A DNA stretch of 47,578 nucleotides from positions 2,837-50,414 of the forward strand of contig DMTS01000015.1 in assembly GCA_003477045.1 (NCBI GenBank), written 5' to 3'. This stretch comes from Candidatus Delongbacteria bacterium (GTDB lineage: Bacteria > UBA4055). Made by a program: the position numbers and the translations under genes. Positions 1 to 47,578 of the stretch are shown here, one piece after another (positions within the stretch are counted from its first letter, which is position 1; the number at the start of each line of letters is the position of its first letter). The notes under the pieces are model-generated. The model was not told the origin of the DNA and ran no database searches. It saw only the letters and a program-made list of their open reading frames with translations.

Positions 1-249
1 TATCAAAACTATCCGAACCCGTTCAATCCTGTTACACAGATAACATTTGATCTGGCTAAGACATCTGATGTTAAGCTCATTGTATATAACATCAGCGGGC
101 AGAAAGTTACAGAACTTGCTAATGGAGTTATGAATGCAGGCAATCACGCTGTTGATTTTGATGGCAGCAAATTGAATTCAGGAGTTTATTACTATACTCT
201 CAAGTCTAATGGCGCGACAATAACGAAAAAGTTGATTCTAACTAAATAA
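1..249 (+). CDS. 3' end of a secreted protein carrying a T9SS type-A C-terminal sorting domain (5' end lies outside the window)
   Basis: Frame 1 is open from base 1 to TAA at 247-249. The translation YQNYPNPFNPVTQITFDL...NSGVYYYTLKSNGATITKKLILTK fits the Por/T9SS CTD pattern. The same pattern occurs at three other C-termini in this window. Confidence 0.8.
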   Translation, partial: YQNYPNPFNPVTQITFDLAKTSDVKLIVYNISGQKVTELANGVMNAGNHAVDFDGSKLNSGVYYYTLKSNGATITKKLILTK

Positions 250-264
250 ATTTTCAGTAAATTG

Positions 265-300
265 AACCGGACTGGAAATTACTGTCCGGTTTGATTATTT
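265..300 (+). terminator. Rho-independent terminator after the partial cargo gene
   Basis: Stem AACCGGAC (265-272) pairs with GTCCGGTT (284-291) around an 11-nt loop, followed by a T-rich tract. Confidence 0.6.
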
Positions 301-362
301 TCTCGGAAATCAAAAAATTTATCTGTATATTAAACTTAAGGAATGAACGCACGGAGAAAGAA

Positions 363-3263
363 ATGAAACGAATGCTGATAGTAATATTTTTTACAACCGT
401 AAATATATTGTTTTCCACAATCTATTATGTAACACAGAACGGAGGCGGAAATTTTGACGGTTCTGCCTGGGAAAATTCTTACCCGGGGGATTCGTTGCAA
501 GTAGCAATTGACAGCACACATAGAGGCGACGAGGTCTGGGTCGCAAAAGGAATATACAAACCTAATTCATGGCCTCATTCACTTTCTCCCGGTCCTGAAA
601 GAGAAATGTACTTTGCCATATACACAGATTTGTATGGCGGATTCAGTGGTTCTGAAATTGATATTTCACAAAGAGATTTAAAAAACAATGAAACTATATT
701 ATCTGGTGATATAGGTTTTGTAGGTGATAATTCTGACAATTGCTATCATATAATGACAAACGGTCGATACGGCTCAAATGTTACAGTAATAATTGATGGA
801 GTGACTTTTACAGGCGGTAACGCTGAAGATACCTATGGAACCGGTTCTGCTTTTTACAACCATGATTCTGAATTGACCATAAGGAATTGTACTTTTCACA
901 ATAATCATTCAATTTTTTTAGGTGGAGCTTTAGGAAATAGATATAATTATGATTATAATACTTATATGATCGTAGAAAACTGCTTATTTTATAACAATTC
1001 TTCAAGATATGGTGGAGCGATTTTCAGTAACGGAGAATCAACAATCATTACAAATTGTACTATTGTAAATAACACAGCCTATGATGACGGTGGAGGAATT
1101 TATCTTGCGACCGAAGAATACGAATGGGAAGTTCAATTTGGTGTTAATGAAGTTTCTAACAATATTATTTGGGGAAATAATTGCGATACACAAATTTATC
1201 AATATGATACAGGTTATATAAAATTTTATTTTAATGCTATACAGGATGGTTACAGTGGTTTTGGTAATTATTTTTTATCATCAAATAATGAAGGAGATAC
1301 CAATTCTCCTTATTTCACTGATACGGATAAGAATGACTGGACACTACAATCAACATCTCCGTGCATTGACTTCGGTGTATATTGGAATGCTCCTGAAACA
1401 GATATAAATTTAGCCCCGAGGCCTCAGGGTCTAATATATGATATTGGAGCTTATGAGTTTAAAAATACAGAACCAAATGCTACATTGCCATCAGTTTCAA
1501 CATTACCTGCTGAGAACATATCTGCTACATATGCAACTTTAAAAGGAGATGTAACGGATGAAGGTAATGCTCAGGTCATTGCAAAAGGAATAAAATACAG
1601 CACTAGTAACGGATTCGATCCTGAGACAGAAGGTAAACTCGTAAGGCTATTAGAGCTTATAGATGCAGGGGCGTTTGAGTTGTTTGTTACTAATTTATCT
1701 CCAAATACAATATACTACTACAGAGCATATTGTGAAAATAAATTTGGATATTCTTATGCAGATAATGAGCTTTCTTTTACGACTTCAGATTCTATAGTAA
1801 TAAACCCTGATGCAAACGGAATAGTATATATCAAAGAAGAAGGTACCGGAGATGGGTCATCCTGGAGCAATGCTTTAAATGGTTATGAATTACAGAACGG
1901 TATTGATCATCCTGATGCGACTGAAATATGGGTTGCAAAAGGTATTTATGTACCGAATGGCTGGCCTTTAGTAGATGTTTATCATGGAACTACCGAAAGA
2001 GAGAAGCACTTTAGAATAAGACCGAATAAAAAATTGTATGGCGGTTACAACGGTATTGAAACATCAATTGATCAAAGGGATATAAAAGAAAACGAAACCA
2101 TTCTATCAGGAGATATTGGAGTGAAAGGATATTCGGAAGATAACTGCTATCATGTAATCTATAATGGTGGCACATTAATAGACAATTCTGCTGTAATTGA
2201 CGGATTTACTATAACGGATGGCAATGCAGACGGTACATTAAGGTACAGCACGCTTTTGGGCGGTGGTATTTACAACCGGGCATGTTCACCCAGAATATCC
2301 AAATGCCTTATTAAGAATAATTATGCAATAGTAGGTGGTGGAGTTGCAGTTGGTTCAGACCCTGCTTATCCAATAATTGAAAATTGCACAGTTACAGGAA
2401 ACATTGCAGAATTATATGGAGGTGGTATTGAAAACGAAGGAGCATACCCCACAATTCAAAACTGCTTGATATCAAATAATACAGCCGGTAAAGAAGGAGG
2501 CGGCATTTACCATTGGGCGGAGTATATTACTTTTGGCGATTCAGACACACTCAAAATTTTTAATTCTACAATCGTAAAAAATATTGCCCCTATAGGAAGT
2601 GGGATTCAAATAAAAAGCGATTGTATGACAGGATTCAATCGTGAAATTATACAAAATAGTGTAATTTGGGGAGATTCTTCCGCATTCACATTTGAGTATG
2701 AAGCTCTATATGGCTCGATACAAACGATTTCATATTGCGGAATAACAGGCGGATACTCCGGTGAAGGAAATATTGACCTCTCTTCCGACAACTCAGGCGA
2801 TCCGAACTCGCCCTATTTCTCGGACCCTGAAAGCGGCAACTGGATGATTCAGGAATATTCACCGCTTCGGGACGCGGGAGTTTGGACTTCCAATGTGCCT
2901 TTATCTGATCTTGCCGGTTTTTCAAGAGACGCTATTCCAGATATAGGTTGTTATGAATACGATCCGACTTCAATTGAAGACACAGAATCGGTTCTGCCGC
3001 GCACTACCGAACTTTATCAGAATTATCCGAATCCTTTCAATCCGGCTACGAACATCAAGTTTGCTTTGAGCAAATCAGGTAAAGTTGAGTTGTCTGTTTT
3101 TAACATAGCTGGTCAGCTTGTGCGAAAAATTATTGATAAAGAAATGGCAGCTGGTTACCACAATGTAAAGTTCGAAGCGGATGATCTAAATTCCGGATTG
3201 TATTTCTACAAGCTCATAGCTGGCGGAAAAGAGCTTACAAAAAAGATGCTCATGGTAAAATAA
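363..3263 (+). CDS. Secreted right-handed beta-helix (Pmp-like GGAI/FxxN repeat) protein with internal duplication, an FN3-like insert and a T9SS CTD
   Basis: ORF 291-3263. I prefer ATG 363, which follows GGAG at 354-357 and starts a signal peptide (MKRMLIVIFFTTVNILFS); the TTG at 291 sits inside the upstream terminator. Repeats such as NNSSRYGGAIFSNG, DDGGGIYL, LYGGGIENEG and KEGGGIYHW are present. The C-terminus YQNYPNPFNPATNIKF...GLYFYKL (3015-3260) is a T9SS CTD. Confidence 0.8.
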   Translation: MKRMLIVIFFTTVNILFSTIYYVTQNGGGNFDGSAWENSYPGDSLQVAIDSTHRGDEVWVAKGIYKPNSWPHSLSPGPEREMYFAIYTDLYGGFSGSEIDISQRDLKNNETILSGDIGFVGDNSDNCYHIMTNGRYGSNVTVIIDGVTFTGGNAEDTYGTGSAFYNHDSELTIRNCTFHNNHSIFLGGALGNRYNYDYNTYMIVENCLFYNNSSRYGGAIFSNGESTIITNCTIVNNTAYDDGGGIYLATEEYEWEVQFGVNEVSNNIIWGNNCDTQIYQYDTGYIKFYFNAIQDGYSGFGNYFLSSNNEGDTNSPYFTDTDKNDWTLQSTSPCIDFGVYWNAPETDINLAPRPQGLIYDIGAYEFKNTEPNATLPSVSTLPAENISATYATLKGDVTDEGNAQVIAKGIKYSTSNGFDPETEGKLVRLLELIDAGAFELFVTNLSPNTIYYYRAYCENKFGYSYADNELSFTTSDSIVINPDANGIVYIKEEGTGDGSSWSNALNGYELQNGIDHPDATEIWVAKGIYVPNGWPLVDVYHGTTEREKHFRIRPNKKLYGGYNGIETSIDQRDIKENETILSGDIGVKGYSEDNCYHVIYNGGTLIDNSAVIDGFTITDGNADGTLRYSTLLGGGIYNRACSPRISKCLIKNNYAIVGGGVAVGSDPAYPIIENCTVTGNIAELYGGGIENEGAYPTIQNCLISNNTAGKEGGGIYHWAEYITFGDSDTLKIFNSTIVKNIAPIGSGIQIKSDCMTGFNREIIQNSVIWGDSSAFTFEYEALYGSIQTISYCGITGGYSGEGNIDLSSDNSGDPNSPYFSDPESGNWMIQEYSPLRDAGVWTSNVPLSDLAGFSRDAIPDIGCYEYDPTSIEDTESVLPRTTELYQNYPNPFNPATNIKFALSKSGKVELSVFNIAGQLVRKIIDKEMAAGYHNVKFEADDLNSGLYFYKLIAGGKELTKKMLMVK

Positions 3264-3300
3264 TTGTAACTTTACTGTCTTTTTTTATTATATTGCCAGA

Positions 3301-5826
3301 ATGAGAAAATTTCTTTTTTCATATTTTCTTTTGGTTTGCTTTTTTCTCTCCGCAGAAATGGCCGATCACGCTATCTACCCGAGCGGGGATCCATTGACAT
3401 CAGGGGGCTGGAAGGAACCTTCACCGGAACAGATGAAAATGATTGATTCCCTAAAAGTTTTTAAACCTGACAAATTTATTGTTAAAGACACTCTTCCAGA
3501 CAGCGTTGACAATTCGATAAGCGTTTATTTCAGACCAGTTTTTTCACAGTATGCGAATGAATGTGCTCAGGCAGCCGGTGTCGGTTACACTTTCACCTAT
3601 GAATTGAACAGGATGCGCGGTACAAACGCAAATTTCAATAAGAACCAATTCCCGCATTATTTTACATACAATTTCCTGAACAGCGGGAGCGAAGGTGAAG
3701 GATCAAATTATTTTGACGGCTGGGAGATCCTTAAACGGGAAGGCTGCCCTTACAATCAGGACTATGGGGGAATGGTGCCGACAGACGACCCTGATCTGAG
3801 AGAAATTCTCTGGATGACCGGGTACGATAAATACGAAAGGGCCATGGAGAACAGAGTATGCGAAGTGATCGCATTACCATGCGGAACTCCCGAAGGCCTT
3901 GATGACCTTAAAAGATGGCTTTTCGACCACGGTAACGGTTCAATTTACGGAGGCGTGGCAGTTTTTTCAGCCGGTGTCTTGTACACATGGCAGACAGATA
4001 CTCTTCATCAGAACACACCACATTCCGGAGAATCAGTTATTACTAAATGGCATACAACAGTCAATCACGCCATGACAATAGCTGGCTATAATGATTCTAT
4101 CCGCTATGACTATAACGGTGACGGAAGATTTACCAATGATCTTGATATCAACGGAGACTTGGTTGTTGATATGAAAGACTGGGAGATCGGAGCACTTCTA
4201 ATGGTCAACTCATGGGGTTACACATGGGGCGATAACGGCAGAAGCTGGGTAATGTATAATACGCTTGGATATAAGCACTGGGAAGGCGGTATCTGGACTC
4301 AGACTGCTCACGCAATCAACACTTTTGATTACTATACTCCCCTGCTAAAACTACGCGCTGAAATTGATTATCCCGACAGGAACAATCTTAAGATATACGC
4401 AGGTGTTTCTAGTGATTCCGGTTCTTTCAAACCCGATAAAATAATGGATTGCCTGATGCTTGATCACGCCGGCGGCAATTATCCTATGTCCGGTGATTCG
4501 TCTTATATTGACATAGGTCTTGATATTACTTCCCTTATTGCAGATATTGAAAACAATTCCGTAGCTGAAATATTTCTTTGTGTTGCTGAAAGAGATAGTT
4601 TTTTCACTTCAGTAGGAAAAATAATTTCGATGTCAGTTACTGATGAATGGGGCAATACTGTATCCTGTGCTGAAACTAATCTACAAATAGCAGATAATGA
4701 TACGACTTATTTGAGTGTAGTTCTTCCGGTATATTATAACACTCCTCTGATCACTGTAAGTGCATTACCGGAAATTATACCTGAGGAACCTTATTTTTTT
4801 CAAATGATATCAAGAGGCGGTCGGGATCCGTATAATTGGAATTTTATAATTGATTATACAGAAAATGAAAATACAAATGATTTCCCTTCGGGAGAATTCA
4901 CTGCTGCTGTTCTGCCCCATAACAACCCCGATAACGATATAATACCCGTCGAACTTGAATTCCGGTTCCCTTTTTTTGGAAACTTTTATGATTCTGTTTT
5001 TGTTTCTACAGACGGTTATATTTGTTTTGAAAATAAATATTACTACATTCAGGATGAGTTAAGCTTGATTGAAAATAAAGTGATAGCTCCTCATGCGGCA
5101 GAACTTACCTGCTATCCTACCAACGGAGACGGAATCTATTTTCTCTCGGCTATAAATTTCTTCACGGTTATATGGGATTCCGCTACAAGAACTGACAGCT
5201 TCGCAAATATAAAATTTGCTTGCAGAATTTACTCTGACGGAAAGATCGAATTCTTTCATGCCGACTATATTACTGAAGGCGCTGATTGGTATAGCGGAAT
5301 ATCAAACGGAGATTCTAAAAATTATATCATTTCCGGTATCAGCGGAATTTATGATCCGTCAGGAAAGAATATTACCCTTAATGCTCCTGATTTCCCTAAT
5401 GGTTTAGCTATAAATGGCTCCGGAGTTCTGTCAGGAACGATCCATGAATACGATAAATCATGGATTCTTAAAATCAGGATCACAGACTGGAATGGAATAT
5501 CATCTGAAAAAGAGATCGGCATCTCATCCTCTACTGCTATGGAAGAAGAAACCGTTTCCGATAAAGATTTTTTTATGAACTTTCCCAACCCGTTTAATTC
5601 CGTTACAGAAATCAGGTTCAGCTTGAACCAAAGCGGAAATTTTTCTCTGATTATCTTTAATTCAAGCGGGCAGATAGCTTGCAAGATATTTGATAACAGT
5701 TTTTTAAAAAAAGGAACCCACACTTTAGTTTGGCGACCCGAAAATTATTCTTCAGGTATTTATTACTCAATACTGACGGACGGATCTGGAAGTTCATTCT
5801 GCTGCAAAATGCTTCTTTTAAAATAA
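3301..5826 (+). CDS. Paralog P1: secreted multidomain papain-fold (C1-like) cysteine peptidase with a NIDO-like module and a T9SS CTD
   Basis: Signal peptide MRKFLFSYFLLVCFFLSA. Catalytic-type motifs are Q-x4-C (FSQYANECAQAAG, Cys codon 3562), VNHAMTIAGYNDS (His codon 4066) and MVNSWGYTWG (Asn codon 4207). The C-terminus NFPNPFNSVTEIRFSL...GIYYSIL (5569-5823) is a T9SS CTD. Confidence 0.75.
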   Translation: MRKFLFSYFLLVCFFLSAEMADHAIYPSGDPLTSGGWKEPSPEQMKMIDSLKVFKPDKFIVKDTLPDSVDNSISVYFRPVFSQYANECAQAAGVGYTFTYELNRMRGTNANFNKNQFPHYFTYNFLNSGSEGEGSNYFDGWEILKREGCPYNQDYGGMVPTDDPDLREILWMTGYDKYERAMENRVCEVIALPCGTPEGLDDLKRWLFDHGNGSIYGGVAVFSAGVLYTWQTDTLHQNTPHSGESVITKWHTTVNHAMTIAGYNDSIRYDYNGDGRFTNDLDINGDLVVDMKDWEIGALLMVNSWGYTWGDNGRSWVMYNTLGYKHWEGGIWTQTAHAINTFDYYTPLLKLRAEIDYPDRNNLKIYAGVSSDSGSFKPDKIMDCLMLDHAGGNYPMSGDSSYIDIGLDITSLIADIENNSVAEIFLCVAERDSFFTSVGKIISMSVTDEWGNTVSCAETNLQIADNDTTYLSVVLPVYYNTPLITVSALPEIIPEEPYFFQMISRGGRDPYNWNFIIDYTENENTNDFPSGEFTAAVLPHNNPDNDIIPVELEFRFPFFGNFYDSVFVSTDGYICFENKYYYIQDELSLIENKVIAPHAAELTCYPTNGDGIYFLSAINFFTVIWDSATRTDSFANIKFACRIYSDGKIEFFHADYITEGADWYSGISNGDSKNYIISGISGIYDPSGKNITLNAPDFPNGLAINGSGVLSGTIHEYDKSWILKIRITDWNGISSEKEIGISSSTAMEEETVSDKDFFMNFPNPFNSVTEIRFSLNQSGNFSLIIFNSSGQIACKIFDNSFLKKGTHTLVWRPENYSSGIYYSILTDGSGSSFCCKMLLLK

Positions 5827-5892
5827 TTTTTATTTCTATTTACAATTTTATCCGCTTTTGTTACTATTTAGTAAAATATTTTGGAGAAAAAA

Positions 5893-8343
5893 ATGAAAAT
5901 ATCTGTATTAGCAGCCTTAATAATTGTAAACTCCTTTCTGTTCGGTGAGCTCTATAACGCAAACCCCGATCCTTACGGAGATCCATGGATCGTGGGCGGA
6001 GTTTCCGAACCGACACCCGAGCAGATGGCCAGATTCAATGCAATTCCTAAACTTGTCTTACCGGATACTTACAAAGACAGAAAGGACCCTCTCCCGTCAT
6101 CAATTGACAACTCCCTGCTGCCCTATTTCAGACCGGTTTTCACCCAAAAGAACGGAAGCTGCGGACAGGCAAGCGGAGTAGGCTATAATTTTACTTATGA
6201 AATAAATCTTGAAAGAGGAACTGCAGCAAATGTACTTGTAAATCAGTTTCCTACTCATCATACCTATAATTTTCTGAACGACGGGTATGACAACGGATCG
6301 TGGTACTTTGACGGATGGGAAATCATCAAAGCCAACGGCGTACCGGATTGCGATACTTATGGCGGCATGTATCCGCTCGTTAATACTGCCGTGACATGGA
6401 TGAACGGCTACGAGGGCTGGGATATCGGTATGAATAATCGCGTTAAAGAGCTCATCAATATTCAGGTCGGCACTCCCGAAGGTCTTCTAACTCTAAAACA
6501 ATGGTTTATAGACCATGCAGACGGTTCCACAAACGGAGGTGTAGTCAATTTTGCTGCGGGAGTTTCCGGCGAGTACTGGACAGGAACGCTTCCTGCAGGC
6601 ACCCCCAACGCAGGTCAATATGTTATAAAGATGTGGGGCTCTGTAATGAATCATGCGATGACATTTACGGGTTACGATGATTCTATCAGGGTAGATTACA
6701 ATAACGACGGCCGGTACACCAATGATCTCGATATCACCGGTGATGAAATTGTTGATATGAAAGACTGGGAGATCGGCGGACTCAGAATGGTTAATTCATG
6801 GGGAACAACATGGGGCAATTCCGGAAAAGCGTGGGTAATGTACCGTACGCTGGCATTAGATATATCAGAAGGCGGTATCTGGAATAATGTCGTTAGCTCA
6901 ATCAGAGTTAAAGAATCGTTTACTCCGACATTAAAACTCAAAGCTGTAGTGAATCATAACGAAAGAACTGATGTAAAGATCTTTGCAGGTGTAGCTTCAG
7001 ATACATCTGCAACTTTTCCTGAACACATACTCCCATTCCCGCTATTCGTTTATCAGGGAGGATATTATGGAATGGTAGGCGATACGAACGAAATTGAATT
7101 CGGACTGGATATTACACCTCTTCTCGCTTATGTAAATCCGGATGAGCCTGTAAAATATTTTATATGTTTAAATGAAGTTGACCCCTATAATTACGGCGAA
7201 GGTGAGATAATTTCATTCTCTGTAATTGATGCTGATTCAAATGAGACCGTTTCTGCCCAGTCCCCCGTTTACATTGAAAATAATGCAACAACATATATGT
7301 CGCTGATAAAATCTTCAAGTTTTAATCCGCCTGAGATTGTAACTGGTTCGTTGCCTACAGCTACTCAAAACGAATTATATTCTTACGATCTGACTGCTCA
7401 GAACGGTTCTGCTCCTTATGCTTGGAGAATCAAATACGATTATGCTCAAATTGATAATATTTCAAATTTTCAGGAAGAGGCGGACAGTCTGCTGATCACT
7501 AATGATGATGATGACGGTTTCGGTATAATTGATCTTGACTTCGAGTTCCCGTTCTACGGAAAACTTTATGATCAGATTACTATCTCAACAAACGGTTCAA
7601 TACTTTTCGGCGGCGTTTTTGAATTTATTACTACAGAAGTAAATATTATGTCGGCAAGAAATATTACACCCTACGCAGCTGATCTGGCAAGCGTTTCTTC
7701 TTACGGTGAAGGTATTTTCTTTTATAAAAATACCGAATATATCGAAGTAAGATGGATAACATCCACTTATTTAGATACTGAAGCAAGTATTGATTTCGCT
7801 GCAAAATTGTATTCATCTGGAAATATCGAATTCTTTTACGGAGAAAATTTGTCAACTGAAATCATCTGGGCTTCAGGAATTTCTGACGGAAATGAAAATA
7901 ATTGTCTTATGTCCTGTTTGTCAAATACAAATGATCCTTCAGGTTTGAAAACAAAATTTATCGTTTCGGACTTTCCGTATGGAATGGGACTGAGCGAATC
8001 CGGTGTTTTCGGCGGAACTTTAACCTGCACTCCAAATACATGGAATATTATGTTCAGTGTTACAGATCTCAATAACATATCTTCGCTGAAGGTACTTCCT
8101 TTCTCACTGATTGCGCCGATGGGTATTCCCGGAAATATCAGCGTCGCCGCTTCTGTTTCATCGGCTATACTTACATGGGACGCTGTTTCGGGTGCTACTG
8201 TCTATAACATTTACAGATCAAATCTTCCTTATGGAACTTATACTAAGTTAGGAACTTCTCCCACACCGCCTTATGAAGACACAGAAATATCCGGTTCAAA
8301 TAAGTATTTCTATTACATAACTGCGGATAATCTTAAAAAATAA
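5893..8343 (+). CDS. Paralog P2: secreted multidomain papain-fold (C1-like) cysteine peptidase with a NIDO-like module and a terminal FN3-like domain (no T9SS CTD)
   Basis: ORF 5881-8343. I prefer ATG 5893 after GGAG (5883-5886), giving the signal peptide MKISVLAALIIVNSFLFG. Motifs are FTQKNGSCGQASG (Cys codon 6160), MNHAMTFTGYDDS and MVNSWGTTWG. The C-terminal 76 aa (8113-8340), ILTWDAVSGATVYNIYRS...KYFYYITADN, look FN3-like. Confidence 0.75.
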   Translation: MKISVLAALIIVNSFLFGELYNANPDPYGDPWIVGGVSEPTPEQMARFNAIPKLVLPDTYKDRKDPLPSSIDNSLLPYFRPVFTQKNGSCGQASGVGYNFTYEINLERGTAANVLVNQFPTHHTYNFLNDGYDNGSWYFDGWEIIKANGVPDCDTYGGMYPLVNTAVTWMNGYEGWDIGMNNRVKELINIQVGTPEGLLTLKQWFIDHADGSTNGGVVNFAAGVSGEYWTGTLPAGTPNAGQYVIKMWGSVMNHAMTFTGYDDSIRVDYNNDGRYTNDLDITGDEIVDMKDWEIGGLRMVNSWGTTWGNSGKAWVMYRTLALDISEGGIWNNVVSSIRVKESFTPTLKLKAVVNHNERTDVKIFAGVASDTSATFPEHILPFPLFVYQGGYYGMVGDTNEIEFGLDITPLLAYVNPDEPVKYFICLNEVDPYNYGEGEIISFSVIDADSNETVSAQSPVYIENNATTYMSLIKSSSFNPPEIVTGSLPTATQNELYSYDLTAQNGSAPYAWRIKYDYAQIDNISNFQEEADSLLITNDDDDGFGIIDLDFEFPFYGKLYDQITISTNGSILFGGVFEFITTEVNIMSARNITPYAADLASVSSYGEGIFFYKNTEYIEVRWITSTYLDTEASIDFAAKLYSSGNIEFFYGENLSTEIIWASGISDGNENNCLMSCLSNTNDPSGLKTKFIVSDFPYGMGLSESGVFGGTLTCTPNTWNIMFSVTDLNNISSLKVLPFSLIAPMGIPGNISVAASVSSAILTWDAVSGATVYNIYRSNLPYGTYTKLGTSPTPPYEDTEISGSNKYFYYITADNLKK

Positions 8344-8364
8344 TTCTTGGTTAAACATCGAATT

Positions 8365-8404
8365 AAAGGAAATTGTTAACTTTACAATTTCCTTTTCTTT
8401 TATT
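8365..8404 (+). terminator. Rho-independent terminator after P2
   Basis: Perfect 12-bp stem AAAGGAAATTGT (8365-8376) / ACAATTTCCTTT (8384-8395) with a 7-nt loop, followed by TCTTTTATT. Confidence 0.75.
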
Positions 8405-8443
8405 ATATTCAGATAATTGAAAAAAATTAAAAGGATGTATTCC

Positions 8444-10912
8444 ATGAAAAAAATATCGATAATCTTAGTAGCTTTACTCGCACACCTTATGTTCGCTGAC
8501 CTGATAAATATGAACCCCGATCCGAACGGTGAGCCGTGGTGGGCCGGCGGATGGAAAAATCCGACTGCGGATGAACAGACACAAATTGATGCTTTACCGA
8601 AACTGACTTTACCCGATTCATATAAGAACAGTAAAGCAAAACTGGCTTACGCGCTTGACAACTCTGTTAACCAGTATTTCAGACCTATATTCAACCAGGT
8701 CGGCGGTAGCTGCGCTCAGGCAAGCGGAATTGCATATAATATGACTTATGAGATGAATTTCGTAAGAGGAACCACGGCAAATGTTACAGCCAATCAGCTT
8801 CCGAGCCATTTCACATACAACTATCTGAATGACGGTTCAGGTGCGAACGGTTCAACTTATTTTCAGGGTTGGGACATTGCAAAGAACTGCGGAGTCCCTG
8901 ATGTAGCAACCTACGGCGGATATTTGTGGCCAACGACGAACACAACTTATCAGAATCTTCTCTGGAAGGACGGGTTCCCGGTATATCAGACGGGAATGAA
9001 CAACCGTGTTTCTGAAGTGATCCAGATCCCTGTCGGTACACCTGAAGGGCTTGCAACTTTAAAACAGTATTTTAACGACCACTGCGACGGTTCATCGGCA
9101 GGAGGAATAGTTAACTTTTCCGCCGGAGTGAGCTATACATTCGCAACAAGCACATTACCTGCGGGAACTGAAAACGCCGGCCAGACCGTAGTTTTAAACT
9201 GGGACCCGATCGTTAATCATGCTATGACCTTCGCAGGTTACAATGACTCTATCAGATATGATTTCAACAGCGATGGAAGATACACGAATGATATTGATAT
9301 TAACGGAGACAGCGTTGTTGACATGAAAGACTGGGAAAAAGGCGCCGTACTGATGGTCAATTCGTGGGGTACTACATGGGGAACGCTTGGAAAAGCATGG
9401 GCACCTTACAGAACGCTTGCCTTATCTCTTGCTGACGGCGGGATCAACAACAACACTGTTTACACTATGAAAGTTAAGAACTCATTCGTACCGCAGCTGA
9501 AACTCAAAGCTACAGTTACTTACAGTGACAGAAAAGAGCTTAAGATCTATGCGGGTGTTTCAACTGATACAACAGCTTCAGTTCCTCAATATACCGTTTC
9601 ATTTCCGATATTTAACTATCAGGGCGGAACAAATATAAAAATGGTTGGCGATACTGACAGTACGATCGAGCTTGGGCTTGATATCAGTTCGCTACTGAGC
9701 TATGTAGACAGTGCTCAGCGTGTTAAATATTTTATCTGCGTCGAGCAGAAGGATGCCGGTGGGGCCGGAACAGGAAGAATCGTTTCTATGGCTGTTGTTG
9801 ATGAAAATGCAGTCACGAAAACGAGTTCACAATCGAATGTAACTATAGTTACGAACTCAACAACATATATGAGCGTAATTACCGGAACGAGCTTCAATCA
9901 GCCTTCTATAACAAATTCTTCGCTGCCTGACGCACAGTCTGGAATACCTTACAGCGAACAGCTTTCTGTAAGTAATGGAGCTTCCCCTTTTGTATGGGAT
10001 ACGCTTTATGACTATACAGAAACGGCAAATTCAAATTTATTTCCTACAGAAGCCGTAAATCCGCTGACTACGAACAGCGACGACGACGGGATCGCAAGAG
10101 TTGACCTTGACTTCGATTTTCCTTTCTACGGTAAACTTTACGATCATATAACAGTGTGCACCGACGGCTCAATTCTATTCGGGGATGAATTTGTTTATGT
10201 CAGAAATGAAGGCGATATTATAGCTACGAGAGCAATTACGGTTTATTCTCAGGATCTTCAGGCTTATCCTGTTGACGGAGACGGTATCTTTTATTATAAA
10301 AATGCCGATCATCTTACGGTAAGGTGGAAAACATCAATATGCGGCGTGCAGACTGCGAATCTTGAATTCGCGGTTAAAATTTATTCAAACTCGAACATTG
10401 AATTCTTTTATGGAACAGGTATGACGACAGGGCTCGTCTGGTCGGCAGGAGTTTCTAACGGAAGCTCTGCGGATTGTAAGATCTCTCAATATGCAAACAC
10501 AAGTAATCCTTCAGGATTAAAAACCGGATTTACTACAACCGACTACCCTTACGGCATGGAACTAAGCTCCGGTGGAATTTTCAGCGGCACTTTGAACGGG
10601 ACAGACGATACATGGAATATTAAATTCAGAGTGACCGACAGCAATAATATTTCAGACATCAAGATAATTCCATTTACTCTTATCTCTGCTCCCGGAACCC
10701 CCGCGATCACAAGCTTTAATGCTACTTCCTCTTCAGCGACGATCGTATGGGATGCGGTTATCGGAGCGTCTTCTTACAGAATTTACAGATCCGTTCAACC
10801 GTATTCGGGATTTGCTTTCCTTGATACTTCTTCTTCTACATCGTACACGGACAATAATATTTTATCTGGCAATAAATACTTCTACTATATAACTGCCGAC
10901 AATGCAAAATAA
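8444..10912 (+). CDS. Paralog P3: secreted multidomain papain-fold (C1-like) cysteine peptidase with a NIDO-like module and a terminal FN3-like domain (no T9SS CTD)
   Basis: ORF 8417-10912. I prefer ATG 8444 (AAGGA at 8431-8435), giving the signal peptide MKKISIILVALLAHLMFA. Motifs are FNQVGGSCAQASG (Cys codon 8711), VNHAMTFAGYNDS and MVNSWGTTWG. The C-terminal 74 aa (10688-10909), IVWDAVIGASSYRIYRS...KYFYYITADN, look FN3-like. Confidence 0.75.
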   Translation: MKKISIILVALLAHLMFADLINMNPDPNGEPWWAGGWKNPTADEQTQIDALPKLTLPDSYKNSKAKLAYALDNSVNQYFRPIFNQVGGSCAQASGIAYNMTYEMNFVRGTTANVTANQLPSHFTYNYLNDGSGANGSTYFQGWDIAKNCGVPDVATYGGYLWPTTNTTYQNLLWKDGFPVYQTGMNNRVSEVIQIPVGTPEGLATLKQYFNDHCDGSSAGGIVNFSAGVSYTFATSTLPAGTENAGQTVVLNWDPIVNHAMTFAGYNDSIRYDFNSDGRYTNDIDINGDSVVDMKDWEKGAVLMVNSWGTTWGTLGKAWAPYRTLALSLADGGINNNTVYTMKVKNSFVPQLKLKATVTYSDRKELKIYAGVSTDTTASVPQYTVSFPIFNYQGGTNIKMVGDTDSTIELGLDISSLLSYVDSAQRVKYFICVEQKDAGGAGTGRIVSMAVVDENAVTKTSSQSNVTIVTNSTTYMSVITGTSFNQPSITNSSLPDAQSGIPYSEQLSVSNGASPFVWDTLYDYTETANSNLFPTEAVNPLTTNSDDDGIARVDLDFDFPFYGKLYDHITVCTDGSILFGDEFVYVRNEGDIIATRAITVYSQDLQAYPVDGDGIFYYKNADHLTVRWKTSICGVQTANLEFAVKIYSNSNIEFFYGTGMTTGLVWSAGVSNGSSADCKISQYANTSNPSGLKTGFTTTDYPYGMELSSGGIFSGTLNGTDDTWNIKFRVTDSNNISDIKIIPFTLISAPGTPAITSFNATSSSATIVWDAVIGASSYRIYRSVQPYSGFAFLDTSSSTSYTDNNILSGNKYFYYITADNAK

Positions 10913-10922
10913 GGAGCTTAAC

Positions 10923-13445
10923 ATGAAGAAATCAATATTGCTGCTTTCGATCTCATTGTTTTTTATGGCTAATGCTGAACTTATAAATATGAACCCTGAT
11001 CCTAACGGTGAGCCATGGTGGGCAGGAGGCTGGAAAATGCCTGATGCAGAAGAAATGCAGCGGATCGAAGCCATTCCAAAGTTGACTCTGTCTAATAAAT
11101 ACAAAGGTAAAGAGATACCATATAAACTGGACAACTCAGTATTGCCCTATTTCAGACCGATATTCAACCAAATGGGCGGAAGCTGCGCGCAGGCAAGCGG
11201 GATCGGTTATAATTTCACTTATGAAATGAATTACATTAACGGAACAAGCGCAAATGTTACGGATAATCAGTACCCTACTCATTATACATACAATTTCCTT
11301 AACGGAGGCTCAGGTGATAACGGCTCAACTTACTTTGGAGGATGGGATATAATTAATGCAGGTGGAATTCCTAATGTAACGACCTACGGCGGATTATGGC
11401 CTTCTACCGATCCATTGACAATGAATAAAATTTGGATGGGCGGCTTTGATAATTACTTGTCCGGAATGGAGAAAAGGATCGTAGAAGTTCTGACGATCCC
11501 CGTAGGAACTCCAGAAGGACTTCAGACGCTAAAACAGTATTTTAACGATTATTGCGACGGGTCGCCGACAGGAGGTATCGTGAATTTTGCTGCCGGGGTA
11601 AGCTGGGTCGAGATCGATCCTCTTCCCGCAGGAACAGAAGAAGCCGGAAAATCTCTGCTCTGGAAATGGGATTCTGCAGTTAATCATGCGATGACTTTCG
11701 TAGGATATAACGACTCTATAAGATTTGATATGAACGGTGACGGCCGTTTTACTAATGACCTTGATATAACAGGGGACGGTGAAGTTAATATGAAAGACTG
11801 GGAGATCGGAGGTCTTTTAATGGCGAATTCGTGGGGATCTGGCTGGGTTGATTTCGGAAAGATCTGGGTCGCCTACAGAACTCTAGCTCTCGCTCTTGAG
11901 GAAGGCGGAATATGGATGAACGCAGTTCACACCATTAGAGTGAGAGATGATTTTTCTCCGAGCCTGTACATGAAATCCACAATAAATTTCAGCGACAGAG
12001 AAGAATTGAAAATTTATGCGGGTGTATCGTCTGATACGACAGCAACGGTCCCCGAATATTATGTGCAGTTCCCTCACTTTAACTATCAGGGCGGAGCTTT
12101 CGGAATGAACGGCATAGATAATATACTTGAGCTCGGTATAGATATAAGCCCGCTCTTAACTTATATAAACCCGAATGAAAAAGCTAAATTTTTCATTTGT
12201 GTAGAACACAAAGAGAAAGATACTGCAGGAAGAGGAAGCATTACTTCGTTTTCTATACTTGACAAAACTCTGAACGAGTATGTCAGCCCCCAGACGGCTG
12301 TAGCCATAACAAAAAACTCAACCACTTACCTTTCTGTTATCGCTTCGGTTGATTTTGACGCGCCTGTTATAGACGACATCGTTATTCCGGTTTCTGATCC
12401 CGGAATTCCATATTCATACGCGCTGTCAGCATCAGGAGGAATGCCTCCATACAAATGGGATGTTATCTGCGAATACTCGGAAGTTGAAAACACCGGAGAT
12501 TTCTACCTTAACACTGAAACATCTCTTGAAATGACAAATGACGACGACGGATACGCAGTTATCGAACTTCCGTTCCAGTTCCCGTTCTACGGAAAATTAT
12601 ATGACAAAGTTACTGTAATCACTGACGGATCAATAAAACTTGAAGACGGCTTTGATTATATAAGAACGGAAGGTGATATTCTGGCTTTTAAGACCATAAC
12701 TGCATACGGCGCTGATCTGATGGCGTACCCTGCGGACGGAGATGGCGTATATTATGCAGTGAATGACAGCTGTCTGACAGTCAGATGGATAACTTCACTG
12801 TACGATGTTCAGGAAGTGGATCTTGATTTCGAGACCAGAATTTATTCCGACTCAAGAATAGAATTTTTCTACGGAGATTCATTAACGACCGGGATAGCTT
12901 GGGCTTCGGGAATTTCAAACGGGAAAGTAACAGACGCGGTTATTTCTTCGATTTCAAACATCTCTAATGCTTCAGGGATGAAAACGGCATTCTCTACCGT
13001 TCCTTACCCTTACGGTTTAGAACTAAGCACCGACGGGATTTTCAGCGGAACAACTTTTGAAGCCGACAAGTCATGGAATATTTTATTTCGCATTACGGAC
13101 GACCAAAATATTTCTAACTTGAAGCAGCTTACTTTTTCGACAGCTGCCGGGATAGAGAACGCTGAATTCACAGCGAATGATTTCGTTCTTGAACAAAATT
13201 ATCCGAACCCTTTCAACCCTTCAACAAAGATCAGATTCGATCTGAAAATCTCTCAGCAGGTTTCTCTGACAATATATAACACTACCGGTGAGATCGTAGA
13301 AACGCTGATCGATAAAAAAATGCTTCATCAGGGCGATCATTCATTTGAATGGAAAGCCGATAAACTTTCATCTGGGGTTTATTATTTCGGTCTAAGATCT
13401 GAGAATGGAATAAAACAGATAAGAAAAATGACGGTTTTAAAATAA
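10923..13445 (+). CDS. Paralog P4: secreted multidomain papain-fold (C1-like) cysteine peptidase with a NIDO-like module and a T9SS CTD
   Basis: ORF 10902-13445. I prefer ATG 10923, six nt after AAGGAG (10911-10916), giving the signal peptide MKKSILLLSISLFFMANA. Motifs are FNQMGGSCAQASG (Cys codon 11184), VNHAMTFVGYNDS and MANSWGSGW. The C-terminus QNYPNPFNPSTKIRFDL...GVYYFGL (13188-13442) is a T9SS CTD. Confidence 0.75.
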   Translation: MKKSILLLSISLFFMANAELINMNPDPNGEPWWAGGWKMPDAEEMQRIEAIPKLTLSNKYKGKEIPYKLDNSVLPYFRPIFNQMGGSCAQASGIGYNFTYEMNYINGTSANVTDNQYPTHYTYNFLNGGSGDNGSTYFGGWDIINAGGIPNVTTYGGLWPSTDPLTMNKIWMGGFDNYLSGMEKRIVEVLTIPVGTPEGLQTLKQYFNDYCDGSPTGGIVNFAAGVSWVEIDPLPAGTEEAGKSLLWKWDSAVNHAMTFVGYNDSIRFDMNGDGRFTNDLDITGDGEVNMKDWEIGGLLMANSWGSGWVDFGKIWVAYRTLALALEEGGIWMNAVHTIRVRDDFSPSLYMKSTINFSDREELKIYAGVSSDTTATVPEYYVQFPHFNYQGGAFGMNGIDNILELGIDISPLLTYINPNEKAKFFICVEHKEKDTAGRGSITSFSILDKTLNEYVSPQTAVAITKNSTTYLSVIASVDFDAPVIDDIVIPVSDPGIPYSYALSASGGMPPYKWDVICEYSEVENTGDFYLNTETSLEMTNDDDGYAVIELPFQFPFYGKLYDKVTVITDGSIKLEDGFDYIRTEGDILAFKTITAYGADLMAYPADGDGVYYAVNDSCLTVRWITSLYDVQEVDLDFETRIYSDSRIEFFYGDSLTTGIAWASGISNGKVTDAVISSISNISNASGMKTAFSTVPYPYGLELSTDGIFSGTTFEADKSWNILFRITDDQNISNLKQLTFSTAAGIENAEFTANDFVLEQNYPNPFNPSTKIRFDLKISQQVSLTIYNTTGEIVETLIDKKMLHQGDHSFEWKADKLSSGVYYFGLRSENGIKQIRKMTVLK

Positions 13446-13474
13446 ATATATTTTTTAAATAATTCATTTGCCGA

Positions 13475-13508
13475 CCGGAAATATTTAGTTTATATTTCCG
13501 GCCTGTTT
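13475..13508 (+). terminator. Hairpin terminator after P4
   Basis: Perfect 10-bp stem CCGGAAATAT (13475-13484) / ATATTTCCGG (13492-13501) with a 7-nt loop. The following T tract (CCTGTTT) is weak. Confidence 0.55.
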
Positions 13509-13541
13509 AAAAAGAAGCATGCCCGGAGGAGGTGATCGGCA

Positions 13542-13745
13542 GTGATACACATAAAAGTTAGAGACGGCGAACATTTTGAAAAAGCCCTTAAAAGATTTAC
13601 AAAAACTTTTGAGAAAAGCGGAGTTTTAGCTGAACTCAGATTAAGAGAAAGATACGAAAAACCGACTTGGGTTAACAGAAGAGAAAGAATTCAGGCTACA
13701 AGAAAGCAGCAGAAGATCCAGAGAATGCAGAACAGAGGATTTTAA
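13542..13745 (+). CDS. rpsU: 30S ribosomal protein S21
   Basis: The 67-aa basic protein [38 protein letters not shown]... matches the S21 pattern. It has a GTG start nine nt after GGAGGAGG (13525-13532). Confidence 0.9.
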
Positions 13746-13769
13746 TTATAAACTCCTATAAGAGAATAA

Positions 13770-13797
13770 AAAAGAGTGACGCGTCACTCTTTTTTTA
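13770..13797 (+). terminator. Rho-independent terminator after rpsU
   Basis: AGAGTGAC-GC-GTCACTCT hairpin flanked by an A-run and followed by a T7 run. Confidence 0.8.
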
Positions 13798-13831
13798 TTA
13801 TATTCCATTGAAATTTTTCGGGAGATAATAT

Positions 13832-14512
13832 ATGAATTATATCGATATTTTAGTGCTCGTTATAATAGCATTCTATGAGTTTGTCGGTTTCTGGAAAGGT
13901 TTTATTCCCCAGCTTTTTCAGTTCGCGGGAATATTCTGCGCGTTCTATTTTAATACTCCAATGAGTAGTTTCATCTCGAAAATTATCTCTGAAGAACCCG
14001 AAGGAGTGATCCTGATGCTGGTTCAGACCGCGGCCTTTTTCATTATTTTCGCGGTATTTTATGTAATCGGTAAGACCTTGAGTAAAACTTTCGACATACT
14101 TCTTACTTCTATCCCGAACAGAATAGCGGGAATAATTTTCGGAGCTTTGAACGGTTTTCTGGTAGTCTGCTTCCTTTTTCTGATCGTCAGATCAATAGGT
14201 TCTGGAGATGAATACCTTAAAAAACATGTTACTCCCGACAGATTTACCGATGAATTAATTAACAAAGGTCTGGATCTTACCGCTGCGGATGAAATGAAGA
14301 TCGAACCGGATATAAATGCGGAAGAACAGGGAAAAACATATTCCAGACTCGGTTACGGAGCTTACCGCATTTCAATGATGATGGACCCTTTTGTAGTCAA
14401 CATGAAAAAGATCTTTAAGAAAAAATACGACGACATTATCGAGATCAAAGTCAGCGAAAAGATCGAAGATCTGAAAGATTCTCTTAAAGCTGACAGTTTA
14501 TTTCAAAAATAA
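13832..14512 (+). CDS. cvpA: CvpA-family integral membrane protein
   Basis: The N-terminus MNYIDILVLVIIAFYEFVGFWKGFIPQLFQFAGIF plus about four hydrophobic helices is typical of colicin V production (CvpA) family proteins. GGGAG lies upstream of the ATG. Confidence 0.6.
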   Translation: MNYIDILVLVIIAFYEFVGFWKGFIPQLFQFAGIFCAFYFNTPMSSFISKIISEEPEGVILMLVQTAAFFIIFAVFYVIGKTLSKTFDILLTSIPNRIAGIIFGALNGFLVVCFLFLIVRSIGSGDEYLKKHVTPDRFTDELINKGLDLTAADEMKIEPDINAEEQGKTYSRLGYGAYRISMMMDPFVVNMKKIFKKKYDDIIEIKVSEKIEDLKDSLKADSLFQK

Positions 14513-14527
14513 TTCCGGAGCACTTGT

Positions 14528-16978
14528 ATGGAAACAAATTACTCTTCAAGAATGCATAAAGTTTTAGAACTTTCCAAAGAAATAACTCTTCAGCTCGGCC
14601 ATGACACGGTTTACCCGGGACATCTTGCACTTGGTATTATCAGATTGAACGAAGGCACCGCTTTTAATATTCTGACAAAACTTAATTGCGACATTACCTC
14701 GCTTCAGAAAGACATCGCGAACGGCATGGCAAGGAACAAAGAGCTCATAAAACTGGGTTTTATACCTCTCAGCCATGAAAGCGACAGAATAATAACTCAG
14801 GCTGTTCAGGAAGCAGTTGAACTTAACAGTATATATACAGGAACCGAACACCTGCTTCTTTCTCTGACTAAGGCTGTAAATACATATACTGAAAGGATCC
14901 TGAGATTTCATGGAATTACATACCAGCGCGTAAAACAGGTGCTGATCACAGGCGCAACTTCGAAAATGAATAAAGTTCCTTACGAAAAGATGGAACCTCA
15001 GGCGGAATTCTCTCTCGAGATGTTCTCGCACGACATTACAGCCCTGGCCAAAGACGGCAAGCTCGACCCTGTTATCGGGAGATCCGAAGAGATCGATAGA
15101 ATAGTGCAAATACTGTCAAGAAGAAAAAAGAACAATCCTATACTTATCGGAGAACCGGGAACAGGAAAAACCGCTATAGTCGAAGGACTTGCTCTAAAGA
15201 TAATAGAAAAATCTGTCCCGTCAGTTCTGCTCGGAAAAAGAATCCTGGGTCTTGATATGGGTATGCTGATAGCAGGAACGAAATACCGTGGTCAGTTCGA
15301 AGAAAGAATAAAAGCTGTAATAAAGGAAATTGAGAGCGATAGAAATACGATCTTATTTCTCGATGAGATTCATACAATAGTTGGAGCCGGCAGCACATCC
15401 GGATCGATGGATGCTTCAAATATGTTCAAACCCGCACTGGCACGGGGTGATATACAGTGCATAGGAGCAACGACTTTGGATGAATACAGGACAACAATCG
15501 AAAAGGATGGAGCTCTGGAAAGAAGATTCCAGAAAGTTCTGGTTGATCCGCCTTCAGTTTCAGAGACATTTGAAATACTGAAAGGACTTCAGTCCAAATA
15601 TGAAAATCACCATAAGGTCAAATACTCAGACGAAAGCCTTGTGGCCGCTGCCGAACTTAGCGACAGATATATCACCGAAAGATTTCTTCCGGACAAAGCT
15701 ATTGATGTCATTGATGAAGCAGGCGCCAAAAAACACCTTTCAATAAAAGTCCCCGCTAAAATCACTGAGCTCGAAGATCAGATAGAGATACTTAATAAAG
15801 AAAAAAATCAGAAGATCGAAAAACAGATGTTCGAAAAAGCTGCCGTACTCAGAGACAAGATCAACGATCTGCGATCAAAACTCGAAAAAGAAAGAGAACA
15901 TTGGCATAAATCCGTTTCAAATAAATTTCTGAATATATCTGTTGATAATATCAGAGACATCATTTCCATGATGACATCTATCCCGATAAGCAAGCTTGAA
16001 GTGTCGGAAAGCAACAGGCTTAACAGGATCTCCAGATCGATCTCAAAAAGGATAATCGACCAGCACGAAGCTGTTGAGTCGGTTATAAGAAGGGTTAAAA
16101 GATCTAGAACCGGGTTTAAAGATCCTAAAAGACCGATAGGGTCATTTTTGTTTCTCGGTCCTACAGGCGTCGGCAAGACCGAACTTGCGAAAGTGCTTTC
16201 TGAAGAGATATTTGAGAATGACAGAGCGCTTATCAAGATAGACATGAGCGAATACATGGAAAAATTCAATGTCTCGAGAATGATCGGTTCACCGCCCGGT
16301 TACATAGGTTACGGTGAAGGCGGGCAGCTTAGCGAAAAGGTCAGAAGGCATCCGTACTCAGTAGTGCTTTTCGATGAGATCGAAAAAGCCCATCCCGATG
16401 TTTTCGGAATGCTTCTTCAGGTACTTGACGAAGGTGTTCTGACTGACGGCAACGGCCGCAAAGTAGATTTTAAGAACACGATCATAATTTTCACATCGAA
16501 TATCGGCACAAAGAACCTTTCAAATACTGAAAATATCGGATTCGGAAGTAAAACCTCTTTTGAAGAAAAAGAGATCAAAATGAAAGATACTACAAGAAAA
16601 ACGGTCGAAAAGTATTTCAAACCCGAATTTCTAAATAGAATAGACGAGGTGATCGTCTTCAATCATCTTTCTGAAAATGCGGTACTTCAGATTATTTCAA
16701 ATCACATAGAAGCATCCTGCGAAAAGCTTTCGAAAATCGATATTACTCTCAATATATCTCCCAAAGTCAGAAAATATATAATGGAAGAATTTTACGACGC
16801 CGAAAGCGGTGCGAGACCTTTAAAAAGAGCTGTCGAGAATCTGATCGAGGATCCCGTAGCAGAAAGAATAATTTCCGGGCATGTCAGATATGGGGATACT
16901 ATCAGCATTGCTGTAAGCAAAAATAAATTGGTCTATACCAAAACTGATAAAACTACCGTAAGTTACGAAAAAAATTAA
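14528..16978 (+). CDS. clpC: ATP-dependent Clp protease ATP-binding subunit ClpC (class I AAA+ unfoldase)
   Basis: It has an N-terminal Clp_N-type repeat and two Walker A motifs ([16 protein letters not shown]). The middle coiled-coil is short and the protein is 816 aa long. An IGF-type ClpP-docking loop (ENIGFGS) is present. Confidence 0.85.
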
Positions 16979-17061
16979 TCCCTATTGTGAACAATCTGTT
17001 TATAATGAATATTTTTTTTTAGAAAAATAATTGATTTTTTTCTTGACAGCAAGTTCGGGCA

Positions 17062-17089
17062 GGTTAAGAAATGTTTTTAACCTTTTTTT
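17062..17089 (+). terminator. Possible weak terminator after clpC
   Basis: GGTTAA (17062-17067) pairs with TTAACC (17077-17082), followed by T7. The stem is short and AT-rich. Confidence 0.35.
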
Positions 17090-17141
17090 AATAAAACCCC
17101 GGTTTACCTTTTGTTAAAAGATTGTGAATAAGTATGTGAAA

Positions 17142-17804
17142 TTATGATTTCATTTTACTTGCGCCGACCTTATAAATGCCGTGATAATTTCTTCCGTAAA
17201 TACCTTCGGGTGTCTTTACGATTATCACCATATCCTTTTTAGTTATAAGTTTCGTTTCTAAAAAGGCGATGGCGTCTTTTGAATTAATAGCTCTGAATAT
17301 CCTTATTTTTGTATCCTTACCGTTCTTCTCTTTGAGCTCATCGCTTACAAATTCAGCAGCCGGAGAAGGTTTCTCAGCCTCTTTTTTTACTGCAGGCACT
17401 GGCTCTTTCTTTTTTTCTTCAGGTTTCTTTTCGTTTATTACTTCTCCGTTGTTTGCTTCAAAAACTGCTTTGACTTTGTCGAATAGACTATTATTTATAG
17501 CGGTTCCGCACAAAATAACCTCATAACTTTCCTGTTCGACGGGATAATAGCCATATATCAGAGGTTCTGTGCAGATTAACTCCTCTGTGTCTTCAGCGAT
17601 CTTTATACAGTCTATCTGCATCAAAGCACGCACTGCATCAGTCTCATCATTGAATTTATAAAGGAGAAAAGGTTCAAATTTCTTCAGTTTTTTTCTTTCT
17701 GCCCAGTATCCAGAAGCAATATCGACATTATTATGGTATATACCTTTATTGTCCGACTGAACAAAACTGGTTTTCTTTTTAATGATCTTTTTTAGTAAAC
17801 CCAT
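17142..17804 (-). CDS. Hypothetical protein with a Lys/Glu/Pro-rich central linker
   Basis: A 220-aa ORF with two globular-looking halves joined by EKKPEEKKKEPVPAVKKEAEKPSPAAE. I recognise no family motif. Confidence 0.6.
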   Translation of the reverse strand: MGLLKKIIKKKTSFVQSDNKGIYHNNVDIASGYWAERKKLKKFEPFLLYKFNDETDAVRALMQIDCIKIAEDTEELICTEPLIYGYYPVEQESYEVILCGTAINNSLFDKVKAVFEANNGEVINEKKPEEKKKEPVPAVKKEAEKPSPAAEFVSDELKEKNGKDTKIRIFRAINSKDAIAFLETKLITKKDMVIIVKTPEGIYGRNYHGIYKVGASKMKS

Positions 17805-17813
17805 ACACCTGCC

Positions 17814-18230
17814 CTAAAGTTCTTTTACCATTTTTTTATGCTCTATTCCTGCTTCAAAGAAATAATCACCGACAGTTTCATATCCGAGTTTCATATAAAA
17901 CGGAATAGCGTGACTCTGGGAATTAAGATAAAGCTTCTTTATTCCGTTCTTAAAGGCAATATCTTCAAGCTTATTCATTATCATAGTTCCGAAATTCATA
18001 CCTCTGTACTCTTCAAGAACAGCGATCCTGCCCACATGCCCGTCCTTCTCCATTCTGCCGGTAGCTATCGGCTGGTCATATCTGGTAAGAAGCACATGAT
18101 AGCATTCATCATCTTTACCATCCTCTTCAATATTCTCCGGAACATTCTGCCCTTCGACGAAAACTTTATTTCTTACTTTTCTTATCTTCTCTCTATATTC
18201 GGAATAATTAACTTCGATAATTGCAAGCAT
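17814..18230 (-). CDS. GNAT-family N-acetyltransferase
   Basis: The acetyl-CoA-binding core RIAVLEEYRGMNFGTMIMNKLEDIAFKNGIKKLYLNSQSHAIPFYMKLGYE fits the Q/RxxGxG/A pattern. The protein is 138 aa. Confidence 0.8.
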   Translation of the reverse strand: MLAIIEVNYSEYREKIRKVRNKVFVEGQNVPENIEEDGKDDECYHVLLTRYDQPIATGRMEKDGHVGRIAVLEEYRGMNFGTMIMNKLEDIAFKNGIKKLYLNSQSHAIPFYMKLGYETVGDYFFEAGIEHKKMVKEL

Positions 18231-18341
18231 TTTAACCGCCGGATAATTGTAATCTGCAAATTAATAACTTTTTTCAGTAATTCCAAATAATTTTATACTA
18301 ATTTTATTTAATAATTCTTATCTTACGAATTAAAATTGAGA

Positions 18342-18995
18342 ATGACTGCTATGATTGATAATTGCATAGACGATATTTTACAGATATACAGACAGATCAG
18401 ACCGGATATAGTTAAAAGGCTCCTGTCTTTCAAAAACGGATTTGCTAAAATGAACAGCGATGATGTTTTCGCTGAATTATCTTTCTGTACTCTGACTCCG
18501 CAGTCAAAAGCAAAGTCCTGCTGGAAATGCATTGAATTTCTTCGTGATAAAGACCTTCTGAAAAACGGTTCTACAGACGAGCTGCGGATGAGTATAAAAG
18601 GGGTCAGGTTCCATAACAATAAAAGCGCATATATTGTTCACAATCGGGAGCTTACAAGTAGAATTGATCTAAAAAAATTCATACTTCAAAACTCAAATAA
18701 TATACCGGAACTTAGGAAATGGTTTGTCGAGAATATAAAAGGCTACAGCTATAAAGAAGCGAGTCATTTTTTAAGGAATATCGGCATGGGTTCAGAGATC
18801 GCTATCCTGGACAGGCATATTTTAAAAAATCTTGTCATGTCGAATGTGATTAATGAAATACCCAAAACTATAAGCGAAAAAGTTTATCTTGATATTGAGA
18901 GTAAAATGATACAATTTTCAAAAGATATCAATATCCCTATGGATCATCTTGATATCCTGTTCTGGTATAAACAAACCGGCGAAATATTTAAATAA
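18342..18995 (+). CDS. ogg: N-glycosylase/DNA lyase (Ogg2-type 8-oxoguanine DNA glycosylase, HhH-GPD)
   Basis: ELSFCTLTPQSKA, GVRFHNNKSAYIV and KEASHFLRNIGMGSEIAILDRHILKNL match the Ogg2 family pattern. The start is uncertain (TTG 18336, ATG 18342 or ATG 18351). Confidence 0.7.
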   Translation: MTAMIDNCIDDILQIYRQIRPDIVKRLLSFKNGFAKMNSDDVFAELSFCTLTPQSKAKSCWKCIEFLRDKDLLKNGSTDELRMSIKGVRFHNNKSAYIVHNRELTSRIDLKKFILQNSNNIPELRKWFVENIKGYSYKEASHFLRNIGMGSEIAILDRHILKNLVMSNVINEIPKTISEKVYLDIESKMIQFSKDINIPMDHLDILFWYKQTGEIFK

Positions 18996-19008
18996 AACGG
19001 AGAAAACA

Positions 19009-19863
19009 ATGATCAAGGTTAACGGCTACGAAATATCGGAAAAAGAATTTGATATGGCATGTGCTGAAAAGAAATTCATTTTTAAAAAGAAGTTTCTTGA
19101 GAAAAATGAGATCGAAGAGACAGTTAATGTTCTGGTTGACGCTGCTCTAATGCTGGAAGTGGCAAAGAAGGAAAATATTGAAGTTGATCCTGTTGAGACA
19201 GAGAAAACTATTTCAAGAATGAAAAAAAGCTTTAAGAGCGAAGATGATTTCAGACAGGCACTTTCTAAAACCGGGGATACCGAGGAAACAATAAAAGAAA
19301 GAGTTGAAAGAAACCTTAAATTAAGAAATTTCGTGCGTAAGAAATTTTTTGATGATACACATGTTTCGGATGATGACATAAAAAAATATTACGAGCAGTA
19401 TCCGGAAAGGTTCAATAAGGGAGAAGAGGTCAGGGCATCGCATATTCTTTTCGGCGAAGCTGATAAAGACATTGCTCTTGAGATACATGAACTTCTGCTG
19501 AATGGAGAAGATTTTTCCGAACATGCTAAAACACACTCTCAATGCCCGAGCGGACAGAACGGTGGTGATCTCGGTTTCTTCGACAGAGGAAAAATGGTAC
19601 CTGAATTTGAACAGGCCGCATTTGAAATGGAAACCGGCGAGATATCTGACCTTGTGCAGACACAATTCGGTTATCATATAATAAAACTTACCGATAAGAG
19701 ATCAGGTGGTAAATTCGAGCTGGATGAGATAAAAGAACAACTCAGACAAAGCATGGAAAACTCGATAGTGAACCACAAGATCAAGAAATATACAGATAAA
19801 CTAAGAAAAGAAGCCGAGATCGTTATAGATACTGATAAGCTCAGCAAAAAATTCCCGGCATAA
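19009..19863 (+). CDS. Parvulin-type peptidyl-prolyl cis-trans isomerase (PpiC/PrsA/SurA-like)
   Basis: The rotamase core is ASHILF...CPSGQNGGDLGFFDRGKMVPEFEQAAFEMETGEISDLVQTQFGYHIIKL. I prefer ATG 19009 after GGAGAAAACA over the ORF-track start at 18949, which overlaps ogg. Confidence 0.8.
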   Translation: MIKVNGYEISEKEFDMACAEKKFIFKKKFLEKNEIEETVNVLVDAALMLEVAKKENIEVDPVETEKTISRMKKSFKSEDDFRQALSKTGDTEETIKERVERNLKLRNFVRKKFFDDTHVSDDDIKKYYEQYPERFNKGEEVRASHILFGEADKDIALEIHELLLNGEDFSEHAKTHSQCPSGQNGGDLGFFDRGKMVPEFEQAAFEMETGEISDLVQTQFGYHIIKLTDKRSGGKFELDEIKEQLRQSMENSIVNHKIKKYTDKLRKEAEIVIDTDKLSKKFPA

Positions 19864-19882
19864 AAAAAGGCATGGCATTAAA

Positions 19883-21898
19883 ATGAAAAAAGAAAAAAGG
19901 CATGAAAAAGCTTCAAAAAGACTCTATGAACCTCCTAAACCTAAAGATTACATCCGTAAGAATGAACGATCTTACACAGGGATAATAGAGATAAAAAAGA
20001 ACGGAAGCGGAAAAGTTACTTCAAACGAGATCGAAGGCACGGTTTTTATTCCAAGAATTTATGTAAATGATGCTTATGACGGCGATGAAGTTGAATTCGT
20101 GCTTATTCAGACCCCGAAATTCTGGGATATCGAAGGTAAGATCGTAAAAATACTCAAAAGAGACAAAACCGAGTATGTCGGAGAGATAAAATTGATTTCA
20201 GGCGCGATGCATGTTATTTGCGATAACGGGCTGAATGTAAGACTTAACAAGAAAAAGGTCGAAAAGAAATGGGAGGAACTCAAAGAAGGAACTGTGGTCG
20301 TTATTGATATTGATGATTGGAGAGATCAGGCGACGGCTCATATAATTGAAGTTCTCGGTAATAAGGAAGACCCGCATGTTTCATTAATGAAGATTGCCCG
20401 AAAGTACGGTTTTGTCGAAGAATTCTCAAAACAGATACAGGACAGCCTTGAACAATATACCCAAGATTTTGTGACTCATCTAATACCTGACAGAACTGAT
20501 ATCAGGCATGAAAATATATTTACAATTGACCCTGCCGATGCAAAGGATTTTGACGATGCGATATCGATAAATAAACTTCCTGACGGAACATTCGATCTCG
20601 GGGTTCATATTGCTGATGTCTCGGCTTATATTCCCGAAGGCGGAATTCTTGATCAGGAAGCCGCTGCAAGGGGAACCTCGTTATATCTCCCCTCTTCGGT
20701 TATCCCCATGCTTCCGAGAAAACTCTCCAATTATCTCTGCAGCTTGAACCCGGATGTTGAAAGACTTTCGTTTTCATGCTTTATGAGGATCAATAAAGAA
20801 GGTGAAATTACAAATTATCATTTTAAAGAAACCGTTATGAAATCGGCTTTCAGATTCAATTATCAGGAATTCCAGCAGCTTCTCGATAATGCTCTAGCAG
20901 GAAGGGAGACGGATGCTGTGTATAAAGATTTCAGACAGCTAGCCTTATGGTCTAAGGAACTTAAGGACATACTCAAATCCAAAAGGATCAGAGAAGGCGG
21001 AATTGAATTCGATCTGCCGGAGATAAAGGTTGTTATTGATGAGGAAGGCAGGACGATCGATATACACAGATACCAGCTCTACGAATCTAACAGCATAATT
21101 GAAGATTTTATGCTCGCGGCTAATAAATGCGCGGCCCACTTTCTTCACTCGAAGGAAGACAGGCTTCCCGGAGTTTACAGGATCCATGAAAAACCGTCGC
21201 TTGAAAAAATAAACGATTTTTTTGAAGATATGGCGGCCAGCGGAATCAAATTCAAGATCCCCGATGATCCTACGAATCATTTCTATATGCAGGATCTTTT
21301 GAAGATCATTAAGGAGTCCCCGAACGGCGATTATTTGGCGAATAATTTTCTTAGAGCCATGATGAAGGCTAAATATTCTACTGACAACATCGGCCATTAC
21401 GGCCTTGCATTCGAGCTTTACACGCATTTCACTTCGCCGATAAGAAGGTATCCCGATCTTATGGTGCACAGGCTGATAAAAAAACATCTTAAGCGTCTTT
21501 CGATCAATAAATCACGCGACAATAAAAAATTCGTTCAGAGTCTCTGCATGCTGGCTTCAGAACGCGAGATCAAAGCTATTAAAGCCGAATATGAAGCACG
21601 CGACCTGAAAATAGTTGAATTCATGGTCGATAAGATCGGTAAAAAATTCGAAGCGGTAATCGTTACGATCATGCCTTACGGGGTTTATGTCAGAATGAAG
21701 GAGTGGCCGGTTGAGGGTCTTGTAAGGGCGAGAGACCAGCATAAAGACAGTTTCGAATATGACGACAAAAGAAGGCTGTTCAAAGGCCGCAGATCAGGCG
21801 AAGAACTGTCTGTCGGGAAAGAAGTCATAGTTCTGCTTAAAGGTGTAAGCCGCGAGCTTTTGACAATAGATTTCGATCTGGTTAAAAGCACTGTGTAA
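19883..21898 (+). CDS. rnr: Ribonuclease R (RNB-family 3'-5' exoribonuclease)
   Basis: RNB motifs DPADAKDFDDAISI and HYGLAFELYTHFTSPIRRYPDLMVHR are present, with a C-terminal S1-like segment (GKKFEAVIVTIMPYGVYVRM). Confidence 0.9.
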   Translation: MKKEKRHEKASKRLYEPPKPKDYIRKNERSYTGIIEIKKNGSGKVTSNEIEGTVFIPRIYVNDAYDGDEVEFVLIQTPKFWDIEGKIVKILKRDKTEYVGEIKLISGAMHVICDNGLNVRLNKKKVEKKWEELKEGTVVVIDIDDWRDQATAHIIEVLGNKEDPHVSLMKIARKYGFVEEFSKQIQDSLEQYTQDFVTHLIPDRTDIRHENIFTIDPADAKDFDDAISINKLPDGTFDLGVHIADVSAYIPEGGILDQEAAARGTSLYLPSSVIPMLPRKLSNYLCSLNPDVERLSFSCFMRINKEGEITNYHFKETVMKSAFRFNYQEFQQLLDNALAGRETDAVYKDFRQLALWSKELKDILKSKRIREGGIEFDLPEIKVVIDEEGRTIDIHRYQLYESNSIIEDFMLAANKCAAHFLHSKEDRLPGVYRIHEKPSLEKINDFFEDMAASGIKFKIPDDPTNHFYMQDLLKIIKESPNGDYLANNFLRAMMKAKYSTDNIGHYGLAFELYTHFTSPIRRYPDLMVHRLIKKHLKRLSINKSRDNKKFVQSLCMLASEREIKAIKAEYEARDLKIVEFMVDKIGKKFEAVIVTIMPYGVYVRMKEWPVEGLVRARDQHKDSFEYDDKRRLFKGRRSGEELSVGKEVIVLLKGVSRELLTIDFDLVKSTV

Positions 21899-21916
21899 AA
21901 TATATTTCTGATCGAA

Positions 21917-21949
21917 AATAAAAATGCCCTGAATTCAGGACATTTTTTT
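21917..21949. terminator. Bidirectional terminator between the convergent rnr and aminotransferase genes
   Basis: In AAAAATGCCCTGAATTCAGGACATTTTTTT, an imperfect palindromic stem is flanked by an A-run on one side and a T-run on the other. Confidence 0.6.
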
Positions 21950-21964
21950 ATTCTAATATTTTTC

Positions 21965-23194
21965 TTATTTTTGATCCTTAATGCATTTTGCGAGTCTTTT
22001 GACAGCCTCGACAAGCTGATCCTTTGATGAAAATGAAAAATTCAGCCTCATGTGGTTCTTCGACGGTTTTTCACCGTAGAACTGCCAGCCGGGCACAAAA
22101 GCTACCTTATATTTCAATGCCTCGTAGAACAGTTTTTCCGTATCTATCTTTTCCGGAACTGTTACCCACAAAAATAGTCCGCCTTCCGGTTTTGTCCATG
22201 TAACGCCTGATTCAGGCGGAAAATATTTCTCCATCGTCTTCAGGAACAGGTTGAGCTTTTCCCTGTAATAATTCCTGCAGTCGTCGAAATGCTTATCAAG
22301 ATCCATTTCAGTCAGATAAGACGCACAAATATCCTGATTATATTTCGGAGTGTTAAGAACATTGCCTTCCTTAATATTGCACATCTTCTTTATAACTTCG
22401 GCCGGTCCTATATTAAAGCCTACCCTCATTCCCGGACAGAATATTTTTGAGAAAGTATAAAGCCCGATTACATTCGTGCCTTTTCTCTTCTGATCGAGTG
22501 AAAAAATTGAAGGCATCATTTTTCCGTAATACCTCAGATCTTTATATGGACTGTCCTCTATGATAGGCACATCATAATCATAGCTAAGATCAAGAAGCTC
22601 TTCCCTCTTTTTCATGCTCATTGAAATGCCTGTCGGATTCTGGAAATCAGGAACGACATAAATGAATTTAGGCATCTTACCGCCTTTCTTCTTTATAGCT
22701 TCCAGCTTTTTGCGGAATCCTTTTACATTTGAACCGTCAGGTTCTATATCAACCCCGATATATTTAGGTCTGTTCAGATCGAACGCCACGATAGCTCCCG
22801 CGAAGGTCGGCCTGTCGAGCATAACCGTATCGCCCGGATTTAAAAATAATCTGCCTGCGAGGTCGAGTCCGTGCTGGCCTGAAGTGGTTATGAGAACATT
22901 CTCTTCCGAAACCTTTATCTTATCACGCTTAAGATATTGAATAACCGCGTCAAAAAGAGATTTTTCGCCGGGAATGGAGGAATACTGCATAACTTTGTCA
23001 ATGCTGCTTCCCGCTAAACTTTTTTCAGTAGCTATTCTGACTTCGCTTTTCTGAAAAACATCTGGCGAAGGCAGACCGCCGGCTAATGATATTATATCCG
23101 GATTGCCGGCTAAGAGCTTCAGCGTCTTCCCTATCGGATAGCCTTCATAATTCACTGCGTTCTCTGAGAACCGTTCTTTCCAATTCTTTATCAT
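21965..23194 (-). CDS. PLP-dependent aminotransferase, class I/II (LysN/ARO8-like)
   Basis: ISLAGGLPSP near the N-terminus and the PLP-lysine motif YTFSKIFCPGMRVGF are present. The protein is 409 aa. Confidence 0.8.
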   Translation of the reverse strand: MIKNWKERFSENAVNYEGYPIGKTLKLLAGNPDIISLAGGLPSPDVFQKSEVRIATEKSLAGSSIDKVMQYSSIPGEKSLFDAVIQYLKRDKIKVSEENVLITTSGQHGLDLAGRLFLNPGDTVMLDRPTFAGAIVAFDLNRPKYIGVDIEPDGSNVKGFRKKLEAIKKKGGKMPKFIYVVPDFQNPTGISMSMKKREELLDLSYDYDVPIIEDSPYKDLRYYGKMMPSIFSLDQKRKGTNVIGLYTFSKIFCPGMRVGFNIGPAEVIKKMCNIKEGNVLNTPKYNQDICASYLTEMDLDKHFDDCRNYYREKLNLFLKTMEKYFPPESGVTWTKPEGGLFLWVTVPEKIDTEKLFYEALKYKVAFVPGWQFYGEKPSKNHMRLNFSFSSKDQLVEAVKRLAKCIKDQK

Positions 23195-23264
23195 ATCAAC
23201 CTCTTATATTGAAGTAATTACCTCTATGCAAACTGTCGGGGCTGTTCAGAAGTTTATCAGCAGC

Positions 23265-24506
23265 CTATAAAGAGCCTTTGCCGAATTGTGTTTTGATCCC
23301 CTTCTTCATAAAGTCCATACCGTCTGTCGTAGCCTTGAGTGATTTATAGTATATCACATCACCGATCTTTTCAGCCAGTTTTTTTCTTTCGTCATCGGAA
23401 ACGAAGTATGCCGCCATTGTGTCAAGCTCTCTTGCAGTGCCGTCACTTTCGTATTTATAAGTAATGTCCGTTCCGCTCTCAAGAACTTTGTAAGCCTTAT
23501 CTGTCCAGTTAAAACCTGCCATGCCGAGATCCGGATTGATCCTCATGTGTGCTGCGAGACTGATACCTTTAATGCCGCTTTTCTTAAGCTCTTTTGCGCA
23601 GGTTATGAAAGTGTCCGGGTCTGCTCCGTTGCCGATGTTGATCTCATATATCGGAGTCGTTCCGTCTTTTCTGATATATTCATTAATGATGTTTAAAAGC
23701 ATTCTGAACTGCATTGTAGTCTGAGTTGACAGCAGCATCGAAACTTTGAAAGTCAGATTAGGAATGTCTTTGGCATAATAACATGCCGCGATTATCGTGC
23801 TCCAGCTCGGATTAAGATAGAAATCACCGCCGGTCTCTTTAGCATACCTTGTCACTCCGTCAAGATATACAAGGTAATTGCTGTTAGCTACTTCTATACC
23901 GCCGAAGTTTCCGAAGAATGTTCCCTGATTCTTTAGAATTAAAGCTGAGTTTTCTTTGTCTATTTTGTTCCTTTCAAATTTTTCGCCCGTCACTTTTTCA
24001 AGTTCTTTGAATCTTTTTTCAGGTTGAGGAATTCCGATAAGATTAGTGCTGCAGTATTTTTGCGCACCCATGATATTTTCAGTCATGCAGAGAGTTGCAA
24101 GGAGATCGCCTGAATACACATAATGGTCGGTCATGGGAACGACTGCAATCATTTCGGCAGGCACAAATACGGGATGGGTTTTCGCCGTTTTTACGACCTT
24201 TTTCATGAAGTTGTAAGTTACATACGCACCCTGAAACCCTGAAACCTGGCTTCTCGCTATTCCAAGTTTATTGCTGTACTTAACCTTATTTGCTTTTTCG
24301 AAATCGGCAACTTTAGGGAACTTCTTGATCAGCTTTTCCGCATCTGCCACCATTTCTTCAAAACCTGTTCCTTTAAGTGCTTTTTTACGGTTCTCGAACT
24401 TTTTCATAAACGCTATCGTGTCGTTTATTTTCTTAGCTCCGCCGTGAAATTTCTTCAGCGCGTCCATCGCTTTCATGTCTCTTTCAGATAAAAGTTGATA
24501 CTTCAT
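23265..24506 (-). CDS. Conserved-looking hypothetical protein of unrecognised family (413 aa), upstream of the aminotransferase
   Basis: Long clean ORF with a strong SD (GGGAGAGG upstream of the ATG on the minus strand). It has no signal peptide or TM segments, and I found no diagnostic motif. Confidence 0.6.
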   Translation of the reverse strand: MKYQLLSERDMKAMDALKKFHGGAKKINDTIAFMKKFENRKKALKGTGFEEMVADAEKLIKKFPKVADFEKANKVKYSNKLGIARSQVSGFQGAYVTYNFMKKVVKTAKTHPVFVPAEMIAVVPMTDHYVYSGDLLATLCMTENIMGAQKYCSTNLIGIPQPEKRFKELEKVTGEKFERNKIDKENSALILKNQGTFFGNFGGIEVANSNYLVYLDGVTRYAKETGGDFYLNPSWSTIIAACYYAKDIPNLTFKVSMLLSTQTTMQFRMLLNIINEYIRKDGTTPIYEINIGNGADPDTFITCAKELKKSGIKGISLAAHMRINPDLGMAGFNWTDKAYKVLESGTDITYKYESDGTARELDTMAAYFVSDDERKKLAEKIGDVIYYKSLKATTDGMDFMKKGIKTQFGKGSL

Positions 24507-24697
24507 TTTTCCTCTCCCGATTTTTTATTATTTCAAATGAATTTATGCATTTATATGTGATTTTGTTACCCGGACAAATGATATTAAAAAGATTTGTCAT
24601 AAATATCAAGATTAATATTTCAAAAAAATAATGTGGCAAAAACATTTTATAATTCATAATTTACAAAAGCCTGAACATTAAATCATAAGGGGAAAAA

Positions 24698-26062
24698 ATG
24701 TCCAAACAAATAACCTATTACTCTACTAACCTTAAAGCTGAACCGGTTACTTTCAAAGAAGCGCTTTTAAAAGGGATCGCACCCGACAAAGGTCTGTACA
24801 TGCCCGATCAGATACCTCAATTCACACCTGACGAAATTGACAGGTTTTCCGGAATGCCTTATTGGGAAATAGCCTATAAAGTTATCCATAAATTTATAAA
24901 AGGCGACATTCACGCAAAAGATCTTAAAGCTCTATGTAAAGACGCTTACGATTTCGATGTCCCGCTTGAAAACGCTTATGACAGAAAATATGTTATGAGG
25001 CTGGATCAGGGTCCCACTGCTTCCTTCAAGGATTTTGCAGCGAGGATGATGGGCAGGCTGATGAATTATTACCTGACAAGAGATAAAAGAAATCTTCTGA
25101 TACTTACCGCAACATCAGGCGATACCGGAAGCGCAATAGCCAGCGCATATTACGGATTGAAAAATGTTAAAGCTGTGGTTCTTTTCCCGGAAAAAGAAGT
25201 GACGAGCAGACAGAGAAAACAGATGACTACCCTTGGTAAAAACATTCAGATTTTATCCCTGGACGGAAAATTTGACGACTGTCAGGCGCTTGTAAAACAG
25301 GCTTTTGCCGATAAAGATCTGGATCATTTAAACCTTTCTTCCGCGAATTCAATAAATATCGGAAGACTTATACCTCAGACCGTCTATTATTTTTACTCAT
25401 ATTCAAGACTGAAAAACTCAATCGGCGAAAAAGCCGTTTTCTCTGTTCCTTCAGGCAATTTCGGCGATATGATGGGCGGAGTGATCGCCATGAAAATGGG
25501 ACTTCCCGTAAAAAAATTCGTCATAGCTACGAACAGTAATGATGAATTCCCTAAATATCTCGAGACTGGAAAATACGATATTATCGTTCCTTCAAAAAAC
25601 TGCATTTCAAGCGCTATGAATGTAGGGCATCCCAGCAATATGTCAAGACTCGTAGCTTTATATGGGGGTGTAATGACCGAAAAAGGCGAAGTTAAAAAGA
25701 AGCCCGATATGAAGCTGATGAAAAAAGAAATATGGTCGGCAAGTGTCGATGATAAAAATACCAAATCGATGATAAAAGATGCCTGGAAAAAACACGAACT
25801 CCTTCTCGAACCTCACGGATCAGTAGGCTGGTCCGGACTGATGGAATATATAAAAGCCCATGGAGATGATAAAGAACAGCTTTATATCTCTCTTGAAACA
25901 GCTCATCCTGCTAAATTTCCCGAACAGATAATAAAGCTTCTCGGCTTTGACCCCGAACTGCCTAAAAGTCTTGAAGGAATTGAGAAAAGGAAAGAGAAAT
26001 ATGATACTATCGGACTCGAGTACAAACACTTTAAGAAATATCTTCTGAAAAATTATAAATAG
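24698..26062 (+). CDS. thrC: Threonine synthase
   Basis: The PLP-lysine motif GPTASFKDFAARMMG and ATSGDTGSA are present. The 454-aa length is typical of long-form ThrC. Confidence 0.9.
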   Translation: MSKQITYYSTNLKAEPVTFKEALLKGIAPDKGLYMPDQIPQFTPDEIDRFSGMPYWEIAYKVIHKFIKGDIHAKDLKALCKDAYDFDVPLENAYDRKYVMRLDQGPTASFKDFAARMMGRLMNYYLTRDKRNLLILTATSGDTGSAIASAYYGLKNVKAVVLFPEKEVTSRQRKQMTTLGKNIQILSLDGKFDDCQALVKQAFADKDLDHLNLSSANSINIGRLIPQTVYYFYSYSRLKNSIGEKAVFSVPSGNFGDMMGGVIAMKMGLPVKKFVIATNSNDEFPKYLETGKYDIIVPSKNCISSAMNVGHPSNMSRLVALYGGVMTEKGEVKKKPDMKLMKKEIWSASVDDKNTKSMIKDAWKKHELLLEPHGSVGWSGLMEYIKAHGDDKEQLYISLETAHPAKFPEQIIKLLGFDPELPKSLEGIEKRKEKYDTIGLEYKHFKKYLLKNYK

Positions 26063-26078
26063 AACGGCAGGAAAATAT

Positions 26079-27290
26079 ATGAAATACATTATCATATTAG
26101 GCGACGGAATGAGCGATTATCCGATCGATAAACTTGGAGGGAAAACTCCGCTGATGGCAGCTGATATTCCCAACATTGACAAGCTCGCGAAAATGGGCAG
26201 GTGCGGACTGTTCAAAACCGTACCCGATGAACTTCCTCCGGGAAGCGAAGTTGCCAATATGGCCGTTCTCGGTTATGATGTCAGAAAGCTTTATCAGGGA
26301 CGCGGAGTTCTTGAAGCGGCAAGCATGGGCGTAATATTAAATTCAGACGACCTTGCCATGAGATGCAATCTTATCTGCATTAAGGACGGAAAAATTAAGA
26401 ATCATTCGGCCGGACATATTCCTTCTGAAGAAGCACATAAGCTGATAGAGGCACTAAATAACGAGTTTGCCGACGATAAAATGAAATTTCACAAAGGTGT
26501 CAGCTACAGACATCTGTTCGTTTTGAAAAACGGTAGAAAAGAGATTCAGCTTACGCCTCCGCATGATGTTCCGGGTACTCCGTTCGCTGATGTCATGCCC
26601 CGCGCTTATTTACCTGAAGCTGAAAGCACAAGCGCAATTCTGACTGATCTTATATTAAGGTCGCAGAAAGTTCTTTCTGAGCATCCTGTGAACCTGAAAA
26701 GAATTGCCGAAGGAAAAGATCCTGCGAATTCGATCTGGTTCTGGTCAGCCGGCTATAAGCCCGAAATGAAAACGCTTCAGGAATCGTACGGAAAGACAGG
26801 CGCGGTTATATCAGCCGTTGACCTTCTTTACGGAATAGGAGTTTACGCCGGAATGGATGTAATCCATGTTGAAGGAGCGACCGGGCTATATACAACGAAT
26901 TATGAAGGCAAAGCTAAGGCTGCCGTGGAAGCTCTGAAAACACACGATCTCGTTTACCTTCACATTGAAGCCACGGATGAAGCCGGACATGAGGGCAATG
27001 TCGATCTAAAGATGAAATCACTTGAATATCTTGATAAACGGGCTGTTAAATATATTATGGAAGAAACAGCTAAATTCGATGAGCCTGTTGCTATTGCAAT
27101 AACTCCCGACCATGCAACTCCATGCAGCGTAAGAACTCACACGCACGATCCGGTGCCGTTCATAATATACAGACCGGGCGAAGAACCTGATTCCGTTAAC
27201 GAGTATAATGAGATCTCGGTTAAAAATGGATACTACGGTCTGATCAGCGACGATCAGTTTATTAAAGCTTTATTCGGTATAAAATATTAG
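26079..27290 (+). CDS. ApgM-like cofactor-independent phosphoglycerate mutase family protein; proposed non-orthologous homoserine kinase
   Basis: MKYIIILGDGMSDYPIDKLGGKTPLMAADIPNIDKLAKMG...PPGSEVANMAVLGYD and ...EATDEAGHEG...TPDHATP are metalloenzyme (alkaline phosphatase superfamily) motifs. The gene lies 16 nt after thrC. Confidence 0.75.
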   Translation: MKYIIILGDGMSDYPIDKLGGKTPLMAADIPNIDKLAKMGRCGLFKTVPDELPPGSEVANMAVLGYDVRKLYQGRGVLEAASMGVILNSDDLAMRCNLICIKDGKIKNHSAGHIPSEEAHKLIEALNNEFADDKMKFHKGVSYRHLFVLKNGRKEIQLTPPHDVPGTPFADVMPRAYLPEAESTSAILTDLILRSQKVLSEHPVNLKRIAEGKDPANSIWFWSAGYKPEMKTLQESYGKTGAVISAVDLLYGIGVYAGMDVIHVEGATGLYTTNYEGKAKAAVEALKTHDLVYLHIEATDEAGHEGNVDLKMKSLEYLDKRAVKYIMEETAKFDEPVAIAITPDHATPCSVRTHTHDPVPFIIYRPGEEPDSVNEYNEISVKNGYYGLISDDQFIKALFGIKY

Positions 27291-27291
27291 C

Positions 27292-27522
27292 TTATTCTTC
27301 AAGATACATCTTGCCTTTAGTAGTTATATCGGCGAGCATTTTGCCGTCTTCGCTGCCTCTCAGGTCTATAAGACCTTTCCTTTCCAAAGCGTATTCGATC
27401 GGTTTAGAAAATTCTTTTGCTTCTTTCGGCCCCAGCGAGTTCATCAGTGCGGCATATATTGTTGAAGAGCCGTTCCTTTTAAGATAGTTTAGTACAGTTT
27501 CCATTAATTGTTTTTCATGCAT
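27292..27522 (-). CDS. Small hypothetical protein, possibly a winged-helix DNA binder
   Basis: A 76-aa ORF whose stop codon lies one nt from the stop of the convergent apgM-like gene. The helix-rich pattern VLNYLKRNGSSTIYAALMNSLG...ALERKGLI suggests wHTH, but this is weak. Confidence 0.45.
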   Translation of the reverse strand: MHEKQLMETVLNYLKRNGSSTIYAALMNSLGPKEAKEFSKPIEYALERKGLIDLRGSEDGKMLADITTKGKMYLEE

Positions 27523-27701
27523 CTTTTCCTCCTCGGTAAAGCAGAATATAATATAAATACTAAGTAGCGAAGAATCAATTAAAATATTCAGATTTTGAAT
27601 TATTCTTAGTCAGTTTGCTATTGAAATATCGCTTGTGATTAGTTATATTGAATATTCTGAATATGTTTATCTTATAAGCATTAAATTAAAGGATCGTTTT
27701 C

Positions 27702-30644
27702 ATGAAGAATGTTTTTATGAACAGACCGCTAAAAAACCCCTTATTCTGGACCGGAACAGCTTATCTGCTTTATCTTGCATTCGCATTGTTACTCTTTCCA
27801 TACATTGCCGAAAAGAAAGCGGTAGAGTATGTAAAAACAGAATTCGGGAGAGATCTGGTTGTCGAAAAGATATCATTAAATCCGTTCACTCTTAAGTTAA
27901 CTATAAAAAATCTTTTCTTTCACGAACCTGACGGCGGTATGTTCGTAAAATGGGAGGAATTCAGCATAAATCCCGCATTGTTCCCGCTAATAAAAAAAAC
28001 ATTAGTACTTCAGGATATAAGCCTGACGGCATCAGAGATCAGCATTGTTAAATTGAAAGACGGAACTTTCAATTTCGAGAGTCTGATAAAGCCGGATGAG
28101 GAAAAAAAAACCGAAACTGAAGAAAAAAGCGGTTGGATGATCGTCATAGATAATCTTAGGCTCCACAATGTCGGTATTCTTTTTAGCGACAATACTTATA
28201 ATCCCCGATTCAGCTTAGACCTTCTTAACATTTCGGTTGACACAAAAAATATTGTTTTAGGCGGCCCGGAGGAATCCAAAACAAAACTTAATTTCGACTT
28301 CGATGGAGGAGGCTCGTTCGCTCTTGAAGGTGATTTTGTTATAAGCCCGTTGAACGCGGAATTCAGCATTCATCTGAAAGACCTGAACCTTGCAGCTTTC
28401 AACACAATTTTATCGAGTTCCACCGATCTAAAACTTTCAAGAGGCCTTTTAAATTCCGGAATTAATATTTCGCTCAAGGATAATTTCGATAAGAAAAGAC
28501 CTGATTTCCTGCTTAAAGGCGATATCGAGCTGAAAAACATAGCGCTGAACGATCTTAAAACAGATTCGCTTCTAATCTCATTCGACAGATTTAATACCTC
28601 GATATCCTCACTGACGACCGGTCCTTTAGCGGTAGATGTTTCAGAGATTGGTCTGAAAGGCCTGTATGCAGGCATAAGAAAAAACTACAATGGAAATAAT
28701 AACATTACGGAAGCTATTGAAAAAGATAACAATCCAGCCAAAACTGAGCCCGACTCCTCTATAACCGCTGACACAAAAGAACCCTCTGTTAATCCCGACA
28801 TAATGATCAGAAAAATAATTCTTGAGAACAACAGAGTGTTTTACGAAGACCTTAGCAATCCTGTACCGTTCAGAGAGAATATCAGCTCGCTCAACTGCTT
28901 AGTTGAAAATATTAAACTTTTCAGCTCAGACAGTTCATCTTTCAAACTGGATTTTATAATCGGAGAAAGCGAAGTTAACAGCCTGTCAGGATTTTTCAGG
29001 CATGATCCGCTGTCTGCGGGAGTTCATTCAGTACTCCAGAAGATCGACCTTAGATCAGCCAACTCGTTCTTCCCTGAAAATATAAAGCTGAAATTGAGAT
29101 CTGCAAAATTATCCGCCGACCTGAACACGCTTTATGATTCAGCCGCTAAAACATCACAATTTAGAACCTCCGGAGATATTTTTTTTACAGATTTCTCTTT
29201 CAGAGATTCTACCGGGAACGAGCTTTTAAAATGGAAAGAGATCTCCTTGAACGATTTGAAATTTGAAAATGAACCTCTTAAGTCAAGGATAGCGCTGATC
29301 AAGCTCAAAGACCTTTATTCCGATATAGTTATTTCTAAGAACAAAGAGTTAAACCTCGCAGCCGCATTCGGTGCAGACAGCTCTCAAAAAGATTCGGCAT
29401 CAGTTGATTCCGCACCTCAGGATACTTCTTCTGTTCCTGCTGATAACCCTGACATTATGATTAAAAAAGTCAGTCTCGAGAATAATTCTATCAAGTTCGC
29501 TGACAACAGCCTGCCGCTGCCCTTCGCGACTACGATAGAGAAGATAAACAGTACAATAAGCAACATTGACCTGAAGAGCGGTGAAAGAACGAACATCAAT
29601 TTTAAAGGTATCGCTGATAAGTCCGGAACCGCTTCGATCAGAGGAGATATGTTCGTTATTGACCCTCTGAAAAATTCTCAGATGAACATAAATTTTGACA
29701 AGATCAGTCTGATACAATATTCGCCGTATTCTGCCAAGTATATCGGAAATTATATAAATACAGGCAGCCTCTCCCTGTTCGTAAAATATAACATTCTGAA
29801 TTCAAAACTCACTTCAGAGAACAAGATACTAATAGACAAAGTTTCTTTCGGGAAAGAATTTGACAGCGATGAAAGGATCCACCTTCCTGTCAAGCTCGCT
29901 ATAGCTCTTTTGAAAGACAAGAACGGTCTTATAGATTTTGATATTGAAGTATCGGGCGACCTTTCAGATCCTAAAATAAATACCGGATCCCTTATCTGGC
30001 AGGCATTAAAAAAGGTTCTGATGAATATAGCCGCTTCACCGATCAGATTTCTCGCAAAATCTCTTGGATTGCAGAATTCAGATGACTTCGACTTCATAGA
30101 ATTTGACTTCGGAGAAACTATTCTGAAAGATACTGAAAATAAAAAGCTTGATGATCTTTCAAAAGCATTAAGAGAGAAACCTGACCTTAAATTAAGCGTT
30201 ACAGGCATAGCGAGCAGAAGCTATGACAAAGTTACGATCCAGAACAGAAAATTAAGAAAATTGATTATTACTGAATCGGGAAAACCTTACGATTCATTGA
30301 AAACTTCCGAAAGAAAAGACCTGCTTGAAAAACTGGTCACAAAGCTTGATACGACACAGAACCTTGATTCGCTTAAGCTTAAACACTCGAGGCAGGAAAA
30401 GAAAACTCTAAAGCTTGATACGCTTAAATACAATACCAAACTTTTCGTTATAGCCCGATCTTCTCAGACAACAAGCGACAATGAAATAATAGTTCTCACT
30501 TCAGAAAGGGCTGATGCGATAAAATCAAGGCTTGCCGTAACGGATTCTATACCCGAAGAACAGATCATAATACTGCCCGGCGAAATAATAGATGAAAAGA
30601 GTATTAAAACGATAAGAACAAAACTTTCGATTGATATTATATAA
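27702..30644 (+). CDS. DUF748-domain (AsmA/TamB-like) large envelope protein with an N-terminal membrane anchor
   Basis: The N-terminal TM segment (LFWTGTAYLLYLAFALLLFPYI) is followed by EYVKTEFGRDLVVEKISLNPFTLKLTIKNL, which is typical of DUF748. A second copy lies near NPDIMIKKVSLENNSIKFAD. The C-terminal LTSERADAIKSRLAV is OmpA-C-like. Confidence 0.65.
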   Translation: MKNVFMNRPLKNPLFWTGTAYLLYLAFALLLFPYIAEKKAVEYVKTEFGRDLVVEKISLNPFTLKLTIKNLFFHEPDGGMFVKWEEFSINPALFPLIKKTLVLQDISLTASEISIVKLKDGTFNFESLIKPDEEKKTETEEKSGWMIVIDNLRLHNVGILFSDNTYNPRFSLDLLNISVDTKNIVLGGPEESKTKLNFDFDGGGSFALEGDFVISPLNAEFSIHLKDLNLAAFNTILSSSTDLKLSRGLLNSGINISLKDNFDKKRPDFLLKGDIELKNIALNDLKTDSLLISFDRFNTSISSLTTGPLAVDVSEIGLKGLYAGIRKNYNGNNNITEAIEKDNNPAKTEPDSSITADTKEPSVNPDIMIRKIILENNRVFYEDLSNPVPFRENISSLNCLVENIKLFSSDSSSFKLDFIIGESEVNSLSGFFRHDPLSAGVHSVLQKIDLRSANSFFPENIKLKLRSAKLSADLNTLYDSAAKTSQFRTSGDIFFTDFSFRDSTGNELLKWKEISLNDLKFENEPLKSRIALIKLKDLYSDIVISKNKELNLAAAFGADSSQKDSASVDSAPQDTSSVPADNPDIMIKKVSLENNSIKFADNSLPLPFATTIEKINSTISNIDLKSGERTNINFKGIADKSGTASIRGDMFVIDPLKNSQMNINFDKISLIQYSPYSAKYIGNYINTGSLSLFVKYNILNSKLTSENKILIDKVSFGKEFDSDERIHLPVKLAIALLKDKNGLIDFDIEVSGDLSDPKINTGSLIWQALKKVLMNIAASPIRFLAKSLGLQNSDDFDFIEFDFGETILKDTENKKLDDLSKALREKPDLKLSVTGIASRSYDKVTIQNRKLRKLIITESGKPYDSLKTSERKDLLEKLVTKLDTTQNLDSLKLKHSRQEKKTLKLDTLKYNTKLFVIARSSQTTSDNEIIVLTSERADAIKSRLAVTDSIPEEQIIILPGEIIDEKSIKTIRTKLSIDII

Positions 30645-30660
30645 AGCAAAGGAGATTCAG

Positions 30661-33600
30661 ATGAAGAACCACGGTTATTATAGGTTTCCTTCAGTCAGAA
30701 ACGGCGAAGTTGTATTCGTAAGTGAAGACGACTTGTGGAAAGTTCCGCTGAACGGCGGAGCGGCAGTGCGCATCACAGCCAATACGGCTCCGGCAGTATC
30801 TCCGAAGATATCTCCGGACGGAAAATTCCTGGCATTTAGCTCTCTGGAAGAGGGAATGCCTGAAGTTTTTATTAAATCCACAGACGGAAGCGGACAGAAA
30901 AGGCTGACATTTCTCGGAGCCCGTTCTAATGCCCTCGGATGGTCAGGCGACAGTAAATACATATATTTTGCAAGCAGTTTTGATCAGCCCTACGATTCAA
31001 GCATATATAAAATATCCAGAGACGGCGGACAGGAAGAAAAAGTTCCTGTAGGATACGCAAACCAGATCTCATTCGGGAAAAAGGGAACGGTCATAGCCCG
31101 TCATGCTCCTGATCCTGCAAGATGGAAAAGATACAGGGGCGGTACGGCCGGTGAAATATGGCTGGATGAGAAAGACAACGGCGAATTTAAACAGATACTG
31201 AAAGAGCTTAAGTCAAATCTCGCATGCCCGATGTGGATAAATGAAAGGATCTATTTTATTTCCGACCACGAAGGTATCGGAAACATTTATTCATGTGATC
31301 TGAAAGGAAAAAATGTTAAGAGACATTCGCATCACAATGAATACTATGCAAGGTATGCCGATACCGACGGAAAAACTATAGTTTATCATTCTGGAGCTGA
31401 CCTATATAAGATAGATGTCGCAAAAGATAAATGCGAGATGATAAAAGTCGATTATATAAGTTCGCATACTCAGATCAGCAGAAAGTTCATAGATGCGCAT
31501 CAGTACCTTGAACGGTATGATGTCTGCCCTAAGGGAACCCATATCGCTGTTGCCTCAAGAGGCAAGATCGTTTCTTTAGCGAATTGGACAGGAGCGGTTA
31601 AACAGGCCGGAAAAAAAGACGGGGTCAGATACAGAATTCCTGCATGGCTGAATGACAGTAAAAGATATATAGCTGTTTCTGATGAAACTGAAGGCGAGGA
31701 TAGACTGATCATCGTTGATTCCGAGACCGGAAAGGAAACACTCTTAAAGAATATCGTTCTGGGAAGGGTCAGAGATATATTCCCTTCGCCAAAGACTGAT
31801 CATGTGATAGTTACGAACCATAAGAACGATATGATCCTGGTGGACTATAAAAAGAATACTTCCAAACTCCTTGATCACAGTGAAAACCACAGGATATTCA
31901 ATGTAAGCTGGAGCCCTGATGGAAAATGGGCTTCTTATGATTTTTTGAAAACTATGGAAAATGCATTAATTAAAGTAGTTGAAATAGCTAGCTGCAAAAC
32001 TCACGAAATAACAAAACCGGTAAAACATGACATGTCACCGGTTTTCTCTTCTGACGGAAAATACATTTTCTTCGTGGGAGCAAGGGTTTTTTACCCTGTG
32101 AACGATGCGCTCCAGTTCGAGCTGAGTTTTGTTAAGTCTGAGAAATTATATGCGATACCTCTCGCTAAAGAAACGAGATCTCCTTTTGAACCGGAGCCTA
32201 AATCCCCAGCCGGAGATCAGCCTCCGGAAGAAGATGATAAAAAGAAAAAGGATAAAGACAAAAAAGAAAAACTGACGGTAAAAATTGATTTTGAAGGAAT
32301 AGAAAAAAGAGTTGTAGAATTCCCCGTCGCGGCAGGAAACTATCAGCTGGTCGGATCATATAAAAACCAGGTTCTTTATACAGAATACCCCCGAGACTGC
32401 GTGGACACAGGCGGGGATAACGACTGGGGGGAAGGAAAACCCGAAGCTAATTTGAAAGTGTTCAATTTTGATGACATGAAAGAAGAAACGGTCATCTCGG
32501 GAATTTCTGATTTTAAGCTCAGCCTGATCGGCGATACGATGATCGTCCGTAAGGGAAAAGATCTGAGCGTTTATAAAACAGGCGCAAAACCTGATGACAA
32601 AGCCAAAAATAAATTCTCGGTTCAGGGTGGCGACATCGATCTATCTAGAATTAAAATAGGCATTATTCCCAGAGAGGAATGGAAGCAGATGTACCGCGAA
32701 GCATGGCTTTTACAGAGAGAGCATTTCTGGACTGAGGATATGAGTAAGATCGACTGGGTAAGAGTCTTTAAAAGATACTATCCGCTGACTGACAGAGTAG
32801 GCAGTAGAGGCGAATTCTCCGATCTTGTCTGGGAAATGCAGGGAGAACTTGGAACTTCACACTGCTACGAATTCATGGGTGATTACAGAAGATCGAACCA
32901 GTATCCGATGGGGAAACTGGGCTGCCGGTATAAACTTTCTGCTGACGGAAAATCTTATATTTTTGAAAATATCATGTATGGCGAATCCGGTGAAAGACAC
33001 GAAATTTCGCCTCTTCTTGCTCCCGGAGTCAATCTTAAGAACGGAGACCTGCTTCTCGCGGTCAACGGCACAGCGGTCAATAAAACTGTTCATCCTAGAG
33101 AACTGCTGGTCAACTATCCCGATCAGGAAGTATGCCTGACAGTTAAGAGAAAAGGTGAAAAAGAAGCCAAAGACACCGTCGTAAAGACTCTCAGCTTCGA
33201 ATCTAAGCTGCTTTACAGGAACTGGGTTGAAAAAAACAGGGATTTTGTGCATAAAGCAGGTAAGGGGAAAATAGGTTATATTCATATTCCGAATATGGGT
33301 AATGACGGATTCGCGGAATTCCACAGAACGTATCTATCCGAATTCCAGTTTGACGGGCTTATAGTTGATGTCAGATACAACGGCGGAGGATATGTTTCGC
33401 AGCTGCTGCTTGAAAAACTGAACAGAAAGATCATCGGCTATGACACAATACGCTGGTCAAAAGATGCCGCAACTTATCCTTCAGAAGCGGTTCACGGCCC
33501 GATCGTGGCTCTGACAAATGAATTTGCCGGATCTGACGGTGATATCTTCAGCCACTCTTTCAAACTGATGAAGATCGGTAAACTTCTCGGAAAAAGAACC

Positions 33601-33888
33601 TGGGGTGGAGTTATCGGTATAAACGGTCAGTACTCTCTTGTCGATGGTACTATCACCACTCAGCCTGAGTACTCTTTCTGGTTCAAGGATGTTCAGTGGG
33701 GAGTTGAAAATTACGGGACTGATCCCGATATTGAAATTGACAACACTCCAATGGACTATGTGAAAGGTAAAGATAATCAGCTTGAAAAGGCATTAGCGTT
33801 CGCTTTGGAGGAATTACGGAAAAAACCTGTCGTCAAACCGAAATTTGACAAAAGGCCGAATCTGGCTCTACCGAAGCTTCCTAAATAA
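30661..33888 (+). CDS. Tricorn protease homolog (peptidase S41B)
   Basis: YYRFPSVRNGEVVFVSEDDLWKVPLNGG...SPDGKFLAFSS marks the beta-propeller N-terminus. ELGTSHCY and NEFAGSDGDIFS are the catalytic regions. ATG 30661 follows AAGGAG. Confidence 0.85.
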   Translation: MKNHGYYRFPSVRNGEVVFVSEDDLWKVPLNGGAAVRITANTAPAVSPKISPDGKFLAFSSLEEGMPEVFIKSTDGSGQKRLTFLGARSNALGWSGDSKYIYFASSFDQPYDSSIYKISRDGGQEEKVPVGYANQISFGKKGTVIARHAPDPARWKRYRGGTAGEIWLDEKDNGEFKQILKELKSNLACPMWINERIYFISDHEGIGNIYSCDLKGKNVKRHSHHNEYYARYADTDGKTIVYHSGADLYKIDVAKDKCEMIKVDYISSHTQISRKFIDAHQYLERYDVCPKGTHIAVASRGKIVSLANWTGAVKQAGKKDGVRYRIPAWLNDSKRYIAVSDETEGEDRLIIVDSETGKETLLKNIVLGRVRDIFPSPKTDHVIVTNHKNDMILVDYKKNTSKLLDHSENHRIFNVSWSPDGKWASYDFLKTMENALIKVVEIASCKTHEITKPVKHDMSPVFSSDGKYIFFVGARVFYPVNDALQFELSFVKSEKLYAIPLAKETRSPFEPEPKSPAGDQPPEEDDKKKKDKDKKEKLTVKIDFEGIEKRVVEFPVAAGNYQLVGSYKNQVLYTEYPRDCVDTGGDNDWGEGKPEANLKVFNFDDMKEETVISGISDFKLSLIGDTMIVRKGKDLSVYKTGAKPDDKAKNKFSVQGGDIDLSRIKIGIIPREEWKQMYREAWLLQREHFWTEDMSKIDWVRVFKRYYPLTDRVGSRGEFSDLVWEMQGELGTSHCYEFMGDYRRSNQYPMGKLGCRYKLSADGKSYIFENIMYGESGERHEISPLLAPGVNLKNGDLLLAVNGTAVNKTVHPRELLVNYPDQEVCLTVKRKGEKEAKDTVVKTLSFESKLLYRNWVEKNRDFVHKAGKGKIGYIHIPNMGNDGFAEFHRTYLSEFQFDGLIVDVRYNGGGYVSQLLLEKLNRKIIGYDTIRWSKDAATYPSEAVHGPIVALTNEFAGSDGDIFSHSFKLMKIGKLLGKRTWGGVIGINGQYSLVDGTITTQPEYSFWFKDVQWGVENYGTDPDIEIDNTPMDYVKGKDNQLEKALAFALEELRKKPVVKPKFDKRPNLALPKLPK

Positions 33889-33911
33889 GAATAATTTTAA
33901 AGGAGCCTGAT

Positions 33912-34412
33912 ATGAGAATATTATTATTTTTGACGCTTATAGCTGTTTCTGCAGCTCTTTTCAGTTCCGGAATGATAAAAGGAAATGTTATCAACTTTGA
34001 GAATACTCCCATGGCTGAAGCAAACATCACTCTTTCCGGGACGACCTTAGGTTCCGCTACGAACGATGCAGGTAATTATATTATTAAAAATGTGCCTGAA
34101 GGTACCTATACGGTCAACTGCTCTTTCATCGGGCATAACGATGTTTCGCTCAAAGGGGTTATCGTCGAGACAGACTCGGTCAAAGTGGTTGATTTTCTTC
34201 TTTTCCCTTTAGAATATCAGATGGATGAGATCGCAGTGGAACAGGATGAAGAGGACATAAACAGCCTGTTATATTTCAGGGATCTGGCATTCATCGAGAT
34301 GGTCAGAGAATACAACATTCCGTCACCAGAAATGAAAGGAAAGATCGATGTTAGAACAAAGCCCGGTTTCTGGGAAATGTTCAGGTATTACATATACAGG
34401 ATATTTAATTAA
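33912..34412 (+). CDS. Secreted carboxypeptidase-regulatory-like (CarboxypepD_reg) domain protein
   Basis: A signal peptide is followed by GMIKGNVINFENTPMAEANITLSGTTLGSATNDAGNYIIKNVPEGTYTVNCSFIGH. Confidence 0.7.
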   Translation: MRILLFLTLIAVSAALFSSGMIKGNVINFENTPMAEANITLSGTTLGSATNDAGNYIIKNVPEGTYTVNCSFIGHNDVSLKGVIVETDSVKVVDFLLFPLEYQMDEIAVEQDEEDINSLLYFRDLAFIEMVREYNIPSPEMKGKIDVRTKPGFWEMFRYYIYRIFN

Positions 34413-34413
34413 C

Positions 34414-35871
34414 ATGCGTCATTTATTGCTAATAATCTCTGCTGCATTATTTCTTTTATCCTGCTCAGGTTCAAATGAAATGGCAAAGGAAACCCGTACT
34501 CCTTACGATCCTGTCAAGTTAAGAATTAAAGATATTGATATTTGCAGCCTTCCTGCCGAGCTGACGGTGCTTTCGGATCCGAGAAGCGGTTTATGGTCGG
34601 TTGAATTTTATGACCTCGACAGAAAAGAAACTTTGTTTGAATACAATAAAAATAAAAATCTTCTTCCCGCCTCCAATCTCAAGATAGTTACAACAGCCGC
34701 TGCGTTGAAAGTACTCGGTACGGATTACAGGTTCGAGACTGAATTTCTCACTGACGGATATATAGATAGAGACCTTAAAACTCTGTTCGGAAATCTTTAT
34801 GTTAGAGGCTCCGGAGATCCTACTTTCAATCCGGGAGATTTTAAACAGATAGCTGATTCCTTAAAAATTTCAAAAGGCATTGATTTCATCGAGGGTGAAA
34901 TTAAGATACTGACCCCGTTCAAGCAGGAGGAAGCTTACGGTAAAAGCTGGGACATAGACGATATCCCGTACTATTTTTCAGCAGTGATATCGCCGATCAC
35001 TTTAAGCGAGAATCTGTCAAAGATCGTCATCAATAAAGGAAATATTGAGATCAGCCCGTATTATCCGTTCACATTCGGTCTTGACACAGTCCCGGAAATG
35101 AGCGATCCGAGTTTTTACAGGCTTCCCGGCACAGATTCTGTTGTAGTCAAATCTGACTTCAAGAAAAAGATAACGGGTTTCATCACGGTCAGAGATCCTG
35201 ACATTATGTTTAAAAACAGTCTTATAAAACATTTCGCAAAAAGCAATATAACTTTCAATAACCAAAGTATCGTCTCCTCAGATACGACTAGATATCCGTT
35301 TTACACGCATTACAGCGACAGCCTTTATAAGCTGATAGATAAATGCAACGGGGAAAGCAACAATCTGTACGCCGAGCAGGTTTTCAGGGAAGTAGCTGAA
35401 GTATTTGCCAAAGATACGGCATTGACAGACTCGCTTGAGAACATACCTGCCACATACAACAATCTTGTCAGAATAAATTCAGACCTTTATTCACGCATCT
35501 TCGGGATAAACAATTTTACGATCAGCGACGGAAGCGGTCTATCAAGGCAGAATCTGTTTTCCGCCAATAAATTTGTCAAAGTTCTCTCTGCCATGTATGA
35601 AGACCCTGATTTCGTAACATACCTTTCATCTCTTCCCCAGCCCGGGAACGAAGGTACGCTAAAGAACAGGTTCAAGGACAAAGACCTGCAGAACAGGGTT
35701 TTCGCTAAAACAGGCGCACTTACCAGCATAAACTGCATATCCGGGTATATTTTGACGAAGAACAATCACAGGCTGGCTTTCTCTATAATGAATAATTTTT
35801 ATAATTTCGGTAGATCGAAAACGAACGAGTATCTTGAAGATATCCTTGTTTACTTCTCAAACAATTTCTGA
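34414..35871 (+). CDS. dacB: D-alanyl-D-alanine carboxypeptidase/endopeptidase PBP4 (peptidase S13), probable lipoprotein
   Basis: SxxK (PASNLK), DGSGLSRQN and KTG (AKTGALT) motifs are present. I prefer ATG 34414, which gives MRHLLLIISAALFLLSCSG with a lipobox. The ORF-track start at 34348 overlaps the previous gene. Confidence 0.8.
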   Translation: MRHLLLIISAALFLLSCSGSNEMAKETRTPYDPVKLRIKDIDICSLPAELTVLSDPRSGLWSVEFYDLDRKETLFEYNKNKNLLPASNLKIVTTAAALKVLGTDYRFETEFLTDGYIDRDLKTLFGNLYVRGSGDPTFNPGDFKQIADSLKISKGIDFIEGEIKILTPFKQEEAYGKSWDIDDIPYYFSAVISPITLSENLSKIVINKGNIEISPYYPFTFGLDTVPEMSDPSFYRLPGTDSVVVKSDFKKKITGFITVRDPDIMFKNSLIKHFAKSNITFNNQSIVSSDTTRYPFYTHYSDSLYKLIDKCNGESNNLYAEQVFREVAEVFAKDTALTDSLENIPATYNNLVRINSDLYSRIFGINNFTISDGSGLSRQNLFSANKFVKVLSAMYEDPDFVTYLSSLPQPGNEGTLKNRFKDKDLQNRVFAKTGALTSINCISGYILTKNNHRLAFSIMNNFYNFGRSKTNEYLEDILVYFSNNF

Positions 35872-35879
35872 GGTGATAT

Positions 35880-37052
35880 ATGCTGAATTTTACAATGTCG
35901 CTGCCCACTGAAGTTTTCTTCGGGCGGGATATGATCAACAACCTGCCGGAATATATTAAAAAGCACGGCGGAAGCAGAATCCTTCTAGCTTATGGGGGCG
36001 GCAGCATAAATAATAACGGGATCCATGAAAAGATCACATCGCTGTTAAATCAGAACGGAATATTTTTCAAAGAGCTTTCAGGGATAAAACCTAATCCGAG
36101 AGTATCAAGCGTCCGCGAAGGAATCAAGATCATCAGAGAGAACGATCTCGATTTTATTCTCGCGGCAGGCGGAGGCAGCGTGATAGATGCATGCAAAGGT
36201 ATCGCTGCAGGGTGGACTTATGACGGTGATCCTTGGGACTTTTACTTAAGAAAAACCAGTCTTGATAAGAAGCCGCTGCCGGTCGGGGTTATCCTGACTC
36301 TCGCCGCTACAGGATCGGAAACGAACTGGGGTTCGGTAATTTCAGACGATATCACTGAAAGGAAACTTCCTTTCAGGCATGAAATGCTGAAGCCTAAATT
36401 CGCAGTCCTTGACCCGACCTATACTTTCAGCGTTCCGAAATATCACACCGCCGCCGGATTAGTGGATATAATGGCTCATGTTTTCGAGCAGTATTTCAGC
36501 CCGACACAGGACGCTTACCTTTCGGACAGGATGGCTGAAGCGATAATGAAAACAGTTGTTCATTACGCGCCTAAGGTCATAGAGTGTCCTGAAGATTATG
36601 AAGCCCGCGCCAACATACTTTTCGCAGGTACTCTCGCTCTGAATCAGCTGCTTTCTTACGGAAAGACAACCGACTGGGCTACGCATATGATAGAGCACGA
36701 AGTCAGCGCGGTTTACGACATCAGCCACGGTGCGGGACTGGCTGTACTCTTCCCCAATTGGATGAAATATGTCTTAAACGAAGAAAATCAGCCTAAATTC
36801 ATAGAATTCGCTAAAAATGTGTGGGTTGTAAATACGAGAGGAAAAGAGCCTTTGGATATAGCTCTGGAAGGAATTGAGAGAACGAAAGAGTTCTTCGATT
36901 TTCTCGGGATGCCCTCTTCTCTGTCTGAATTTAAAATAGACAGTTCAAGGCTTGAAGAAATGGCGGAAAAAGCTGTTGTCTTCGGCGAGCTTGGCACTTT
37001 CAGAAAGCTCGGAAAAGAAGATGTGTTGGGAATATTAAAGATGAGTTTATAG
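35880..37052 (+). CDS. Iron-containing alcohol dehydrogenase (YqhD/BdhA-like)
   Basis: GGGSVIDACKGIA and the metal-binding His cluster HMIEHEVSAVYDISHGAGLA are present. The protein is 390 aa. Confidence 0.85.
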   Translation: MLNFTMSLPTEVFFGRDMINNLPEYIKKHGGSRILLAYGGGSINNNGIHEKITSLLNQNGIFFKELSGIKPNPRVSSVREGIKIIRENDLDFILAAGGGSVIDACKGIAAGWTYDGDPWDFYLRKTSLDKKPLPVGVILTLAATGSETNWGSVISDDITERKLPFRHEMLKPKFAVLDPTYTFSVPKYHTAAGLVDIMAHVFEQYFSPTQDAYLSDRMAEAIMKTVVHYAPKVIECPEDYEARANILFAGTLALNQLLSYGKTTDWATHMIEHEVSAVYDISHGAGLAVLFPNWMKYVLNEENQPKFIEFAKNVWVVNTRGKEPLDIALEGIERTKEFFDFLGMPSSLSEFKIDSSRLEEMAEKAVVFGELGTFRKLGKEDVLGILKMSL

Positions 37053-37074
37053 CATATTACTAATAAAGATACAC

Positions 37075-37103
37075 TTGACAAACATACTTTATGTATATAT
37101 ATT
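37075..37103 (+). promoter_or_regulatory. Sigma70-like promoter with AT palindromes upstream of the toxin-antitoxin pair
   Basis: TTGACA (37075-37080), a 17-nt spacer, then TATATT (37098-37103). GTATATA occurs twice (37093-37099, 37106-37112), and the second copy is part of the perfect palindrome GTATATAC. AAAGGAGG is the SD before ATG 37129. Confidence 0.5.
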
Positions 37104-37128
37104 TCGTATATACTAAAAGGAGGTAATA

Positions 37129-37359
37129 ATGAAAACTCTTTCTCTAAAAATCGAAGATGCGATCCTAGAAGAAACGAATAAAATTCTTGAAAGCTTGAAG
37201 AAACCCAGAAACAGATACATAAACGAGGCAGTCGAAAATTACAACAAGATTCAGAAAAGAGCTTTGATCACGAAAATGCTGGCTAACGAATCTAAGCTTG
37301 TAAGAAAAGAATCTCTCCATGTATTAAAAGAATTCGAGGACATAAATGATGAAGATTAA
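37129..37359 (+). CDS. Ribbon-helix-helix (CopG-like) antitoxin
   Basis: A 76-aa protein with LSLKIEDAILEETNKILESL...RNRYINEAVENY (RHH pattern) and an acidic C-terminus. It overlaps the toxin gene by 14 nt. Confidence 0.7.
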   Translation: MKTLSLKIEDAILEETNKILESLKKPRNRYINEAVENYNKIQKRALITKMLANESKLVRKESLHVLKEFEDINDED

Positions 37360-37696
37360 TCAGTTCGAGATATGGGTAGCAGATTTAAGTCCGCAAATAG
37401 GTACAGAACCGGGCAAAACGAGACCTGTTGTCATTGTACAAACCGACCTTTTGAACAAAATTCCTCATCCGTCAACGATCATTTGTCCCATAACTACTAA
37501 AGTTGAAACAAAATCTGAAATTTTACGAATCCATTTAAAAAAAGGCGAAGGAAATGTTCTTCAGGACTGCGACATTATGATGGATCAGTTAAGGGCAATA
37601 GATAATAAAAGGCTGGTCAGAAAAGTCGGAGATATTCCTCAGGAACTGATACCGGTAGTAAAAAATAATATTAGAATCATTCTGGATATAGAATAA
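37346..37696 (+). CDS. mazF: MazF/PemK-family type II toxin (mRNA interferase)
   Basis: FEIWVADLSPQIGTEPGKTRPVVIVQTDLLN...ICPITT is the PemK/MazF signature. The protein is 116 aa. Confidence 0.85.
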   Translation: MMKINQFEIWVADLSPQIGTEPGKTRPVVIVQTDLLNKIPHPSTIICPITTKVETKSEILRIHLKKGEGNVLQDCDIMMDQLRAIDNKRLVRKVGDIPQELIPVVKNNIRIILDIE

Positions 37697-37700
37697 TTGA

Positions 37701-37728
37701 CTGAGAATTTATGCATAAATTACCTCAG
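37701..37728. repeat. Imperfect 28-nt palindrome immediately after mazF
   Basis: CTGAGAATTTATGCATAAATTACCTCAG has a perfect 16-nt core palindrome, AATTTATGCATAAATT. No T-run follows it. Confidence 0.5.
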
Positions 37729-37764
37729 CATCAAAAGTTAGGATTCTGTGTAAGGAAACCGGTT

Positions 37765-39105
37765 ATGAAAACTAATATAATAATCTTCTTACTCCTTTTT
37801 CACATCTTTCCTATTTTCGCATGGGAAAAAGAAGGTGTTTTTGAAGCTGCATATCTTGGTGAAATTCAAAAATTGAACCATTATATTCAAGATGGTACTG
37901 ACTTAAATAAAAAGGATGACGATGGAGATCTTCCATTAACTCTAGCTGCAAGTTACAATCAATACGAAGCTGTTAAATTATTGTTAGAAAATTACGCAGA
38001 TATAAACAAAAAGACGGGTTTCGGAAGAACCGCTTTGATGGAGGCAGATTCTTTAAAAGTTGTAGAATTATTATTAAAAAGTGGTGCAAATATTGACCTT
38101 AAAGATGAAGCCGGAGACAATGCTTTATTATTAGCAGCAGCAAAATGTAATCTTAAAAAAGCAGAAGTTTTGTTAAAACTCAGTTCAGACATTAATGAAA
38201 CCAATATATTAGGTCAAACTCCATTAATTAAAGCTATTGTAAATGATTATTGTAACGAAAATCAAAAATTGAATTTTGTAAATGTACTGCTTGCAAGGAA
38301 AGCAGAAGTAGGATTAAAAGATAAAAACAATAAAACTGCCTATATTATTTCTAAAGAAAGAAATTATAATAATATCTCAAAATTATTGTTGGAAAAAGGA
38401 GCTCAAGAAGATAAATACTCGCTTGATCCGAATAGTTTAATTCAGGCTTTATTGGATAAAGAGTATGATCGCGCAAAAATGATGATCAATAACGGAGTGG
38501 AATTGAATTTTATACGCGGAAACTTTTCACCTTTAATTTGCTCTATTGAGAATATTGAAATAATGAAATTATTACTGGCAAAAGGCGCGGATGTAAATCT
38601 GAAAAATAAAATGAATATGACTGCTCTGACTATTGCAGTGATGGCTAATAATGTAAATGCCGTAAGACTTTTACTTGAAAACAATGCCGATGTAAATGTG
38701 ATTTCGACATTAAATGATCAAACACCATTAATGTTTGCCCAACAAAATAAAAACCAAGCTATTATTAAAATGCTTAAAGAAAAGGGTTCTGATATAAATG
38801 CTAAGGACAGTAACGGAAATACTGCTCTTATAATGGAGATCGGTATTGATCCGGTAAATATGGATGAGGTAAAATATCTAGTCAAAAATACAAATCAAAT
38901 TAATTTGTTTAATAACCAAGGTTTATCACCGCTGTTTAAAGCTATAGCATCAGATAATATTGAATTAGTTAAATTTTTATTGCAAAACGGTGCCGATATA
39001 AATCAAATAAATAAAAATGGGGTTAATGTTTTAACAGTAGCCAAGAAAATGAAAAACAATCCCGAAATGATTAAATTATTAAAAGATTTTGGCGCTAAAG
39101 AATAA
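37765..39105 (+). CDS. Secreted ankyrin-repeat protein (about a dozen ANK repeats)
   Basis: Repeats of the form G-x-TPL-x-A-x5-vv-x-LL-x-GADIN occur throughout, for example GDLPLTLAASYNQYEAVKLLLENYADINKK. I prefer ATG 37765, which gives the signal peptide MKTNIIIFLLLFHIFPIFA; the ORF-track start at 37711 lies inside the palindrome. Confidence 0.85.
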   Translation: MKTNIIIFLLLFHIFPIFAWEKEGVFEAAYLGEIQKLNHYIQDGTDLNKKDDDGDLPLTLAASYNQYEAVKLLLENYADINKKTGFGRTALMEADSLKVVELLLKSGANIDLKDEAGDNALLLAAAKCNLKKAEVLLKLSSDINETNILGQTPLIKAIVNDYCNENQKLNFVNVLLARKAEVGLKDKNNKTAYIISKERNYNNISKLLLEKGAQEDKYSLDPNSLIQALLDKEYDRAKMMINNGVELNFIRGNFSPLICSIENIEIMKLLLAKGADVNLKNKMNMTALTIAVMANNVNAVRLLLENNADVNVISTLNDQTPLMFAQQNKNQAIIKMLKEKGSDINAKDSNGNTALIMEIGIDPVNMDEVKYLVKNTNQINLFNNQGLSPLFKAIASDNIELVKFLLQNGADINQINKNGVNVLTVAKKMKNNPEMIKLLKDFGAKE

Positions 39106-39194
39106 TCTCCTCCTTATGTGACTCATATCACAGAACATTCTTTCAGTTTCGCTTAATATTCACTTAAGAACTTATTCCGGGGAGGGAATAAACC

Positions 39195-39350
39195 GTGACC
39201 GATAAACTAAAAAGACTTGAGGAAGAGTCGAAGATCAGGAAAAAGCTTGAAGAAATTGAAAAACTGCTCGATTCTACACATATAATTACAGACAGATATA
39301 TAAATCCGAGTAATCACAATTCATCAGATAAAGTTGAAATCTACAGATAA
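39195..39350 (+). CDS. Possible small ORF (51 aa), unknown function
   Basis: GTG 39195 follows GGAGGG (39180-39186). The translation is VTDKLKRLEEESKIRKKLEEIEKLLDSTHIITDRYINPSNHNSSDKVEIYR, with a stop at 39348-39350. It is too short for the ORF track. A hairpin TTATTCC/GGAATAA overlaps its SD. Confidence 0.3.
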   Translation: MTDKLKRLEEESKIRKKLEEIEKLLDSTHIITDRYINPSNHNSSDKVEIYR

Positions 39351-39364
39351 AAATAAATTCTTTC

Positions 39365-39393
39365 TTGCATACCCGGAGTTTATTTCTTAAAAT
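39365..39393 (+). promoter_or_regulatory. Sigma70-like promoter candidate in the long intergenic region upstream of rsgA
   Basis: TTGCAT (39365-39370), a 17-nt spacer, then TAAAAT (39388-39393). Confidence 0.4.
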
Positions 39394-39677
39394 TCAGTAT
39401 GTTTAAAATTAACCGCAGGAGGCAGTATGAAGGATATATGTTTAACAGGTAATTCGGATTGCAGAAGATAGCATAATCTAAAAGCTTCAAATTTCTTCAA
39501 TCAAAAAGGTCCGCTCAGGATCTTTGACTATCGTCAATCCAATCCGGAATTATCAAACCAAAAAAGAAATATCCGTTCTCAGAACGGCAATACTAAATTT
39601 AATCGAACAGGAGGTCAGTATGATATTATCTATCGTAACAAGCAAAACTAAAACAGAAAATTTGGAGACAAAAAATA

Positions 39678-40805
39678 ATGAGCACAATAATAGATTACGG
39701 CTGGGATGAGTTCTTTGAAAAAAGTTTTGAACCTTATAAAGCTTTGAATTGCATACCGGCGAGAGTAACGAAAGAAAGCATCAATCAGTACTGGCTGATG
39801 ACGGATGAAGGCGAGATAAAATCAATCCTTTCCACAAAGTTCTTTATGAGCACATTCGGAAAAGAACAGCTGCCTGTCGTGGGCGACTGGACAGCGGTTA
39901 AAAAGCCTGAAGGATCGGAAGAATATTTCATCGAGGGAGTTCTGCCGAGAAAGACAAAACTGATCAGAAAAGGCAAGGACAAATTCGGGCGGAACTTTGA
40001 AAAAGCGGGTGACGGCGGAATACGCATCATTTCAAGCAACATTGATACCGTATTTTATGTAGCAGCAATGGATCACCGCGATTTCAACCTGACAAAGATC
40101 GAAAGGTACATAGTCATGCTGCATGAAAGCGGAGCAGAGCCCGTTCTGATCCTGAATAAAAAGGACATCTGCCCCGATTACGAAGATTATATCGCGCAAA
40201 TAAAGAAAATATCGGGCGATCTGCCGGTTTACGCTGTAAGCGCAGTTGATTTCGATGGAATTGACGGGCTTCTCGAATATCTGAAGCCTGGAAAAACAGT
40301 CAGCTTTATAGGCTCGTCAGGTGTAGGAAAGTCATCAATAATCAACGCACTGATGGGCGAGGACATTATGTTCGTCAGCGATATCAGAACTGCTGACAGG
40401 CGCGGAAAGCACACGACGACGCACAGAGAAATGCTTCTGTTCCCTGAAGGCGGGATCTTGATAGACAATCCAGGTATCCGCGATCTGAAACCCGTAGCTT
40501 CGCAGGAAGCTCTTGAGAACACTTTTGAAGATGTTGTTACACTTGAAAGCCAGTGCAGGTTTTCAAACTGCCGGCATCAGACAGAACCGGGCTGCGCAAT
40601 TAATGAAGCTCTCGAAAGCGGCGAACTTACTGCCAAGAGATATGAAAATTATATCAAACTCAAGCGTGAATCAGCTTTCTTTGAAAAAAGGTCAAAGCAG
40701 AGAGAAAAGTTTCTTCAGAAAGCTTTTGAGAAAGAAAAACAGGGCGCTATGAAGATCAAGCAGCACAGTAAAGGCTTAAGCCGGCGTGATAAGTACGCTA
40801 ATTGA
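39678..40805 (+). CDS. rsgA: Ribosome small-subunit-dependent GTPase A
   Basis: Circularly permuted GTPase motifs are present (NKKD, then GSSGVGKSSIINAL, then DNPG). GKHTTTHREM and the zinc knuckle CRFSNCRHQTEPGC are also present. Confidence 0.9.
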   Translation: MSTIIDYGWDEFFEKSFEPYKALNCIPARVTKESINQYWLMTDEGEIKSILSTKFFMSTFGKEQLPVVGDWTAVKKPEGSEEYFIEGVLPRKTKLIRKGKDKFGRNFEKAGDGGIRIISSNIDTVFYVAAMDHRDFNLTKIERYIVMLHESGAEPVLILNKKDICPDYEDYIAQIKKISGDLPVYAVSAVDFDGIDGLLEYLKPGKTVSFIGSSGVGKSSIINALMGEDIMFVSDIRTADRRGKHTTTHREMLLFPEGGILIDNPGIRDLKPVASQEALENTFEDVVTLESQCRFSNCRHQTEPGCAINEALESGELTAKRYENYIKLKRESAFFEKRSKQREKFLQKAFEKEKQGAMKIKQHSKGLSRRDKYAN

Positions 40806-40811
40806 AAAATC

Positions 40812-40838
40812 GGGTCTCGAAAGAGGCCCTTTTTATTT
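40812..40838 (+). terminator. Rho-independent terminator after rsgA
   Basis: GGGTCTC-GAAA-GAGGCCC hairpin with a GNRA-type loop and one G-U pair, followed by TTTTTATTTT. Confidence 0.75.
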
Positions 40839-40841
40839 TGT

Positions 40842-40870
40842 TTGACTTATTATATCTCAAGCAGTAAATT
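40842..40870 (+). promoter_or_regulatory. Sigma70-like promoter candidate for the 40901-47555 gene string
   Basis: TTGACT (40842-40847), a 17-nt spacer, then TAAATT (40865-40870). Confidence 0.4.
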
Positions 40871-40900
40871 GTATTCTGAAAATAATTGAAAGGTTTCCAT

Positions 40901-41083
40901 ATGGAAAGAAGCAAACCGGATTTCAAAATTTTTATACCTTTGGGTATTGTTTTCATCGGAGCCGGAGTAGTTTTTCTAAGAAATTCTTCCGGTACCGGTA
41001 TAGCTCTTATCGCAGTCGGTCTTTCATGGGTAGCTATCGGCTATGCTAAGTCTAAAAAACGGAAAGATGGGGAGAAGAAATGA
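40901..41083 (+). CDS. Small two-helix membrane protein
   Basis: MERSKPDFKIFIPLGIVFIGAGVVFL...GIALIAVGLSWVAIGYAKSKKRK has two hydrophobic helices. Its stop overlaps the next start (ATGA at 41080-41083). Confidence 0.55.
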   Translation: MERSKPDFKIFIPLGIVFIGAGVVFLRNSSGTGIALIAVGLSWVAIGYAKSKKRKDGEKK

Positions 41084-42606
41084 GATCATTTAAATTTATC
41101 TTGTTCTTTATGATAATTTTTTCTTTTCAGGCTTCCGCATACGACCTGAAGGAATTGGCAAAGCTTTTTAAAGAAGATGCGAAAAATGTGCCTAAAGATA
41201 CTTATGAAGATTACATAAAATCACGGCCGGATATTCCCTTGTTCATATCCGAAAGACAGGTCTTCCCTGCCCCTGAAAATGGAATAAAATCGAAGTCAAT
41301 TTCTAAGATACTTGTAATAACCGAATCAGTCCTTTATCCGCAGATCGAATCAAAAGTATTAAGATATGTGAATGACATTCAGAATGTTTACGTCTGCACT
41401 GTGGTCTCGCAGCAGGCTTCAGCATCTATTCATCCGGTTGCTCTCAAGAATATGCTCATCAATGAATGGAATCTCGGAGCGATTAACGGTGTCGTTCTTA
41501 TCGGCGATCTTCCCGCTGGCTGGTTTGAAATTGAGAATGACTACAATGAATACGGTTATGCGGAATTTCCCTGCGACCTTTTTCTGATGGACTTAAACGG
41601 AACATGGACTGACTCGGACAGCAACGGAAAGTATGATTCCCATACGGGATCGCTCATTAATCCTGAAATTTTTGTTGGAAGGATATCGACCGCAAATATG
41701 GGTGACCTGACTTCGGAACTACAGGGTATGAACGATTATCTGGATAGAAATCATAGCTACTGGGCAGGAATTACTACCGTTAATCATCAGAAAGGTTTGA
41801 CCTACACCGATCATGACTGGACTCCTTACTCAGAATTTTCATACGATATTAACAATCTTTACAATGTATTTGATGCTTACAACGCGAACAATTCATTTTT
41901 TGGCAAATCTGACTATTTTACCAGATTAAGCAGCGGAACTTATGAATTTGTCCAACTTGCCTGCCACTCGAATTGGACTCTTCACCGAATGTACGGTTCA
42001 ACTGTAGAAGATTTTGAAGAGATTTCGACAAATGAGATATTTTCTCTTCCTCCTAAGGCGATAGTCTATAATCTGTTCTGCTGTAGCGGTGTAAGATGGA
42101 CAAATACCGATTCATTGGGTTTTCTGGGAGGTACTTATGTTTATAATTCCAGCTCAAAAGCAATGGCATCCATAGGCAGCACCAAGACCGGATCAATGCT
42201 TGGTTTCAGTGATTTTTACTACTCTCTTTCCTATGACGGAGCAATTGGGCAGGCACTAAAAAACTGGTGGATTAATTATGTCGGAACTACGCATGATTTT
42301 GACGAGATCTGCTGGTTTTACGGAATGAGCATAATCGGCGATCCGCTTACCGACCCGATGTATGACGCACCGTATGTGATAGTCCCGCCGGACAATGTCA
42401 GCATCGCAAGATCAGGAACTGATGCTGTTGTGAGTTGGAATGCCGTTTCAGGGGCAGCTTCTTATTCGGTTTACTCATCTGCCGATCCTACAGCTGTATT
42501 TCCTACAGGATGGACTCTATCGTCTGATGGTATAAACACTTTGAATTGGATAGACTCAAACCCTTCCGCCGTAAAGAAATTCTATTCAGTAACAGCTGTG
42601 TTTTAA
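41080..42606 (+). CDS. Secreted clan-CD (gingipain/C25-like) cysteine peptidase homolog with a terminal FN3-like domain
   Basis: A signal peptide is followed by the C25-like segment CDLFLMDLNGTW...NPEIFVGRISTANMGD. The candidate His lies in LACHSNW, with the candidate Cys 38 residues later in NLFCCSG. The C-terminal 73 aa (42385-42603), VSWNAVSGAASYSVYSS...KKFYSVTAVF, look FN3-like. Confidence 0.55.
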   Translation: MRSFKFILFFMIIFSFQASAYDLKELAKLFKEDAKNVPKDTYEDYIKSRPDIPLFISERQVFPAPENGIKSKSISKILVITESVLYPQIESKVLRYVNDIQNVYVCTVVSQQASASIHPVALKNMLINEWNLGAINGVVLIGDLPAGWFEIENDYNEYGYAEFPCDLFLMDLNGTWTDSDSNGKYDSHTGSLINPEIFVGRISTANMGDLTSELQGMNDYLDRNHSYWAGITTVNHQKGLTYTDHDWTPYSEFSYDINNLYNVFDAYNANNSFFGKSDYFTRLSSGTYEFVQLACHSNWTLHRMYGSTVEDFEEISTNEIFSLPPKAIVYNLFCCSGVRWTNTDSLGFLGGTYVYNSSSKAMASIGSTKTGSMLGFSDFYYSLSYDGAIGQALKNWWINYVGTTHDFDEICWFYGMSIIGDPLTDPMYDAPYVIVPPDNVSIARSGTDAVVSWNAVSGAASYSVYSSADPTAVFPTGWTLSSDGINTLNWIDSNPSAVKKFYSVTAVF

Positions 42607-42624
42607 CAAAATAGGATTAAATTC

Positions 42625-43260
42625 ATGAATTCTTATACGCTTATCCTTCCATCTTCACTCGAGCCGCGCAGAGCCGAATTTGAAGGCTATATTGCAAAAG
42701 CACTTGAGAATGTCCGCGCTTTTGCGGCAAAATACGGCTGGTCTTCACTGGTTCATGAAAGCTTCTTTGATAAAGTCATGATCTTCGACGTCAAAAATGA
42801 TTTTGACAGAACTCTCCTAGAGCTTTGCAAAATGGATCCCGAAATGGTGCTCCCTGAAAGTTACTGCGGCGCACTTGAAGAACGAAATCTTATAGCGGTC
42901 TCCCCCGAATATTATACGAAAGTTTATCCTCAGGGGATCGAGCCTGACAGCTATATTAAACTTCTGACGCATGAAATTTGCCACAGGCTTCATGTCCGCA
43001 TTTTAAACGGTGATGAGGAAGCGATGGGTCCGGTCTGGTTCTTTGAAGGCTTCGCGATCTTTGCTGCAGACCAGTTCACGCAGTCGAAAATTAAGCTCAC
43101 ACAGGAAGATATCTTTTTTATAATTGGCGAATCGAGGCGCGGTAACTACGAACAATATTCGCATGTATTTAAATATTTCGTGAATAAGATCCCTCTAAAA
43201 GAGCTTGTCACCAATGCGAAGCGCGAAGACCTTAACGACTGGCTAAGAATAAAATCTTAA
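42625..43260 (+). CDS. Putative cytoplasmic zinc metallopeptidase-like protein (HExxH)
   Basis: LLTHEICHRLH is followed about 20 residues later by WFFEGFAIFAA (HExxH plus a downstream Glu, gluzincin-like). There is no signal peptide. Confidence 0.4.
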   Translation: MNSYTLILPSSLEPRRAEFEGYIAKALENVRAFAAKYGWSSLVHESFFDKVMIFDVKNDFDRTLLELCKMDPEMVLPESYCGALEERNLIAVSPEYYTKVYPQGIEPDSYIKLLTHEICHRLHVRILNGDEEAMGPVWFFEGFAIFAADQFTQSKIKLTQEDIFFIIGESRRGNYEQYSHVFKYFVNKIPLKELVTNAKREDLNDWLRIKS

Positions 43261-43291
43261 GGAGACTATCATAAAATTCTTTATAATTTTA

Positions 43292-44452
43292 TTGATTACA
43301 GGTATTTTCATAATTTCCTGCGCATCAAAACCCGAAAACACACCTAATTATGTAATAAATATTATCAACGGCGTAGAAAACATCATCAATAATAATGAGC
43401 CTTCTATACCTCTAGAAGTTATGAAAATAAATTTAAAGTCAACACTCACCATCAATGGAACCTCTGATTCGACTGATACTTCTACCTTCAGAACATTATC
43501 GTATTTTACTATAGATTTAAAAGGGAACATCTATATATTCGACGAGAACCTCAATAAAGTATTTAAATTTGACAATTTAGGAAAGTTTGTCAAAACTTTT
43601 GGCGGACGGGGTGCAGGACCTGGAGAATTTATAGCTGTAGGAGGAATAACCTGCCTGAACGATACTCTTTTTATTGTTGACTCACCTGTCAAAAAAATGA
43701 ATAGATTTGACACTGAAGGTAATTTTCTTAACACTTCCATGATTCCGGGAACACCTTCATTGTACAACAATTTTTGTACAGTAAACGGAATGTTATTGAT
43801 GCAGAGATTATCTATTAAGAAAAATGAAAACAATCTTGAAATGTATAAATTGACCGAAATTCGTGAAAGCAATCTGAAAAAATTAACATTATTTGATTCT
43901 TCGTATGTTGGATATCCTCCTCAAACTGTCAAAGAAGAGCTGTCCATATCTAGAGCAATTGCAGCAAATAAAAATTATTTTTACATTGCCAACAAGGGTG
44001 ATTTTCTTGATTATAAAATCAAAGTACTTAACGGAAACGGAGAGATTCAGAAAATTATAAAAAAGAAGTTTTCCAGATTAAAGATAAGCGAAAAAGAATT
44101 AAATCAAAATATTGCAGATTTGCAGGACAACGGATTATTGGAATCAAAAAATGATTCTGAAGAATATAAGTTGCAAACAGATTATAAACCTTCGATCAGA
44201 TGGATATTTTGCGATAAACTTGGAAGATTATGGGTCAATGAAAGCAGATTGATAGAAGATCCTGCTGATAAAAAAATGAAATTCAGTATTTTTGAGAATG
44301 GAATTTACTTAAATTCTATTCTGCTCAATCTAGACGTTACAGATCCAAGCATGATTTATGATGTTCTGTCAACGTGCGACCTACAATTCCTCGGAAACAA
44401 AATTTATGCTTTGAACAGAAATGAAAACCGTTTAACAGTTTATGAGTACTGA
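43292..44452 (+). CDS. Six-bladed beta-propeller (NHL/TolB-like) lipoprotein
   Basis: The lipobox FIISCAS is present. Propeller-type repeats include IYIFDENLNKVFKFDNLGKFVKTFGGRGAGPGEF and LFIVDSPVKKMNRFDTEGNF. The true start is probably upstream of TTG 43292 (see finding). Confidence 0.65.
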   Translation: MITGIFIISCASKPENTPNYVINIINGVENIINNNEPSIPLEVMKINLKSTLTINGTSDSTDTSTFRTLSYFTIDLKGNIYIFDENLNKVFKFDNLGKFVKTFGGRGAGPGEFIAVGGITCLNDTLFIVDSPVKKMNRFDTEGNFLNTSMIPGTPSLYNNFCTVNGMLLMQRLSIKKNENNLEMYKLTEIRESNLKKLTLFDSSYVGYPPQTVKEELSISRAIAANKNYFYIANKGDFLDYKIKVLNGNGEIQKIIKKKFSRLKISEKELNQNIADLQDNGLLESKNDSEEYKLQTDYKPSIRWIFCDKLGRLWVNESRLIEDPADKKMKFSIFENGIYLNSILLNLDVTDPSMIYDVLSTCDLQFLGNKIYALNRNENRLTVYEY

Positions 44453-45215
44453 AATTTATTATGAATCCGTTTCCGCACTGATCCTCGCCGGAGGCAAAGG
44501 GACGCGGATGAAATCCGACCTTCCGAAAGCTCTTTTTAAGGTCGGTAATGATACTATTATAGAACATATCGTGAAAGCTGTTTCGGTCAAAGCCGTCAGC
44601 AGCGTAGCAGTCGTTGTAAGTCCTTCAAACATTGACCCCATAAGAAAAGTTCTCGGCTCGAAAGCTGAATACATTCTTCAGCCTGAAGCTAAAGGCACCG
44701 GACATGCGGTTATGTGCGCAGAACCCGCTCTGAAAGGGCGATCTGAAAACATCATCATATTCGTCGGTGATGCGCCTTTCATCACGCAGGAAATGGTCAC
44801 TGATCTTATAAATATACATGTCAAAAATAATAATGCCTGCACATTTTATACCGCGTTTTATGAAACCGGATATATTCCCCCTTACGGAAGGATAGTCAGA
44901 GATTATTCAGGCAGGATCCTGAAAGTTGTTGAGGAAAAGGACGCTTCGCAAGATCAGAAGGCTATCAGGGAAGTTCTTACATCGCATTACTGTTTCAGAA
45001 CTGATAAACTGTTCGGTGCGCTTAAAAATATCAGCAACGAGAATTCGGGAAAAGAATATTACCTTACCGATGTAATAGGGATACTTATAGAAGCCGGTGA
45101 ACGGGTTGAAACCGTCCCAGCAGAAGATCCCGCCTTTCTCGCAGGCATAAACACTCAGGAAGAACTCGGACTCCGCACAATTGAGATGAACGAATATTTG
45201 AGAATACACAAATGA
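44442..45215 (+). CDS. Sugar-1-phosphate nucleotidyltransferase (GlmU N-terminal-domain-like, lacking the acetyltransferase domain)
   Basis: LILAGGKGTRMKSDLPKALFKVG and GDAPFI motifs are present. At 257 aa there is no LbH C-terminal domain. The gene overlaps the upstream gene by 11 nt. Confidence 0.75.
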   Translation: MSTEIYYESVSALILAGGKGTRMKSDLPKALFKVGNDTIIEHIVKAVSVKAVSSVAVVVSPSNIDPIRKVLGSKAEYILQPEAKGTGHAVMCAEPALKGRSENIIIFVGDAPFITQEMVTDLINIHVKNNNACTFYTAFYETGYIPPYGRIVRDYSGRILKVVEEKDASQDQKAIREVLTSHYCFRTDKLFGALKNISNENSGKEYYLTDVIGILIEAGERVETVPAEDPAFLAGINTQEELGLRTIEMNEYLRIHK

Positions 45216-46297
45216 AGAACAGGATCAAAGTATCGGCACCCGGAAGAATATGCCTATTCGGCGAACATCAGGATTATCTCGGTCTGCCCGTGATCACTGC
45301 GGCAATCGACCTCAGGCTTGAACTTACGGCTGCGCTAAGATACGATAATTTTCTGAACATTTCACTGCCTGATATCAGATCATTTGAGAAACTCGATTTT
45401 TCCAGAGGAAAAGAGTTTAAATATAAGAAACCGCGGGATTACTTCCGCAGCGGATACAATGTTCTCTTCAGAAAAGGGTTACGAATTGATCAGGGTTATG
45501 ATCTTCAGATACGAAGCTCTATACCGATAAACTCAGGCACATCGTCATCTTCTGCGCTGATCAACGTCTGGATAAGATTTTTGAACGAAATAAGCCCGAA
45601 CAGTATCACTCTTAACGATAAGATGACCGCTCATTTATCTTACCTTGCGGAAGTCGAGGAATTCGGCGAACCCGGCGGAAAGATGGATCAGTATGCCACC
45701 GCACTTGGAAATATTTTATTTATTGATTTTCATGACGGAACTAGAGTTACTGAATTTGACATTAATCCCGGATATTTCGTTCTCGGTGATTCAAAAGAGC
45801 CTAAGGATACGCTTCATATTTTAAGAAGCGTAAAAGATCAGGTGCTTTCCGCCGTTCATAAGATAAGAGAGCATAATCCTGAATTCAGCCTTTTTGATTA
45901 CGACCTGAATTCCGCTGAAAAGTTTCAAGAGATTCTGACCGCAAGGGAGTATGAGGTTTTATCAGCGGCGTTTATGAACAAAGAGTTCACATACAAAGCG
46001 CTTGAACAGCTTCAAAAAGGCATTCCCGACAGAAAGCTTTTCGGTCGTATGCTGACGGAACATCATACGGTTCTAGATGAAAGACTCGGAATATCAACCC
46101 CGAAGATCAACAAAATGATAAAAGCTGCGATAAGTTCCGGAGCTTACGGCGGAAAGATCAACGGTTCAGGCGGCGGCGGCTGTATGTTCGTTTATGCACC
46201 TGATGAGCCTGAAAAAGCTGCCGTAGCTATCGAAAAGGAAGGCGGTAAAGCCTATATTGTCAAAGTCAGCGACGGTTTAAGAACGGAAAGGTATTAA
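45212..46297 (+). CDS. GHMP-family sugar kinase (galactokinase-like)
   Basis: APGRICLFGEHQDYLG, the GHMP motif IPINSGTSSSSALI, and GGKINGSGGGGCMFVY are present. There is an ATGA start/stop overlap with the upstream gene. Confidence 0.8.
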   Translation: MKNRIKVSAPGRICLFGEHQDYLGLPVITAAIDLRLELTAALRYDNFLNISLPDIRSFEKLDFSRGKEFKYKKPRDYFRSGYNVLFRKGLRIDQGYDLQIRSSIPINSGTSSSSALINVWIRFLNEISPNSITLNDKMTAHLSYLAEVEEFGEPGGKMDQYATALGNILFIDFHDGTRVTEFDINPGYFVLGDSKEPKDTLHILRSVKDQVLSAVHKIREHNPEFSLFDYDLNSAEKFQEILTAREYEVLSAAFMNKEFTYKALEQLQKGIPDRKLFGRMLTEHHTVLDERLGISTPKINKMIKAAISSGAYGGKINGSGGGGCMFVYAPDEPEKAAVAIEKEGGKAYIVKVSDGLRTERY

Positions 46298-46307
46298 AGG
46301 AGATCTT

Positions 46308-47555
46308 ATGGCTAAAACATTTCTGGTGCTCGGTGCAGGATCGAGAGGATTCACCTACGGCGAATACGCACTTGCGCTCCCCGACAAAGCTAAAGTTGTC
46401 GGAGTGGCTGAACCGAGGGATGAATACAGGAACAGATTCATTCAGAAGCACAATATAAAACCTGAATTCATATTCAACAGCTGGACTGAGGCGGCCGAAA
46501 AGAATAAATTCGCCGATGCAGTGATAATCGCCACGCAGGACTCGATGCATCTTGAGCCTGTTCTGGCCTTCGCAAAAAAAGGTTATCACATTCTGCTGGA
46601 AAAACCCATGGCTCCCGACCTTGAAAGCTGCGAAAAGATCGTCAAAGCGGTAAAAGACGCAGGCGTGATCTTTTCTGTCTGTCATGTTTTAAGATATACT
46701 GAATATACTCAAAAATTAAAATCCCTGCTCAATTCAGGTATCATCGGAGATATTGTGACCATCCAGCACCTTGAACCTGTGGGATGGTGGCATCAGGCGC
46801 ATTCGTTCGTAAGAGGCAACTGGCGCAACGAAAAAGAATCATCATTCATGCTGCTAGCAAAATCCTGCCACGACCTCGACTGGATAAGCTATGTCATGGG
46901 TAAAAAATGCGCTTCCGTTTCATCATTCGGAAGCCTGCATCATTTCAGAAAGGAAAAACAGCCAAAAGGAGCCGCGGACAGATGCTTCGACTGCCCGGAT
47001 AATATAGAATCAGCCTGCCCGTATTCGGCGAAAAAGATCTATTACGGATTTTTCGATAAAGGCGTTAGAGGCTGGCCGATAGATGTCATTACTGCCGATA
47101 TCAGCAGAGAGGGTGTAACAAAAGCCATCAAAGACGGACCTTACGGCAGATGCGTTTACGCCTGCGACAACGATGTTGTTGACAATCAGACCGTCAACCT
47201 GCTATTTGAGGAGGGAAGCACCTGCGTATTCACGATGACCGCATTCAATAAGCCTGATCACAGAAAAACAAAAATATTCGGCACTATGGGCGAAATATAT
47301 GGCGACGGAGTATTCATCGAGCATTTTGATTTCATAACGCAGAAAACAGAGAAAATAGACACGAGAATATCTGACAACAAGATCATGCAGGGTCACGGAG
47401 GCGGCGACTTCGGCATAATGAACAATTTCGTCAATGCGATCATAGCTGATGATCCCTCACTCGTCATCTCAGGCGCGGATGAAACCATCGAAAGCCACAG
47501 AATGGTCTTCAAGGCCGAACAGGCGAGAAGAAAGAATGTTGTAGTAGATATGTAA
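46308..47555 (+). CDS. Gfo/Idh/MocA-family NAD(P)-dependent oxidoreductase
   Basis: The Rossmann N-terminus is FLVLGAGSRG and the family EKP motif is LLEKPMA. AGGAG is the SD before ATG 46308. Confidence 0.8.
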   Translation: MAKTFLVLGAGSRGFTYGEYALALPDKAKVVGVAEPRDEYRNRFIQKHNIKPEFIFNSWTEAAEKNKFADAVIIATQDSMHLEPVLAFAKKGYHILLEKPMAPDLESCEKIVKAVKDAGVIFSVCHVLRYTEYTQKLKSLLNSGIIGDIVTIQHLEPVGWWHQAHSFVRGNWRNEKESSFMLLAKSCHDLDWISYVMGKKCASVSSFGSLHHFRKEKQPKGAADRCFDCPDNIESACPYSAKKIYYGFFDKGVRGWPIDVITADISREGVTKAIKDGPYGRCVYACDNDVVDNQTVNLLFEEGSTCVFTMTAFNKPDHRKTKIFGTMGEIYGDGVFIEHFDFITQKTEKIDTRISDNKIMQGHGGGDFGIMNNFVNAIIADDPSLVISGADETIESHRMVFKAEQARRKNVVVDM

Positions 47556-47578
47556 AAACCTGCGAAAAATACCTTATG

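Follow-up and report, generated by a model that had tools for sequence, protein, structure and literature searches.

A tandem array of predicted papain-like cysteine peptidases in Candidatus Delongbacteria belongs to a large and so far unnamed protein family

Introduction

Papain-type peptidases of family C1A, among them papain, procerain B, cathepsins K, L and S, and cruzain and rhodesain, are two-lobed enzymes whose active site is read along the chain as Gln, Cys, His and Asn-Ser-Trp-Gly. Gln and Cys are spaced as Gln-x5-Cys, and the enzymes have three conserved disulfides and an I29 prodomain. Bacteria also encode papain-fold peptidases. Xylellain of Xylella fastidiosa (PDB 3ois) is a single-domain enzyme of this kind and is recognised by standard C1 models. 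Calpains (MEROPS C2) belong to clan CA as well, and their papain-like core binds Ca2+.

Other cysteine peptidases, of Bacteroidota, are exported by the type IX secretion system (T9SS). The gingipains (MEROPS C25) and the C10 enzymes (PrtT, periodontain and interpain) are built as a signal peptide, a protease head, Ig-adhesin modules and a C-terminal domain (CTD). Gingipains have a caspase-like clan CD fold; C10 enzymes are clan CA members without an NSWG motif, and both groups have large prodomains. To our knowledge, the T9SS protease repertoire described so far consists of gingipains, C10 enzymes and metalloproteases.

Here, we describe a tandem array of four genes in a stretch of 47,578 nucleotides from a Candidatus Delongbacteria genome (contig DMTS01000015.1), referred to below as the window. 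The four products combine a papain-like head with a layout resembling that of the gingipains and C10 enzymes, and they belong to a family with wide distribution.

Results

The array consists of gene 1 (3301..5826; 841 aa), gene 2 (5893..8343; 816 aa), gene 3 (8444..10912; 822 aa) and gene 4 (10923..13445; 840 aa), all on the forward strand, as are the features located within the array below. Their products, W1 to W4, each comprise a signal peptide, a papain-like head and beta-sandwich and Ig modules in the same order, followed by a T9SS type A CTD in W1 and W4 and by an fn3-like domain in W2 and W3. In a four-way alignment, the paralogs are 40-42% identical to gene 1 and mean column identity is 65% over ~840 columns, while the N-terminal domains are 49-65% identical to each other. 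This similarity is far above chance, and the four proteins are therefore paralogs. The same alignment leaves Q83, C88, H256, N303, S304 and W305 (gene 1 numbering) invariant.

An initial annotation, made from the sequence alone, had reported four same-strand paralogs with Q-x4-C, NHAMT..GY and NSWG motifs and a Sec signal peptide on each, and the open reading frames and translations agree with it on all of these points. The Gln/Cys motifs FSQYANECAQAAG, FTQKNGSCGQASG, FNQVGGSCAQASG and FNQMGGSCAQASG are present together with the other two motifs in W1-W4. The Cys codons lie exactly where that annotation had placed them, at 3562, 6160, 8711 and 11184 in W1, W2, W3 and W4, respectively; the His codons are at 4066, 6652, 9218 and 11685, the Asn codons at 4207, 6793, 9359 and 11826, and the Gln codon of W3 at 8696. 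By eye, the hydrophobic leaders are of Sec type, with a basic start, a hydrophobic core and an A/G-x-A/E-type cleavage site.

Alternative start codons are found at TTG 5881 (gene 2), TTG 8417 (gene 3) and ATG 10902 (gene 4). The start of gene 4 at 10923 is favoured because an AAGGAG Shine-Dalgarno motif lies 7 nt 5' of that ATG. Gene 3 is 822 aa long in the database's own gene call, matching the 8444 start. Between genes 2 and 3, a terminator-like hairpin (8365..8395; a 12-bp stem and then a T-run) is followed by a promoter-like site (8381-8409). Both are consensus matches only, and the promoter scan as a whole was near background, with 47 promoter-like sites vs 42 expected. The pair may mark the point where the transcription unit is interrupted, which we regard as a weak lead.

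The papain-like catalytic domain of W3 spans 8642..9493 (residues about 67-350), with equivalents at 3493-4341 in W1, 6091-6927 in W2 and 11115-11960 in W4. W3 is the protein behind both of our structure models. AlphaFold (AF2) modeled its N-terminal 330 aa with a pLDDT of 84.5 and a pTM of 0.87, and a Foldseek search of the PDB with the head model returned 257 matches at E<=1e-3. The best 50 of the 257 were all C1 peptidases (probability 1.00, E 2e-9 to 5e-8). C1 matches included procerain B (E 2.2e-9), cathepsins K, L, S, B, H, X and C, rhodesain and xylellain, and the predicted two-lobed fold, with a helical left-hand (L) and a beta-barrel right-hand (R) subdomain, reached a target-normalised TM-score (TMt) of up to 0.76, the value for procerain B. 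In the model, C71 opens helix 71-89, the His sits in strand 235-252 and the Asn falls just after strand 280-286. The W1-W4 family has the active-site residues of C1A enzymes in the same order and the same predicted secondary-structure positions.

Profile-profile alignment points the same way. A profile of 147 family sequences was compared by hhalign with four C1A template sequences, which were entered by hand; a single alignment resulted, collinear over 196 columns (probability 88%, E 2.9e-6). In it, family Q66, C71, H240 and N287/S288/W289 pair with papain Q19, C25, H159 and N175/S176/W177, and the family's LP.S.D...PV.NQ lead-in with the papain N-terminus. Separate local alignments had probabilities of 84.6% for the Gln/Cys block and 57-65% for the His/Asn block. 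Taken alone, hhalign probabilities of 57-88% are suggestive rather than conclusive.

Sequence libraries did not recognise the head. Peptidase_C1 (Pfam PF00112) had no match in W1-W4 even at E<=1, and an NCBIfam scan of the four proteins found no C1 or other peptidase family. Nothing significant came from PDB sequence searches with 4-, 44- and 21-sequence profiles, whose best matches were NSWG-centred alignments to ficin and ervatamin (E 0.35-0.6) and Por CTDs (E about 0.1). Peptidase_C1 matched weakly in 7/44 relatives (best E 1.1e-4), and one distant relative (P0165), aligned to the stretch of the model that holds His and Asn, reached 20.2 bits vs a cut-off of 20.7. The initial annotation had proposed a papain fold and pointed to domain and structure searches; of these, Foldseek bore the proposal out and Pfam did not. 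We base the papain-fold reading on the Foldseek matches, the residue pairing in the profile-profile alignment and the invariance of Cys and His, rather than on library searches. Together, these support a very divergent papain-type (C1, clan CA) fold for the head of W1-W4.

The fold alone could also accommodate a clan CA enzyme whose target is not the polypeptide backbone. The head would then be an amidase, transglutaminase or acyltransferase whose substrates are peptidoglycan, lipoproteins or glycoconjugates, like members of the NlpC/P60, CHAP and transglutaminase-like branches. Such a reading draws on the low identity of the structural matches to C1 peptidases (12-17%), the missing Pfam match, the non-canonical Gln-Cys spacing and the carbohydrate- or adhesin-type modules to which relatives join the head. 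We nevertheless consider it quite unlikely, given that there are no NlpC/P60, CHAP or transglutaminase structures among the best 50 of the 257 Foldseek matches and that the full C1-specific set of residues, even LP.S.D, aligns to papain and is conserved.

How well are the catalytic residues kept? Among 146 distant relatives, chosen as representatives with a pairwise identity of at most 50%, the Cys and the His are each present in 146/146, the Gln in 145/146 and the Asn in 141/146. Binding-type beta modules make up about 60% of each of W1-W4, which might suggest non-catalytic adhesins or pseudo-enzymes on a papain-like scaffold. Pseudo-enzymes normally lose their catalytic residues, however, and all four paralogs retain theirs. 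We rejected this very improbable explanation on the strength of the residue invariance.

Measured against papain and its C1A relatives, the W1-W4 family departs in several ways. Its Gln-x4-Cys spacing is one residue under the C1 norm. No conserved Cys pairs appear in the alignment, in contrast to the three conserved disulfides of C1A enzymes. Where C1A enzymes have an I29 prodomain, W1-W4 have only about 45 residues, with a conserved NPDPNGEPW stretch, to separate the signal peptide from LP.S.D, with no recognisable prodomain and no Pfam match to Inhibitor_I29. The chain is about 35 residues longer from Cys to His and gains a 31-residue EF-hand-like insertion on the way from His to Asn; at the C-terminus about 480 aa are added, and T9SS targeting is predicted for W1 and W4. 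Xylellain matches the W3 head with an E-value of 2.2e-8 and a query-normalised TM-score (TMq) of 0.53 over 340 columns, but W1-W4 differ from it in being multidomain and in having both the predicted Ca-loop and a tail of CTD or fn3 type. The alignment to xylellain takes in part of the N-terminal extension of W3. Gingipains and C10 enzymes are absent from the best 50 of the 257 Foldseek matches and have the large prodomain that is not seen in W1-W4. The architecture has not been described for any characterised C1 enzyme, in agreement with the initial annotation.

The insertion that separates the catalytic His strand from the Asn strand is acidic and occupies 9245..9337 in W3, 4093-4185 in W1, 6679-6771 in W2 and 11712-11804 in W4. 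It follows the pattern D-x-N-x-D-G...D-I-N-G-D-x-V-D-M-K-D-W-E and stands as a gap opposite papain in the hhalign alignments. Across the 146 relatives, conservation is 94-99% at its acidic, Asn and Gly positions. When searched against the PDB with phmmer, it matched mostly the Ca-binding loops of EF-hands and dockerins, with weak E-values, and EF-hand_5 matches 5/44 relatives. We presume that the insertion is a double Ca2+-binding loop, a prediction made from its sequence. The Ca2+-binding core of calpains would offer an analogy, although calpains have their Ca2+ sites and penta-EF-hand domains at other places. Calpain gave no sequence match to the family and was not among the best 50 of the 257 structural matches.

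Beyond the head, the non-catalytic middle region of W3 (9494..10693) comprises a beta-sandwich (about residues 351-485) and then a He_PIG-like Ig segment, which, judging by its sequence pattern, appears to be split by a NIDO-like beta module of ~155 residues (FPFYG...STDGSI.F). The AF2 model of the C-terminal 477 residues of W3 is all-beta (pLDDT 91.5), and with it Foldseek returned generic multi-Ig/fn3 chains only (TM 0.1-0.3). Ig-like and NIDO-like domains had been suggested before and are broadly upheld, on weak matches. He_PIG (PF05345) and NIDO (PF06119) have no Pfam match in W1-W4 themselves. They match 11/44 relatives (best E 2.7e-6) and 3/44 relatives (best E 7.5e-3), respectively, with fn3 in 1/44. 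Several homologs carry PF05345 as a precomputed annotation, and a FPFYG...TNG.I.F motif of NIDO type is visible by eye in W1-W4.

The T9SS CTDs that the initial annotation implied for the array are confined to genes 1 and 4; genes 2 and 3 have an fn3-like end instead. The type A CTD of W4 (13200..13442) scored 34.1 bits vs a cut-off of 27 for Por_Secre_tail (PF18962) and 28.9 vs 23 for TIGR04183. That of W1 (5581-5823) falls just under both cut-offs (25.9 vs 27 and 21.9 vs 23 bits); its tail has the typical PNPF...G.YY...K motifs and is also detected by our local CTD HMM. A PDB profile search gave a weak match to the solved Por CTDs 8glk and 8glj. Neither Pfam, NCBIfam nor the local HMM detected a T9SS CTD in W2 or W3. 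In its place is the fn3-like C-terminal domain (8122-8340 in W2; 10694..10909 in W3, with six beta-strands in the model). With a local HMM we found 31 proteins that carry this tail; in each it forms the very C-terminus, and none of them has a CTD as well.

How might W2 and W3 leave the cell? Neither carries a T9SS signal, so an extracellular location is a presumption for these two. In all six related contigs whose length takes in the neighbouring genes (L001, L002, L003, L006, L008 and L014), fn3-tailed paralogs of the W2/W3 type lie directly upstream of a CTD-bearing paralog. Because W2 and W3 lack a CTD and a CTD-bearing paralog lies immediately downstream, they may pass through the T9SS as passengers in a Ca2+-dependent hetero-oligomer with that paralog. 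Alternatively, the fn3-like tail may itself be an unrecognised T9SS signal. We put forward this pair of ideas only tentatively and think them improbable as they stand.

No T9SS machinery genes lie within the 47.6-kb window. Because several CTD proteins sit in the window, the machinery is implied to be encoded elsewhere in the same genome. A C25-family gene at 41080-42606 was considered as the T9SS sortase PorU and rejected, having no NCBIfam match to it, and it is therefore no proof that a T9SS is present.

The family defined by the catalytic head is large. We counted no fewer than 2,448 clusters (50% identity) and at least 571 loci in the species genomes of GTDB, and the family is widespread rather than rare. 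Members are found in Delongbacteria, Bacteroidota, Cloacimonadota, Neomarinimicrobiota, Fibrobacterota and Chlorobiota/Ignavibacteria-type genomes, and the family is essentially limited to FCB-group phyla that use T9SS. Its members are annotated solely as hypothetical or "T9SS sorting domain" proteins. A CTD is present in 200/271 family proteins, and relatives join the head to PKD/cadherin, dockerin/cohesin, Cleaved_Adhesin or beta-helix modules and then a CTD, a modularity typical of secreted degradative enzymes. We found no account of the family in the literature on T9SS, papain-like peptidases and Delongbacteria. It is so far unnamed.

A survey of related genomes, suggested at the outset, showed that Delongbacteria have kept the array, with 2-4 copies, upstream of rpsU-cvpA-clpC. 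W2 orthologs are 78-83% identical and are duplicated in L002. W1 falls in a separate subfamily with the active-site motif ANEC, and its orthologs (L006, L015 and L045) are 49-55% identical. In Bacteroidales, the family gene is single-copy and in a housekeeping context.

Upstream of the array in the window are the CTD tail of a T9SS cargo gene (bases 1-249, running off the window start) and a beta-helix/choice-of-anchor Q protein with a Por_Secre_tail domain (291-3263). These two cargo genes, which the initial annotation had tied to the array, are real but are not a conserved part of the locus; upstream of the arrays in L001 and L002 are SIS-domain, hypothetical and helicase genes. We rejected a dedicated operon of the array and the cargo genes on account of these differing neighbours. 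The cargo genes also bear on whether the proteins are proteases with a non-nutritional job, such as processing or shedding T9SS cargo or surface proteins, antagonism or predation, or degradation of host or biofilm matrix, with the adjoining CTD-bearing beta-helix genes as substrates or partners. Their position directly upstream would fit such a role, as would the Ig/NIDO-like protein-binding modules of W1-W4 and the gingipain-type Cleaved_Adhesin domain on one relative. However, no specific partner is conserved, the cargo genes being absent beside the arrays in L001 and L002, and the Bacteroidales gene stands as a lone copy. A role of this kind is therefore rather unlikely.

Discussion

We propose that W1-W4 are Sec-exported papain-like cysteine endopeptidases for extracellular protein degradation, a prediction to which we assign a probability of about 0.78. 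The N-terminal head of about 285 residues would be a remote homolog of papain. In such an enzyme, the Cys that begins the central helix would form the thiolate-imidazolium pair with the His, the Gln five positions ahead of the Cys would contribute to the oxyanion hole, and Asn-Ser-Trp would orient and shield the His. The acidic double loop in the His-Asn hairpin probably binds Ca2+ and would stabilise or gate the R beta-barrel subdomain that bears the His and the Asn. The beta-sandwich, He_PIG-like Ig and NIDO-like modules are probably spacers or substrate- or surface-binding modules. W1 and W4 would be handed to type IX secretion through their CTDs and then released or attached to the cell surface.

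Why encode four copies? The array probably arose from old tandem duplications and has been conserved across Delongbacteria, and the copies most likely widen the range of substrates for extracellular protein degradation. The host would be a protein- or amino-acid-scavenging anaerobe; we infer the nutritional role only from this lifestyle and from domain logic. The prodomain-less design, which counts against the proposal, poses the question of how latency would arise in W1-W4.

The predicted fold, chemistry and secretion route are all of known kinds, and the locus introduces no new principle. We regard it as a real but moderately novel find. If W2 and W3 are indeed exported with a partner or by an fn3 signal, the T9SS would recognise cargo in a new way, in a new clan CA family. 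With its conserved EF-hand-like insertion in the His-Asn hairpin, the family would also let Ca2+ control of a C1-like enzyme be put to the test.

Should these proteins prove active, a papain-type class would join the T9SS protease repertoire. It would follow that peptidase inventories built on Pfam and MEROPS HMMs undercount the extracellular cysteine peptidases of these phyla. In anoxic sediments, in digesters and in guts, the lineages that host the family are important for the turnover of proteins and necromass. Our analysis gives a way to approach the function of many of their proteins, which are now labelled only "hypothetical" or "T9SS sorting domain-containing".

Results

We confirmed the four-gene array of the initial annotation from the open reading frames, the alignment and the codons. 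Four consecutive paralogs lie on the + strand at 3301-5826 (W1), 5881/5893-8343 (W2), 8417/8444-10912 (W3) and 10902/10923-13445 (W4), and from the start codons first proposed they encode 841, 816, 822 and 840 aa. Two of these starts are corroborated, one by an AAGGAG ribosome-binding site 5' of the ATG at 10923 and the other by the database gene model for W3, which is likewise 822 aa. W2, W3 and W4 share 40-42% identity with W1, mean column identity is 65% across the ~840 columns of the four-way alignment, and the N-terminal domains are 49-65% identical; these values exclude chance similarity. All motifs initially quoted are present in the four proteins, and the Cys codons (3562, 6160, 8711 and 11184) are exact. 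On the same strand, the catalytic His codons are at 4066, 6652, 9218 and 11685 and the Asn codons at 4207, 6793, 9359 and 11826. A terminator-like hairpin with a 12-bp stem and a T-run lies between W2 and W3 (8365-8395, +), overlapped by a promoter-like site at 8381-8409; no comparable hairpin separates W3 and W4, which are 10 nt apart. The hairpin suggests that the paralogs may not form a single transcription unit.

Are the N-terminal head domains papain-fold peptidases? Pfam and NCBIfam matched a peptidase in 0 of the 4 window proteins, even at E<=1, and profile searches of all PDB sequences found nothing significant, the best being ficin and ervatamin around NSWG (E 0.35-0.6). Simple HMM searches thus returned no significant Peptidase_C1 match, which at that level alone formally counts against the proposal. 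However, three independent and more sensitive lines, namely predicted fold, profile-profile alignment and conservation, support it. An AlphaFold2 model of W3 residues 20-350, with 44 homologs as input, reached a pLDDT of 84.5 and a pTM of 0.87. Foldseek gave 257 PDB matches at E<=1e-3, and the best 50 of these were all C1 papain-family enzymes (50/50; probability 1.00, identity 12-17%). Procerain B was among the matches (E 2.2e-9, target-normalised TM-score 0.76), and the top 50 further included cathepsins K, L, S, B, H, X and C, rhodesain, Der f 1 and xylellain. The model places Cys as the first residue of a long helix (71-89), His in strand 235-252 and Asn after strand 280-286, a predicted arrangement that matches papain's own. 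The empty peptidase searches stand beside these structural matches, and we consider it quite improbable that the head is a non-peptidase clan CA hydrolase.

The profile-profile alignment is supporting rather than stand-alone evidence. The family profile aligned with papain (NHAMT..GY on DHAVAAVGY and NSWG on NSWG; probability 57-65%) and with a four-sequence C1A profile (LP.S.DNS...FRPVFNQ.GGSC on IPEYVDWR...TPVKNQGSCGSC; probability 84.6%). When a 147-sequence profile was run locally, one collinear alignment extended over 196 columns (probability 88%, E 2.9e-6); it pairs Q66, C71, H240 and N287/S288/W289 of the family with Q19, C25, H159 and N175/S176/W177 of papain. Among 146 distant representatives, at most 50% identical to one another, Cys and His are invariant (146/146 each), Gln is present in 145 and Asn in 141. 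That the array proteins are pseudo-enzymes is barely credible.

The head nevertheless departs from classical C1 enzymes. Its first motif is Gln-x4-Cys instead of Gln-x5-Cys, and the I29 prodomain is absent from the window proteins, in which only ~45 residues separate the signal peptide from the LP.S.D start. An NPDPNGEPW motif in this stretch is conserved solely in the closer subfamily and modeled with low confidence. The head also lacks conserved cysteine pairs, has ~35 additional residues from Cys to His, and carries a 31-residue insertion within the His-Asn strand hairpin (D-x-N-x-D-G-x-x-T-N-x-x-D-I-N-G-D-x-x-V-D-M-K-D-W-E). Acidic, Asn and Gly positions of the insertion are 94-99% conserved in the 146 representatives, 30 of its 34 PDB matches are EF-hand or dockerin Ca2+-binding loops (E from 0.006 upward), its second half (D-I-N-G-D-G-V-V-D-M-K-D) agrees with the canonical 12-residue EF-hand loop, and Pfam EF-hand_5 is found in 5 of 44 relatives. 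It is therefore reasonable to infer from sequence that the insertion binds Ca2+. Separately, the residue preceding the catalytic Cys (codons 3559, 6157, 8708 and 11181) divides the family into subgroups: Ser in 92/146, Glu in 23/146 (W1-type, ANEC) and Cys in 18/146 (GCC), the last in many Bacteroidales. The vicinal Cys-Cys of the GCC subgroup is unusual for an active site and might have redox relevance.

The non-catalytic region of W3 (residues 346-822) is predicted to be all-beta (pLDDT 91.5), and Foldseek matched it only to generic Ig/fn3 strings, PTP-delta Ig-Fn, titin and fibronectin among them. In the 44 relatives, Pfam detected Por_Secre_tail in 33 (best E 1.9e-15), He_PIG in 11 (2.7e-6), NIDO in 3 (7.5e-3) and fn3 in 1 (6.2e-3). 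Judged by sequence pattern, the two segments initially called Ig-like look like two halves of one He_PIG-type domain (LP.A..G..Y...L.A.GG..PY.W and FP.GM.L...G.F.GT....W.I.F.VTD), which a NIDO-like module of ~155 residues appears to interrupt. The initial view of targeting to the type IX secretion system (T9SS) holds in part: a type A C-terminal sorting domain (CTD) scores above curated cut-offs in W4 and just under them in W1, but W2 and W3 have none, and their last domain is fn3-like (8122-8340 and 10694-10909). A local HMM assigns this tail to a clade of 31 family proteins, where it takes the place of the CTD; it invariably forms the extreme C-terminus, and no protein combines it with a CTD. 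Of 271 family proteins, 200 have a CTD. On contigs long enough to judge (six loci: L001, L002, L003, L006, L008 and L014), every fn3-tailed paralog lies directly upstream of a CTD-bearing one.

The head family is large. W3 has at least 663 homologs; the nearest, 83-90% identical, belong to metagenome-assembled genomes of Candidatus Delongbacteria, and every one bears the name "hypothetical protein" or "T9SS type A sorting domain-containing protein". With the head by itself as query, an exhaustive profile search recovered at least 2,448 cluster representatives with E<=1e-3 (651 with E<=1e-30), in proteins of 262-3,175 aa and always N-terminal. At least 571 loci in GTDB species genomes encode it, in Delongbacteria, Bacteroidales, Flavobacteriales, Lentimicrobiaceae, Cloacimonadota, Neomarinimicrobiota, Chlorobiota and Fibrobacterota; this range is the FCB group, users of T9SS. 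Distant members combine the head with other modules (PKD/cadherin/GEVED repeats, dockerin plus cohesin, gingipain-type Cleaved_Adhesin or beta-helix) and then a CTD, a modularity expected of a secreted degradative enzyme. Literature searches found no published description of the family. One 1139-aa member, whose best BLASTP match among window proteins is W2 (42% identity), lies on a contig binned as Gammaproteobacteria (L084, QZLE01000055.1), outside the FCB group and thus a binning error or lateral transfer.

Related Delongbacteria carry their arrays at the same site, directly upstream of rpsU-cvpA-clpC (13542-13745, 13832-14512 and 14528-16978 in the window). L001 has W3-like (83%) and W4-like (61%) genes; L002 has two W2-like (83% and 78%), one W3-like (90%) and one W4-like (92%); and L006 has W1-like (49%), a 624-aa relative, W3-like (66%) and W4-like (55%). 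This synteny indicates old duplications, with copy number 2-4. Cloacimonadota (L053) and a number of Bacteroidales (L017, L021, L028, L050 and L070) likewise have tandem pairs; other Bacteroidales have a single copy amid housekeeping genes. Both T9SS cargo genes noted upstream are real: a CTD cut by the window start (1-249, +) and a beta-helix/choice-of-anchor Q protein of ~970 aa (291-3263, +) with two choice-of-anchor Q domains, PMP repeats and a Por_Secre_tail CTD. However, the array's upstream neighbors are not conserved among related Delongbacteria contigs, and these cargo genes are absent at the syntenic position in L001 and L002. The idea of a dedicated locus thus holds only in part. 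With cargo genes adjacent here and missing there, a role of the array proteins in cargo processing or antagonism seems unlikely.

Elsewhere in the window, a 508-aa Peptidase_C25 (gingipain/PorU-type) protein (41080-42606, +; E 7e-10; score 39 bits, cut-off 23) is far shorter than gingipains or PorU, and since it has no NCBIfam match it is not recognizable as the T9SS sortase PorU. At 27702-33888 (+), genes for a 980-aa DUF748 protein (E 7.5e-185) and a 1085-aa tricorn-like protease (PD40 beta-propeller, Tricorn_C1, PDZ_Tricorn and Peptidase_S41) overlap by 14 nt; next come genes for a small protein with a CarboxypepD_reg domain and for a D-Ala-D-Ala carboxypeptidase of family S13. A 464-aa protein that consists almost wholly of ankyrin repeats (37711-39105, +) may be an acquired gene; it lies where the window has its lowest GC (38001-40000, 0.327 against ~0.40), with unusually long non-coding gaps on either side (37053-37710 and 39106-39677).

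Discussion

What do these proteins do? Extracellular protein degradation is most likely their physiological role, and two further genes of the window, for a tricorn-type S41 protease and for a C25-family protein, fit a proteolytic lifestyle. After Sec export and signal-peptide cleavage, T9SS would recognize the CTDs of W1 and W4, leading to release or surface attachment. Catalysis would be papain-like, with a Cys-His pair, Gln forming the oxyanion hole and Asn-Ser-Trp in support. The acidic loop would take Ca2+ from the extracellular milieu and so stabilize the right-hand beta-barrel subdomain, and the beta modules may be spacers that hold the head off the surface or substrate binders.

Since the predicted working is C1-like while the sequences fall short of the curated C1 model, and several features are family-specific, the four proteins are better not classed as ordinary C1 members; they probably represent either a new subfamily of C1 or, within clan CA, a sister family to it. 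The head family brings no new principle. It does offer two oddities that can be tested, its Ca-loop and the CTD-less paralogs, and it represents a sizeable blind spot in the peptidase annotation of environmentally important phyla.

What the first reader, a model, noticed from the sequence alone, without database searches (positions are those of the whole stretch)
5569..13508. Mirror-image arrangement of T9SS-CTD-tailed and FN3-tailed paralogs
The four paralogs differ mainly in their last ~75-85 residues. P1 (5569-5823) and P4 (13188-13442) end in a canonical T9SS CTD. P2 (8113-8340) and P3 (10688-10909) lack it and end in an FN3-like module (W-D-A-V-x-G-A-x-x-Y-x-I-Y-R-S ... K-Y-F-Y-Y-I-T-A-D-N) only 2-3 residues from the stop. 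The order along the DNA is CTD, FN3 | FN3, CTD. Strong hairpin terminators are visible only after P2 (8365-8404) and P4 (13475-13508). P3 and P4 are separated by just 10 nt, so each apparent transcription unit pairs one CTD-bearing copy with one CTD-less copy. One hypothesis is that the two kinds form hetero-complexes, with the CTD-less partner co-exported or retained by the T9SS-anchored one. Another is that the FN3 tail acts as an alternative surface-retention signal.
Basis: partly seen in the sequence, partly recalled or inferred. Interest (0 to 1): 0.7.

Follow-up and report, generated by a model that had tools for sequence, protein, structure and literature searches.

The report
Protease paralogs with swappable C-terminal tails
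Four neighbouring copies of a secreted cysteine-protease gene, probably from an uncultured Delongbacteria genome, end either in the standard type IX secretion tag or in a shortened fibronectin-type domain that also caps many other secreted proteins in related sequences and may be an undescribed sorting tag; the mirror-like gene order is incidental.

Summary
The four paralogs are real. P1 and P4 end in a T9SS type A CTD. P2 and P3 end in an FN3 module that stops 2-3 residues after strand F, so it has no G strand.

- The cores are only 43-57% identical, so the copies do not differ mainly in their tails.
- Only the hairpin after P2 looks like a terminator.
- The CTD-FN3-FN3-CTD order has a 1-in-3 chance expectation, and syntenic relatives read FFFC, FFC, CFC and FC.

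The core is a very divergent papain-like cysteine peptidase under purifying selection. On a bootstrapped core tree the tail type is polyphyletic, which implies at least three CTD/FN3 swaps.

The same truncated FN3 sits at the extreme C-terminus of at least ten other signal-peptide protein families. These include C25 (one in this window, 41080-42606), PPAD-type deiminase, S8 subtilase and GLUG, whose relatives elsewhere carry CTDs. No Pfam or NCBIfam sorting model matches it.

Best reading: a portable alternative C-terminal localisation module. This function is inferred, not shown.

The parts
291..3263 (+). Upstream neighbour: beta-helix / choice-of-anchor Q protein with a T9SS type A CTD. It lies 37 nt before P1 with no hairpin between them.
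   Evidence: Pfam Beta_helix and Por_Secre_tail at 44.4 bits; NCBIfam choice_anch_Q. The spacer does not fold.
3301..5826 (+). P1: papain-like cysteine peptidase paralog with a signal peptide. It belongs to the most divergent clade, which groups (70% bootstrap) with the Bacteroidota/Cloacimonadota homologs on the unrooted core tree.
   Evidence: Alignment A1. The P1-like clade has 100% bootstrap and groups with the outgroups at 70%. Core dN/dS is 0.08.
5569..5823 (+). P1 tail: T9SS type A C-terminal sorting domain.
   Evidence: PF18962 at 30.3 bits on the tail alone. A local CTD HMM gives E=2e-32.
5893..8343 (+). P2: papain-like peptidase paralog with a signal peptide (MKISVL...). Catalytic Gln85, Cys90 (6160-6162), His254 (6652-6654) and Asn301 (6793-6795).
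   Evidence: AF2 pLDDT 89.4. Foldseek matches cathepsins L/S/K, xylellain and Cwp84 at probability 1.0. These residues are invariant or nearly so across 66 homologs.
8113..8340 (+). P2 tail: FN3 module that ends at strand F (six strands, no G strand), 3 residues before the stop.
   Evidence: It is not homologous to the CTD (hhalign probability 0.5%).
8365..8404 (+). Intrinsic-terminator-like hairpin (12-bp stem) plus T-run after P2.
   Evidence: z=-3.2. Conserved in L081 and L082.
8444..10912 (+). P3: papain-like peptidase paralog. The start is probably ATG 8444, judged from its orthologs. Its core is the sister group of the P4-like clade.
   Evidence: The P3+P4 clade has 96% bootstrap. Core dN/dS is 0.05-0.07.
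10688..10909 (+). P3 tail: FN3 module that ends at strand F, 2 residues before the stop.
   Evidence: Pfam fn3 E=0.009, below the cut-off. Tail profile against 3MPC gives E=2e-12. Local tail HMM gives E=2e-33.
10911..10916 (+). AAGGAG ribosome-binding site for P4. It overlaps the P3 stop codon, and the stop and the ATG are 10 nt apart.
   Evidence: Read directly from the sequence.
10923..13445 (+). P4: papain-like peptidase paralog. In every syntenic locus it is the last gene before rpsU.
   Evidence: The P4-like clade has 100% bootstrap.
13188..13442 (+). P4 tail: T9SS type A C-terminal sorting domain.
   Evidence: PF18962 at 39.9 bits. TIGR04183 at 28.9 bits against a cut-off of 23.
13470..13506 (+). 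Weak hairpin after P4. It has no U-run and does not look like a terminator.
   Evidence: z=-1.0; 32 of 200 shuffles fold at least as well.
13543..13735 (+). rpsU (ribosomal protein S21). It follows the array in all syntenic loci, and the strong terminator at 13768-13795 comes only after it.
   Evidence: Sequence. PF01165 is recorded for the orthologous genes. The terminator has z=-3.9.
41080..42606 (+). Unrelated Peptidase_C25-family protein with a signal peptide. Its last ~70 residues (about 42382-42603) are the same kind of F-strand-terminated FN3 (...KKFYSVTAVF*).
   Evidence: The tail HMM hits residues 443-514 of the 516-codon open frame from 41056 at E=4.9e-9. Pfam Peptidase_C25 scores 39.1 bits against a cut-off of 23. 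Orthologs P0131-P0138 end the same way, while more distant homologs end in a CTD.

Best explanation
**Shown**
- The region is a tandem array of four old, divergent paralogs of a Sec-exported, papain-like (clan CA, C1-like) cysteine peptidase. Across Bacteroidota, Cloacimonadota and relatives this family normally ends in a T9SS type A CTD.
- All four copies keep the catalytic Gln/Cys/His/Asn and are under purifying selection.
- Two copies keep the CTD. The other two carry a non-homologous module in the same position: an FN3 domain that stops right after strand F.
- The tail behaves as a portable cassette. On the core tree the tail type is polyphyletic, which implies at least three CTD/FN3 exchanges.
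- The same truncated FN3 caps at least ten other signal-peptide families. These include C25 gingipain-like, PPAD-type deiminase, S8 subtilase, GLUG, PMP beta-helix, CARDB and LTD-metallo-beta-lactamase proteins. Some of their relatives or tandem paralogs carry a CTD there instead.

**Inferred**
- The truncated FN3 is an alternative C-terminal localisation or retention module. After duplication, paralogs were therefore assigned to different envelope destinations: CTD copies to T9SS export and surface attachment, FN3-tailed copies to another fate.
- The most likely mechanism is recognition of a C-terminal beta-sandwich with an open edge. This could be either a third kind of T9SS-type tail or an anchor completed by a strand from an envelope partner.
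- The CTD-FN3-FN3-CTD order and the apparent pairs are by-products of duplication and tail exchange. They are not a functional design.
For: **Architecture and fold:**. The weak sequence-profile hits to solved structures (E 0.3-3.3) are all to papain-family enzymes and align the HAxTxVGY and NSWGxxWG motifs.

**Catalytic residues:** conserved across 66 homologs.

**Selection:** dN/dS is 0.05-0.09 in cores and 0.06-0.41 in tails.

**Tail identity**
- FN3 by profile (3MPC, E=2e-12) and by fold.
- Six strands in both AF2 models.
- The match to 3MPC ends at residue 77 of 103.
- No homology to the CTD.

**Ancestral CTD:** every complete-tailed homolog in the Bacteroidota/Cloacimonadota loci L003-L080 in which a tail could be identified carries a CTD; none has this FN3.

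**Tail swaps (200 bootstraps)**
- P3-like (FN3) plus P4-like (CTD) form a clade at 96%.
- CTD-bearing L084_g1 is nested in the P2-like FN3 clade at 100%.
- CTD-bearing L089_g3 groups with the stand-alone FN3 clade at 100%.

**Portability**
- The window's C25 protein and its orthologs carry the tail, whereas more distant homologs carry a CTD.
- A metagenome scan found 33 distinct tails ending 10 or fewer residues (mostly 2-5) after the strand-F Ala. They sit on PAD_porph, C25, S8, GLUG, PMP, DUF5123, CARDB, LTD-MBL and Cleaved_Adhesin proteins. All ORFs that begin within their locus have a signal-peptide-like N-terminus.
- A GLUG tandem array in L133 has FN3, CTD, CTD tails on cores that are 40-44% identical.
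- The P2 tail is 48% identical to the tail of a C25 protein.

**Gene order is not conserved:**
Against: - There is no experimental or transcript evidence for the localisation of any of these proteins.
- The metagenome scan was seeded with the tail's own KYFY[YH][IV][TK]A motif. It is therefore biased towards close relatives of this module, and the taxonomy of most of those contigs is unknown.
- A cassette copied together with its stop codon would look 'always C-terminal and truncated' even without a sorting role.
- Only about 0.3 Mb of Delongbacteria-like sequence was searched for tails across all ORFs, so the number of tailed proteins per genome is not known.
- No partner that could supply the missing strand, and no dedicated secretion component, was identified.
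- The presence of T9SS machinery in this organism is inferred only from its CTD-bearing proteins.
Confidence: 0.5

Rival explanations
1. Passive-domain reading. The FN3 tail has no targeting role. Having lost the CTD, the FN3-tailed peptidases stay in the periplasm by default, or are released non-specifically. There they act on imported oligopeptides, while the CTD copies work outside the cell. The truncated FN3 is a spacer or binding domain whose odd end was inherited with the cassette.
For: - No known secretion or sorting model matches the tail.
- FN3 is a very common accessory domain: 66,354 library proteins match the tail profile at E<=0.001.
- Related C25 proteins in other phyla end in complete FN3 domains.
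- A few tails carry 4-12 extra residues, so the exact end point is not rigid.
Against: - The truncated form is kept across at least ten families and at 40-50% tail identity.
- It occupies the CTD's position in families that are classical T9SS cargo. PPAD and gingipain are such cargo by established knowledge.
- It alternates with the CTD among tandem paralogs in two families.
- The tails are under purifying selection.
Confidence: 0.27
2. A CTD-less copy forms a hetero-complex with the neighbouring CTD-bearing paralog, and is co-exported or retained by it. For example, the partner might complete the open FN3 sandwich.
For: - The P3-like (FN3) to P4-like (CTD) adjacency is kept in all 9 syntenic loci that reach rpsU.
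- The two genes overlap by 4 nt (L084, L085) or are 10-34 nt apart (window; probably L081-L083, where the gene calls overlap; L087, L088).
- The P3 and P4 cores are sister clades.
- The FN3 lacks its last strand, as do subunits that are completed in trans.
Against: - Stand-alone FN3-tailed paralogs occur in L090, L091 and L092. L102 has an FN3-FN3 tandem and L107 has a deiminase-FN3 neighbour.
- In L089 a terminator and a 232-nt spacer lie between the pair.
- In L081 the array is FFFC.
- The same tail is found on many families with no CTD paralog nearby, including the window's own C25 gene.
- Synteny reflects one inherited arrangement, not independent events.
- No complex prediction could be run.
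Confidence: 0.1
3. Decay reading. P2 and P3 are degenerating copies that lost the CTD by truncation.
For: They lack the ancestral CTD, and the FN3 ends abruptly.
Against: - The catalytic residues are intact.
- Core dN/dS is 0.05-0.09 and tail dN/dS is below 0.5.
- Orthologs with the same ending are conserved down to about 45% identity.
- The FN3 is not a remnant of the CTD, and it is absent upstream of the CTD in CTD-bearing copies.
- A genuinely broken copy (L089, 192+624 aa) looks different.
Confidence: 0.02

Closest known systems
T9SS type A cargo proteins (signal peptide, functional domains, C-terminal Ig-like CTD; e.g. gingipains and PPAD of Porphyromonas gingivalis)
   Same: P1 and P4 fit this layout. 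For P2 and P3 the overall logic is the same: a Sec signal peptide, then hydrolase domains, then a small beta-sandwich at the very C-terminus. The truncated FN3 is also found on C25, PAD_porph, S8 and adhesin-type proteins, which are typical T9SS cargo classes.
   Different: The P2/P3 tail is an FN3, not a CTD (hhalign probability 0.5%). It lacks the PNPF and final K-x-x-L-K type motifs seen in the window's own CTDs. It has six strands rather than seven. Nothing shows that the T9SS recognises it.
Papain-family (C1A) cysteine peptidases: cathepsins L/S/K, xylellain, Cwp84
   Same: The fold matches (Foldseek probability 1.0, target TM up to about 0.7). The Gln...Cys, His (NHAMT) and Asn-Ser-Trp motifs are in the canonical order.
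   Different: No Pfam Peptidase_C1 hit. Sequence-profile matches to solved structures are only at E>=0.3. A ~30-residue Asp-rich (DxNxDG-type) insert lies between the catalytic His and Asn. About 480 further residues of beta-sandwich and NIDO-like domains follow the peptidase domain.
Bacterial FN3 modules of Clostridium thermocellum (PDB 3MPC; the FN3 of CtXyl5A, 5G56)
   Same: This is the closest solved relative of the tail: 34% identity, rmsd 1.6-2.1 A, profile E=2e-12.
   Different: Those domains are complete and internal. Here the chain ends where their F-G loop begins.
Incomplete Ig-like folds completed in trans (chaperone-usher pilins; Bacteroidota type V pilins)
   Same: An Ig-like sandwich that lacks its C-terminal strand, leaving an open edge. 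This is a resemblance from established knowledge only.
   Different: No donor strand, chaperone, usher or polymer is evident here. The module is an FN3 appended to enzymes, not a pilin.
'Choice-of-anchor' proteins (NCBIfam concept: one family carrying different C-terminal sorting signals)
   Same: One protein family, and even tandem paralogs, carries alternative C-terminal modules. The gene just upstream of P1 has a choice-of-anchor Q domain plus a CTD.
   Different: The alternative tail here is not one of the catalogued sorting signals; no NCBIfam model matches it.

Membership tests
T9SS type A CTD (PF18962 / TIGR04183): P1 and P4 | Match to the curated CTD model at or above its cut-off | tested here: met
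   P4 scores PF18962 34.1/27 and TIGR04183 28.9/23. P1 is borderline for the whole protein (25.9/27 and 21.9/23) but scores 30.3/27 on the tail alone.
T9SS type A CTD: P1 and P4 | The domain lies at the extreme C-terminus of a protein with an N-terminal Sec signal peptide | tested here: met
   The matches end 3-9 residues from the stop. The N-termini have a basic stretch followed by a hydrophobic stretch.
T9SS type A CTD: P1 and P4 | T9SS machinery in the same genome, with CTD-dependent export and cleavage | not testable with these tools
   Only 47.6 kb of the genome is available, and no T9SS component lies in the window.
T9SS CTD (type A or B): P2 and P3 | Sequence or profile similarity to a CTD | tested here: not met
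   No PF18962, PF13585 or TIGR04183 hit at E<=10. hhalign of the tail profile against the local CTD profile gives probability 0.5%.
Fibronectin type III domain: P2 and P3 tails | Sequence membership | tested here: inconclusive
   Pfam fn3 is below its cut-off: P3 scores 16.7/25, P2 has no hit, and 9 of 26 tails hit at E<=1. A profile of the 26 tails does hit solved FN3 domains at E=2e-12 and 7e-11.
Fibronectin type III domain: P2 and P3 tails | FN3 fold | tested here: met
   The tail-only AF2 model (pLDDT 87.9) matches only FN3 domains. The best match is 3MPC, with TM 0.77 and rmsd 1.6 A.
Fibronectin type III domain: P2 and P3 tails | Complete seven-strand sandwich (A, B, C, C', E, F, G) | tested here: not met
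   Both models show six strands. The chain stops 2-3 residues after ...YFYYITADN. The alignment to 3MPC ends at residue 77 of 103.
Papain-like cysteine peptidase (clan CA, family C1-like): cores of P1-P4 | Papain fold | tested here: met
   Foldseek matches cathepsins L/S/K/X, xylellain and Cwp84 at probability 1.0, E down to 4e-7 and target TM 0.55-0.73.
Papain-like cysteine peptidase: cores of P1-P4 | Catalytic Gln, Cys, His and Asn present in the canonical order | tested here: met
   Q85, C90 and H254 are invariant, and N301-S-W is at least 90% conserved, in 66 homologs. All are present in all four window copies. The His and Asn motifs align to ervatamin, xylellain and dionain. Residue-level structural superposition was not available.
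Papain-like cysteine peptidase: cores of P1-P4 | Match to the curated Peptidase_C1 model | tested here: not met
   No Pfam or NCBIfam family hits the core at E<=10.
C-terminal protein-sorting domain (generic criteria): truncated FN3 | Always at the extreme C-terminus, on many otherwise unrelated proteins that have signal peptides | tested here: met
   33 distinct tails end 10 or fewer residues after strand F, on at least ten Pfam-distinct families. All ORFs that begin within their locus have a signal-peptide-like N-terminus. Caveat: the scan was seeded with the tail's own motif.
C-terminal protein-sorting domain (generic criteria): truncated FN3 | A cognate recognition or processing system, and dependence of localisation on the tail | not testable with these tools
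   No partner was identified, and the lineage has no cultured member that I know of.
   The sequence is compatible: there is no hairpin in the 66-nt P1-P2 spacer, the P3-P4 gap is 10 nt, and a terminator follows P2. But there is no terminator before P1 or after P4, so the units may run from the upstream gene through P2 and from P3 through rpsU. No transcript data were available.

The most novel reading that the evidence does not exclude
The F-strand-terminated FN3 is a previously undescribed class of C-terminal sorting or anchoring domain in Delongbacteria-like bacteria. It would be either a third, non-homologous kind of T9SS-type tail, or an anchor whose open beta-sandwich is completed by a strand from an envelope protein. 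It can be exchanged with the type A CTD. Tandem paralogs of proteases, deiminases and adhesins would then be routed to different destinations simply by swapping tails.
Probability: 0.35. Interest if true: 0.8.

Novelty: new variant of a known kind. Interest (0 to 1): 0.55.

Why it matters
C-terminal sorting domains such as the T9SS CTDs, LPXTG and PEP-CTERM were each first recognised by the pattern seen here: a small module fixed at the extreme C-terminus of many unrelated secreted proteins.

If the truncated FN3 is such a tag, three things follow.
- It would reveal an unknown export or anchoring route in a candidate phylum with no cultured member that I know of.
- It would give a rule for predicting which hydrolases of these organisms are surface-bound and which are not.
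- It would show localisation evolving by tail swapping between tandem paralogs.

Independently of that, the core defines a large family of papain-like peptidases that is not recognised by Pfam or NCBIfam. More than 1,000 homologs were scored, spread across Bacteroidota, Cloacimonadota and related lineages.

If the tail is only a passive domain, the locus is an ordinary paralog array.

Tried and rejected
**Searches that gave little**
- The exhaustive HMM search of the tail profile against 1.84 billion representatives was uninformative. The best 150 are giant multi-FN3 repeat proteins.
- The word-indexed search with the tail profile returned only short fragments and one complete FN3.
- P0126, a 105-aa ORF with the tail, proved to be an isolated short ORF, probably a gene remnant, beside a restriction-modification/Abi island, so it says nothing about the tail's carriers.
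- Four literature searches failed or timed out. The two that ran ('Delongbacteria', 'choice-of-anchor') found nothing relevant. 'Not described' therefore rests on Pfam and NCBIfam only.

**Ideas tested and dropped**
- A suspected link between tail-bearing genes and FGE-sulfatase genes did not hold. The proteins with an N-terminal FN3 in L118, L121 and L126-L129 (and L123, over the FN3 part) are one further family that ends ...FSVRCV(R/K)D. From memory this looks like the Fibrobacter succinogenes paralogous domain. They are not recurrent neighbours.
- Descent of the FN3 tail from the CTD, suggested by the MAFFT alignment of IY(R/N)S and YFYY with CTD motifs, was rejected by hhalign.
- The decay or pseudogene reading was rejected by dN/dS and by the conserved catalytic residues.

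**Limits**
- Rooting the core tree on all non-Delongbacteria loci failed, because L003 (labelled Bacteroidia) falls inside the P4-like clade. Only unrooted splits are used.


Full report
**1. What is in the sequence**

Positions 3301-13445 hold four head-to-tail + strand genes of 816-841 codons.
- P1: 3301-5826.
- P2: 5893-8343 (the open frame starts at TTG 5881).
- P3: about 8444-10912 (frame from TTG 8417; orthologs begin MKKISIIL).
- P4: 10923-13445 (frame from 10902; AAGGAG lies 6 nt before ATG 10923).

Each begins with a basic-then-hydrophobic Sec-type signal peptide. None has a convincing lipoprotein cysteine (lipobox).

P1 and P4 end in the T9SS type A sorting domain. On the tails alone PF18962 scores 30.3 and 39.9 bits against a cut-off of 27. 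For whole proteins P4 passes PF18962 and TIGR04183, while P1 falls just short (25.9/27 and 21.9/23).

P2 and P3 have no CTD match at any threshold. They end ...KYFYYITADNLKK* and ...KYFYYITADNAK*.

**2.

The paralogs do not 'differ mainly in their last 75-85 residues'. Core identities are 43% (P1 against the others), 51-54% (P2 against P3 and P4) and 57% (P3 against P4).

The hairpin after P2 (8365-8395 plus a T-run) is a good intrinsic-terminator candidate. Its z-score is -3.2, none of 200 shuffles is as stable, and it is conserved in L081 and L082.

The hairpin after P4 has no U-run and is no better than shuffles (z=-1.0). The next strong terminator comes only after rpsU, at 13768-13795 (z=-3.9).

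There is also no terminator between the upstream CTD-bearing beta-helix gene (291-3263) and P1. From sequence alone, the units could therefore be (upstream gene)-P1-P2 and P3-P4-rpsU.

**3. The core is a very divergent papain-like peptidase**

No Pfam or NCBIfam model matches the first ~740 residues, and the only sequence-profile matches to solved structures are non-significant (E>=0.3).

An AlphaFold2 model of P2, built on 66 homologs, has pLDDT 89.4. Its N-terminal domain matches cathepsins L/S/K/X, xylellain and Cwp84 at Foldseek probability 1.0.

Gln85, Cys90 and His254 are invariant, and Asn301-Ser-Trp is at least 90% conserved, in the 66-sequence alignment. All are present in all four window copies.

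With the larger profile, the only weak hits to solved structures are papain-family enzymes. They align at HAxTxVGY and NSWGxxWGxxG.

A ~30-residue Asp-rich insert (DYNxDGRxTNDxDIxGDxxVDMKDWE) lies between the catalytic His and Asn.

The family is large. More than 1,000 homologs were scored among the 8,000 candidates examined. Source names include Bacteroidota, Cloacimonadota, Chlorobi and Candidatus Delongbacteria. The closest named relatives of the window's genes are Delongbacteria MAGs.

**4. The P2/P3 tail is a true FN3 that lacks strand G**

- A profile of 26 such tails hits the C. thermocellum Fn3-like protein 3MPC (E=2e-12) and the FN3 of CtXyl5A (E=7e-11). The alignment ends at residue 77 of the 103-residue chain.
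- The tail-only model has pLDDT 87.9 and matches only FN3 domains. Against 3MPC it gives TM 0.77 and rmsd 1.6 A, with 74 of 96 target residues aligned.
- Both models show six strands, and the chain stops just after strand F.
- The tail is not a diverged CTD: hhalign probability is 0.5%.
- Every FN3-tailed homolog recovered ends the same way...(K/R)YFYY(I/V)TA(D)N plus 0-4 residues. A few have 6-12 extra residues, but none restores a canonical G strand.

**5. The mirror order is incidental**

With two C (CTD) and two F (FN3) genes, two of the six possible orders are palindromic.

Arrays at the same chromosomal site, upstream of rpsU-cvpA-clpC, read as follows:

| Locus | Order |
|---|---|
| Window, L082 | CFFC |
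| L089 | C-F(broken)-F-C |
| L081 | FFFC |
| L083 | FFC |
| L084/L085, L087 | CFC |
| L088 | FC |

L086 reads CF and shares only the upstream flank (SIS_2, Toluene_X).

The only constant is an FN3-tailed P3-like gene immediately followed by a CTD gene before rpsU. The two genes overlap by 4 nt in L084/L085. The gap is 10 nt in the window and probably the same in L081-L083, where the gene calls overlap because they start at the upstream in-frame ATG. It is 31 nt in L088 and 34 nt in L087. In L089 they are separated by 232 nt that contain a GC-rich hairpin plus a U-run.

Elsewhere, FN3-tailed paralogs stand alone. L090, L091 and L092 have no paralog within 10 kb on any side where contig was available. 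L102 has an FN3-FN3 tandem, and in L107 an FN3-tailed copy follows an FN3-tailed deiminase.

**6. Tail type has been swapped**

In the Bacteroidota/Cloacimonadota loci L003-L080, every complete family member in which a tail could be identified carries a CTD, and none carries this FN3. The CTD is therefore ancestral.

I built a neighbour-joining tree of the core only (708 columns, 38 genes, 200 bootstraps).
- P3-like (FN3) and P4-like (CTD) clades are each at 100% and join each other at 96%.
- The P2-like FN3 clade (100%) contains one CTD-bearing gene (L084_g1 = P0007), which is 72% identical to P2 over the aligned 90%.
- The stand-alone FN3 clade joins the CTD-bearing L089_g3 at 100%.

At least three exchanges are needed to explain this.

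Within the window, tail identities (P2/P3 51%, P1/P4 38%) track core identities. The swaps are therefore old, not recent gene conversion between neighbours.

All four genes are under purifying selection: core dN/dS is 0.05-0.09 and tail dN/dS is 0.06-0.41. Synonymous sites are partly saturated, so these values are approximate.

**7. The unexpected part: the truncated FN3 is a portable C-terminal module**

*In the window.* An HMM of the tail hits an unrelated gene in the same window. It is 41080-42606, a signal-peptide Peptidase_C25-family protein (39.1 bits against a cut-off of 23) that ends ...KKFYSVTAVF*. Its Delongbacteria orthologs all end in the truncated FN3. More distant homologs end in a T9SS CTD, in another C-terminal domain, or (two named Aminicenantes) in a complete FN3 with a G strand.

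*In metagenomes.* A scan seeded with KYFY[YH][IV][TK]A gave 44 loci. Among distinct tails, the number of residues after the strand-F Ala was as follows:

| Residues after strand-F Ala | Distinct tails | Interpretation |
|---|---|---|
| 10 or fewer (mostly 2-5) | 33 | Truncated FN3 at the C-terminus |
| 16-22 | 7 | Most are complete FN3 domains with a recognisable G strand |
| 200 or more | 7 | Mostly N-terminal FN3 domains of another family |

*Carriers of the truncated form*:
- PAD_porph deiminases
- gingipain-type C25 with its propeptide
- an S8 subtilase
- GLUG proteins
- a Chlam_PMP beta-helix protein
- DUF5123
- CARDB
- LTD plus metallo-beta-lactamase
- a Cleaved_Adhesin-like fragment (weak Pfam hit)
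- multi-FN3 proteins
- several proteins with no Pfam match

Every such ORF that begins within its locus has a signal-peptide-like N-terminus.

*Further support.*
- The P2 tail is 48% identical to the tail of one C25 protein, which is as close as it is to P3's tail.
- In L133 three tandem GLUG paralogs, with cores 40-44% identical, carry FN3, CTD and CTD tails. This is a second family with a mixed-tail array.
- No NCBIfam or Pfam sorting-domain model matches the tail.

**8. Interpretation**

The descriptive layer is well supported. It comprises a paralog array, the ancestral CTD, a non-homologous FN3 replacement, repeated swaps and a non-conserved gene order.

The functional layer is inference. 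A module that satisfies all of the following has the signature by which sorting domains have been recognised before:
- it is fixed at the extreme C-terminus;
- it is shared by many unrelated signal-peptide proteins;
- it is interchangeable with a known sorting domain;
- it keeps a peculiar open-edged shape.

I therefore favour the view that the truncated FN3 is an alternative localisation or retention tag that gives paralogs different envelope fates. My confidence in this layer is about 0.45. The mechanism is open: recognition as a third kind of T9SS-type tail, or completion of the open sandwich by a partner strand.

The main rival is that the tail is a passive domain and the CTD-less enzymes simply remain periplasmic. 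The pairing or piggy-back model keeps a small probability, because of the conserved P3-P4 adjacency and the missing strand.

**9. Caveats**

- The metagenome scan is biased by its seed motif, and most of those contigs carry no taxonomy.
- Trees are neighbour-joining only.
- Model coordinates could not be inspected.
- Four literature searches failed or timed out, and the two that ran found nothing relevant. 'Undescribed' therefore rests on the domain libraries.
- There are no expression or localisation data.

Noticed in passing
window 41080-42606 (+): A Peptidase_C25-family protein with a signal peptide ends in the same F-strand-terminated FN3 (...KKFYSVTAVF*). Its Delongbacteria orthologs do the same, while more distant homologs end in a T9SS CTD or in a complete FN3.
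   Followed up: yes
window 6688-6771 (P2 residues ~266-293); same position in P1, P3 and P4: A conserved Asp-rich insert (DYNxDGRxTNDxDIxGDxxVDMKDWE) lies between the catalytic His and Asn of the papain-like domain. It resembles two EF-hand/dockerin-type Ca2+-binding loops. Xylellain lacks it in the aligned stretch.
   Followed up: partly
window ~7525-7870 (P2 residues ~545-660): A domain beginning FEFPFYGKLYDxITISTNGSI resembles the NIDO (nidogen-like) domain. It sits between the weak Ig-like (He_PIG-type) hits near the C-terminal end of the core. Pfam NIDO does hit the equivalent region of C25 and S8 proteins that carry the same FN3 tail (L113, L116), so larger C-terminal cassettes may be shared between families.
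   Followed up: partly
window 5950-6000 and equivalents (P2 residues ~20-36): A motif immediately after the predicted signal peptide, (E)LINxNPDPNGEPW, is nearly invariant across the whole family, whichever tail is present. Its role is unknown; it could be a pro-segment or a processing site.
   Followed up: no
window 13446-13831: rpsU (13543-13735) follows the array in every syntenic locus. No convincing terminator separates it from P4, and the strong terminator is at 13768-13795. A ribosomal protein gene may therefore be co-transcribed with secreted protease genes.
   Followed up: partly
L133 2765-7034: Three tandem GLUG-motif paralogs carry FN3, CTD and CTD tails on cores that are 40-44% identical. 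This is an independent example of a mixed-tail paralog array.
   Followed up: yes
L089 7367-9871: The second gene of this array is split into 192-aa and 624-aa pieces. It is a broken FN3-tailed copy, and it shows what real decay looks like at this locus.
   Followed up: partly
L003 (contig CAZYNH010000003.1, labelled 'uncultured Bacteroidia'): Its family member falls inside the Delongbacteria P4-like clade (100% bootstrap). This suggests mis-binning, mislabelling or horizontal transfer.
   Followed up: no
L081 ~17260-17500 against window ~10670-10909: The P3 tail shows much lower synonymous divergence from its L081 ortholog (dS 0.21) than the P3 core does (dS 0.68). Possible causes are constraint from the overlapping P4 translation start, or local gene conversion.
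   Followed up: no
L118, L121, L123, L126-L129: Another family has an FN3 of the same subtype, at the N-terminus in most members and mid-protein in L118. It is followed directly by a domain ending ...FSVRCV(R/K)D. From memory this looks like the Fibrobacter succinogenes major paralogous domain. In L126, two such genes lie immediately upstream of two genes with truncated FN3 tails.
   Followed up: partly
window 37346-37696 (+) and 37711-39105 (+): A small ORF looks like a PemK/MazF-type toxin by eye (...IWVADLSPQIGTEPGKTRPVVIV...). It is followed by a 464-aa ankyrin-repeat-like protein with a hydrophobic N-terminus. Neither was analysed.
   Followed up: no
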